In this document: in pieces, positions 1 to 64,000 of the stretch
Layout: each line of letters begins with the position of its first letter
Numbering within the stretch: the stretch's first letter is position 1
DNA from: Mytilus trossulus
Lineage: Eukaryota
Direction of reading: 5' to 3'
Length of the DNA: 64,000 nucleotides
Assembly: GCF_036588685.1 (NCBI RefSeq)
Contig: NC_086385.1
Location: forward strand, 9,176,001 to 9,240,000
Notes under the pieces: model-generated
The model's database searches: none
What the model was told of the DNA's origin: nothing
Seen by the model: the letters and a program-made list of their open reading frames with translations, nothing else
Position numbers and translations under genes: made by a program

Positions 1-13293: not shown

Positions 13294-14819
13294 GTAAGCA
13301 CTATATAGGCATGCAGCTTTCGGAATTACATGTATTACAAATCTGTATTTTAGTATATTATCAAATTGTTTAAATAAATTAATGATACCCTTCTACGGAA
13401 GCGTTAACACTGTCGGCCCTAGCTTACAACTTTTTGAGATTTAATAATACATCTTTATCTTATGGGATTTATTATGATTTGAAAGACAAACAAATTTGAT
13501 ATAATTATGAACAACAGAAAAATAAAAAATATAATGATAAGGAAACCAACAAATAATAGAAAAAAAAAGAAAAAAATATAATTGAAAGCTTAAATAGATT
13601 ACAAATTCAGTTGCCAAAATGTGTAGCGATCAGCTGCAGATAGACTAAGAAAGCAAAGAATACTTGAAATTTATTATGCCAATAGTGTGTATGAGTATAT
13701 AAATGTAATATGTGAACAAAATAGGACTAAACATATGTTTGTAGATTTTAGAATAATATAGGGGAAAGTTATTATTTACATATAAACATAAATAAAGATA
13801 ACGCTATCTGAAAAAAAAATCTACCCAAAAAGTGTATTTGAATGTTTGCCTGTTTTGTTCTTGCATACCGTCGTTGCAGGATTTTAATTGGGGTGTTAGT
13901 ACACCGGATTTCTTTCCACATGAAGACAAAAAGACAGACGCCCCACACTAATTCCTTGATACGGATTACTTCGAACTAGTATTGATTCTCTAGGAAGTGG
14001 GTTAATTTCCAATGTGACATAGCTAATATGACATTTCTTACATATACGCAAATAAATATTCCAAATTTAAAAAGAAATATGGGTAGTGTCTTACGTTTGA
14101 TCCATGGAAAACTTCCGATAACACATATATATATTTCCTTACTAAATTGGTACAGCTGATCGTGGAGTGAGGTACACATTATGTTTGTTGTAAATAAATA
14201 CAGATATGTAGTATATGTTATTAAAATAGCTGTAAAATAACAACTAGAACACACATCCAAACAATAATTTCATCAGTTAAAAAGTTTTTGTATAAAAAAT
14301 ATAGTCGAATTTAGTCTTGACAAGCTGTCAATAATATAGGGTTATTGCATGAATATTGGGGAATATTGTCCCGAGTAGAATTTTATATTGCACGAGCTGG
14401 TGAGTTCAATATATGTTCTACGAGGCACAATATTACTCAATATTCATGCAATAATCCTTTAATTGTACACGTATAGCAATATAATATTTGAAAGTAAAAA
14501 TTGGTTTAAACTAAGATTTTGTCGTTGATGACGTCATGAATTTTGAAGATATATTGCACTAGTGCAATATTGAAATTTATTGTACGCTAATTTTTGGTTA
14601 CTTTCTGTGAGAAATATCATATTGCTATGCAATAATACCAGATGATGCTTAAAGCTACACAAAATAAATATCAATGTAGCTCCTGTCGTTAGACTTTTTT
14701 TTACATCTTCTGTATCCAAGGTTGTCATTTCTGCATTATTTGTGTCATTAAGGTATTAATGAGATTTCTATATGTTACTTTTTTATATAAATTTTGATCT
14801 ACTAGTATGTTGATTATAG

Positions 14820-17731
14820 AAATCCACGAAGATTTAATAAACGAGTGGGGCAATGAAGACAATAAGGTGGTCAAAACTAGAGCTATTAGTCGAATAGAAG
14901 AACTTCTCAAATATACAGATGTCGTAGTGGCGGTAGGTCCCTCGGGCTGTGGTAAGTCCACCGCTATTCACCATGTTGCTCTTTGGCTGCATAATCAAGA
15001 AGGTTATACAATTGTTCCTGTCCACAGTCCAGAAGAAATAATTTCTTACTGCAAACCGACATATAAACAAGTTTTTGTAATTGATGACGTGTGTGGCATA
15101 TCTACAATAGACATTGGACTGGTGAATCGTTGGACTACATGGGCAATTGATATAGAACAAGTGATTGCGGATCACAAAATAAAAATTTTGTTATCATGCA
15201 GAAAGCACATTTATCTCGATCGTTCATTTGCGGGTGTAGAACTATTGTCGAAAACAGCCTGTGATCTTGTTTTAAGTTACAGACTAACAGAAATTGAAAG
15301 AAATCAAATAGCTAGTATCTACTTAACAGAGAGAGAGATAAATGCTTTAAAAAAGTCAAATCTAGATAAAAAATTTAGCTTCTTTCCACTTTTATGTTCC
15401 CTTTATTCAAAACAGAAAGTAACAACTGTTCAGAATTTCTTTGCCTATCCGATCAGCGTTTTAGGACGTGATCTGAACTTGTTGAGGAAAGCCACAGATC
15501 AAACAACATTGGCTACAATGAGTCTGTTCATTGCCTTCAACAATAATTTAGATAAAAATATGTTAGTAAGATCAAACGATATGACAGAACTGTTGGAAGC
15601 CATATCCGATCATTTCTATCTTCCAGCGCGTTTTTCAATAAAAGTCGTCACTTCTGAATTACACAAGCTCGAGATGTCTTACGTGAAGAAAACAGTTTCC
15701 ACCTACAGAATACTTCATGACAGGATATATGATATTTTTCTAGCATTTTGTGGGGAACATTTCTTTGACCTGGTTCTTGAGGTAGCCCATAGAGACGTAA
15801 TACGAGATAGACTTGTACTAGAATCAGTACTAAAGGAAGACCAAAACCTAATAAACGAACAAAATGTTATAACAGTCCCTGATAAAGTAGAAGACCATTA
15901 TTTTGACCGAATTGTGAAAGACATTAAAAAAATATCTATTTTGCATGTATTTGACAATAGGCAGTTAAAATGTATTACTTTCCGCAAAAAGTTGTTCCTT
16001 TACATTGAGCAGAGGCTCGACATTAGAGAAATGTTATCGGCGTTATCTGTTTGTGAAATATCTAACATACTTCTATCGATGACCAGTCAATTTTACTGGG
16101 ACTTGGTTCCAATTCTTTTAACAAAACATGTAGATGTAAATGTAAGTGATTGGCGAGGTACACCTTTGTATTTGGCTTCTAAGCAAGGACACATTGAAAA
16201 TGCAAAGATACTGTTAGATCATCATGCCGATCCGAGTATTTGTAATGAGAAAAATGAACCACCTTTATTTGTTGCTTCTGAGGAGGGTCAAACCGAAATT
16301 GTTAGATCTTTGTTAAAACATAAATGTAATCCTAATATCTGTAATAAAAGCAAGAAATCTCCCGTGTTTATTGCTTCTAGCAGAGGTTATTTTGATATTG
16401 TAAGGTTATTATTAGAACATAAATGTGATCCTAAGCTATGTGATGATCTGAATACATCACCTCTGTTTATTGCTTCCGCTGGAGGGTATACTGCCATTGT
16501 TAAATTATTATTAGAACATAACTGTGATCCTAATGTCTGTAATGATTACCCTATGTCACCTTTGTTTGTAGCAACTCTGAACGGATATATCGATATTATT
16601 AGATTGTTGTTAGAACATAACTGTGATCCTAATGTATGTGATCGTGAAAATATGTCACCTTTGTTTGTAGCATCTGAATATAGACTTGCTGATATTGTTA
16701 GATTATTGTTAGAATATAAATGTGATCCTAACATATGTAATCGTCATAATATGTCACCTTTGTTTGTTGCTTCTACATGCAAAAGCGGTTATGATATTGT
16801 CAAATTATTATTAGAATATAAATGTGATCCTAACATCTGCAACTGTCAAAATATGTCCCCTTTGTTTGTTGCTTCTAGATGTAAAGGTTGTTATGATATA
16901 GTCAAATTATTGCTACAATATAAATGTGATCCTAACATCTGTAACAATCAGAATATCTCACCTTTGTTTGTTGCATCTCAGAACGAACATGTCGATATTA
17001 TTAGATTATTGTTAGAAAATAACTCGGATCCTAATAAATGTAATAATAAAAATGAATCACCTTTACTTATTGCTTCTAGTAAAGGCAATCATGACATTGC
17101 AAAATTATTGTTAAAGCATAAATGTAACTCGCATGTAAATTATGATAACCGGGAATCACCTTTAATGATTGCTTCTTCGGAAGGTTATACAAATATTGTT
17201 AGATTATTATTAGAACATAAGTGTGATCCCAACTTGTGTCGTTGTCTGGGTATGTCGCCTTTATTTGCTGCATCTGCGAATGGTCATATAGATATTGTTA
17301 GAATATTGCTAGATCATAATTGTGATCCTAGAAAAAGCATTCCTGATAGAAACCACTTAGTTGGTACTATGTCACCTTCGTATATTGCTTCTTTAAAAGG
17401 ATATATTGATGTTGTTGGATTATTGATAGAACATAAATGTGATCCTAATATCTATGATTCTGAAAAGTGGATGCCGCCTGTATTGCATGCATCTGTAAGG
17501 GGTCACACCGATATGGTAAAATTACTTTTAGAACAGAACTGTGATCCTAACATTTGTAATGATAAACATGAATCAGCTTTATTCATTGCTTCTTATAGAG
17601 GTCATACTGATATTGTAAGATTATTATTGCAAAACAACTGTGATCCTGATATCTGCAATCATATAAATAGATCACCTTTATTTATTGCTTTACAGGAGGG
17701 TCATATTCAAATTGTAAAATTATTATTATAA
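14820..17731 (+). CDS. Coding exon 4: STAND P-loop NTPase (nSTAND3-like), helical/winged-helix region and 16 ankyrin repeats
   Basis: Acceptor ttatag ending at 14819 inside ORF 14807..17731. Walker A GPSGCGKS (14936-14959), Walker B VFVIDDVCG (~15071), sensor-1-like ILLSCR, FPLLC (GxP-equivalent), ILHD (MHD-like). From ~16150, 16 repeats of ~33 aa with consensus SPLFxASxxGxxDIVRLLLEHxCDPNIC. Confidence 0.93.
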
Positions 17732-18140
17732 TACAACTGTGATCTAAATATCTGCAAATATTCTTTTAATGAACCCCTTTTATTTATTGCTTGTCAGGAG
17801 GGTCATATTCAAATTGTAAAATTATTATTGGAATGCAATAGTAATATGACACTTGATGACAAGGAAAACTTTGCATCCATAGCGATGATGAATGGTCATA
17901 CAGATATTGCGAAACTGGTGAAAGAACATGAATGAGGCTGTAATATATTTAAAATAGAAAAGAATAAGTTGTATCTACTACTAATAATAATGGTCATGTT
18001 GATACTGCAAAATTGTTTCCAGTAGACAACTACAATCTGACAATTTGTAATTTAAAACAACATGAATCATCTTTATGCATTGCTTTGAGGGTGGACCATC
18101 CTGGTTTAATGAGACTATTGTTAAAACTTGAATTCCCTTA
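17732..18140 (+). pseudogene. Ankyrin repeats downstream of the premature stop (in frame to 17935, then decayed relics)
   Basis: After the TAA the same frame reads YNCDLNICKYSFNEPLLFIACQEGHIQIVKLLLECNSNMTLDDKENFASIAMMNGHTDIAKLVKEHE*. Further downstream another frame reads NGHVDTAKLFPVDNYNLTICNLKQHESSLCIALRVDHPGLMRLLLKLEFP*. Confidence 0.8.
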
Positions 18141-18424
18141 ATTATAGTTTAAGTGAAGGCTTAGTGAAGATGAATGCTTATTTCTCCTTTTAGCTCCGCT
18201 CTTACGATCTAGTTATATAAATGTATGCGCATGCCCAAGCTATTGTAAGGCACCAGCCCCTACTCATTCTTAAACAGGAATTTTGTTATTGGTTTTATTG
18301 TGTGTATTATATGACAAGTACATGCAGTGCTTGAATTGTATATTTTGAATTGTGCATAGATTTATGATGTTATTTATTTGAATGTTCACCATATGAAATG
18401 TGTTGTTGAGACAAGCAGCTTTAT

Positions 18425-19002
18425 GGTGGTATGGGTGTCTTCCTCCGTCTTGGATTGTAAAAAAAAACAAAGGTCAAGATTTTCTATCAAGTTAGCAAAA
18501 TTTGGTGCAGGAAAGCAGATATTTAATGTGAATTTTCTTTTAAAAGTACCAATTTATAAGAATATAACTTAATCATGTTAATAATACTAATATTTTTGAA
18601 AATGTTGATTAATTTTTTTTTATTGTCACTTTCAGGGGAGGTTACTCTTAAACCGTGCATATTTTGAAGGATTCTACATGGATTTTTACCATTTTGTATT
18701 TTAGCCGGAAAAAACGTACAGTGGCCCTATCTTTTCTTTTGAAATTCTCAAAGCATTGTTTGAAAGCTATCTTATCCTCAAGTATTTAATAATTCTATCC
18801 TTTTGAATAGTTTCTAACCACAAAATAGTGATTTTTCCTGTATAATCAATACAAAATGTGTCATTTTGTCGTGATCTGTAGCTTGAGAAAATGCGCGGTG
18901 ACCTATAATTTTTATTATATTTTTCAACATATATTAATAGATACTACGTTTTGGTAAAATATGAACAAATTCTATCATTTTTATTTTAGATCCCATACCA
19001 CC
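18425..19002. mobile_element. Same TIR element family, copy 2, 3' of the ankyrin gene
   Basis: TTAT|GGTGGTATGGGTGTCT ... AGATCCCATACCACC|TTAC; same orientation as copy 1. Confidence 0.85.
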
Positions 19003-20355
19003 TTACGTATTTTTAATCGTAATGTAATTGTTCATTTTTTTAACAGACACAGTCATGACAGTGACATAACAGAAAATAGAACATATTTTATTCAATTTTA
19101 TTATTGACTAAAAAATTTCATCACTGTAATATTCTCATTTTGAATGATTTATAACGGTACATAAAGTTTAACTGTTCACATATTAAATCTTTGAAACTGT
19201 TATTAAAAATAATAAATTGGCATCACATACTTCCCAATATCTGTATTATATCACAAACTCTTGTTTAACATAACTTCCATGTTAATTCATTTGAAATTGT
19301 TTAAACTTTTGTCCTTCTTCATGTTGTTATTATAGGCTAAAGTGTCGTCTGCTGCCAGTGCCTCGTTCCAAAATTAATTTGCATTTTTAAACATGTGCTG
19401 ATGTCAATCCACATAGTGTTACTGTTAGAAAAACGTTATTGTTATGAGTGTTGTAAATAAGCTGTGGTTGTTCAGTATTTTTGTGACTTTACTTTTCTTG
19501 GGACTTTTTTTGTTGTTGTTTTGGTTGCATCATGTTTTCTTTTCCATAAAGTATGATTTATCAACTATATGATATTTATCCCTCTTTGGATATTCTCGAG
19601 TCTTTATAGTTGGAAGGCTTAAAAATATCAAAGTTGCATAACATTAAAAACCGAAAAATTCCATTAATTTGACAATAATTCGCTTGTAGATAAAATGACA
19701 CTAGTATGTTAACTTGAATGCAACTTCTTTAACAACAAAAAGTGAATTTGAACTTTCCGAAATTGAAATGCCGAGACACACTCTCTGAGGCTATTTTAAT
19801 TATCTATCTTATGATATTGTGATTTGTTTTGTTAAACTTTTGATATTTGAGACTGTTAATCTCCTTAATTATTAAGAATAAATTCGATCAAAGATATTTA
19901 AGGTTCGCTTTGATATTTCAATAAATATTGATGGTTATAGATTTAAGAAAAAAAACATAGATAATACGTGAAATGACATTGTATCTAAAACTCATTAGAG
20001 ATACCAGGAATACCCCAGCTGCTTATTACGTCTATATAATTCAGATAATACTCATCAGTAGTGTGCAAATCATATCCGTTTAAATGCTAAATCCATAACA
20101 AAGTAAAATTACATTAAAAACCCCAAAATTACATAAAAAAATAATGCTATTCATAATTATCTAACTTGAATATTCTCTCTTGTAAAACACGAAATACATA
20201 TTTTCATTAGACTCTTTTCGTGTTTCAGAACTAAACATGATTAGACATGCATGCAATCAACATTAGTAAAGATGAACATACTCATCCCCTGTAATCAACA
20301 AAATTAAATCGACATGTATACAGCTTGGCTATATCATAATTTACAAACTTTGTTT

Positions 20356-21000
20356 ATATATAAAAGAAGATGTGGTATGATTACCAATGAGACAACTATC
20401 CACAAAAGACCACAATAACACAAACATAACCAGTTATAGGTCACCGTACAGCCTTCAACAATGAGCGAAGCCCGTACCGCATATAGTCAGCTTAAAAAGG
20501 CCCCGATAAGACAATGTAAAACAATTCAAACGATAAAACTAACGGCCTTATTTATGTAAAAAAATTAACGAAAAACAAATGTGTAACACATCAACAAACG
20601 GCAACCACTGAATTACAGGCTCATGACTTGGGACAGGCACATACATAAATAATGTGGCGGGGTTAAACATGTTAGCGGGATCCCAACCCTCATCCCAACC
20701 TGAGACAGTGGTATAACAGTACAACATAAGAAACCAACTTTAAAAATCAGTTGAAAAAGACCTAACTCATCAGATAGACAAAAAATAAAAGTGGATGTGG
20801 CCGGGTACTTATGTATCCCGACACAAAAAGACTCAATGAACAGATCTGAGAGTACTCGCAGTTATCTGACAGCTAGTTCAAAGCCACTAACAACTAATAA
20901 AAAGTCATGCCTCTAAGACTAAACACTTAACTCGTACACATCCAACATACAATGGATTTAATGTAAAGACGTCATAAACAGCCAGAGAAAAACATGACCT
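20356..21000 (-). repeat. Longest copy of a high-copy interspersed repeat anchored at AGAAGATGTGGTATGATTGCCAATGAGACAAC
   Basis: Related copies at ~460-670, 10075-10195, 12395-12750 (inverted), 22500-23200 (inverted), 34820-34945, 38360-38545, 40586-41020, 41515-41745 (inverted), 43410-43635, 51455-51610 (inverted), 56690-57110 and 57840-57925. One shared end with a variable other end suggests 5'-truncated retroposons; strand inferred from that. Confidence 0.8.
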
Positions 21001-24000
21001 TAATACATTTTGCTGAAACAGTCCTCATTAACAAAATCGCATTTAAGCTTAAGACCATAAAACTCTGGTAAACCAACTCATTTGCGTGCGCGATTAATTT
21101 TGTGAAATTTTGAGAGTATTAATTGTATTAAACAAAGAGTTTCAAATGGTGAAATTAAGGTACTCCCTTTATAGACGCCATCAAGATTGTGTTGATCGTT
21201 ATGGAATAACCTATTCAGAGAGGATATTGGCTATGTTCTTTTAGTCGTAGCTACGTTCATCTTCCCTTTTTACGGATGTGACCTACCGAGTTAGACTATT
21301 TACCGTGTTTGAAAAAACATGAGTAAAACACGACGGATGCCATATGTAGAGCAGAATCTGCTTACCCTTCCGAGGAATCTCAGATCCCCGAAGTGTTTGG
21401 TTGGGTTCGTGTTGCTTAGTCCTTAGTTTCCTTTGTTGTGTCCTGTGTACTTTAATTTTTTTTTTGTCTTTTTTGGCCATGGTGTTGTCAGTGTTTTTTT
21501 CGATCTATGAGTTTGACTTTTTTACCATAACAATAATTTACGAATATGCAAGTTTTGATATTTCAACAGCACGAATAAATTAAAAAACTGCAAATTAAAA
21601 TCAAGGTTTAGAATTATAGACAAAAGAGGGACGAAAGATACCAAAAGGGACAGTCAAACTCATAAATCTAAAACAAACTGACAACGCCATGGCTAAAAAT
21701 GAAAAAGACAAACAGAAAAACAATAGTACACATGACACAACATAGAAAACTAAAGAATAAACAACACGAACCCCACCAAAAACTAGGTTTGATCTCAGGT
21801 GCTCCGGAAAGGTAAGCTGTTGTCTCTTTTTTTACATTTCTAGAATGTCTTCTAGTGAAGAGGCAAAAGAAGTACATATAATGCATCTTTACACCTCTTC
21901 TGGACAAAATTTACGGAAGATCAAAAAACCAAAATTTAATTTGCCGTCGAATATAAGCAGATTTTTGTTATTTTGAATGTCATTATTGAAGTTTACGGTA
22001 AATAAAATTTTAGAAAAGGAAGATACGTCCATTAGAAATGGCTGTTAAAAGTGTTCGTAACATTTTTCTTTGTGAATTCCTGTAACTCAATTTTGCTAAA
22101 CCAATCAGGTTACCCCTCCCCTCTAAACAAAAAATAGATTTTTAAGAAAAATAAACTGCATACAATTTCGTCAATGTTTATCTGGAATATGATAAATAAG
22201 GAACTCGTGTCTATCCAAACTTGTTTTTAAGCAACCAAACTGGATTTCTATGAAATAAAGTAATTTAGTTATCGGAAAGTTATCAGAATCATTAACTCTT
22301 GCGGTCCTCGAAAAAATCTCCTGGTCCAAAATATTATTACTATTGCAAAATTTAGATGGCTGAAACCTTTGGATCAACCTCATTTCAAAAACTTTTATTG
22401 TTTATGGATCTATGTGCAAGTATACAATGTATACCAGACGTTTGTCAGACTATGTTTTTTGTGTGTGTCACGTATTGATCTTTTGAGTTAATCTAATTGC
22501 AAATGATTTTTGAAGATTGTTGTTGAATTGTACTGTTATACCACTGTCGTAGCTTCGGGGAGGGCTGGGTGTACTGTTACATCACTGTCCAATTTAAGGG
22601 ATGGGTTGGGATCCCGCTAACATGTTTAAACCTCCACATTCTGTATGTCTTTACCTGTCCCAAGTCAGGATTGTCGTGGTTGTCGTTTGTTGCTATGTAC
22701 ATGTACGTTTCACATTTGTTGTTCATTTTTTTTTGTACATTAAAACAAGATTGGTTTACCATTGCAATTTAGGAGCCTTTTACAGCTGACTATGCAGTTT
22801 GAACTGTGTTAATCGTTGAAGGTCATCCAATGGTTATAGCTGTTTATTTCTGTGTAACTTGTTCTCCTGTATAGAGATGCCACTTTTCAGTTTTTATTTT
22901 AACCCTGTCCTATTGATTTATGTGATTGTCCCAAGTCTGGAACCTTTAGTTAAGTGTTTGTCGTTGGTCTCGACTCGTATTTGATATTTGTAAATTGTTT
23001 GGTTATGTATAATTAGAGCGGTTTTTTTTTTGTTAGTTTGAATTGCTTCACACTTTTAATGTCGAGCATTCTATAGAGGATGTTATATCATCTTGTTTTG
23101 TCATTTGTGTTGAAGGCCTTACAGTTGCCTAAATTGCTTACATTTTCTTCATATTTAAATTCCGGTGGATAATTGACTCATTGGCAATCATATCACATCT
23201 CTTAGTTACATACATGTACCTTGACTTTAAACTCGTGTTTTATAAAAATGAATGAAATATTTGTCACCGGGCGTAACAAATTATCAGCAAACAATCAATC
23301 AATTTAAATATGTGTTAAATGAAAACGTTTTGATATTTATTCATTTTTTTTGGGGGGGGGGGGGGGGGGTAGGAGGATTTTATATATGAATATTGTTCTC
23401 TGGTAAGATCTGAAAACGGCAAGATTAGATTAGATTAAAATGAATAATAATGCCCTTTTCCTTTCCCAATCCTCCATCTATATATTTGAACTGACCACCA
23501 CAGAATAGCCCAATAGTGTTGAAACTAGCGTTGAACACCAATCAATCTAAATCCTCACCTAAGATATCAAATAGCCATCCTTTAACTGCCATTTAGACTA
23601 AACGACGCCATTTTGCCTACACAGTGGCAACACTGGGCCAGCACCTCATTAAGCAGAACATTCTTTTTTGTTTTATATTATTCCATTTAGTAGTTCACTT
23701 AAAAAGTACGACGTGTATTTCCCATAGGGTCTCATATTAAACTATATATCTTTCTCTTGTTGCCATCATGGATTGATCGGCTTTAAAATAACAACTTCAG
23801 TGGTTTTCTAAAAGAAGACATGTGTATGTATTTTCAAATTGTCCGATGTTGAACGATGTCCTCGCTGGCGGCTATTTCATATGATGGATCGGCTACAAAG
23901 TAACAACATTTAATCAACACCTCATAAGGAATATTCATGTAATGTCTGGTTTCATTCCATTCATTGTTTCTAAAAACAAAAAAAAGACATGTGTCTGTAT

Positions 24001-24457
24001 TATCTCTAGAAGAAATTCAAAATGAATAAAATAACGACCACGACGGACGACGGACGTCAAGTAATGAGAAATCCTTCGGGTCAAGTTAGCTAAAAAGGGA
24101 GGTTTGTTTTTTTTGTTTGATTTTTTTTAAGATAATTAACATTACTAGTATAAGGAAGGAAGTAAACCTGGATTCAAAATATATATTTTTGGTCATCTGT
24201 TTTGCCTGATTAGTTTTATCCCAAGCATATTAAGGATAAAAAAATATTTTTCTAGAAAAAAAAACCATGAAGTCCCCTTCGACTTCGTCGGAAGAGTGTC
24301 TATAACCCCTCCCCCCTTTTTTGAAGTTCAGTGGTTGTTCCCGAATTATAAATTAAAATATTGAAATAATAATTGAAAATAAATGCCAAACCTTTGCTAT
24401 AAATCAAATACTGATAAATATAGCTGGTATATCGCAAAATCAATAGTTTCCTTATAT

Positions 24458-24768
24458 TCCCCGAGGGTATCACCAGCCCAGTAGTCAGCACTTCGGTGTT
24501 GACATGAATATCAATTATATGGTCCTTTTTATAAATTTTCTGTTTACAAAACTTTGAATTTTTCGAAAAACTAAGGTTTTTCTTACCCCAGGAGTAGATA
24601 ACCTTAGTCGTATTTCACAACTTTTTGGAATTTTGGATCCTCAATGCTCTTCAACTTTGTATTTATTTGGCCTTTTAACTATTTTGATCTGAGCGTCACT
24701 GATGAGTCTTATGTAGACGAAACGCGCGTCTGGCGTATGAAATTATAATCCTGGTACTTTTGATAACT
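24458..24768 (+). mobile_element. Retrozyme-like element, family A (near full unit)
   Basis: Near-identical to 31820-32134; contains the structured 5' motif, the C(UUCG)G hairpin and the intact hammerhead. Confidence 0.85.
24693..24736 (+). ncRNA. Minimal type I hammerhead ribozyme, intact core (family A)
   Basis: GCGTCA-CTGATGA-GTCT(TATGT)AGAC-GAA-ACGCGCGT-C^TGGCGT. Stem I GCGUCA/UGGCGU, CUGAUGA box, stem II, GAAA, short palindromic stem III, GUC cleavage after 24730. Confidence 0.9.
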
Positions 24769-25677
24769 TTTATTGTTTTAATCTGCATAACTCATATCTG
24801 CTCAAACCAAAATGATAAAACAAGTGAATGTCAAAATGATGTAATTGATTTTAACCTCATAAACCTATAAAATTGCCTAAGTATTCATTTAAAAAAATGT
24901 CTTGAAAATCTACAAAATTCATAGGTTTGTATAAAGGTTTTTCCTCAACAAACGTAAGAATCATATTTCATGAGATAATCATGTGAACTGGCTTATCTTA
25001 CCTCATTAACATGTCACTTTGATAGCTAAAGAGAAAAGTTTCGTAAATGACCTTAATTTTCTACTCTCACATATGTATTAGTAAACTTGCAACATGTATA
25101 TTCTTCTTATCACCTTTTTTCAATTTTGCCCCTATATCAATGTTATGCTATAATTAAGAATGAGGTAAAAGAAGGGGAATTGACTTGTAGCAATACAAGG
25201 GAAGTTAGTTTGAAAATTATTTGCAAAGAAACTAAAACAACATAACATTATAGTTTATATATAACTATATATACAAACACATATTCTACGTAAACAAATA
25301 ATTCTAAATTGTATAATATAATACATAACTTAATATACCATGATCATTTGCATGCATATTTTTTAATCCATTTAAATTTACTTAATTGTAAAATTGATAT
25401 ACATGTAATCAAACAATCAGTGATGGAGAAATTACAAGGTCGATGTCTCAAGAAATGTATAAATTATGAGTTCATAACATTCTGACAACCACCTATGATA
25501 CAGAAAGAAACTCGGTTAATTCTCATTGAAGATGGATAACCTTGAAACTTCCCAAATTCTAAAATGTGTAATAAATCACAAATTAAGGGTCAAAGCACTA
25601 AAAATGAAGGCGCGAAGTTTCTCTCACGTATTTTAACACAGTAATTACAAATAGGACGAACACGTCAACTGAAAATA

Positions 25678-25932
25678 ACTTTTTCGAGAATGGTTACTTT
25701 CCTAAGGGAATTAATGAAAAGGGGGGTATGTTTTCTTCCAATACTTTTTCGAGAATGTTACTTTACTTAGGAAATGAATAAATAAAGGGAGTATATTTTT
25801 TTCACATACTTTTTCGAGAATGTTATTTTACTTAGGGAATGAATGAAAAGGGGGGTATGTGTTGTTTCATTCTTTTTCGAGAATGTTACTTTACCTCGGG
25901 AATGAATGAAAGGGGGTATTTGTTTTCCCATA
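25678..25932. repeat. Minisatellite, ~64-bp unit, 4 copies
   Basis: CTTTTTCGAGAATGTTACTTTACTTAGGGAATGAATGAAAAGGGGGGTAT at ~25679, 25744, 25809 and 25873. Confidence 0.9.
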
Positions 25933-26059
25933 AAAAAGTAAGCTTTCAGAGAAAAAAATATATATTTTGAATTCTGATTTCCTCCATACCTTGGAAAAAA
26001 TAATTTGATTGATAGCGTTGAAGAAATGAATTTAGTTGTTAGTGTTTCCCTAAAATGCC

Positions 26060-26375
26060 TTTGCTGGTGGACTGGTAGTCCCTGAGGGTATCACTATCCC
26101 AGTAGCTAATATTTCGGTACTGGTATGAAATATGGATTTTTCGTTTTTATTTGAAATTTGCTGTTACAAAATTTTTGAAATAATTCAATATTAAAGAATA
26201 TACGTATCTCTCTGTTGCAAAGCTTTGATTCCTTGCCCGACTTTGGCTCTCTTTTTGTCCTTTTTGGTTGATAGCTTTTTTAGTAAGCTTTTGATTTTCA
26301 ATTATTTTGGCCTCGGTCATCACTGAAGAGACATTGATTGTCGAAATGCGCATCTGGAGACACATTTGTACCATT
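26060..26375 (+). mobile_element. Retrozyme-like element, family B
   Basis: Same layout as family A (GCTGGTGGAC..GTCCCTGAGGGTATCAC..CCCAGTAG..TTCGG, AT-rich spacer, hammerhead) but diverged primary sequence. Confidence 0.75.
26317..26360 (+). ncRNA. Minimal type I hammerhead ribozyme, intact core (family B)
   Basis: TCATCA-CTGAAGA-GACA(TTGAT)TGTC-GAA-ATGCGCAT-C^TGGAGA. CUGANGA and GAAA are intact, and stems II and III differ from family A by compensatory changes. One mismatch in stem I. Confidence 0.85.
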
Positions 26376-26591
26376 GACGTCTTGTAATGTTGTCAATTTA
26401 TGTTAAAATTAACACTGCCATTAGAGAGGGAGGTTTGGCTTGCCCCAAAACCAGGTTCAACCCCCCATTTATTTTCATAAAATGCCCTGTACAAAGTCAG
26501 GGAATTGGCCATTGTTACATTATAGTTCATTTCTGTGTGTGTTACATTTTTGTGTTGTGTCTCAGTAGTGTCGAAGTTCTCTTATATTTGA

Positions 26592-29500
26592 TCCCAAAGT
26601 AGCAGGTGGGTAAAGTTACGAAACTTTTTTTTGTGAGGTCCAAAGTTGGGGTCGGGTAACCCTACCACCCCCCTTATTTAATTCATAGCAAAGTCCCTAC
26701 GACAAAGCTTTTCTCTACACTAGGTACACTCTATAGGCAATTGACTGAGCTTGCCTGGACACAAAGATCCAGGTGGGCAAAGTTACCGAACTTTTTATAT
26801 TGAGGTCCAAGGGTGCGGTCGGCAAACCCTACCACCCCCTTAAATTGTTCAGCGCAAAGTTCCTACGGCAAAGCTTTTGTCCACACTCGATAGGCAATTG
26901 CCTAAGCTTGCATGGACCCAAAGTTTCAGGTGGTTAAGTTAAGGACTTTTGTTTTAGGTCCAAAGTTGGGGTCGGGTGACCCTTCCATCCCCCTGATTTA
27001 ATTCATAGCAAAGTCCCTAAGGCAAAGCTTTTGTCTACACTAGGTACACTCGATCGGCAATTGCCAAAGCTTACCTGGACCCAAAGTTTTAGGTGGGCAA
27101 AGTTACTGAACTTTTTTTTAGGTCCAAAGTTGAATTGGGGTGACCCTACCATCCCCCTTATTTAATTCATAGCAAAGTCATTACGGCAAAGCTTTTGTGC
27201 ACATCAGACACACTTGATAGGCAATTGCCTAAGCTTGCATGGACCCAAAGATCCAGGTGGGTAATGTTGAGGACTTTTGTTTTAGGTCCAAAGTTGGGGA
27301 TAGGTGACCCTACTTTCCCTCTTATTAATTTCATAGCAAAGTCCCTACGGCAAAACTTTTGTCCATACTGGGTATACCCGATAGGTAATTTCATCAGCTT
27401 GCCTTGACCCAAGGATCCAGGTGGGTAAAATTACCGAACTTTTATATTGAGGTCCAAAGTTGTGGTCGGTATACCCTACCATCCCCTTAAATAGTTCAGG
27501 ATAAAGTCCCTACGGCAAACCTTTGTCCACACTAGGTACACTCGATAGGCAATTGCCTAAGCTTTCATGGACCCAATTAAAGATCCAGGTAGGTAAAGTT
27601 AAGGACTTTTATTTTAGGTCCAACGTTGAGGTCGGATGACCCTTCCATCCCCCTGATTTACTTCATAGCAAATTCCCTAAGGCAAAGCTTTTGTCCACAC
27701 TAGGTACACTCAATAGGCAATTGCCTTAGCTTGCCTGGATCGAAAGACCAAGGTGGGCAAAGTTACGGAACTTTTTTTAGGTCCAAAGTTGGGGTCGGGT
27801 GACCCTACCATCCCCCTTATTTAATTCATAGCAAAGTCATTACGACAAAGCCTTTGTCCCCACGAGGTACACTCGATATGTAATTTCCTAAGCTTGCCTG
27901 GACCCAAAGACGCAGTTGGGTAAAGTTAAGGAACTTTTTGTTTTGAGGTTCAATTAAAGTTGAGCTTGGGTGACCCTACCATCCCCCTTATTTAATTCAT
28001 AGCAAAGTCATTACGGCAAAGCTTTTTTCCCCACGAGGTACACTCGATATGTAATTTCCTAAGCTTGCCTGGACCCAAAGACGCAGTTGGGTAAAGTTAA
28101 GGAACTTTTTGTTTTGAGGTTCAATTAAAGTTGAGCTTGGGTGACCCTACCATCCCCCTTATTTAATTCATAGCAAAGTCCCTACGGCAAAGCTTTTGTC
28201 CACACTAGATACACTCGATAGGCAATTGCCTTATCTTTCATGGACCCAAAGATCCAGTTGGGTAAAGTTAAGGACTTTTGTTTTAGGTCCAAAGTTGGGG
28301 TCGGGTAACCCTTCCACCCCTCTGATTTAATTCTTAGCAAAGTCTCTAAGGCAAAGCTTTTGTCCACACTAGGTACACTCGATAGGCAATTGCCAAAGTT
28401 TACCCGGACCCAAAGTTGTAGGTGGACAAAGTAACTTAACTTTTTTTAGGTCCAAAGTTGGGGTCGGGTAACCCTACCATCCCCCTTATTTTATTCATAG
28501 CAAAGTCATTACGGCAAAGCTTTTGTCCACACTAGGTACACTCGATAGGCAATTGCCTAAGCTTGCATGGACCCAAAGATCCAGGTGGGTAAAGTTGAGG
28601 ACTTTTGTTTTAGGTCCAAAGTTGGGGTCGGTAGACCCTTCCACCCCCCTGATTTAATTCTTTGCAAAGTCACTAAGGCAAAGCTTTTGTCCATACTAGG
28701 TACACTAGATAGGCAATTGCCGAAGCTTACCTGGTCCCAAAGTTTTAGGTGGACAAAGTAACTGAACTTTTTTTAGGTCCAAAGTTGGGGTTGGGTGACC
28801 CTTCCATCCCCTTTATTTAATTCATAGCAAAGTCATTACGACAAAGCTTTTGTCCATACAAGGTACACGCGAAAGGTAATTTCCTAAGCTTGCCTGGACC
28901 TAAAGATCCAGGTTGGTCAAGTTACCGAATTTTTTTATATTGAGGTCCAAAGTTGTGGTCGGCAGACCCTACCATCCCCTTGAAATAGTTTAGAGCAAAG
29001 TCCCTACGGCAGAGCTTTTGTCCACACTAGGTACACTCGATAGGCAATTGCCTAAGCTTTCATGGACCCAAAGATCCAGGTGGATAAAGTTAAGGACTTT
29101 TGTTTAAGGTACAAATTTGAGGTCGGGTGATCCTTCCATTTGCCTGATGTAATTCATAGCAAAGTCCCTAAGGCAAACCTTTGTCCACACTAGGTACACT
29201 CGATAGGCAATTGCCTAAGCTTTCATGGACCCAATTAAAGATCCAGGTAGGTAGAGTTAAGGACTTTTATTTTAGGTCCAAAGTTGAGGTCGGGTGACCC
29301 TTCCATCCCCCTGATTTAATTCATAGCAAATTCCCTAAGGCAAAGCTTTTGTCCACACTAGGTACACTCAATAGGCAATTGCCTTAGCTTGCCTGGACCG
29401 AAAGACCAAGGTGGGCAAAGTTACAGAACTTTTTTTAGGTCCAAAGTTGGGGTCGGGTGACCCTACCATCCCCCTTATTTAATTCATAGCAAAGTCATTA

Positions 29501-31328
29501 CGGCAAAGCTTTTTTCCCCACGAGGTACACTCGATATGTAATTTCCTAAGCTTGCCTGGACCCAAAGACGCAGTTGGGTAAAGTTAAGGAACTTTTTGTT
29601 TTGAGGTTCAATTAAAGTTGAGCTTGGGTGACCCTACCATCCCCCTTATTTAATTCATAGCAAAGTCCCTACGACAAAGCTTTTGTCCACACTAAATACA
29701 CTCGATAGGCAATTGCCTAATCTTTCATGGACCCAAAGATCCAGTTGGGTAAAGTTAAGGACTTTTTTTTTAGGTCCAAAGTTGGGGTCGGGTAACCCTT
29801 CCACCCCTCTGATTTAATTCTTAGCAAAGTCTCTAAGGCAAAGCTTTTGTCCACACTAGGTACACTCGATAGGCAATTGCCTAAGCTTGCATGGACCCAA
29901 AGATCCAGGTGGGTAAAGTTGAGGACTTTTGTTTTAGGTCCAAAGTTGGGGGTCGGTAGACCCTTCCACCCCCCTGATTTAATTCTTTGCAAAGTCACTA
30001 AGGCAAAGCTTTTGTCCATACTAGGTACACTAGATAGGCAATTGCCGAAGCTTACCTGGTCCCAAAGTTTTAGGTGGACAAAGTAACTGAACTTTTTTTA
30101 GGTCCAAAGTTGGGGTTGGGTGACCCTTCCATCCCCCTTATTTAATTCATAGCAAAGTCATTACGACAAAGCTTTTGTCCATACAAGGTACACTCGAAAG
30201 GTAATTTCCTAAGCTTGCCTGGACCTAAAGATCCAGGTTGGTAAAGTTACCGATTTTTTTTATATTGAGGTCCAAAGTTGTGGTCGGCAGACCCTACCAT
30301 CCCCTTGAAATAGTTTAGAGCAAAGTCCCTACGGCAGAGCTTTTGTCCACACTAGGTACACTCGATAGGCAATTGCATAAGCTTTCATGGACCCAAAGAT
30401 CCAGGTGGGTAAAGTTAAGGACTTTTGTTTAAGGTACAAATTTGAGGTCGGGTGATCCTTCCATTTGCCTGATGTAATTCATAGCAAATTCCCTAAGGCA
30501 AAGCTTTTGTCCACACTAGGTACGCTCGATAGGCAATTGCCTTAGCTTGCCTGGACTGAAAGACCCAGGTGGGCAAAGTTACGGAACTTTTTATTATGAG
30601 GTCCAAAGTTCAGGTCGGGTAACCCTACTATCCCCCTTATTTAATTCAAAGGAGAGTCCATACGGCAAAGCTTTTGTCCCCACTAAGTACACTCGATAGG
30701 TAATTTCCTAAGCTTGCCTGACCCCAAAGACGCAGTTTGGTAAAGTTACGGAACTTTTTGTTTTGAGGTACTAAGTTGAGCTTGGGTGACCCTACCTTCC
30801 CCCTTATTTAATTCATAGCAAAGTCCCTACGGCAAAGCTTTTCTCCACACTAGGTGCACTCGATAGTAAATTGCCTAAGCTTGCCCGGACCCCAAAATCC
30901 AGTTGAGTTAAGTAACGGAACTTTTTATTATGAGGTCCAAAGTTGGGGTCGGGTGACCCTACCATTCCCCTTATTTAATTCATAGCAAAGTCCCTACGGC
31001 AAAGCTTTTCTCCACACTACGTACACTCGATAGTCAATTGCCTAAGCTTGCCCGGACCCAAAAATCCAGTTGAGTTAAGTTATGGAACTTTTTATTATGA
31101 GGTCCAAAGCTGGGGTCGGGTGACCCTACCATTCCCCTTATTTAATTCATAGAATAGTCCCTACGGTAAAGCTTTGGATCATACTAGGTACACTCGATAG
31201 GCAATTCACTGGGCTAGCTTGACCCCAAAGATGCAGGTGGGTAAAGTAACGGAACTTTTTATATTGAGGTTCAAAGTTGTGCTCGGGTGACCTATCAACC
31301 CCTTTATTAATTCAAAGCAAAGTCCCTA
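26592..31328 (+). repeat. Satellite array, ~165-bp monomer, ~28-29 copies, with higher-order structure
   Basis: AGGTCCAAAGTTGGGGTCGGGTGACCCTACC...GCAAAGCTTTTGTCCACACTAGGTACACTCGATAGGCAATTGCC recurs at ~26637, 26803, 26957, 27121, 27285, 27450, 27617, 27779 and onward. Confidence 0.97.
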
Positions 31329-32655
31329 TCCCAACTTTGGACTTTGATCCGTAACTTTACTCACCTGTGTATTTAAGCCCAGGCAACCTTAGGCAAGTGT
31401 CTACCCTATGTACCTAGTGGGCAAAAATATTTGCCGTAGGGAAAATTTTATATTCGAATGAAGGGGATGGTAGTGTCACCCAACCCCAACTTTGGACCTA
31501 AAAAAGAGTTCCGTAACTTTACCCACCTGGGCATTTGGGCCTAGGCGCCCTTAGGCAAGTGTGTATCCTTTGTACCTAGTGGGCAAAAAAGCTTTGCCGT
31601 AGGGAAAATTTTATGAACGAAAGAAAAGGGATGGTAGAGTCGCCCTACCCCAACTTTGGACTTAAAAGAACAGTTCCGAAACTTTACCCGCCTGGGTATT
31701 TGGCCCAAGGCAACATTAGACAAGTGTCTTTCTTTTGTCTGGCGTATAAAATTATAATCCTGGTACTTTTGATTACTATTTACATCACTGGGTTGATGCC
31801 ACTGCTGGTGGACGTTTCGTCCCCGAGGGAATCACCAGCCCAGTAGTCAGCACTTCGGTGTTGACATGAATATCAATTATATGGTCATTTTTATAAAGTT
31901 TCTGTTTACAAAACTTTGATTTTTTTTGAAAAACTAAGGATTTTCTTACCCCAGGAGTAGATTACCTAAGCCGTATTTGGCACAACTTTTTGGAATTTTG
32001 AATCCTCAATGCTCTTCAACTTTGTATTTATTTGGCTTTTTAACGCTTTTGATCTGAGCGTCACTGATGAGTCTTTTGTAGACGATACGCGCGTCTGGCG
32101 TATAAAATTATAATCCTGGTACTTTTGATTACTATTTTGTACCTAGTGGGCAAAAAAAGCTTTGCCGTAAGGAAAATTTGATGAACGAAAGAAGAGGGAT
32201 AGTAGTGTCACCCTACCCCAACTTTGGACCTCAAAAAAACAGTTCCGAAACTTTACCCGCCTGGGTATTTGGGCCAAGGCATTCTTAGACAAGTGTCTAT
32301 CTTTTGTACCTAGTGGGCAAAAAAGGCTTTACCGTAAGGAAAATTTGATGAATGAAAGAAGGGGGTTGGTAGGGTCAGCCTATCCCAACTTTGGACCTAA
32401 AAAAAAAGTTCCGTAACTTTACCCACCTGGATGTTTAAGCCCAGGCAACCTTATGCAAGTGTCTATCCTTTGTACTTAGTGGGCAAATTAGCTTCGCCGT
32501 AGGGAAAATTTTATGAACGAAAGAAGAGGGGCGGTAAGGTCACCCTACCCCAACTTTGGATCTAAAAAAAGTTCCGTAACTTTACCAACCTTAGTATTTT
32601 GGCCCAGGCATCCTTAGGCAAGTGTCTTTTATTTGTACCTAGTGGGCATAAAAGC
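31324..32655 (-). repeat. Inverted block of the same satellite (~5-6 more diverged monomers), interrupted by a retrozyme
   Basis: CCCCAACTTTGGACCT...TTCCGTAACTTTACCCACCTGG...GTACCTAGTGGGCAAAAAAGCTTTGCCGTAGGG is the reverse complement of the upstream monomer. Confidence 0.93.
31739..32134 (+). mobile_element. Retrozyme-like element family A, 356-nt unit plus ~40-nt terminal redundancy, inserted in the satellite
   Basis: TGGCGTATAAAATTATAATCCTGGTACTTTTGATTACTA occurs at 31740 and 32096. Flanked by TTTTGT at 31733-31738 and 32135-32140. Hammerhead at 32058-32101 has GAAA changed to GATA. Confidence 0.9.
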
Positions 32656-33400
32656 TATATGTACGTACAAATGGAGAAGATGAAACTTTTATAAATCTTC
32701 GCTACGGAAATAGTCAGATTTATTTTGTTGAAAACTTTTTTGAAAATAATTTTCGATTTTTGTTTTGCTAATACTAAATCAATTTAAGGGATTTGTCCAA
32801 ATGCAATTACTTTTAGGTATACCCTTTCCCGCTTTTCATTCTAGGTGCAGCGTAACCGAGAGCGTAATGATTCATTGGCATTAACACTAAACAGATGAGG
32901 CTGTTACGATAACAAAAATTCAAAAAGTCGTTCAAACTTAGGTCACCGAAATACAAGGGAAGCTACGTCAGAGTACTGTATCTGTACATGCGTATACGAA
33001 TCAGGAAAAGTTTGTGACCGAGTCTTGTTCTTGTCCAACTTGGAAATTAATTAAACATATTTTGTTTTCGTTTCAAAAGGTAAAGAATTTGTTTATTTAT
33101 ATATAAAACATGTATAATTTTTATTTTCAAGTAAAGTGTAAATAATTATATAAACACTATTTAATTAGCAACATACAACGACATATAGTAATCAGATGCT
33201 CAAATTATATAACAACGAGCTGTATCAATTATTTGACGATACTATTTATCATATTAAAGCTAAAACAGTCAGGTTACAGAATTATCTACTAGTATTATAA
33301 ACTATTATATCCGGTTTTGATTTGGTCTTGAAAATAATTTTACAAGTTTGACATTTTTGATATATAATCATAGAAATAAATAGTGTACTGATTATCTTAA

Positions 33401-34374
33401 GGTTAAAAGAGCGCAATTATTCGTAATTCATTTTCCAAAGGGTACCACACTAGTGTTCCGCATTTTTTTTCTCGAAGATTACACAAACTAGAGAAAAACG
33501 TGTTGCAGTTCCTGTTACTAGAAATGCCAATGTTGCATTACAACCACAAAAAAAATATAGGGTCATGCGGCTCAAATTGACTTAAAATGCAATTGAAAAA
33601 AGATCGTCTCTTTTTTTCGCCGAATGAGAAAGGCACATTTTTAATAGCATATTTTAATGAAGACGTGCAGAAATTACACATATTTTCTAAACTTTGTATC
33701 ATATATGACAATGATTTTCGGCAATTTTTATACCTAATTGGATCAGCTTTCGATTAAATGTAATTCAAATCCTGTATTAACAAATCAGAAGCCGTATAGC
33801 ATAGACATGCTGGCATGTCAGTTTTAACTGCTAATAGTCTGTTGACAACTTGTTATTTATGTATTATTGTCATTTTGTTTATTTTCTATGGTTACATCTT
33901 CTGACATCAGACTCGGACTTCTCTTAAACTGAATTTTAATGTGCGTATTGTTATGCGTTTGCTTTCCTACATTGGTTAGATGTATAGGGGGAGGGTTGAG
34001 ATCTTACAAACATGTTTAACCCCGCCGCATTTTTGCGCCTGTCCCAAGTCAGGAGCCTCTGACCTTTGTTAGTCTTGTATTATTTTAATTTTAGTTTCTT
34101 GTGTACAAGTTTGAAATTAGTATGGCGTTCATTATCACTGAACTTGCATAAATTTGTTGAGGGGCCAGCTGAAGGACGCCTCCGCATGCGGTATATTCTC
34201 GCTACATTGAAGACCTGTTGGTGACCTTCTGCTGTTGTTTTTTTTTATTTGGTCGTGTTGTTGTCTCTTTGACACATCCCCATTTCCATTCTCAATTTTA
34301 CTATTCTGAGTACAATCTTAAGTTAAAAAAAACTTGCCGGTAAAATGTCAACAAATAATTGCGCTCTTGTAACC
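33401..34374. mobile_element. TTAA-flanked TIR element carrying a nested interspersed repeat (~33810-34300)
   Basis: TTAA|GGTTAAAAGAGCGCAATTATT ... AATAATTGCGCTCTTGTAACC|TTAA. The nested repeat is homologous to 6180-6655. Confidence 0.8.
33810..34300 (+). repeat. Second interspersed repeat family (another copy at 6180-6655)
   Basis: Shared CTGACAT..GACTCGGACTT, GGTTGAGATCT, GTCCCAAGTCAGGAGCCTCT and GTTGTTGTCTCT..GACACA..CCCATTT blocks. Confidence 0.8.
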
Positions 34375-35609
34375 TTAAATAAAATACTAGATTCGGTCGA
34401 ATCGTCATGTTTGAAAACACACAGAAAGACAAGCAAATGCAAAACTCAATTAAACAAATGTGCTCATATATACTTAAAAACTTTTCTTAACTCCGAGGCG
34501 GATTTAAGGGAGAGGAGCATCACCTCCACCTTCTTGAGATGCTTCGTATACTGTTGCATCATCCACACCTTTTACCTATTCAACTCCAAACATATTCTAG
34601 GAAGGTGAAACGCCTCCCTCCCCTCCCCTTTTCAAATCTCTTATCATACGGCTTTAATTATCTATTTCTTAACATATTAAAACTTTAAAAATATAAATAA
34701 TGTGTTTACTGGCAAACCACTAACAGCCAAATGATGCATACTCATAGTTAAAGGATACTTAAAATGATTAAATGAATGGAGATAAACAATCGTATTGAAA
34801 TATTCAAGATACTATAAAAAAAAAGAAGATGTGTTATGATTGCCAATGAGACAACTACCCACAAAAAGACCAAAATGACACAAACATTAACTACAGGTAC
34901 GGCCGTCAACAATGAGCAAAACCCATACCGCATAGTCAGCTAAACAAGGAGGTATTTTTTCTACTGCAGTGTAACAAACTCGCCTTTACCAATGACAAAT
35001 GAAATAGTTGTAGAACCCAATGATTAAACGATTTGTTTGGTAACATTATTTCGGAAAATAAAATTAAATAAAATCTCCTATGAACAATTTGTTTTTCTTC
35101 TTATCCGAATTCTGATAACGACTAAGACGACTTTATTTTTAAATTAAATATACAAGTCCTTATCCGAATTTGGATAAGGATCTTCACACTGCATACTAAA
35201 CTCTGTGCGTCATGTACTCTTCTTATCCGAATTCGGATAAGAACAGATATTATTCCTTGATAGTGTATTATGTATTCTATCCAAATTAGGATAACATTAG
35301 TTTCTCTCCTTATGTCTAAACGATGATACTTCAATTATTTATTATTATCATTGTCCTAACTACGATGATAAAATAACTACTGCTATTTTAACAGTTAAAT
35401 AATGCTTTATTTAAAAAAAAGAATTAGGTCTGAATACAGTTTTGTATTTAGTTCATCTTTTAAAAAGTGTTGCCTTCAAACATTCTTATTTCAGAAATCT
35501 CGCTTATCCGAAACACCCATTGACTTGAGCATATGGAAATGCTCAAAAGCAATTGGAAGCTGTTTTATGTTGTAATTGATTTAAATTTTCTATATGCAAA
35601 AGTATGAAT

Positions 35610-35805
35610 TATTCGAATTACTAATGGGTTTTTTCTGAAGTATATATTAGAATACATTTAATTGGTACATTTTTTGGCAATTGTAGGTCCCCAATGCTCT
35701 TATACATTCTACTTGTTCGGCTTTCTTACTATGTTTCATCTGAGCGAGACTGACGAGTCTTATGAAGAAGAAAGCCCGACTGACGTATCTAGTTATAAAC
35801 CTGCA
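35610..35805 (+). mobile_element. Degenerate family A retrozyme fragment (further remnants at 43320-43395 on - and 45975-46060 on +)
   Basis: CTGAGCGAGACTGACGAGTCTTATGAAGAAGAAAGCCCGACTGACGTA with the preceding CAATGCTCTT block. Confidence 0.65.
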
Positions 35806-37477
35806 ATAGACTTTATTAAAAAACGAATTTAATCCAGACATTTATTTCGAGCATTTGACCTATTTATTGAAATATAAATCTGAATTTTTATATATTAACT
35901 ACATTTTGGTTAAAAATATTTTTTAGTAATTCAATGTACATCGACATATTAGTACTTTTCTACCTGTAAAAGATATTGTCTTTTAGCTGAATTTGAACCA
36001 AAGTATCCTTACTAGTGAGGACAAGCACATACATGCAACATTTTATCAAATATAATCGATATTTTAGCGACAACAACTATTGAATGAACGAAATGACATC
36101 TTTTAGAGTTTTGCATTTGTAGATACATAACACCTGACAATAGTCAATATTTTATTTAGTTAGTCTGTCTTAAAGACCTTCTGTGATCCTTTTGTTGTCA
36201 AACAGCATATATAAATTTTAACGTAAACAAAAGTGTGTATTACAAAAAGGCGTCTGCTTATATAAAAAAAATATCGGAGGTTAAACATGCAACAAATTTG
36301 CTAAATATATTTTGAATTGTCTTTATTTTGAATAGTCTTTATTTTGACTTCAGCAGCCTTAACGTAAGATACATTTGTGACAAACTAAAAACATATCAGA
36401 TCGAATAAAAATAATATTGTATTTATTGAACAAATAAATGCATTGCAAGCAATTAGATTTTTTCAACCTATAATAATTTTAGGAAAAAATGATTTTCAGA
36501 TTGTTGTCTTACACGTTATTAGGAGCTTTCGATTAAGTATAAATTTAATTAGGGAATATATATCTCACGTATGAATAGCAATCATAACATATTTTTGTGT
36601 AACAACAAAGTTTTTTGTATTTTTCGGTAATTTAATGGGGTACCCAACACTGTACTTCACAAAAAGCCTGTGGTATAATTTTAATGTTTTTCTCTCATTT
36701 ATAAACTAGGCCAAGCTTAACATTTTGTATACATTTTAAAATATTTTAACCGTTGCTTTAAAAGTTTAGGCAACTCAAATATGACATCTTTTACTAATAT
36801 CGGCCAAATTTGGAAGTTTCAGAAACATGGGTATGAGGGTATATATATGTTGATTTTATCCTATTAATTCTATATTTACAATATCATACTAAATCATGAC
36901 CACTTAGGCAAACATCAGTACACTGAAAACCTTTACTTAATATCTTTTTTTATTCTAGATTTGAAAAAAAAATCCGAACTAAAGCAGAGGGTATCAAAGT
37001 CTGCCCCGAAAAGTGAATGCAATTATCATTTATAGAAGAAATTAAATTAAACAAAAATTATGTGAAGTTTCATTTTTTTTTTAAACTTATCATTTGGTTG
37101 TTCTTTAAATATTGTGTAAACAGAATTATCACAAGCTTCAGGTAAGATCACTTGCTCTTTTTTTCTTTCTTAGTAAAAACTCAGACAAAAATTGGTGTTA
37201 TAAATTACAAACAGCAGTATTCAGGAAGCCATTATTATACAACAAACAGTTGTTTTGATGTATATTTTTGTAAGATCATGTAACCTTCCATCGTTTCTCA
37301 TTTGCACTAAAGATTGTTCATTAGGTTAACAGATGTTCAACTATCATTTAGTATTTTTTATATATTTGTTTTCAAGTGACTATGCATGAGTTGCTTCAAA
37401 TAAGTTTTGTTTGTTTCGTATTCAAATGATAACATGGATAAAAAAAGACTTCCATTTAAAAGTGATGTTGTGATTAT

Positions 37478-37642
37478 TTATCAAAGGAACCAGGATTATA
37501 ATTGAATACGCCACATCAGTGAGGCTCATATCAAAAAATTTATAAAGCCAATATATTTGATATTTATGTCAACACCTAAGAGCTGACTACTGGGCTTGTG
37601 ATACCGTCGGGGACGAAATGTCCACCAACAGTTGCATCGACT
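37478..37642 (-). mobile_element. Family A retrozyme derivative with deleted hammerhead core
   Basis: Reverse complement contains the 5' structured motif and CTCACTGATG|TGGCGTATTCAATTATAATCCTGGTTCCTTTGATA. Located just upstream of lectin coding exon 1. Confidence 0.75.
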
Positions 37643-37745
37643 GTAAGTGTGTTTCTTATGAGTATGTGTTCTTTAAGGCATTTATAACGAGGCAATTATA
37701 AACTCTTCTATTATTTTATAGGGTTCCAATTGATAGAGAACTGAG

Positions 37746-40700
37746 ATGAGATTTGTTCTATTTTTCACGTCATGTCTTTTGACATTCAAATGTGCATCTA
37801 CAGGTAAACTGAACACTTATAGAATGATGTCAATTTGTTTGTTTATTTGTGTGTGTGGTGTTTGGTTGAAAAAATGTACATTGTCGCGTACATTCCATTC
37901 ATTTATCAGTTCGAATAGGCGTTGTCACTGGACGTTGTTGTACCCTTTATTGCCGTCATCAATACTTCGATCAAAAGTTCTATCCATGATATCAACAAAT
38001 GATTTCGTAATAAAATCAAATTTTTTAATTAAGATATGAATGTATTTCCCCTCATAAATGTATCTTATAAGAAGATAGTTACATGTATGTTATAGGTATT
38101 TTTCAACCTGATAAAAAGGTATCTTCAAACATGAACAATTAGTTGATTTAATCTTTAAGAGGGCATAAAGTAGCTACAAAGTTTAAACCGTACGAAATAT
38201 CAAATAGAAGGTGAACATTCTGGAGAATTTACATTTCAAAAGCAGCTCGTTTGTTCCTTCAAAATAGGAAAAAATATAACAATAACATATTTCATCAGGA
38301 ACATTTATTTGAGTATGAATCGCAAATAATTTAAAAGATAAGACAAATGCTTTATATAGATATAGGAAGATGTGGTATGAGTGCCAATGAGACAACTCTC
38401 TATCCAAGTAACAATTTATAAAAGTATTAGGTCAAGGTACGGTCTTCAATACGGAGCCTTGGCTCACATCGAATATCAAGATATAAAGGGCCCGAACAAG
38501 TACTAGTGATAAACCATTCAAACGGAAAAAAACAACGGTCTTATCTTTATATTTATATCTATGTCTGGCAAATATTCATTTTGCTTTCTTCTTTTTGTGT
38601 TTTATCGAGTGTATCTAAATGCATGGGAAAAGTACAATGTATACTTGTCATGCGTCTGAGGTGCTGTTTTCGATTTACTTTCATTAAGAACGTTCAAACT
38701 AACAAATATGAAAGTTCAATATGTATTAGATTTATACATCTGATATCTGACATGTCATTCTAATTAAGTACATGCTAGTAGTTTCAAAATATGATATACT
38801 TTCCGGTGCCCTACTTAATATTAAATTTATTGCTTTATTTATTTTTTGGTGCATTTTGTTATGAATGTATTGCTTTTATGTCGATAGTATTGTTACATGT
38901 ATGCTTTTTTATATTTGTAGAGCAATGCATTTCCCCTTATCGTCGAATAGGCAACGGATGTTTTATTATAATAAACGATACTGTTTCTGGTGATGCTGCT
39001 TTCGTAAGTTATTTTATGGAGAAAACGAAATAAAAATATCTACAAGGCCAAGATACTGTATTCAAATAAAGAACTGTAAATCTTGAAAATGTTTGACGTA
39101 TAACTAAATTTCTTCGTTCACTTCAACTAGGTATAAATAAATCAAATACGACTACTTTTTCTTACGTTCATATATCATGTTTATGACTTAATGTTGACTA
39201 GTGTATCCTTAATAGTGACATTTCTACGTATTGTGTCTGTTTGTTTTGTTCGGGTATTGTTGTCAATATAAAAGAATTTGATGCGACTGTCATATAAGAG
39301 AGAGGTTTAGCTAGCTATAAAAACAACTTCAATCCACTTTTCTACGTAAGAAAATGTATGTACCAAGTCAAGAATATAACAGTTATTATCCATCCGTTTG
39401 ATGTGTATTACGTTTTGATTTTGCTATTTCATTACGGACTTTCCTTTTAAAATTTTCTTCGGACCTCGGTATTTGTGTGATTCTACCTTTCCCGTTAAGT
39501 CGTCTACATACGGTACAAGTACATGTTATGCAAATTAATACAACCAACTAAAACGTCAATAGCTGACTAAATTTACTGCGGTTCTATGGTAAAAACATTT
39601 CTCATAAAACCACGTAATACAAAAGTTACAGAAAAGTTGAAACATGCATACAAGATATAGATCAATACATAAATGAAAATAGGTAAAAAAAGAAAATACA
39701 AGATGAAAAGCTTCCTGATAAACGGATCTTTTCTTGCTGTTATTATTCTTTTAAGAAAATAAATAACTTTTTTGTAGTGCAATTACACCTATTTATCGCT
39801 GTTCATTTTTATGTTGCAGGCAAAATGTTTACACCGTGGTGACAACCTGGCGACCTTTGACACCCTAGGTGAAGCGATGTTGATGAAGTTCGAACTCTTA
39901 AAAATGAAGACAGGTAAGGGAGCTGCCATTTGATTTTAAGGTGGGGGGACTGGGATGAAATTTTAAAAAAGTCAGGACGAGATACTTTGCCAAAAAATTC
40001 AGGATGAGACACTTTGTAAAAAAGCAGGATAAGACACTTTTCAAAAAAAGGCAGGACGAGACACTTTGCAAAATAGACAAGATGAGACACTTTTTTTCAA
40101 AAAGAAAGGCAAGAGGAGACACTTTTGCAAATAATAGCTAGGATGACAATTTAAGTAAAAAAAACGTCAGGATCAACTTAAAAAAATTGAGTGAAACAAA
40201 AAAGGTAGGACAGACATTACAACTTAAAAAAGAATGCATAACAACGTTTACATCTTATCCCCTCTATAAAAGTTAAATGGTAGCTCCCTAAACTAAATAT
40301 ACAATTATAAATGAACGAAAATTACTGATCAATCAAAATTCTATAAGAGAATGTCAGTTAAGGTAACACGATACCGAATGGCATATCTCCCGATTTCCAA
40401 ACTTTTTGGCACACGTGTTCTTTGAATCGAGTTACATCGGAATATGTAATAAAAAATGGGGGTCACCATTTTTGTTTTCTTGGTATTTTCATAAGAAAAC
40501 GTCAATTTTGGCGACAAATTTACTTAGGTATATAGGGAAAATGGCTATTTTTCGGCTTACTTTTTTATATTTTCCAATGGATGGCTATATAGATATAGGA
40601 AGATGTGGTGTGAGTGCCAATGAGACAACTCTCCATCCAAATAACAATTTAAAAATTAAACCATTATAGGTTAAAGTACGGCCTTCAACACGGAGCCTTG

Positions 40701-43107
40701 GCTCACACCGAACAACAAGCTATAAAGGGCCCCAAAATTACTAGTGTAAAACCATTCAAACGGGAAAACCAACGGTCTAATCTATATAAACAAAACGAGA
40801 AACGAGAAACACGTATATACTACATAAACAAACGACAACTACTGTACATCAGATTCCTGACTTAGGACAGGTGCAAACATTTGCAGCGGGATTAAACGTT
40901 TTAATGGGCCCAAACCTTCTCCCTTTTTCTGAAACAATAGCATAACATCACAACATATAAAAACATACGATAAAATATCAATTAGCAGACTTAACTCAAT
41001 CAAAAAACGTATGATTACACAAAGATATACGGAGAAAAACAAAAAACTAACATAATATCCAGGATTGCATACTGAATCCATACACGTATAGAAACTTATA
41101 TGTCACCATCCTTATTTTTGAGATAAATGACTTCAAAGTTGATTGATACCCTTAGAATTTGGCCGAAAACGTGTGACGTTATTGAATACAGAATGTAACG
41201 TTATTCCTACTCAGAGAAATGGAAAACAAAATATGTGTCGGAATCTGAATGACCGTGATTATTTTATTTTCATTTCCCCTGTCGGGGGTCGTAAATTTCC
41301 TAGTAATGCAATAATGAAATATTTCGTCCCGCTCATAGAAATTTCATTCAAATGAATTGAAATTAATTTTGTCTGATTTTCACACCAAACGAGCATATTG
41401 TATTTCAGTGGGTGTGGTTTGTTTATGTCTGTTTCCCGGCCGTTATTGAAATTCTTGGTTATTATTTGTATATTCCATAGGCATACTGAATGTTTTACGG
41501 AGGGGACCAACCTAGTTTATGTGTTACATATTTGTTTTTCGTTCATAGTTATATATAAATAAGGCCGTTAGTTTTCTCGTTTGAATTGTTTTACATTGTC
41601 ATTTTGGGGCCTTTTATAGCTGACTATGCGGTATGGGCTTTTCTCATTATTAAAGGCCGTACGATGACCTATAGTTGTTATTGTTTGTGTCATTTAGGTC
41701 TCTTGGGAGTGTTGTCTCATTGGCAGTCATACCACATCTTCTTTTTAATATATACTTCAAACTTGCTTGAACTGGTTGGTTCCACGTGAATCTTATAATA
41801 TACTAGTTCATGAATAAATCTATGTCAAATAAGTTAACTGTTACATATTGCATCAAAACTCTTGGCACTCTGCACCTAGAAAAAGTTTCCGTTAAAAATG
41901 TCACATAGTTACCAAAAATATTTTTTGTATTATTTGAAATCTCTTTGTGTGCGAACGTTATTCGATAACGTCAGGAACGATAACTCGTGGCGTAACGTCA
42001 TTCGTTATCGTGTTACCTTAAAGCGAATACCTGTATCTCTATTTACCCACAACTAAAATGTGTAATAAATAAGCTAAATATAAACCCAGAAGTTAGTAAC
42101 GGGTAAGAAACTAATAAAAGAATGGCATGAAAAAAAAGGCAACAGATGACAAAAAATAAACAAATTTAGCCATATTTGGCACATTGTTTTGGAATTTTGG
42201 ATCGCAATTCTCTTCAACTTTGGACTTGTTTGGCTTTATAACTTGTTAGATATGAACGTCACTGATGTGGCGTATTAAATTATAATATTGATACCTTTGA
42301 TAACTAATCACAACATAACTTGTAAATCGGCTGTATAATTATTTCGATCTGAGCGTCACTAATGAGTCTTGTGTATACGACAACACGTGCGTCTGGCGTA
42401 TTAAATTATAATCCTGATACCTTTAATAGTGATTTACAAAATAATAAACACTTACAAAAATGAACCCCACTAGCTTTGTTTTGTGTTATTTAATATAAAA
42501 ACAAAGGATATGAGATAGCCATATATATGGCACAAAATCAGTACAATCACAGTCAAAATTACATCAAAATCAAAGTCATAATGCTTTCGTTGCTTTTCTT
42601 AATCTCAAAAACACAGTGATGCCTTCAACCTGGTTCTAAAAACTTTGAAACTAAATGTTGACTAAATGTTATAACTTCTGGAAAAAACGCCTGAAAACGC
42701 CTGAACAATTATTATTTTGCAAAGAGAAAACTATCAGAAAGATAGATTAACAAGTATAAAGGTGTTCCTGATCAGATATCGTGAAAAATCAAAATGTTAG
42801 AGGTAGATTACATATGTACACTATACTTGTGTTGTATTTTTTTTTCTCAGGTGTACACTATTATGTCGGTGGACGTAACATCAACAGATATACGCCTGGG
42901 GGTGATTGGAGATGGATTAAGCATAATGGAGATATGGTCAAAATGACTTACTTTGCTTTTGATAACGGGGAACCCAATGGATCACTAAAAGCACCACAAG
43001 ATTGTATGTTTTTCTATGCAGCTAGAAAGTACTCGTTCCATGCCGTCTGGTGCGACCATGGTGGCTTGCTTGGCGGTTACATTTGCCAAAGACATGTTAA
43101 TATATAG
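37746..43107 (+). CDS. Secreted single-domain C-type lectin (perlucin-like, long-form CTLD), 163 aa; exons 37746-37803, 38921-39003, 39820-39913, 42851-43107
   Basis: GT-AG introns in phases 1, 0, 1; exons total 492 nt with an open frame. MRFVLFFTSCLLTFKCAST(signal)-EQCISPYRRIGNGCFIIINDTVSGDAAF-AKCLHRGDNLATFDTLGEAMLMKFELLKMKT-GVHYYVGGRNINRYTPGGDWRWIKHNGDMVKMTYFAFDNGEPNGSLKAPQDCMFFYAARKYSFHAVWCDHGGLLGGYICQRHVNI. Six CTLD cysteines, YVGG (WIGL-equivalent), WRW and EPN. Confidence 0.92.
39918..40288. mobile_element. PIF/Harbinger-like MITE with TAA TSD and internal ~29-bp repeats, at the lectin exon 3 donor
   Basis: TAA|GGGAGCTGCCATTTGATTTT ... AAAGTTAAATGGTAGCTCCC|TAA; internal CAGGA(C/T)GAGACACTTT repeats. 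Confidence 0.85.
42168..42428 (+). mobile_element. Two adjacent family A retrozyme fragments in lectin intron 3
   Basis: 42255 GAACGTCACTGATG|TGGCGTATT (core-deleted) and 42347 GATCTGAGCGTCACTAATGAGTCTTGTGTATACGACAACACGTGCGTCTGGCG (degenerate core). Confidence 0.75.
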
Positions 43108-43188
43108 ATTTTCCAATACTTTGTAGAACATTTCAGGCCAATGTATGTGTAACTAGCTTATTAAAAATCACTTAAACTTGTAATATTA

Positions 43189-43194
43189 AATAAA
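43189..43194 (+). promoter_or_regulatory. Candidate polyadenylation signal of the C-type lectin gene
   Basis: AATAAA ~80 nt after the stop codon; weak evidence in AT-rich DNA. Confidence 0.4.
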
Positions 43195-43636
43195 ATTAGA
43201 CAATATGGTAAATAACTTTGGATTGTTCAGTGCCATTCTTTGTACGAATTAGAAGTATTTAAAAAGAATAATTGGAAGAAGGGTTGAATAAACTCTACCC
43301 TTCAGTCTAACAATACATTTATCATAGGTACCATCGTATTAACGCTAGACATGCGTTTCGTCTACAAAAGATTTATCAGTGACGCTTGAATCAATTAAGT
43401 TAAAAAGACTACAAAACATACCGTGAGGTCAGCTATAAAAGGCTCTGACATATCAATTGTGAAATTATTCAATTGTGAACACAAATAACATAGTTTATAA
43501 CCAAAAAATAGCAAAAAAAATGTGAGAAACATGAACCAATGACAACATCCCAGTTAAATGCTCCGGACATAGGAAAGGTACATTAAGATTTGGGATATTT
43601 AAAAATGTTCGTGAGCGCTCAACCCTCCCCTAACAA

Positions 43637-44410
43637 GCTTTTAAAAAACGATTACAGCGTGTCCAAAACACTGCCGCAAAATTAATAACAAGAAAGAAGA
43701 AAAACGAACACGTAAGTCCAATCTTAAAATCTCTTCATTGGCTGCCGGTAGCATATCGATGCAAATACAAAGTGTTGCTTTATGTGTTTAAAGCTCTAAA
43801 ACAAGAAGCACCCGTGTACCTTCAAGATCTAGTTAACATTTACCAGCCAGCAAGAACTCTTCGGTCAGAAAACAACATGCTTTTAGTCAAACCAATAGTA
43901 AGAACAAAAACATACGGAGAGAGACGGTTTGATAGAGCGGCCGCCGTTTTATGGAATGACTTGCCGAAAGAATTGCGAAACACTGAATCTGTGAATGTTT
44001 TCAAGAAAGACATTAAAACATATTTATTCCGACAGGCTTTCCACATAATTAATACTCGGACAGTTGTAAACTTTTATTCGATCTCAGTTTATATACTTTA
44101 TATTTACACTTTTTAATTTACTTATTTTTTAAGACATTTTTCATACCTACTTTTTCCTTTTTATTTCCTTTACTCTTTTTATTTTTAGACATTAAAACTA
44201 TTAGTCATTTTTTTTAAAACTGAAGCACTCCTGTTGATTTGCTTTTAATACTTTTTTTTCAAAATTAGCTTATATTTTTTTCAAATCATTTTTTGATTTT
44301 TAGATTTGTTTATAGGTACTTGTTTCATTGTTTTTTATGTATTGTTAAGCGCTTAGAGTAAACGTTTATTTAGATAGGCGCTATATAAGCACTGTAAATA
44401 ATAATAATAA
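43637..44410 (+). mobile_element. 5'-truncated CR1/L2-group LINE (ORF2 C-terminus, 3' UTR and (TAA)n tail)
   Basis: RLQRVQNTAAKLITRKKKNEHVSPILKSLHWLPVAYRCKYKVLLYVFKALKQEAPVYLQDL...RTLRS...YGERRFDRAAAVLWNDLP...FKKDIKTYLF. The 3' end is AAGCGCT...GCGCTATATAAG then (AAT)n. Possible TSD TAACAA at 43631 and 44408. Confidence 0.9.
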
Positions 44411-45699
44411 CAAAATCCGTTTTAAAGAGCTTAACTCATGAGATTGGTACATAAAAAACCTAACAAAAACACAAACTAAACGTGCCAGGATATTTATACA
44501 TCTCTAACAACAAAAACAAGAACTAAATACAAATCTGAGAGTAATCGTAGATACTGCTAGTTAGTTCAAAGCCATTAACATCTAAAGAAAATTATAAAAT
44601 GACCTGCTTCTTTCGCTTTGTAAACAACACTGTGATGAAACACCCGATATATTTATACTTAGAGAAGACTCCGAGGTGTACATAATAATGACTGTAGAAA
44701 TATACTTCCCACGTAAATCCATATGTATTGAAACATATTTGCAAACCCTTTTCCGATTTTATTGGTTTTAAAAATTGCAATTAAAAAAGACAAAATTACT
44801 GTTATTCTTATTCGGATTCATAATAAAAAAGAAGTAATGCACAAGAGCTCGGAAAAACAAAAAAAAATCTAAATACAAAATCTGCGAAGTCTATTAATGT
44901 TTTTGGCGCATTTAAGTCATTTCAAAACATGACGTCATACAAATGAAAACAATAGAGTTGAAAGTTTTCTGTTACGTGAACCATTGCAATGTCGTTTACT
45001 ATTGTATAACAATATATTTTCTTTGTAGGTTTTGTTTGATTTTTCTCTTCTATTGCATTATTCGCATATTTATTGATTTCAGCAAGTCAATATGACGGCT
45101 CCTTAGTTACGAAATGTCAACTTTGGATTTAACGGTAGCTTACAAAAAAAAACTTGTGAATCAAAATGATAATTGCTGGTTTGGTGAAGGAAACAGATTT
45201 GTTTTCAGCAGTTGCTCACAAAATAATCCATGCAAGCTACAGATCTATAAGAATGATTGAGCTTTATCTAACAGGGAGTAAATAAGAACAGCCACACACA
45301 CAGCATACCCACCCTCGCTTCAGCTTTTTTAATGACCGTGTTTGTCCTATTAAAATCGAAATAATTCATGGACGCAATAGATTATTGGAAATTTACACAT
45401 GACCAGGGCCGTGATAATAGAATTTTATCCTAAGCGTTAGCGTTATTTCTTAAATGATTAAATATAAACCTTTTGTTATTTTTCTTTGTTCATTTATCTA
45501 GTCTAGTTTGTTGCCATAACGGTAATGTCGGACAACTAATAACATGTTCCCTTTACACCACAGGCTTTTTGATGTGACAAATTTCGATACCATTGAAAAG
45601 AAGTTAAAGTTGTGAGATAAAAAATAATAATAATAGACAAAGGTAAACATATCAATATTACAATGTACCTCAGGCAAAGACAGTGTTATGTCGATAATA

Positions 45700-45760
45700 A
45701 CATTAACGGTACCAATTTTCCTGCACTAGATGCGCATTTCGACAATACATGTCTCTTCAA
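45700..45760 (-). mobile_element. Truncated family B hammerhead copy
   Basis: Reverse complement reads TTGAAGA-GACA(TGTAT)TGTC-GAA-ATGCGCAT-C-TAGTGC; the stem I 5' strand is missing. Confidence 0.7.
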
Positions 45761-46733
45761 CTTATATCGATAATCGAAAAAAAGGGTCATAAGTTAATAG
45801 TTATCAAATACCATATATAATCTTCTAAGATCTTGTGCATAGTCAGTGTGATAAAATTTAGTAACGCTGTGATGTGCTCTTTCCAATGCAATATTAAAGT
45901 TCCCTCCCCCCCCCAAAAAAAAAGAAAGATTCGCCTTCAAGTAAAATCTTTTCATTAATTGATTCATCAGTGCTTTTTTACTATTTTGATCTGAGCGTCA
46001 CTGATGTGTCTTATATAGACAAAATTATACAATTATAATCCTGGTACTTTTGATAACTACTTTCCTTTATACAAAAAATATGAGAAAGAAAAAACAGGTC
46101 CACGATTGACACTAGTAAAAAATCTTCAAACTGTATCTAGAGATATTCCTCTTTTATCCAATATTCTATAAATCTAAAAAAAATATTGCTTGTTAGCAAC
46201 GAGGATGACATGTTAACGTGTACTTTTAAAAAGACACGTGACATATATTTGGGGTTGGAACATGTCCCTATCGACTATCTCAAATATTGGAAACTTGTTG
46301 TCGAAATGAACAATGCACTAATATGTTTCCACAACTCAAAAAGGATGCAAAAGCATATGTAAACCAGATTAAGTTACCTTGAAGTTCATAATCATAAACA
46401 GTCTGAACATTTACGTTGTGTGGTACCCCTTTCTTTCTGTTTACATAAGATACTTCGTCCTTTGATGCCACCGGCGTTTGCACATAAGTAAAATAATTGT
46501 ACAGCCACACATTTTGAAAATCCATAATAAAGATGACACAAAATTGGTCAATGCAACAAGTTATTTTTTTTTATTCAAGTTTTAGCATTGGTCCCATAAT
46601 TAAAAAAAAACCACGACACTGTTTCTTTGCCAAACCCATTTTATCATCAATTTTCTGTAGGGAAAAGAACGCTTTGCAATTCAACCCAGCTGCGTAAACT
46701 TCAATAAGGTTGAGTGTTAAGTAATTCTGTTAA

Positions 46734-47856
46734 AGGGATAATTCGCGATTTTTCTCTTTTCATCTTATTATGTTCATAATACCATAAAAAACATATTCGC
46801 CAAGTTTTATTTTATTATGAAATCAAATAAAGGAGAAAATTGGGAATTATTAATTTTATTTCTTGAAACTTCCTGACTTATGTGACGTAGTTTAAGTCTT
46901 TGATGCATGCCGGGAGTGAAAATATCTCATTTAAGTCTTGTTCGTTAACCATCTAATAACGCGATTTAAAGCGCATCGACGACTGTTGGTGTAGCTATTA
47001 ACCAACGAAAAATAGGTGATAGCCATGCAACTTTTAAAATTAGATCGTGTGGATATTTTGCAACGAATTTTAATAATAAAATTAATTCATACAATAGAAC
47101 ATTTTTATGATTTTTTCTACAAATACTTTAAACAAACATATGAATTGACATGATCAATAGTGTAATAAAAATACACGTTTGTGTTCTAACCTTTTTCCTC
47201 CATACCAGCAAACATTTTCACTTGCTTGTACGGTGGAAATAAAATGTGTATTGTTTTGTGACACCTAAAGAATGTTGAGTGCGTCGGTTAACTCAAGGTA
47301 ATTAAAGGAATAGCATTATGTAATTCTAATCCTTTGATCCTCATTCAGTGAAATCAAGATGTGGTTTATTGGCTTAAAGGTGTGAACAACATTTCGTATG
47401 AATTGAAAACGGGAGTCAGTCAAAGTTATAGACACAGAATTCAAGGACTTATAAAGACGTCCCTGCAGAAATGTAAAAAAAAATAATAATTAACGGGAAT
47501 AATAAGGTCGCACAATAACTGGATAGCTGTTGTGTATTTTTATATTTTGCATAAGCATTTAGATCACTTTTAAATGAATTATGACTTTTAATTAATTCAG
47601 TAACGATAAAATACTTAATTATTTTAATTGAAGTATAAATTCATAAATAAAAATAGCCTTCTAATCACGAGTGTATGAACTATAAATTGTACTATTTTAG
47701 ATTAGGATTGGCAGCCTCAAAATATTTCAAATCACAACGCACGAATACTTCAGATATTTGATAAAAAAAAATTAAAAAATTATCAGAAAATTTAAGAATC
47801 TTTTTGGAATGGAATCGAAATTTACGAACACAATTTATACATAATCGGGAATGTCC
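46734..47856. mobile_element. Possible 1.1-kb TTAA-flanked TIR element
   Basis: TTAA|AGGGATAATTCGCGATT ... AATCGGGAATGTCC|TTAA; imperfect TIR. Confidence 0.35.
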
Positions 47857-49479
47857 TTAACAAAATAGTCTTCGTCTCACACCGCAACTATATATAATAC
47901 TTTAGCTATTTGATCAACAATGTATAAAAAAACAGAACGAATTTAATGTCATCTTTTCATATTGTTTAATGTTATTATAAGTCTGTTTCAACTGGCAAGA
48001 ATACCCATAAAGCGGACAAGCGGTTTGTTCTTTAAATTGCTGTCATTGAATATCAAGAAAGAAAATAAATCCCGAAATTGATTTGAAACTTTGATACTCT
48101 ATAGTTTATTTACATCCCTTAGGGACTATTAGTGTACGTCCAGTTGCGTACATATAACATGCATGTCGGAACAATTGCGATGATGAAGAATTTCTTCCTT
48201 TATTCGAGAACAATCTAATTAATATATAAATGTCCATAACTTCGATGAGCCAAAGAAAGTTATATATCGACCTGTATTTAAATCTCTTCTTCTTCTTCTT
48301 TTGGTATACAATAGTCTTTCGACATTTGATGATTAAATACTGTTGGCATACGTGGACTAGTCTACTAACAAAACTTTTACTCCAATTTACACAAAATGTA
48401 TGTTTCTTTCTTATGTGCAATGTATACATGTATATCAGTATTTGAATTTGCGCTATAGTTCCGTAACTTTTCATCCTGGCGTATATACGAATGGTCGACA
48501 AGTGCGTACATTTTTTAAAATCAAATTTCTGGTTTGGTCCGATCTGTCCTTCACCATTGACAAAAAATATGTACATGTATATTTGGATCTTTATTTCATC
48601 AAATCTGTTGTTTATATTTAGGTACTATCTATATTTTTATAAATAATTTTCTTTACATCAGAAATGTTATTCATAAACAAGCGTATGAGTTTAGTAATGA
48701 CTAGTATATACTATCACTTTCGGACTCGCAAGATAGAGATGCATATTATTCACCTAATAGTTCAAAATGGAAAGTTATAAATTATCGGCCGTGTACACTG
48801 ATCAATACCATAAGAAGTGAAACGATGCATGGATTTGCAAGCTCGACAGGAAATCGCTTGAATACCTGGACGTGTCACACCCCCTGCAATACCTTAGGGA
48901 GTAATACCTTTAGCCATGCAGGTGATCAGTGGAGCGAAGATCCTAATTTATTTGAATAAAGTTTATTACATAAAAGAATTATGAACTAATTAGATTTCCG
49001 AAAACAATTCAAGTTTCACGGAACACTTATTTATGATTTGAAATTTTTACTTTTTAACTAATTGCAATATTATCATTATTGTTAAAAAATAACAGATCGT
49101 GGATATTAAAAAAAAGATAAGAAAATTTTCCGTATCAACTTAGTTATAGTTAACTAGTCGGATAACACAACCGTACGATTGACAAGATATCGACACGCAA
49201 TTACGACTACATCGGGTTACTGTAGTTTTGGTCCTTAGACATATCTTGGGTGCATTTTGGTGAAGGTAACAAAATGGCCGACCTCAGAGAATTGATACTC
49301 TAAATTTAAAATCGATGGTGATCTCTTATCTATCAGAATAAAACTTTAATATTCATGAATTTGAGCATTTTTATACAGAATGAACATAATATCAATTTTT
49401 GATTTTTTTGCGAAGTTTCCCTTTAAGCATGTCTTTCAAAAGATTGAAAAGGTATGCTTTAGAAGGTTTAACAAAATGA

Positions 49480-49663
49480 ACAGTACATAAGGCCTGTTTA
49501 AAGAGACCACGTAAGGGAGAGCAAAACTATGGTCTCTAAAGACAGGTGGTCTTTTAATAAATGTAATACTAATGAAATATACTACAAAGGGATCTAAAAT
49601 TGGTAGTGTTTTAACACAGGTTATTTTTAATACAGGTGGTATCTTGAGCAGGTTTGACTGTAT
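49480..49663. mobile_element. Degenerate Tc1/mariner-pogo-like MITE
   Basis: Right end CAGGTTTGACTG|TA with internal CAGGT repeats; left TIR degraded. Confidence 0.4.
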
Positions 49664-50031
49664 ATACACACTACACCTATCTCTTGTCACTTGAATGACA
49701 ATTTCTTCGTTATTCAATGCAATTTATGATTAACCTTTACACTGAAATATTACAATGTTTAGATTAACTAGAAATCAACAAGGTTTTTTTATAATAAAAA
49801 TGGAATTGTACATGCAGTCCGTATGTCCATGTGTTCCTATCTATAACAAAAATAAACTGGTCGCCAACGCGTAAAGGTATTTGTCTTTCCTGTTATATTT
49901 ATATATATATATTAGTATCGTTTTCAGTTCTTTAATTTCATAAATAGATTAAATAAAGTATTCATCTTAATGTAATCAATTCGATCATGAATTAAGTTTG
50001 TTATTGAAATGTATATTTTTTTTATTTATTT

Positions 50032-50245
50032 TTTGATAACTTTTTACACCACTTGGTCGATACCACTGCTGTTGGACGTTTCGTCCCCGAGGGTATCACC
50101 ACTCAGTAGTCAACACTTCGGTGTTGACATGAATATCATATATATTGGCTTTTTAACAAAACTTTGAATTTTTCTTTTAAACTGTGTTGATATGAGCGTC
50201 CCTGATGTGGCGTATTAAATTATAATCCTGGTTCCTTTGATAAAT
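50032..50245 (+). mobile_element. Family A retrozyme derivative with deleted hammerhead core
   Basis: Contains TGGACGTTTCGTCCCCGAGGGTATCACC and GTCAACACTTCGGTGTTGAC, then GAGCGTCCCTGATG|TGGCGTATT. Confidence 0.8.
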
Positions 50246-52675
50246 AATCACAACATCACTTATTACTCAATTTATTTCACTTGACTGGGCGGAGTTAAAC
50301 CGTTTCGCTCATAATAAACCATTCCATCTATAGGTAGGTGTTGTAGGATAAACTCACCAATGAAATGTCAAGTCATTCTTTTGTAAATTCCTTTTGTGGC
50401 ACTGATAGGTGATTAGAAATCAGTAATAATTATAACGGCAATCATCCTAATCACACACATCTTCAAATATACTGTCCTTATGCAAATCAAAACGTAAGCT
50501 CCGCCCGATCAGTTGTTCAATTATGTAAAAAAAAATAGGAAATGTTATAAAATTTTGGAGCAGATTTTCTTCGTCGTAAATAATTAAGATCGGGTTCAAC
50601 CTGAAGCAGTGATAATCATATAAGTGTCAAAAAGGGACAAATAAATCCCTACACGAATGATTATACAATTATTCAAACCTTGCTTGACATTGCGGACCAG
50701 ATGCACCGAGTGGTATTGTTTATAAACTAAAATTATGGAAATAAAGTGTTTCTGAAAATGTCATTTTTATCCTTTTTCTGCATTAACTGCATTTTGTCAT
50801 GCTTTCTCCAGATCTTAAATAAAAAGATGTATGTCACTGTGCTGGATTTCATGATAAGCGCAATTTATTCTTAAAAACCTCAACGTTGGCGCAAAAGTAC
50901 ACGACGTCGCTGGCAGACTATTTCTCTGCAAATTACCGGCGACATTTTTCAGATGTATAAATTTTGCTTGTAAAGAGCTTCCTATAAATTGAAAATATTG
51001 TTTTCGGAAATAAAATCATCTGAATCATGAATACCTCTCTCAATTTGTGGTCGAAGTGAGAAACATCTCAAGAAAAAGTTATTAAAGACTGTTGATAAAT
51101 TTATTTTGGATAAATTTAGATCTTGACAAACAGGTACATGTACTGTAAACACGCGTGTATTATTTTATATAAACCTCATGTTGACCTCTAAATGTTTTTG
51201 TTTTTGGTTTGTTTTGTTTTGTTTCGTGGGCTGCTGTTTCATTTCAATACTCCTTAAGATCTTGTTATTCATGTTTTAGAATTTCACATTTATTCATGAT
51301 ATTAAACTCTTATTCGGGTCAATGAATACAATTAAATACAATTTGGAAATTCCTTAACAGTTTTAAAGTTCTCTGGTAAACAGTTATTTCCACTGGATCA
51401 AAACATAAAGGTTATTGACACGAGGTCTTTTTCTGCAAAAAGAACTTATTTTTTTTACATAAATCAGGCTTCAGTTTTCTCGTTTGAATTGTTTTACACG
51501 AGGCCTTTCATAGCTGACTATGCGGTATGGTTTTTGCTCATTTTTAAAGACTGTACGTTGACCTGTAATTGTTTATTTCTGTGTCATTTTGTCTCTTGTG
51601 GAGAGTTGTCTTATAAAGGAGAATCTTCAATTTGCTCAATGAAGCGTTTTGTCCTGACAAGGAAACTATACCATAATTTTTAATTTTTGATTTGGCAAAA
51701 ACGGTTGAATTAATAGCGATAGGACTGGGCATATAACCTATATCCTCTCCCCAAGCTTTGGGTTTGTTTCTGTCCCTCTCCCAACTTTCCACACTTTACC
51801 CACTTAAATTACGATTTCAAAGCAGGTTACTTTTATAATCTTGTACTATTGTTTGAAAATAGTGTTACTCACAGATTATTTCATATCCCTTTTAGGTGTT
51901 TGAAATTCATTTACCTCAATATAAAATTACCGGGAACTTGCATTTTACATAATGGCATTAGACAATACAAGTACCTTTTGAATATTGAGTGCCATTCCTT
52001 GTACAAATCAGAAGTATTTAGTTATAAAAGGTAGGAAAAACCCGCCGACATAATCATACTACTTTGAACTTTCCCTCAATATAAGTTAGAAATGGCTAGT
52101 TGTTTGTTTTAAGTGTGTCTGGAAATCGAAGAAATTTCTACACAAATTTTGGAAAATTCACATTACGGAGTTAGGTTCCTTCCATTCTTAATTGCTTGTT
52201 ATATCTTGAAATATCTCAACGAAAAAGGACACGAATGTTATATTCGTTGCATCATTATACATATTTCACTTTACAAAATGTTAATTTTAGCTGGTTTTTC
52301 TCCGTCATGTTTTACAAATGACTGACTGTCACTTACTTGTTTTCAGTCCCAAAAAAGTGTCAGAAATTATATATTAAAATGGATATCCATAAATGATCCA
52401 TTTAGTAACGACAACTTGTGTGTTTCAAGTAAGAGTAACATTTACTTTTATATTATCATCAATACCGATTACTTTCCTTTGTTGTCAGTGGTATGTACAT
52501 GAAATGATATTGATTTGACATGTATTTGATAGAGGATACTTAAATGACCAATAGAGTCTCTTGGAAGATTATTTGCCTCAGAAACAAGTTTCAAATTATC
52601 TGGTTTAAGAAATAAATGATCTTTTTCTTACATATGTTACAATATAAAATACTCTAACATATTTTTTGCCTTTAA

Positions 52676-55600
52676 GGTAAGGTTTGCATGAAACCTGGAT
52701 ATTTTTCTTAGTGATATTATACCAATATGATACATCATTGTGTTCAGGGAGGAGTACCCAATCATTTAATGAAGAAAAATCGAACATCGCCCGTCCTGTT
52801 TTTTCAGGTGAAAAGCTCAAAATTCCGATTTTTGACGATTTTTAGGGAAAATTGTATTTGAATTTTTCTGAAATAATAATGTATGCGAGTGACTATAAAA
52901 AAATAAAACTAAATAAAACATGTATAAATAATTGTGGTCCATTCATTAATAATAAATTTTAAATAAAATATCATAAAAAAGATCCTAAAAACAAGATTTT
53001 TTTATTTTTGGGTAAAAAAAAAACCTGTTGCAATGGCAACAAAAAGCCAAAAATATCCCTTTTCCGGGTCCACCGTTTTTGTAAAAAACTGTGAACTTAA
53101 GGAATTAACTATTTGAATTATAATGAGTTAATAAAATTGGTATATCCCCGAATTCGTTTTTACGGAAATGGCCGTTATATGTGTCCATCTTGTCATTTCT
53201 GTAAAACACAAAAATATTTTTTTTGTTGATCTGCAAAGAAGAAAGTCATCTTTAATAGCATCTTTTTACAAAGAATAATTTTGTCTTGTAACACTGGCTT
53301 GACCATAATCAATGGGAGAAAATAGTGATTAACTTAGGGATGACATCAAAAGATCAATGTTGGATGAAAACTTAATTCAAATAGTATGGGGGTGGGGGGG
53401 GGGGGATAAAAGTTGCTGCAAGTTTTGTTAATCTGACATCGATTTTACATATATCCATATCGGTTAATCAATTTTCCCAAATTAAGTTAAGAGGGGCAGG
53501 AGGAGGGTCAGTGAACAAACTATGTGAATTAAGTTTTTTTTTTATCCTACATTAAACTTTTGATGTCGTCCCTTAACTGTTATGCCCACAACTATCAGTC
53601 GGAAGGGGAGGTGTTTAACTTTGGTCATACTTTTGTATTAATACATGTACAAGACTCTGATTTTGAAGGAAACACTTATATTCTTTCAGTGCTTCAAACT
53701 GTAATATTTTAAATTTTAGAAAAGCATTCAAATTGTCATTAAAAGTAATGAAAATTGCTTCATTGCCCCATGTTTGGTAAATTGTTTGTATGCAGCAATT
53801 GGATGAAAAGACATCAGTTTTGACTATAGTAAAGTCATTTACAGCAGCCGTGTTTATTCCATTCATTTAAATCTAGACATCAACAAATATTTATGACTAA
53901 GCAGGGGAAAGCCTTGCAGGAGAAAAATAGATTACTGGTATGATTTGTCCAATTGTTGCACATGATGTTCAGATTTGGAGTCTTTGACCAAACAAACAAA
54001 CTACATGCTCCTATACATGATGTAAGACGAAACAGACGATGTCCTCGGAATACAAATGACCACCCGTATATGTATTGTTGATATTTAAAATAAGAAATGC
54101 AGTTATGTAGACCTGTAATATGAAAATCTTCCACATTTTAATAAATTAAAATCAGTTCAATGAAGTTCACAGGAGTAACGGCACTGTAGTTCCCCATTGG
54201 CGATTTGATGTTCGCAAATGCAGTTTTACTGTCCACGCGTAGGGGAGACAGTAAAACGGAAATTTGCGACCGTCAAATCAAAATTGATTGTGGCTACTCT
54301 TCAACCACAGTTATGTAATTCCGATTATAATGCATTACAAAAAGAAATAATATGTTAGAGCTTGGAATAAATCGGTAATGTGTTCATGGAACACTGATGA
54401 TGCCAACTCTTACATAAACATGAAACATTACGTATAAATTTTATAACATTTGGTAAAAGCAAACTAAAGTTGGAGAACAGAAACGAAAAATTCAGAAAAC
54501 GACCTCATAAAAATACTCCGAGCGTCGTCACTACTTTATTATGATCTCTTATATACAGAGAAAGACTAAAAACTAACAATTTCCCGGATTTTATAGTGAG
54601 TCCGTGCATGTGTAGAGACACATATTACCATCCTTGTTTTTAGATAAATTGATTCAAAGTTGACTGATATGAATAGAAGTTTGTTTGATTAGAGGTTGTA
54701 AAATGTCCAGTGGCAAATACTTCAGGCATGTTCAGGACGACACAATACAATAGTTGTGTCTTAATGCATCCATTAAAAAAATTACTATTAGAACACTCCG
54801 TCAGTTGTAAAAGTGATTGATAAAATAAAATATATTTCGAATGATGTAAACGTGTGGGTTGTGTGCATATTTGCGGACAAACCTTACAAACTATACATTT
54901 GAAAAGTTCAAGTTCAACATTCTGTCATTCGTAAAAATTATGCAATAAAAATATCTGAGAATATACATATATATGCATCCTCTATAAGTAAAACACATGG
55001 CGCTTTATGTAAATTTTTAAACTAAATTGACTAAAAGTGTCACAAAAATGTGCCGTTTTTCATTCAATCCTGCGTTTCTATAACTTGTATTTATACTGTA
55101 TAAAAAATCGGAAACGGTGTGCATCAGAGTTACAAATTCAATAAAAGAGACAGCTTCACAGTCAGTGAAAAAGTTACCGGGGTTCTTGAAGCAGAATAAA
55201 CAACACTTATATCTGGTGAAAGGACAATAAGGGAACAAGCTTTAAAAACACAAGATATTAGACCGATTTCTATTGAAATGAGCTTCCCATACATTAGTTT
55301 TTTTTAAGGTTTTATGGCGGGAGACAAGAGAATGGGGACGGGAAAATGGAGAAAGGTATCCCCTGTCCGGCCCCTCATAAATCTAGAACTGTAAAAGTGA
55401 CGACATCAAAATTCAAATCTATTCTGTGTTTTTGTGGCAAAAAGTATTGTGCATAAGTTTTATATCAGTTGGTTGAGGAAAACTGAAGTTAGAGAATGGA
55501 AACCAATTTTGTAAAAACAGACGTACACTATGATACGTACATTCAGATCGACGTACAAACAGACAAGGATATAACTAAATGCCCCCTTTGCTACGCCGGG

Positions 55601-55916
55601 GGCATAAAAATGTACATTTATTAAATAATAAAATAAAACTCCGCGAAACTTCATGAATGGTTTTTGCACAAAGACGTTATGGCTAAACGTGACGTTATAT
55701 AAATGAAAACTAACAAACTGAAGGTCATCGTTACTTGTACGATTCAAATTTTGATAAGATTACATCAAAACGGCGATTTTGAGGTAGGTGTTGTTTTATT
55801 TTCGATAATACTGTAGTTATCAAACATTGGTTAATCAAAGCAATTCAAAATGGCGGGTCCCTCCTTTTTTCAATTATTTGAATTCGAGTTATCTCCCATT
55901 GTACGCAAAGCTTACC
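52676..55916. mobile_element. Probable 3.2-kb TTAA-flanked TIR element with nested insertions
   Basis: TTAA|GGTAAGGTTTGCAT ... ACGCAAAGCTTACC|TTAA (12/14 TIR match); no recognisable transposase ORF. Confidence 0.55.
53337..53572. mobile_element. PIF/Harbinger-like MITE with TTA TSD
   Basis: TTA|GGGATGACATCAAAAGATCAATGT ... ACATTAAACTTTTGATGTCGTCCC|TTA. Confidence 0.82.
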
Positions 55917-56043
55917 TTAAGTGTTTTGATATTTGATTTATTTTTTTTCAGTTTTTTCCATAACACAAGGAGATATGGTAGCATTGTCTATTAGATAACT
56001 ATCCCTATAGTTCAAATGAAGATAATGAAAAAATATATATCTT

Positions 56044-56690
56044 ACGTCCCCGCGGGTATCACCAGCCCAGTTTTCTGCAATTATAATGTCATTTTTTACA
56101 AAGGTATTGTTTGCCAAAGTATGAATTATTCTAAATACTTAGACTTTCTTAACCCAGGCATAGATTACCGTAGCCGTATTTGGTCCAACTTTTTGAAATT
56201 TCAGGTCCTCAATGCTCTTCAATTCTTTACTTGTTTGGCTTTGTAATTATTTTTTATCCTGAGCGTCACTAATGAGTCTTAGGCAGACGAAACGCGCGTC
56301 TTGCGTATCATATTATAAGCCTGGTACTGTTGACAATTATTAACACCACTTGGTTTATGGCAATGCTGGAAGACGTTTCATTCACGATGATATCACCAAC
56401 TTAGTAGTCGGCACTTCGGTGTTTACACATGTTATGTGGTAATTGTTTGAAATTTTCTGATTGCAAAAGTATGAACTATTCGAAATACTAATGATTTTCT
56501 TATCTCGGGTATATATTAGAATACATTTTATTGGTACAACTTTTTGCAAGTGTAGGTCCACAATGCTCTTAAACATTCTACTTGTTTGGCTTTCTTACTA
56601 TTTTTCATCTGATCGAGACTGATTAGTCTTATGAAGAAGAAAAGCCCGTCTGACGTATCAAATTATAAGCCTGTTACCTTTGATAATTAC
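56044..56690 (+). mobile_element. Tandem dimer of degenerate family A retrozyme units
   Basis: Two hammerhead remnants with GTC sites at 56298-56300 and 56648-56650 (350 nt apart). The first has CTAATGA instead of CTGATGA; the second is more decayed. Confidence 0.8.
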
Positions 56691-59226
56691 TGACCTTCAA
56701 TAAGGAGAAACACATACCGTATAAAGTCGGCTACAAATTGCATCGAAATGAAAACAACACTAACAAAAACGCTTTACTTAAAACAAAACAATCACCAAAT
56801 TATACACATATTGGACATGAACAACCGAAAACCACTAAACTATATGTCCTGCATTGGGACAGGTACATACCGATTGTGGCGGGGTTAGACATTAACCATC
56901 CGGTAACTGGTACAGCACAACAAAAGAAAAAAAAACGAAAACAATCTGTTGAAAAGGGCTGAACTCATCAGATCAACACAAAACATTTTTTTTTACAAAC
57001 AACACAGACTGGGCATGTATATCTAAGCAACAAAACAGACACAAAGTACAGAATGGAAGTACTGGCGCAGTTACTGTCAGTTAGTTCAAAGCCGATAAAA
57101 AATCATGTATTTAAGACGAAAACTGTCTTTCTAAATCAAAAAAATAATTTACTTGATTTCCTATGTAATTGTTATTATGTCGGACGATACAGCAGTTTGC
57201 CATTGTCGCCAAAGCCACTATGCTATGTCAATTTATATCTGTAATGGAACGAGAGTCATATTCACATTATTTGTATTCCATGCATATATACACCAATTAG
57301 ATCTTTTGAAAAAGTCAGTCTTATGATATTTAACATGTTTATGATGTGCTCTTTCCAATTGTATAGCCCCCCTCTCCCAGCAAAAAGACACCAAAAAAAG
57401 CCTCAAGTACTAAGTAGATCAATTTTATAAATTAATTCATCAATACATTACTTCATAAAAAAAATATGAGACAGACAGAGAGGTCTACGATTGACGCTGG
57501 TAGAAAAGTCGTATTGATTTAGAGTTATCCCTCTTTGGCCCAAGGATTTTCACTACATGTGCGTGCTTTTCCTCACTAGTAACTCTACAATCATTTGTGG
57601 AGGTAGAAAAGTACTTACATGTCGATGTACACTGAATTACTAACAACTATTTTCAAGCAACATGGAGTTGAAATATAAAAATTCAGATTGAAATTTCAAT
57701 AAATAGGTCAAATGTTCGAACAATAAATATTAATAATATGTTTATTAGTCCCATCAAATCAAAGTATGTAATAGATATAGTAGTAATCTCGATAAGAACT
57801 AAATGGCTGGCTTAAGTTCGTTATTTCGTAAATTGTATATATATAGGAAGATGTGGTGTGAGTGCCAATGAGACAACTATCCATCCAAATAACAATTTAT
57901 AAAAGTTAACCATTATAGGTCAATGTTTCTATAAACAACCTTAGATATCTATGTCTGTATAAACAACCTTATATATCTATAATTAGACTGATAAATATTC
58001 ACTATTTTTCTAATCGTTGACATTTAACCTTGTGATGAAATCAAAAGTAACGTATATACTTGTATAAAACACACTGTGCATATTTTTAAAAGATTTAAGG
58101 CGTGAACAGTCTCGCATAAAATATCTTTTATTATTCGAAAAACGTCACTTTATTTGTTGTGTATTGGAAAGTTCACATTTATTGATCACGTGATTTACCT
58201 GGCAAACACTTACATTTAGGTTTTTAGTTTGTGTAATGAATAGACAACATCTTTGCTTTGATGTGACAAAGACTATGTTTATAAGGATTATCACAATATA
58301 TAAGTATATAGTGTAGCCTGTCGTAAGTATTATTTATATCTAATAGTGTCTCGAGTCATCAATCGAAATGGATATGTACTTCCTCTTTTTGATTATTGTT
58401 GTACAATATGGACTGAAACATGCAATCTAAGTATGGAAAAATTGTTAAAATTGCAAAAACACAGCAGCCAGAATAATTCTTAACAAATCATATGACACAC
58501 TATTAAAAACTTTATTTAAACAATTAGGATGGTTGACTTTTCAATCAAGCATCACATATCACAAAGGAGTATAAATGTATAAGTGTGTAAATAGTCTTGC
58601 ACCTGATTATCTTTGTCAATTATTTAATAATAATAAAATGTTAATCCAAGATATTCTTTGCGTTCATCGGACGATAATTGTCTTTGCATACCACGTCCGA
58701 GAACAAATTTGATGAAAAAAACTTAATTATCAGATGAAGTTTACCTATTAAATAAAAATTCATATATTTATCTTGTACATCTGACATTAACAAAATATGT
58801 TCATGAACCTATTCTGTATGTGTTTCGCCTTTTGTTTTGCATAAAAAGTATTATATAAATGTATGTATTATATTATTGTATATTTTGAATTATTCAGAGG
58901 GCACCAGGGGAGATTAGTATTGTACTAACTGATTTAACCTCTTTAAATAAAGTATTTATTATATTATTATTATTATTTCGCCCTTGGCCGACATTTTTTG
59001 AAGCATAGTACTATTGATTTTGCCTTCCTTGTCATTTCATACACAAAGTAGTTGCTTTCATTAAAAGCTGCAGTTTGTTGTCTTGGGTCACACATAAAAG
59101 CTTTGGTTTGGGATTTATCTGCCTTAAGATATTATTCAGTGCCTATCTTATTTCTTGGGTCTCAATATTTTGCTTTTTGAGATACTAAACTTTGAATTGA
59201 GAATCATTTAAACACATATCAGTGAA

Positions 59227-61790
59227 ATGGCAGGAATTGAGGACAACACAGACAAGAACATTAAAATGGCAGAAACTAAATCACTTGGGGATATGGGGAA
59301 ACCCAAAGCTGAAGACGTTTTTACAGAGGACATCTCAGAAATGACTATTAAACTATTGTACGAGGAATTTTTAGCAGATAGAAAATCTAATGCTCAAAGA
59401 ACAGTTGAAATTTATCGCAATATAAAACAGAGCGAAGCGCGAATTGATAAAATATGTGTTGGTCTCATTACGTTTTAAGCTGAACAGAAAGAGGCAATGT
59501 ATATTAATAACGAACATATGAGAGCAATATCTCGGCAACTTCAGCAGTCTGAAGACATGATAGACAACAAGGCTAGTAATAATTGCTTGGCGGAATTGAT
59601 GGTAAAACCAAAACGATATTCAATGTTGTGGTGAGATGATTAGACAAGCTGACAACAACTGAGGAAGGAGAAACAGTTCAATATAAAAGTGCATTTGAAC
59701 AGCAGGGTACCTTCCAACAACTGGCATCTGTTGTAAATGAAATATTGGACAATCGAAATAAATAATTTAAAATTCCTGCAATGGACACATCATCAAGCCA
59801 AAATGTGACCGCAAGTTTACCAAAAGTACACAAAAAAATCCATGCCTTGGGTCTTTTCCCAATTGTAGTTTGCATGAACCATCAACCGCACCAATTCTGT
59901 TGAAGGTGTCTTCACCATAAGTCAAAAATTCCAATGTCAGGGCCCTTGGTCCTGCATGAGACAGTTCAAATTATCCAACAACAATCTTTATTTAAGAAAA
60001 TACTATAAACCTCTAGACCTAGTCAAGGATACCAACAAAAAGGCCTATGTGTCTTCTTACGCACACTTACCATCTACTATGAGTCAATAATATTTAGTTA
60101 AGAGCAGCACACCATTACAGAAACGATTGGCTGCAAGTGGATTATATCAAGCTTCGCCGATGCCGAATGCAGTGCCTATACTTACGGGATCATCCCCGTC
60201 GAGTCAATGGCAAATCCCACATGTATCACTCGAATTATGACTACCTCGTCAGCTCGTGGAGCTCTAATAGGCTTCCCATTACAGCAAGCTGACTCCACAG
60301 ACCGATTAAGGAAAGTGCAGAGGAAACCAAAAGAGTGCGGCAACACCTCTTCTTCAGATTCCTCATTGGAGGGGGAATATACCCGATGGCAAGAAAATAT
60401 TGGTGCAAGTGACCGGAGCCGAAGCCCAACTCCCAAAAATGCAAAAACTCAATTGAAGAGTATCCATGACTTGGGCGGGGTTCATTTACCAATTTGAACG
60501 AACTGTCGGTAAATGACAATGGTAAAACAGGGAAAATGTGTGTAGGCCCCAGATTGCTAGGTTGATGTTGGCTTTGAGTACGCTCGCAAGGTAAAGACAG
60601 ATGATGATTCCAAGGCCTTAAAAAGCATTCATTTACAGCAGCGCTTCAGCAAGAAAGATCAAACCAGATTGGAACTGGGGCAATCCGTCGAGGATGCTAA
60701 GACAAAGATTCTATAAGGCATGTTATAGAGAGGAACCCAGAAACATTCAACAAGGCGTTTAAACAATTGAAAACCTAAATAACAAACCAGATGGCGGGCG
60801 ATAGATGGATAAAAAAGTGCCAAATATGACCATCGACAAGTCTACTTTGCTGATGGCGTAGTATCACCGACCGATAAAAGAAATATGAACAGTCCTTTGG
60901 ATAATGAGGTGCATAACTTTACACAAATTGTCACAAAACTAGCTGATGTTATGCTTTCAACTAACCAGCATAACCGTGGATTGGCCGATCAATATAACCT
61001 CGGTTCTTCTGATCAAATAATCATGAAAGATCACCAGTTACATGGAAGATTACCTGATCAATATACACGTGGAAGATCTCCTGAGCAATACAATCGCGAT
61101 AGATCGCAAGATAGAAATACACCCAACCTTAATGCCTATCGATCAGCAACACATCCCCCCACTAAGCTAGAGATCATTTGGTCTCTAAGGACAACGGTTA
61201 GCATCTCCACGGACAAACTCCAGAATTCCGGTTATTTCAAACAACGGTCACCTTCACCAGGATACGGAGCAAATCAAAGTGCAACCCCAACAATAGAGGT
61301 TTTAAACAGCAAAGTGTCTGGCCAGTAGGCCAACGTACGATTCCAAAGTCTATTGGCCATGAAACATCACCTCATCACCAAATCGATCAGATGGCCACGT
61401 CCTCGTCAGATATTGTCATATACGAACCATATGAAAGAGCTTAGCAGTCAGAGGTAACCCACACCACGTACTATACATGACAAGAATGTGAGCATGATTG
61501 TGGACACTGCTGCAATGATAACATTAGTAAATGACAAATTAATTCCGGCAAAAAATTTGAGATTTGGAGAACGTAACGCTACGTGGTGTGGGTTAATAGC
61601 TTGTTATTGTGAAGATTATAAAGAACGACTCTCGACATTAATAGAATAAACATACAATGGGATGTGTGCAAAGAGCCATTAACAGACGATTTTATACTAA
61701 GGGTAGATATTTTGGACACACTGAGCGCAGTGATAAACCTGAGTACTCCCACAATTACCATCAACAAAATATAGTGATAAATGCGGCATT
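59227..61790 (+). mobile_element. Heavily decayed Ty3/Gypsy-like gag-protease region
   Basis: Fragmented ORFs on +. Gag-like GFIYQFERT and EYARKVK..LQQRFSKKD (~60480-60660), retropepsin motifs MIVDTAAMITLVN (61494-61532) and DDFILRVDIL (ILGxD-like, ~61686). Many stops and frameshifts; no LTR pair or RT found. Confidence 0.7.
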
Positions 61791-64000
61791 TGTTAACTAT
61801 GAAAACTAGATTTCAACTCAGAGTGGGTCCATAGCTGAAATCAAATGGTATATAACCAATAACTACTATGCAAAGTTTCATGCTTTCCTCGTCAAGTGAG
61901 CAATTCTGCTCTATATCTGCATCAATCGGCCGGACTATAATATTTATTCAATTTAGCAAATATGTACTCAATAAGCATCATGTAAATCATTAAATAAAGA
62001 AACATGAAATTTACAGTTTTAAACAAGGGAAACAATAAAGAACATTCTGAAACTTATTAAACTAGTAAGGGAGACAACTACAAACACACTTTCATATTCA
62101 GTCAACGTTTATCACTATGCATTATTTATAAATTATGCGGCGAAGAAAAATGATTTTGATCAATACAGTGACTGTACCTATTATAACAAATAGATGCTAA
62201 CAACAGAATCAAAGGTTGAAATGAGCAAAGAATGACGGTCCATTCAAGATAATTGTCTGTGTCTATTGAAAATAAGTTGTGATTGCATTGCGCATTTCAA
62301 CTTCCTGTAAAAACATAGAGTTATTGTCATTTAATCTAGTGGCAGGTAGAAAGGCTAAATTAATGACCTAAGCCTTCATTCGATAATAAGGATAGTGTAA
62401 TGTATTCAGCTACACAAAATAAATTAAAAATTATATCAAGTCTTTCAGTCCCGTTTTCATAAATGGGTCGAAAAAAATCGTTTTAAAACTTACCATAAAA
62501 AATATTAATACTTGTTTGAATTTATTTCAGACAAAACGAATATACAAAGAAAGCGTTCAAAGCTGATTGCTAGGCAATATAATGCAGACAATATATTGTC
62601 AAGTTGTCCCATAAAAAGCATCACATTCTGATAGAGATCAAAATGTCTTCCTGAAATAATGTCACTGCCATGTTCATGATATATCGAAGACAATAATAAA
62701 CAAAATAGATATAACATCGTAATGTTACTATACAGCATGCCTATACCATGTGATAATAGTTATCAAAGGTACCGTCATTTTAATTTAATACGCCACTAAT
62801 AAAAATATAGGCCAAAGTGGAACAGCATCATCTGATTTTAGGCACTTGGCACAGCTTAAACAATGAAAAATTATTAACTCGCTTGACGTATTTTTTTTAA
62901 ATGTACCAATTTCTGTTTGTTGAATAAGAGCTTAAAATGTCAAAAACATAGACAGGTTGCTTTGTTACGTATCAGATGAAAAAAAGGAATAAAAAACAAA
63001 ACCTATAAAGATCAACAATCCAATCAACTATACAAAATATCACGTTAAGTAAGGAAACACTTATAGGAAATAACGCATGACTTGATGACATCATGTTTTG
63101 ATTTTGTGTCACACCACCAGTTGCTCACTCCAATTTAGAACGTATGTAAAAGCAGGTCTACTCGGACATAAAATAGTGCATTTGATATCATTGTTTACTT
63201 AAACTAACCAACAAATTGGCAGAAATAAAACTTTTGGTGAAAGAAAAATATATTAAGACCATTTTGAGCTACAATTTACTTGTTTATGAGTTTGCATTCA
63301 AAATTGAGGACTAATGCACTCTATGGTATACTATTTAAGATTTCCAGAAAACCAGGGGTTATTTTTAGTGGTACCTCTATTCGGAAGACCTCTTCTTTCT
63401 TATATGATTTTAAACATCTGTTGAAAATTGGCATGTAGAAAGCTGATAAATGTACAATTCAGGAAATACCGGGTTTCTATGAAGTTAAACTTAAGGTAAA
63501 ATATTTAGATAGCTGTGAAAATAGCAAAATTTAGTTGAACAGATAGTGACTTTTAATTGGTGTCTGACATCTAAATGCGAAATGCGGTGAAACATCTAAA
63601 TCACAAAACAATTATTTTTTTTGTCTTAACTGATCATGTGAAATAATTATAGCAACATTTCAATCTTTTTTGGGGCAAAATGTCACATATTGCATATTAA
63701 GAGCCTAAAACTTGAGTTTGTGCTATTTTTAGCTTTCCTCACCCTGACAATATGCTTTGATATAAAAAATGTCCTTAATTGTTATAAATGCACAGAAAGT
63801 TGTTTCTATGGTGATAAACATGAAAACATAGGTTGTTTACTACCCTCAACCAAATTTTGTCATGCAGATTTAATGAATTTATTTGTTTTTTACCCCTTAT
63901 ATCATTGTGTCATACTATTTACTTGGCAGATAGCAAAGCCTAATGTAAACACTGCAGAAACTCACAAAAATACCATTCATTATTCCAAATGAAATTTTAA

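Follow-up and report, generated by a model that had tools for sequence, protein, structure and literature searches.

The ankyrin array at 16145..17935 is probably the C-terminal end of a HEPN-nSTAND3-ankyrin protein of mussels, where it is likely to sense the ligand, and this protein would work like an NLR; this copy is likely crippled, and one position of the array appears to have been under modest diversifying selection. In the proposed mechanism, modelled on what is known of NLRs and Avs proteins, a molecule that is foreign or altered-self would be bound in the ankyrin groove, the ATPase would switch and oligomerise, and RNA would be cut by paired HEPN domains. The array would have grown by tandem duplication inside one exon, with occasional conversion between neighbouring repeats and modest diversifying selection at position 13, where the inner helix ends. 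The main sources of diversity would be the birth and death of genes and the large number of paralogs whose arrays differ, and not fast reshuffling at this locus.

Gene structure and domain build

The window, that is, the whole 64-kb stretch of AT-rich animal DNA that was analysed, has one long ORF (14798-17731), and its protein is 100% identical to LOC134694064 of Mytilus trossulus (P0001). The gene has four exons with GT-AG joins on the forward strand, which yield exactly P0001 when read from ATG 7520. Exon 1 (7320..7535), delimited by tblastn of five homologs and by the exon joins, holds the start of the HEPN region, and the five homologs place the usual gene start at 7320. Exon 2 (11463..11680) encodes the DZIP3-type HEPN core (PF18738, E 4e-13) with the Rx4H motif RNKFAH at 11603-11620, and exon 3 (13149..13293), identified by homolog alignment and exon joins, encodes a helical linker from HEPN to ATPase. 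As originally predicted, the whole array lies in a single exon, exon 4 (14820-17935), which it shares with the ATPase. The 5' part of this exon (14820..16144) is the STAND module, an nSTAND3 P-loop domain (PF20720, E 3e-22) followed by helical and winged-helix-like domains; Walker A (GPSGCGKS) is found at 14936-14959 and Walker B (VFVIDD) at 15071-15088 within the nSTAND3 domain. The domain order by Pfam is HEPN_DZIP3, nSTAND3 and ankyrins.

Several further elements were observed around the gene. No paralog of the gene was found elsewhere in the 64-kb window, and weak profile hits at 17983..18138 (E 0.5-1, not significant), on the forward strand in another frame past the stop, are possible decayed ankyrin remnants. 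Two copies of a 600-base element, 82% identical and with apparent short inverted ends, lie at 11790-12389 in intron 2 and at 18419-19005 just past the gene, and are probably a MITE. A 165-base tandem duplication (93% alike) occupies 11093-11426, directly 5' of exon 2. Satellite arrays with units of 164-167 bases, in about 29 and 3 copies, extend over 26603-32654, with more pieces near 24460-24780 and 56080-56690. The short ORFs at 4528-4881, 43634-44116 and 60102-61328 have no Pfam match at E 0.01, and by eye we take them to be retrotransposon remnants.

Judged from its sequence and a structure model, the gene is predicted to be a tripartite NLR-like STAND protein (HEPN-nSTAND3-ankyrin). The P-loop with Walker A and B and the modelled helical and winged-helix domains downstream are those of a STAND ATPase, and the three parts are given by an N-terminal HEPN effector, the exon of which is frameshifted here, and C-terminal ankyrins. 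The Walker A, Walker B and HEPN RxxxxH motifs are all intact in LOC134694064, and residues G43, G45, K46, D89 and D90 are each conserved in at least 90% of 121 aligned proteins. RNKFAH fits the Rx4-6H pattern of DZIP3-type HEPN RNases and recurs in alike form in relatives, suggesting a putative RNase effector. It is not an NLR in the strict sense, as no NACHT, NB-ARC or LRR was detected by Pfam at E 0.01, and PADLOC matches were only to the ankyrins, plus weak ATPase-region matches to PDC-S73 and PDC-S53.

The 447 residues ahead of the array were modelled from an 80-sequence alignment with a pLDDT of 93.8. The best Foldseek matches of this model are the NLRP3 NACHT, NLRC4, NOD2 and SAMD9 (E 2e-6 to 7e-6), and the best VIA-align matches are 8bob of the MalT/maltose system (Z 12.9, 314 aligned residues, rmsd 5.5) and NRC2 (Z 12.8), with non-STAND AAA+ proteins only slightly lower at Z 11-12. 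The model aligns across 290-350 residues with NLRP3, NLRP9, NOD2, SAMD9 and 8bob at TM-scores of only about 0.4. Entries of bacterial Avs5 were also among the fold matches.

Avs5 (Sir2-nSTAND3-TPR), which acts in defence according to the available text of bioRxiv 10.1101/2025.07.08.663546, belongs to the same Pfam ATPase family and has the same effector-ATPase-repeat build. Its effector and repeat type are different, it senses jumbo phages, and the likeness seen is at the level of Pfam family and fold. Expansions of HEPN-NACHT genes are described for the pearl oyster in the available part of PMC9646362. These DZIP3-HEPN-NACHT proteins resemble the mussel protein in their bivalve host, Rx4H HEPN effector, tripartite build, copy-number variation and proposed immune role, whereas they combine NACHT with LRR, TPR or WD40 tails, in contrast to nSTAND3 with ankyrins. 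The portion of PMC8195603 at hand mentions TRADD-N proteins of oysters that carry STAND, HEPN and ankyrin modules.

Variability, recombination and selection in the ankyrin array

The array contains 17 full 33-residue repeats, with starts at 16145, 16244 ... 17759, and a partial cap running to 17932, followed by the TGA at 17933-17935. The conserved scaffold SPLF(V/I)AS-xx-G-xx-DIV(R/K)LLLEH(K/N)CDPN(I/V)C and the hairpin residues NEKNE, DDLNT, NDYPM, DRENM and RCLGM are present as the original prediction described them. The residue pairs that it listed for the 'xx' position are also correct, but they do not differ in every repeat, as QE occurs in both repeats 16 and 17. The variable sites are indeed the standard ankyrin binding-face positions, and the ankyrin consensus would place them on the concave face (available text of PMC8229355); the single-sequence model of the array is poor (pLDDT 46.5). 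Since DARPin libraries randomise the concave-face positions (PMC8229355 and PMC8683736, in the parts available), a likeness to DARPins is expected. Most repeats have two linker cysteines (CDPNIC). One of them falls on DARPin position 33, near-fixed here but variable in ankyrin-3.

Variability was expressed as the probability of a difference between two repeats at positions 2, 3, 5, 13 and 14 (DARPin numbering). The value is 0.88 here, and two ankyrin-3 proteins from insects (P0268 and P0269) have 0.84 and 0.83; the per-position profile correlates with those of both (rho 0.55, 0.59). The scaffold is more uniform here (0.28 vs 0.44-0.48 in ankyrin-3), and the outer surface is more fixed, with a face/outer diversity ratio of 1.41 vs 1.00 and 0.97. 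At the protein level the variability is mostly unremarkable and largely the expected ankyrin pattern. Insect ankyrin-3 and DARPins have the repeat fold and the variable positions of the mussel array; unlike it, ankyrin-3 has face residues that are fixed between species and older repeats (Psim 0.49-0.51).

Pairwise identity among the 17 repeats averages 64% at the nucleotide level (49-86%) and 48% at the amino acid level, indicating that the duplications in the array are mostly old. Psim, obtained by an in-house calculation and not by T-REKS, is 0.64 for the whole array, 0.66 for repeats 2-16, 0.71 in the best 8-repeat window and 0.86 in one 3-repeat window. In the available text of PMC13449251, repeats of high internal conservation (HIC) are associated with STAND ATPases, nSTAND3 included, also in animals. 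The whole array is below the published HIC cut-offs of Psim at least 0.70 (PMC13449251) or 0.85 over 100 aa (PMC4986451). Among the controls, three Mycena NACHT-ankyrin proteins had values of 0.80-0.86 and six other fungal proteins 0.48-0.65. The predicted high-identity units of fungal type are thus not a feature of LOC134694064.

The available part of PMC4986451 describes fungal NLRs with near-identical ankyrin repeats, polymorphic repeat numbers and five selected concave-face sites. The fungal HIC-ankyrin NLRs, such as Podospora Pa_3_8560 and Pa_2_8180 (PMC4986451 and PMC13449251, available text), have in common with the mussel protein the effector-STAND-ankyrin layout, variable inner-helix and hairpin sites, and repeat-number differences among relatives. 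They possess a NACHT, whereas the mussel family has nSTAND3 with a HEPN or CARD effector; the mussel array is less homogeneous than the three Mycena controls, and has one probably selected site compared with the five reported for the fungi.

An active shuffling library of fungal type at this locus, with repeats that would vary in number or order among individuals or tissues, is quite improbable. Such a library would suit the one-exon array, the similarity of repeats 6-8 (77% alike) and the shuffling of relatives. A 35-base tract in repeat 16 (17693..17727, forward strand), which spans positions 13-14, is identical to 17795-17829 in repeat 17 (p 0.0003 by codon permutation); this was the sole pair of 136 that passed family-wise, in a test that ignores the clustering of conserved sites, and the tract is likely the trace of a recent gene conversion between these two repeats. 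Against shuffling stand the Psim of the array, the PHI-type test, in which no recombination was detected among repeats 2-16 (p 0.63-0.95), and the two breaks in the gene described below.

Other samples also bear on this point. Among the 24 runs listed, the share of words was 0.99 in one, 0.48 in one and under 0.1 in 22. None of those listed is an RNA run, which was not read as evidence on expression. For two low-share runs, X3 and X6, the listed pieces are relatives of 86-96% identity, and low share was not counted as presence/absence variation. Run X2 is the only other sample with a near-identical copy; its four listed contigs over the array region, all short, differ at 9 of 1231 bases. X2 gives no sign of fast substitution, and fast turnover of this array is not supported by these matching pieces. 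One X2 contig fits 16796-16973 and has 659 further bases unaccounted for among the rows listed, which a shuffling library could explain. Depth of exact X1 contigs was 14-18 compared with 24-26 for paralog contigs, which was not taken as copy number.

Selection was estimated with codon models written in-house on repeats 2-16, with one inserted codon dropped in repeats 7 and 8. M2a and M8 outperformed their nulls under all 3 frequency models (M8 vs M8a, p 0.0002, 0.008 and 0.002), and only position 13 had a posterior above 0.95. By class, dN/dS was 0.11 for core sites, 0.33 for outer-surface sites, 0.85 at positions 2/3/5 and 1.0 at position 14. At position 13 it was 3.8 (CI 2.2-8.1), with 3.2-4.6 over 5 subsets, or about 3-5 overall. 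The five-site set (2/3/5/13/14) gave 1.24 in this per-class fit and 1.23, 1.42 and 1.86 under the frequency models, being significantly above 1 in the last model only. The M1a/M2a statistic falls to 3.5-8.7 in five subsets, and fourfold sites differ at 0.37, with saturation at 0.59. The observed site statistic was reached by 1 of 188 null simulations on one tree and by none of 198 with mosaic trees. When the synonymous rate was freed, position 13 gave an LR of 4.9 (p ~0.03, lost after correction for 33 sites), and no signal was found for the 13+14 and five-site sets (LR 0.0-0.07).

These estimates indicate strong purifying selection on the repeat core and a binding face that changes at a near-neutral rate or faster: the face is no longer constrained, and a single site has probably outpaced neutral evolution. 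The site-wise dN/dS check suggested with the original prediction, run on the gene's own repeats, was clearly above 1 at position 13 only, and less so with freed synonymous rates. Positive selection, which had been proposed for the variable sites in general, is weakly retained, at position 13 only, and the five-site set as a whole is near 1.

Limited credence is given to ordinary relaxed evolution, in which a young array in a dispensable, decaying gene would drift neutrally at its surface with no selection for diversity. A dN/dS of about 1 at positions 2, 14 and the pooled set agrees with drift, as do the two lesions and a five-site diversity that is the same as in a housekeeping ankyrin. Neutral drift would not account for position 13, which exceeds the neutral simulations, or for an outer surface under purifying selection when the face is not. 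Family comparisons, given below, point in both directions. Modest diversifying selection at position 13 is the reading followed here, being the more probable one in our estimate.

Lesions in the M. trossulus copy

An intact receptor is not supported for this copy, which carries two lesions. In exon 1 the frame shifts just past 7418 and the first frame ends after 51 codons, as judged from tblastn of five homologs, which align in two frames to the assembly sequence. In repeat 16, an in-frame TAA at 17729-17731 on the forward strand, which had been missed, cuts off the rest of this repeat, repeat 17 and the cap. Run X1 has a 127-base contig that spans the TAA with 0 other letters; X1 may be the source sample and is not counted as independent. 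An intron skipping the TAA was considered and rejected, as the RefSeq protein ends there.

Because of the frameshift and the premature stop, the copy is probably crippled. At most it likely yields a protein in which the HEPN is clipped and the ankyrin cap is missing, in agreement with a process of gene birth and death. It is unlikely that this copy still functions in an altered form, either as a working receptor or as an effector-dead sensor, with the frameshift being an assembly error or bypassed by a restart at ATG 7520 and the last repeats being dispensable. RefSeq does model a protein of 1096 aa from ATG 7520, the Walker and RxxxxH motifs are intact, and C-terminal length varies freely in relatives. 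With such a restart, however, about 65 residues would be lost at the N-terminus, among them the first 30 positions of the HEPN profile, and the stop, which is present in X1, removes the capping repeat. A crippled copy remains the preferred reading.

The bivalve nSTAND3-ankyrin family

A search with the ATPase region recovered 78 relatives among 8000 scored candidates, and all those with an organism name are bivalve. An exhaustive search gave 917 clusters at 50% identity, 180 of them at E <= 1e-30, and the N-termini of the family include HEPN and CARD. The ATPase is matched by 227 fetched proteins; 188 of these have at least 8 repeats (8-31, alleles and isoforms included), and Psim is at least 0.7 in 30 of the 188. 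A scan of 1 of 64 parts of metagenome data returned P-loop matches, 16 in number and all weak, but no mussel DNA that could be used. All comparisons across genes were at the protein level only, with no dN/dS.

Differences in repeat number and content, in keeping with the original prediction, were found among the arrays of close relatives. The closest paralogs are 72-77% identical to LOC134694064 before the array, and their arrays align with its own at only 48%. LOC134694064 is without about 6 repeats that the closest paralogs have in common after the first repeat, and the closest M. californianus paralog contains a repeated four-repeat block. In M. edulis, P0178 and P0242 share 98.4% identity in the ATPase region but 83% in the array; most of the differences fall in near-identical middle repeats, and the face (47/114) is changed more than the outer surface (26/133). 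P0091 and P0094 are 99.2% identical with a four-repeat block difference, and P0221 and P0271 are 99.4% identical with 24 vs 20 repeats and changes at face 20/108 vs outer 6/125; both pairs come from metagenome assemblies, in which repeat collapse is possible. It appears that the near-identical repeats of some relatives were reshuffled as in fungal immune receptors.

Two other groups show array differences. The P0213 cluster (M. californianus LOC127711173) comprises eleven RefSeq isoforms with lengths mostly apart by multiples of 33 residues, which reflects either repeat-skipping splicing or reads mis-mapped in near-identical repeats. The P0060 and P0065 clusters, which are oyster-like with one member from Crassostrea angulata, form two classes that share 99% identity in the ATPase region but about 87% in the distal part of the array.

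Whether the face changes faster than the rest of the surface varies with the set compared. Among 24 hand-picked, partly overlapping pairs, face change exceeds outer change in 18 (pooled 0.25 vs 0.16). This is the reverse of the ankyrin-3 ortholog control, in which 8/102 face sites (0.08) and 56/119 outside sites (0.47) have changed; a housekeeping ankyrin thus fixes its face as its outside drifts, and the opposite order in many family pairs speaks against neutral drift. When only unambiguously orthologous repeats are counted, the face exceeds the outer surface in 12/18 pairs (p 0.24; 0.17 vs 0.13). In nine 90%-identity clusters, where repeat numbers are mostly fixed, no excess was found at the five sites (96/660, 0.145) over other non-core sites (220/1573, 0.140), and both of these results favour relaxed evolution. 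Species pairs of the nearest clade also display no binding-face excess (25/84 vs 27/98; 31/114 vs 31/133). The family seems to have both stable and shuffling members, with LOC134694064 between them. The picture of a natural DARPin library, originally drawn for this array, fits other family members better and is weaker for LOC134694064.

No paper on the bivalve nSTAND3-ankyrin family was found in the literature covered, which excludes most subscription journals, and the supplement of PMC13449251 may list examples; the family is apparently undescribed. NLR surveys look for NACHT and LRR, and this repertoire could have been missed for that reason. We consider it possible, though somewhat short of an even chance, that bivalves have a large overlooked repertoire of intracellular receptors, with nSTAND3-ankyrin cores, interchangeable HEPN/CARD effectors and one-exon tails diversified by shuffling and by selection on the groove. 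Such a repertoire would be an animal equivalent of the hypervariable NLRs of fungi, with the ATPase family of Avs5 as its base. In the available portion of PMC7653742 (Table S52), the dispensable genes of mussels are enriched in ankyrin and P-loop domains, and, if the repertoire is real, this sensor family could account for part of the ankyrin enrichment. The LOC134694064 copy itself, being broken and only moderately homogeneous, matters less than the family, which is more interesting. To our knowledge, adaptive immunity is absent in mussels and oysters, and diversified sensors coupled to an RNase or a CARD would, if this is true, be a direct candidate for the recognition of intracellular invaders in these animals.

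Follow-up and report, generated by a model that had tools for sequence, protein, structure and literature searches.

Sequence comparison identifies the structured motif beginning at position 31787 of the window, the whole 64,000-nucleotide stretch of Mytilus trossulus DNA analyzed here, as a hairpin that Naiad-type Penelope-like retrotransposons carry in their 5′ UTR and that mussel hammerhead retrozymes retain. Judging from its position and conservation, the hairpin probably binds the Naiad reverse transcriptase (RT) and sets an internal start of cDNA synthesis ~4–8 nt upstream of itself, and the retrozymes probably keep it to hijack this enzyme. The earlier note had described the motif in two retrozyme families and suggested a check on autonomous Penelope-like elements. 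The motif is not specific to retrozymes, as the same hairpin is present in the 5′ UTR of all three Naiad-type families among the autonomous Penelope-like elements checked. Among the four functions that the note had guessed, recruitment of an RT gained positional and comparative support, whereas a ligation element, a promoter, and a new ribozyme gained little.

The repeats in this 1.3-Gb genome fit the published description of mussel retrozymes as 350–390 bp repeats with two families of type I hammerheads (Cervera and de la Pena 2020, PMC7229834). The units are AT-rich, 350–356 bp long (within the 170–400 nt range of non-LTR retrozymes), and non-coding by inspection. In locus L010, the RF00163 hammerhead recurred every 355 bp, indicating one type I hammerhead per unit of a short tandem repeat. 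The hairpin core pattern gave 13,498 exact matches in the genome and none with the reversed control, and the genome contained additional retrozyme families with the hairpin besides families A and B. Identity between A and B reached 55 of 59 positions for the core, compared with 115 of 181 for the AT-rich body and 37 of 53 for the hammerhead region; outside the core the two families were only 53–71% alike. The motif thus survives within an otherwise diverged, AT-rich element, as the earlier note had stated. Long retrozyme arrays (15–50 or more units) were observed on contig C1 at 113122-143424 and 269561-288329, near one contig end. A metagenome scan yielded 75 loci, 21 of which were true motif copies in AT-rich contigs; 17 of these came from one other host and carried different hammerheads in the same layout. 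The other 54 had no flanking helices and were judged by eye to be chance matches. At two metagenome loci, L105 and L128, part of the hairpin formed a short tandem repeat of ~42 and 76 nt, respectively.

The features of the window copy and its relatives are collected in Table 1. The family A insertion is flanked on both sides by TTTTGT (31733-31738 and 32135-32140), a possible target duplication. In its hammerhead, GATA replaces GAAA (T at 32086), and the cleavage position lies after 32095. The ATG behind the UUCG-capped hairpin is likely a relic of a Naiad 5′ UTR, since in retrozymes it keeps the same CATGAA context as the start codon of Naiads, suggesting descent from such a region. The 164–171 bp satellite forms two opposite arrays with higher-order periods, 26603-31328 (−) and 31339-32654 (+), and the retrozyme copy lies inside the second. 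A 99-bp repeat array, whose period is that of ankyrin repeats (33 codons), occupies 16160-17845.

Table 1. Positions of the retrozyme and Naiad features (window coordinates unless a locus is named).
Feature	Position	Strand	Remarks
Family A retrozyme insertion	31737..32137	+	One 356-bp unit plus ~45 bp, within the 164–171 bp satellite array
AC-rich linker	31782..31786	+	Between the putative reverse-transcription start (T-run ending near 31781) and the hairpin; position from end mapping, role putative
Naiad hairpin	31787..31844	+	58 nt, bulged; P1, internal loop, P2, conserved core; based on covariation, folds, and presence in Naiads
Outer helix P1	31787-31792 with 31839-31844	+	Part of the Naiad hairpin
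Helix P2	31795-31800 with 31828-31833	+	A at 31830 in the window copy, T in most copies
Near-invariant core	31802..31827	+	2-bp stem, GC bulge, UGG/CCG, U bulge, GGA/UCC, variable cap 31813-31819
UUCG-capped hairpin	31846..31865	+	Covaries among retrozyme families; absent from Naiads
ATG in CATGAA context	31866..31868	+	Aligns with the Naiad start codon
Type I hammerhead	32058..32101	+	Rfam RF00163, 28.3 bits, E 0.0016, below the gathering score of 34
Spacer, hammerhead cut to element 3′ end	32096..32137	+	3′ end directly precedes the site at which the next hairpin would start
Second family A copy	24458..24771	+	5′-truncated inside the hairpin; intact hammerhead 24693-24736; ends ~9 nt before the hairpin position
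Decayed family B copy	26055..26360	+	Truncated inside the hairpin, then a Naiad 3′-end-like fragment
Family A copy, internally deleted	50031..50255	+	Hairpin at 50051-50129
Family A copy, internally deleted	37466..37641	−	Most of the hairpin kept
Degenerate retrozyme dimer	56042..56684	+	Hairpin remnants 56042-56082 and 56348-56427
Second Naiad domain	L173 ~6573-6610; L218 ~1672-1706; L226 ~4802-4836; L216 ~200-236		

The segment 31787-31866 folded at −38.6 kcal/mol, with a z-score of −4.56 on the + strand (0 of 200 shuffles as good) and −2.68 on the minus strand. All strings quoted in the earlier note are present in 31787-31865, in the family B copy at 26064-26125, and in the 50.1-kb copy. 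However, this family B copy is decayed and truncated, with the left arm of its outer helix missing; in intact copies of family B, the loop is different. From these strings, the note had built a 12-nt bulge and a multi-way junction closed by CTGGTG/CACCAG. Both are absent; the bases instead form a GATGCC/GGTATC helix (P2) and a bulged core. Covariation was analyzed on nine family representatives (six retrozymes and three Naiads), a small, related set in which the row of Naiad L216 is misaligned; the alignment first had eleven rows, from which Naiad 1 (with a misaligned inserted hairpin) and one decayed retrozyme were left out. The revised fold paired 96% of the cells and showed two-sided change in 13 of 30 pairs. 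None of 500 shuffles, a control that ignores relatedness, scored as high, and slid controls paired 35–48%. RNAalifold returned the revised fold unprompted. On the same representatives, the previously proposed fold paired 94% of the cells with two-sided change in 9 of 26 pairs, all nine in helices common to both folds.

Helix by helix, the proposed ACTGGG/CCCAGT stem (two-sided change in 3/6 pairs), the GACG/CGTC cap (2/4), and the terminal UUCG hairpin (4/8) held up, and a conserved, covarying RNA domain of the retrozymes, as the note had described, was borne out. The central CTGGTG/CACCAG helix (0/6, with 87% of cells paired) and the CC/GG hairpin (0/2) did not hold. In all five sequences tested, the revised fold was 7–15 kcal/mol more stable than the former one. 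It persisted in whole linear and circular monomers, and pair probability in whole monomers was 0.99 for the revised helix versus 0.0 for CTGGTG/CACCAG. It was also the minimum-energy fold in seven of the nine representatives, with local differences in Naiad 1 and L216. One P2 pair exchanges G-U, A-U, and G-C, which is compatible with the + strand only. Pairs of the core carry little covariation because the core is near-invariant. Published Naiad consensi add P2 changes by eye, namely GTATC/GATAC in oysters and GATATG/CATATC in a hemichordate. CTGGTG/CACCAG, which is partly complementary in several Naiads and broken in oyster Naiads, may form an alternative conformer.

Rfam gave no match to the motif at gathering level in the window and none at E ≤ 10 in 24000-36500 or in five related loci, in agreement with the earlier note, which could not assign it to a known class. 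A hammerhead in sense, antisense, or permuted form was rejected, as the CUGANGA, GAAA, and UH core strands are absent on the + strand. The minus-strand look-alike in family A is without stem I, and its GAAA strand is lost in family B and Naiads. HDV-like, twister, twister-sister, pistol, and hatchet ribozymes gave no Rfam match at E ≤ 10, and the covarying fold is unknotted rather than pseudoknotted. SECIS elements are 3′ UTR hairpins with an AUGA/GA quartet and an apical AA; the motif lies in a 5′ UTR, has no apical AA in most families, and showed no Rfam match. A CTCF-site reading was considered by eye and set aside.

Naiads were reached by a GIY-YIG search of the genome, which returned 30 loci, six with a weak motif match just upstream of the domain. 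Longer stretches revealed elements arranged in 4.28-kb tandems, with GIY-YIG at the N-terminus and an RT-type motif at the C-terminus of the protein, which is the Naiad layout (PMC8557442). A Naiad protein search found three families, with about 100, 65, and 56% identity over the query; family 1 matches the Naiad_Mgal/Mcor entries by eye. PF01541 (GIY-YIG) occupies residues 138-228 of 1011, N-terminal to the RT in one ORF. The RT was recognized only by a [Y]IDD-type motif near residue 850–900 and by likeness to Naiad_Mgal; the protein had no Pfam RT match, and the Naiad alignment had no PDB relative. The hairpin lies 10–18 nt upstream of the first ATG in 9 of 10 loci of family 1, 6 of 8 of family 2, 10 of 12 of family 3, and in the single outside Naiad, L216. 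It was found beside the ORF in none of 10 loci of canonical C-terminal GIY-YIG elements, by a regular expression that missed two retrozyme copies in L182. In Naiads and retrozymes alike, the hairpin lies on the sense strand. Compared with the Naiad 3 hairpin, identity is 87% for retrozyme A (63 nt) and 86% for retrozyme B (65 nt), and if retrozymes use the Naiad enzyme, family 3 would be their closest partner in the M. trossulus genome.

Published consensi extend this distribution. A clear hairpin, judged by eye in the first ~140 nt, heads 16 of 54 Naiads. Nine of these are from bivalves, three from corals, and one from a fish, and three are hemichordate families. The other 38 have no clear hairpin in that region, two of them (a ctenophore and a razor clam) being possible variants and the rest showing none, indicating that the hairpin is not universal. 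The string CTGGTGGA occurs at 23 places in the published consensus file, 14 of which are this motif. A pattern search for additional Naiad variants gave retrozyme-type caps among the 100 of 187 matches listed. L216 corresponds to contig FXLX01000049.1, which is filed under an uncultured SUP05 bacterium. A Naiad with 75% identity to family 1 fills all 4.3 kb of it, so that the contig is likely animal DNA in a bacterial assembly. Viral contigs contained no Naiad relatives, and all four pattern matches in them were chance hits in GC-rich DNA.

Units of Naiad families 1–3 contained no canonical hammerhead, and no CTGAnGA was found in the three Naiad 3′ UTR stretches scanned (only 468 nt for family 2). 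In 6 of 8 loci, the family 2 3′ UTR holds a decayed retrozyme-A-like piece, 71% identical over 271 nt (L217:5268-5775; same place in L218-L221 and L224). This piece ends at the standard retrozyme 3′ end, and its hammerhead is decayed or dead; an internal hairpin and hammerhead are deleted. Partial tandems or pLTRs with 5′ truncation were seen in the Naiad families. A second covarying RNA domain was observed 25–30 nt into the Naiad ORF, where an H-type pseudoknot whose loop is rich in A precedes a hairpin. Published consensi from oysters and pearl oysters show this domain too, and retrozymes are without it. It may complete the site bound by the protein, and the 5′ UTR hairpin would then supply only part of the signal.

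End mapping was then applied to 60 stretches of 10 kb at round coordinates (600 kb of unselected genome), using five natural references that span the boundary upstream of the hairpin. Of 90 alignments entering the interval −15 to +5, 81 ended there (A 21/29, B 2/3, Naiad1 18/18, Naiad2 13/13, Naiad3 27/27); the alignments were not de-duplicated across references, so that these counts are not fully independent. For Naiads alone, the figure was 58 of 58. By comparison, at most 12% of alignments ended in any one of the pooled 20-nt windows upstream. Among 88 ends between −30 and +10, 58 fell at −8 to −4, with the mode at −6, and base-level walks showed them spread over several bases (~−9 to −3) and ending in a T-run. 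Full-length Naiad 1 copies ended at the same boundary in 7 of 10 loci, the other three having their end outside the stretch. Naiad 5′ ends were spread, not fixed, and retrozyme 5′ ends showed no peak at the hammerhead cut. That cut lies at −47 (A) or −39 (B) relative to the hairpin; the genomic 3′ end of a retrozyme thus lies past the cut by this distance less the linker, internal to the processed RNA and not at one of its ends. In target-primed insertion, the 3′ end is copied first, and the boundary would therefore correspond to the start of reverse transcription.

A comparable arrangement has been reported for PAc, a Poseidon-clade Penelope-like element of the anole, in which reverse transcription starts internally at an AC-rich site, ~55–60 nt of RNA downstream of the start are needed, and an upstream hammerhead is dispensable for insertion (Frangieh et al. 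2024, PMC11167929). The elements analyzed here likewise combine a Penelope-like element, a putative internal AC-rich start, and a positioned RNA immediately downstream of the start, with genomic 3′ ends at −8 to −4 serving as proxy for the latter. Since the geometry matches that of PAc, we read the hairpin as a putative docking and positioning signal for the Naiad protein. PAc belongs to another clade, and its required RNA is part of the ORF (the first 172 nt), for which the part of the PAc paper covered here (PMC11167929) defines no conserved fold. In contrast, the mussel and Naiad hairpin lies in the 5′ UTR, covaries across phyla, and is common to a non-autonomous element.

We propose that the U-rich 3′ end of the element would come to lie directly before a hairpin, either in a Naiad transcript with tandem units or in retrozyme RNA that is circular or multimeric. 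The Naiad protein would dock on the bulged core, its GIY-YIG domain would nick AT-rich DNA, and the nick would prime synthesis on the U-run before the hairpin. Synthesis would proceed away from the hairpin, which would be copied only when the enzyme gets through the whole unit or once around the circle. Such a course would yield tandem arrays together with numerous short 3′ fragments in which the hairpin is missing. A retrozyme would then consist of a hammerhead for making circles and a start signal borrowed from Naiads. Several observations stand against the hairpin as a start signal. For Naiads alone, the boundary could be the head-to-tail junction of linear RNA; 38 of the 54 published Naiads are without a clear hairpin; the 5′ ends are unlinked to the hammerhead cut; and retrozymes are without the second Naiad domain. 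Moreover, template-switch chimeras, in which a retrozyme end is followed by a Naiad 3′ piece, gave no support: 2 of 33 were in sense in the unselected set versus 45 of 2,000 in the background, and of 80 in picked loci, 4 were in sense (a single composite family) and 6 in antisense.

A 548-bp repeat with a family-B-like hammerhead was observed at L179:381-1654 and 7826-8664, at L184:4393-4839, and also in L085, L086, and L089, adjoining canonical C-terminal GIY-YIG elements. It is antisense to the ORF in L179 and L184, and a regular expression found no hairpin core in its copies at these two loci. A hammerhead without the hairpin core suggests that hammerhead and start signal are separate modules, and this repeat is possibly a retrozyme served by a different helper.

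An internal promoter or 5′-end element, possibly acting as DNA, is an improbable alternative, in which transcripts would start at the motif and 3′ ends would abut it through head-to-tail joining. Penelope and Chlamys-3 promoters do lie in the pLTR or 5′ UTR (PMC8557442), the motif heads the published consensi, and the invariant core could be a factor-binding site. Retrozyme RNA is also abundant, with 7,018 of 8.7 million reads in one RNA run; these had mostly the first mate on the minus strand, indicating + strand RNA under the usual library type. Against transcription starting here, P1 and P2 vary in sequence yet keep their pairs, and the G-U pairs fit one strand. Retrozyme ends lying 39–47 nt past the hammerhead cut need a template that continues beyond the cut, and the end offers only a short T-run as a possible terminator. 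Furthermore, no heap of read starts or ends was found at the motif in that run, although ordinary RNA-seq is weak for starts and the hammerhead site shows no heap either. Among the listed sequencing runs holding this stretch, none is recorded as RNA.

Less probable still, in our view, is a new self-cleaving ribozyme, perhaps assisted by protein, that would cut a short distance (a few bases) on its own 5′ side and free unit-length RNA from tandem transcripts. In one subclade of Naiads, ranging from corals to fish, it would stand in for the hammerhead and provide an end for reverse transcription. It would account for the boundary directly, the core is bulged and highly conserved, and the HHR_core/half_core flag falls on 0 of 16 hairpin-bearing published Naiads versus 17 of 38 others, although these elements are related and not independent. 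However, the ends spread over ~−9 to −3 rather than marking one bond, read depth runs across the boundary (~1,050–1,270 on the main strand in the same RNA run) with no heap of ends, as is also the case at the hammerhead site, and the fold is an unknotted hairpin without an Rfam ribozyme match. Mussel retrozymes also accumulate as full circles, and a dimer transcript yields the full monomer by double hammerhead cleavage (PMC7229834), the hairpin being presumed in those clones. In our data, 546 retrozyme reads join back by 355, a signal that a tandem array would also give. Least probable is a role in Naiad mRNA translation or stability, with retrozymes keeping the hairpin for RNA stability, export, or by descent alone; the hairpin does lie 10–18 nt upstream of the Naiad start codon and retrozymes add a stable UUCG hairpin beside it, but non-coding retrozymes conserve it (55/59) better than the hammerhead region (37/53), and fixed 3′ ends are left unexplained.

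We favor the hairpin as a start signal for the Naiad RT. In SINE 3′ tails common with partner LINEs, the R2 3′ UTR, and hepadnavirus epsilon, a structured RNA tag recruits a specific RT, and a non-autonomous element of the SINE type borrows the tag of its LINE partner. LINE, SINE, and R2 tags lie inside the first-copied 3′ end, whereas the hairpin here lies downstream of the start and outside the first-copied segment, and would therefore work only on tandem or circular RNA. For metazoan retrozymes, Penelope-like elements have been proposed as helpers (PMC7229834, PMC7761336, 10.64898/2026.07.22.740005). The portion of the 2020 review covered here states that these repeats show no conserved motif revealing the helper (PMC7761336). 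A recent preprint derives animal retrozymes from Penelope-like pLTRs with Xenopus data (Li, Clavereau and Pollet 2026, bioRxiv 10.64898/2026.07.22.740005), so that the general link between retrozymes and Penelope-like elements is known; the text of that preprint covered here has 0 matches for mussel, bivalve, and mollusc terms and names no RNA element. In our case, the proposed helper clade is without a hammerhead, and the common part is a separate hairpin. Naiads were described with an N-terminal GIY-YIG, a C-terminal RT, a tandem or pLTR layout, and no canonical hammerhead (Craig et al. 2021, PMC8557442), as observed here; SECIS and hammerhead searches are described there, with no conserved 5′ hairpin or retrozyme link in the part of that paper considered. 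A description of the hairpin was not found in the literature searched, and subscription journals, Repbase notes, or supplements, including the fold drawings of PMC7229834, may hold one. New are the RNA element itself with its fold, its location at the putative start site, and the proposed partnership with Naiads.

As to the autonomous element that mobilizes animal retrozymes, the hairpin points to Naiads, which are the one clade without a hammerhead and hence not an obvious suspect as the helper. As a defined element with covariation, the hairpin is a candidate for the RNA signal by which a Penelope-like RT, an enzyme related to telomerase, would be positioned for internal initiation. This proposal is directly testable, since the tag is 58 nt long, intact ORFs exist in the genome that carries it, and an in vitro assay format is published. 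If the hairpin is the start signal of the Naiad enzyme, the helper that spreads these repeats would be named.

Follow-up and report, generated by a model that had tools for sequence, protein, structure and literature searches.

What sets the ends of a genomic copy of a self-cutting RNA element: the cut made by its own ribozyme, or the enzyme that copies the RNA into DNA? The question is raised by a locus of the mussel Mytilus trossulus (assembly GCF_036588685.1, contig NC_086385.1, positions 9,176,001 to 9,240,000; we refer to this entire stretch of 64,000 nucleotides (nt) as the window), at which a hammerhead-bearing insertion begins beside the ribozyme cleavage site. It bears on the enzyme that copies animal retrozymes, on the form of RNA that it copies and on the place where copying starts. 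Taken alone, the focal insertion is unremarkable, one more 1.1-turn copy of a self-cutting RNA element that is already known; the value of the analysis lies in the ends of the whole family, which point to a start site, to an enzyme that may do the copying and is present in intact 1000-aa copies, and to a 63-nt segment that may be its signal. The overall explanation that we consider probable is a retrozyme insertion copied by a Naiad element, with an internal start at a hairpin, a random stop and a template that was likely circular.

The insert occupies positions 31739–32134 on the forward strand, within a block of 164–167-bp satellite monomers (31330–32654), and is flanked by a target-site duplication (TSD), TTTTGT, at 31733–31738 and 32135–32140. 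When the insert and one TTTTGT are taken out, a monomer of 167 nt is restored that is 83–90% identical to its four neighbours (162–166 nt; 1–5 gap columns), as the original prediction had claimed. That prediction had also called the pre-insertion sequence known; it can indeed be rebuilt, although from the neighbouring monomers only, and a search for the empty allele in contigs of 4 DNA runs found none among the matches listed; one contig extends no more than 24 nt past the 5′ junction. The proposed course of the insert, through one 356-nt unit and its hammerhead into a repeat of the first 40 nt or so, agrees with its length (356 + 40 = 396 nt, approximately 1.11 units) and with terminal repeats of 45 nt without a mismatch. 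We number the unit from the first nucleotide after the hammerhead cut (+1, position 31740), such that the segment from +1 to +39 lies first at 31740–31778 and again, identically, at 32096–32134, where it forms the 3′ tail and reaches A39, the fixed end of the family as judged from the 3′-end counts given below. The predicted start at the cleavage site holds to within 1–3 nt, but the insert opens with the C of GUC (−1), not with the 5′ end of the cleaved RNA (+1). The TSD shares TTT with the continuation of the unit and GT with the GTC of the element (the last 2 nt of the left copy double as this GT), so the 5′ junction can be placed anywhere from −3 to −1. Compared with the nearest relatives in the sample, the copy has differences at 13 of 355 sites and is therefore not among the youngest.

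The membership of the family was assessed by the features of retrozymes: a tandem unit of 150–450 bp, a GC content under 45–50%, no coding capacity, a type I hammerhead and TSDs of more than 4 bp. Here the unit is 355–356 nt long and occurs in tandem arrays, has a GC content of 0.379 and is non-coding (the longest open reading frame wholly inside the focal unit has 34 aa); the TSD is 6 bp at the focal site and 5–8 bp in 31 of 157 insertions of the family. Two window copies match the type I hammerhead model (Rfam RF00163) at scores below its cut-off of 34 bits: the focal one at 32058–32101 (forward strand, cut after C32095; 28.3 bits, E = 0.001) and that at 24693 (33.0 bits, E = 2.9e-05). An Rfam search at the gathering threshold accordingly gave zero matches, and folding of 32040–32134 alone did not recover the hammerhead (z = −0.13). 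From its size and features, as opposed to an alignment with clones, the family would be a metazoan non-LTR retrozyme of the kind found in mussels. The 1.3-Gb genome contains 4662 exact copies of the word from +1 to +27 and 13128 of the hammerhead core, and retrozyme arrays reach around 37 kb. In an array of about this size (G000:C1:269268-306853, loci L031–L060), variant patterns recur among units, which is a sign of local amplification.

The focal core reads GATA in place of GAAA (T32086), and the focal hammerhead is predicted from this change to be inactive. GATA is one of 4 substitutions private to the focal copy, is found in 0 of 91 other insertions and likely arose after insertion; about 98% of the RNA reads of the family carry GAAA. 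We considered whether GATA had caused the length of 1.1 units and rejected this as unnecessary, because nine other 1.1-unit copies start at −3 to +1 and GATA is private.

The 3′ end is shared across the family. A pattern for ends at +39 to +43 has 1451 matches in the genome, and in three sets of loci that were selected by their 5′ junctions the 3′ end fell at +37 to +45 in 37 of 40, 21 of 26 and 17 of 24 cases, or 75 of 90 in total (102 loci minus 10 with internal deletions and 2 that reach the edge of the fetched DNA; the first two sets must by design extend to at least +22 to +27). These counts bear out the fixed priming site that had been suggested. The reading of the insertion as a footprint of target-primed reverse transcription is likewise strengthened: among the 157 insertions with both ends, the 31 with a duplication of at least 5 nt directly after A39 (5–8 nt) exceed a shuffled null (mean 5.2, maximum 12). 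Twenty-five of the 31 duplications begin with TT, as does the right copy at the focal site, and 16 overlap the element by 1–2 nt at the 5′ side. As the unit itself goes on with TTT past A39, an AA in the target could pair with a UU in the template.

The 5′ ends behave differently, and it is here that the original prediction fails: its genome-wide endpoint check showed 3′ ends concentrated at a fixed site, whereas 5′ ends showed no excess at the cleavage site. A pattern for junctions at −3 to +1 has 49 matches (11 at +1, 8 at −1, 13 at −2, 15 at −3 and 2 internal variants), and a pattern of the same design for −6 to −3 has 70 (22 at −6, 14 at −5, 7 at −4, 14 at −3 and 13 internal). Genome-wide, 47 junctions at −3 to +1 thus stand against 57 at −6 to −3 (P = 0.38), without a rise at +1; a variant with a GC deletion probably inflates the count at −6. 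The classes were tallied by eye, and a script applied to 42 of the 49 gave the same ones. A far control window at −33 to −30, with 117 matches for 13128 cores (0.9%) compared with 49 for 4662 (1.05%) at the cleavage site, counts for less here, since the two sets of cores differ in the subfamilies and array content that they draw on.

A second sample was taken from the other end of the element. The 100 3′ ends at the head of the list, which all lie on contig C1, gave 93 resolved insertions (3 duplicates were dropped and 4 extended past the fetched DNA). Four of the 93 begin at −3 to +1, compared with 1.6 expected under a constant stop rate (P = 0.08); as 13 begin at +2 to +14, this small excess reflects simply that short inserts are common. 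Not one of 87 first passes stopped at +1 (upper bound 3.4%). Insert lengths in this sample (10 of up to 39 nt, 54 of 40–394 nt, 17 of 395–749 nt and 16 longer) decay smoothly, with a mean run of around 390 nt. The 42 inserts that start at −3 to +1 fall, by eye, into classes of 0.1, 1.1, 2.1, 3.1 and more units with 26, 10, 4, 0 and 2 members, and the ten with 1.1 units include the focal copy. Its start beside the cleavage site is a matter of chance.

What lies beside the fixed end is a 63-nt bulged hairpin at +45 to +107 (31784–31846, forward strand; the fold of 31765–31870 has z = −3.6), which begins about 6 nt beyond it and is common to the retrozyme and to the 5′ leader of Naiad elements; it is predicted to be an internal-initiation signal. 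The retrozyme and Naiad segments are 86–87% identical and fold alike, and two pairs that differ on both sides between the families remain paired (95% of cells; 0 of 500 shuffles), in sequences that are few and related. Retrozyme ends fall at −8 to 0 of the hairpin. Young Naiad loci end at −4 to +2 of it in 18 of 19 cases; when old fragments are included, 55 of 95 aligned Naiad ends fall at −8 to +2. The sequences upstream of the retrozyme and Naiad ends are unrelated, so the hairpin itself is the shared element. In the retrozyme family, insertions therefore end at a fixed point within the RNA next to a stem-loop, the mark by which internal initiation was judged.

The Naiad side of the comparison was built from an RT fragment at locus L181 (150 scored matches among 49472 candidates). 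The hairpin lies just before the open reading frame in 6 of the 12 long-frame Naiad loci fetched; the remaining 6 are truncated before it. An intact unit is 3370 bp long and has a 1000-aa frame with GIY-YIG, CxC, DKA and RT in Naiad order; the features against which it was compared were an N-terminal GIY-YIG, CxC, DKA, a C-terminal RT and a length of 3.4–4.4 kb. The assignment rests on this motif order, using diagnostic features from the available part of PMC8557442, and on Pfam matches to RVT_1 (E = 1.8e-4) and GIY-YIG (E = 0.033), both of which are below the curated cut-offs. A search of one strand of the L271 unit with a single pattern for the canonical hammerhead core (CTGAnGA..GAAA) found no match. 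Naiad TSDs are weakly above the null (4 of 29; mean 0.76, maximum 4), and 5 of 29 Naiad inserts, which have no hammerhead core, are longer than a single unit (1.05–2.2 units). Directly upstream of the retrozyme tails, a search for an autonomous partner found no flank in common apart from duplicates. Judged by the hairpin, in a comparison that covered Naiad among the PLE families, it is likely that Naiad supplies the enzyme that copies the retrozyme.

At L271, L272 and L282 (G000:C58, C12 and C82), Naiad units of 3370 bp stand intact and in tandem, with frames of 1000 aa, and are candidates for expression; the intact 1000-aa protein is likewise present at L273 and L274. Retrozyme and Naiad pieces often adjoin or nest (L159, L171, L190, L218, L272, L274 and L275), which may reflect a shared target preference or abundance.

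In the internal-start model, which we regard as quite probable, the Naiad protein would bind the hairpin at +45 to +107 and its enzyme would nick T-rich DNA with a stagger of 5–7 nt. Priming would take place at about +39 to +41, where AA of the target would pair with UU of the template; copying would then go back across the ribozyme junction and on around the unit, to end at a random point where the enzyme falls off, and the new end would be joined through 0–4 nt of microhomology. At the focal site the enzyme would have stopped after 396–398 nt, near the cleavage site by chance. A wholly DNA-level origin, by contraction of a longer array to 1.1 units or by recombination copying without reverse transcription, draws on the observation that arrays change their unit number after insertion (L284 and L285), but the clean 6-nt TSD right after A39 obeys the rule of the family, and we consider this origin very improbable. 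The conclusions from the endpoints would hold even for a contracted array, because contraction would keep the original ends.

The ribozyme junction bears on which form of the RNA served as the template. Across 173 passes there is no insertion or deletion at −3 to +3. Template jumps tend to leave junction indels, as known from work on R2, and their absence argues against a monomer with a free 5′ end across which the enzyme jumped. Run-off at such an end, whether in this way or on a dimer cut upstream with the inner, GATA-bearing hammerhead left uncut, would account for a focal start that lies within 1–3 nt of the cleavage site; the mutation of the inner hammerhead fits, and cleaved RNA ends at +1 appear to exist: in one of three raw-read RNA runs, 112 molecules end there, next to the edge of the reference. 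However, the +1 ends that appear in RNA leave no mark in DNA, where they show no excess, and linear cleaved templates are disfavoured for this reason; furthermore, the insert has at least a C lying 5′ of the cut, and GATA is a private change of the focal copy. Run-off is thus improbable for the focal copy and is largely refuted for the family as a whole. Of the predicted circular or multimeric self-cleaved RNA, the part that survives is a template that runs through the ribozyme site, while the evidence speaks against the self-cleaved linear form, which has a free 5′ end.

A template without a free end at the ribozyme could be a monomeric circle or an uncleaved multimer, and the circle is more likely. 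The multimer, a read-through transcript of a homogeneous tandem array copied by the same enzyme from the same start, is a rather unlikely alternative that has several points in its favour. Inserts of more than one unit are made by hammerhead-free Naiads too, and so do not call for a circle; the long arrays are available as sources; unprocessed RNA was the main substrate of Poseidon_Ac in vitro in the available account (PMC11167929); and RNA reads that cross the junction (155, 193 and 410 in the three runs) are compatible with circles and multimers alike. These reads are mostly of the hammerhead strand and come from one study of a related organism, possibly of another species. On the other side, if a multimer were cut upstream by the ribozyme that it carries, +1 ends would result, and such ends are seen in one of the three RNA runs but not in DNA; the linear share of retrozyme RNA in mussels is under 5% to 25% in the accessible part of PMC7229834. 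Turns within one insertion differ by a median of 1.05%, compared with 3.28% from other insertions; they are identical in 5 of 31 insertions, and in the 1.9-unit insertion L157 five private variants are present in both turns. Identical turns and private variants shared between turns point to a single-unit bottleneck, although divergence within an insertion is smaller than the distance to the nearest other insertion in just 15 of the 31. Within the Naiad model we lean somewhat towards the circle. The fuller proposal, that circles act as rolling-circle templates for a hammerhead-free Naiad enzyme by way of a borrowed 63-nt hairpin that fixes the start of copying at a distance of a few bases, with the ribozyme only making the template endless and cleaved linear RNAs excluded, is tentative and, in our estimate, falls somewhat short of an even chance. 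We rejected array length as proof of rolling-circle turns, because arrays expand later by unequal exchange: long arrays contain staggered shared variants and their unit number changes after insertion, and so array length does not equal the turns of the enzyme. Some RNA reads have the same hammerhead core but a different sequence from +8 (behind 32102–32104), which indicates a second expressed hammerhead family.

The element itself is of a known kind. It resembles the non-LTR retrozyme of Mytilus galloprovincialis (Cervera and de la Pena 2020, PMC7229834), which has a type I hammerhead, 350–390-bp repeats of low GC content, thousands of copies and duplications of more than 4 bp, and which is expressed, its RNA being mainly circles. 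The available part of that report proposes PLE mobilization from circles; unlike the present study, it maps no insertion ends, gives no start site and names no PLE clade. Reverse transcription by Poseidon_Ac initiates internally (Frangieh et al. 2024, PMC11167929), and the likeness extends to a start within the RNA, at a stem-loop that lies 3′ of the hammerhead, to AT-rich targets and to insertion ends that mark the start site. As far as the accessible text describes it, Poseidon_Ac is autonomous, has a C-terminal endonuclease and two start sites, and was studied with linear test RNA, whereas the present retrozyme is non-coding and has one main end and a likely partner that has no hammerhead. 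That candidate partner is like the Naiad PLEs of Craig et al. 2021 (PMC8557442) in its N-terminal GIY-YIG, CxC, DKA and RT, in its partial tandems and in having no hammerhead core; the portion of that paper available to us suggests that hammerheads may parasitize PLEs, and describes for Naiads neither a shared 5′ hairpin nor a non-autonomous hammerhead passenger. Retrozymes have been proposed as PLE passengers (PMC7229834; bioRxiv 10.64898/2026.07.22.740005). The second of these sources (Li et al. 2026), in its accessible part, ties retrozymes to PLE terminal repeats and allows for local tandem amplification, as here, but deals mostly with vertebrates and with homology over the whole pLTR and contains no endpoint analysis; here the stretch in common with the candidate partner is only 63 nt long. 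In the available parts of the literature, we found neither endpoint mapping nor a Naiad hairpin for retrozymes. New in this study is the evidence that the endpoints provide against a linear cleaved template.

Further copies in the window that end at +39 to +42 lie at 24458–24771, 45972–46062, 56078–56689 and 62755–62795, and those at 26055, 35565 and 43342 stop short of this end. The copy at 62755–62795, an old one on the reverse strand, starts at +1 (62795). Three other old copies, at 37513 (reverse strand), 42268 and 50208 (both forward strand), have no hammerhead core and have flanking letters in common beyond the usual end; we considered a hammerhead-less subfamily, but its exact pattern is present once in the genome, and the three are therefore likely local duplicates of one decayed copy. 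The 164-bp satellite switches orientation at 31320–31340, running one way at 26603–31328 and the other way from around 31330 to 32654, with the insert in the inverted block. Elsewhere in the window, positions 16260–17829 contain tandem, coding-like repeats of 99 bp with a period of 33 codons, which we take to be ankyrin-like.
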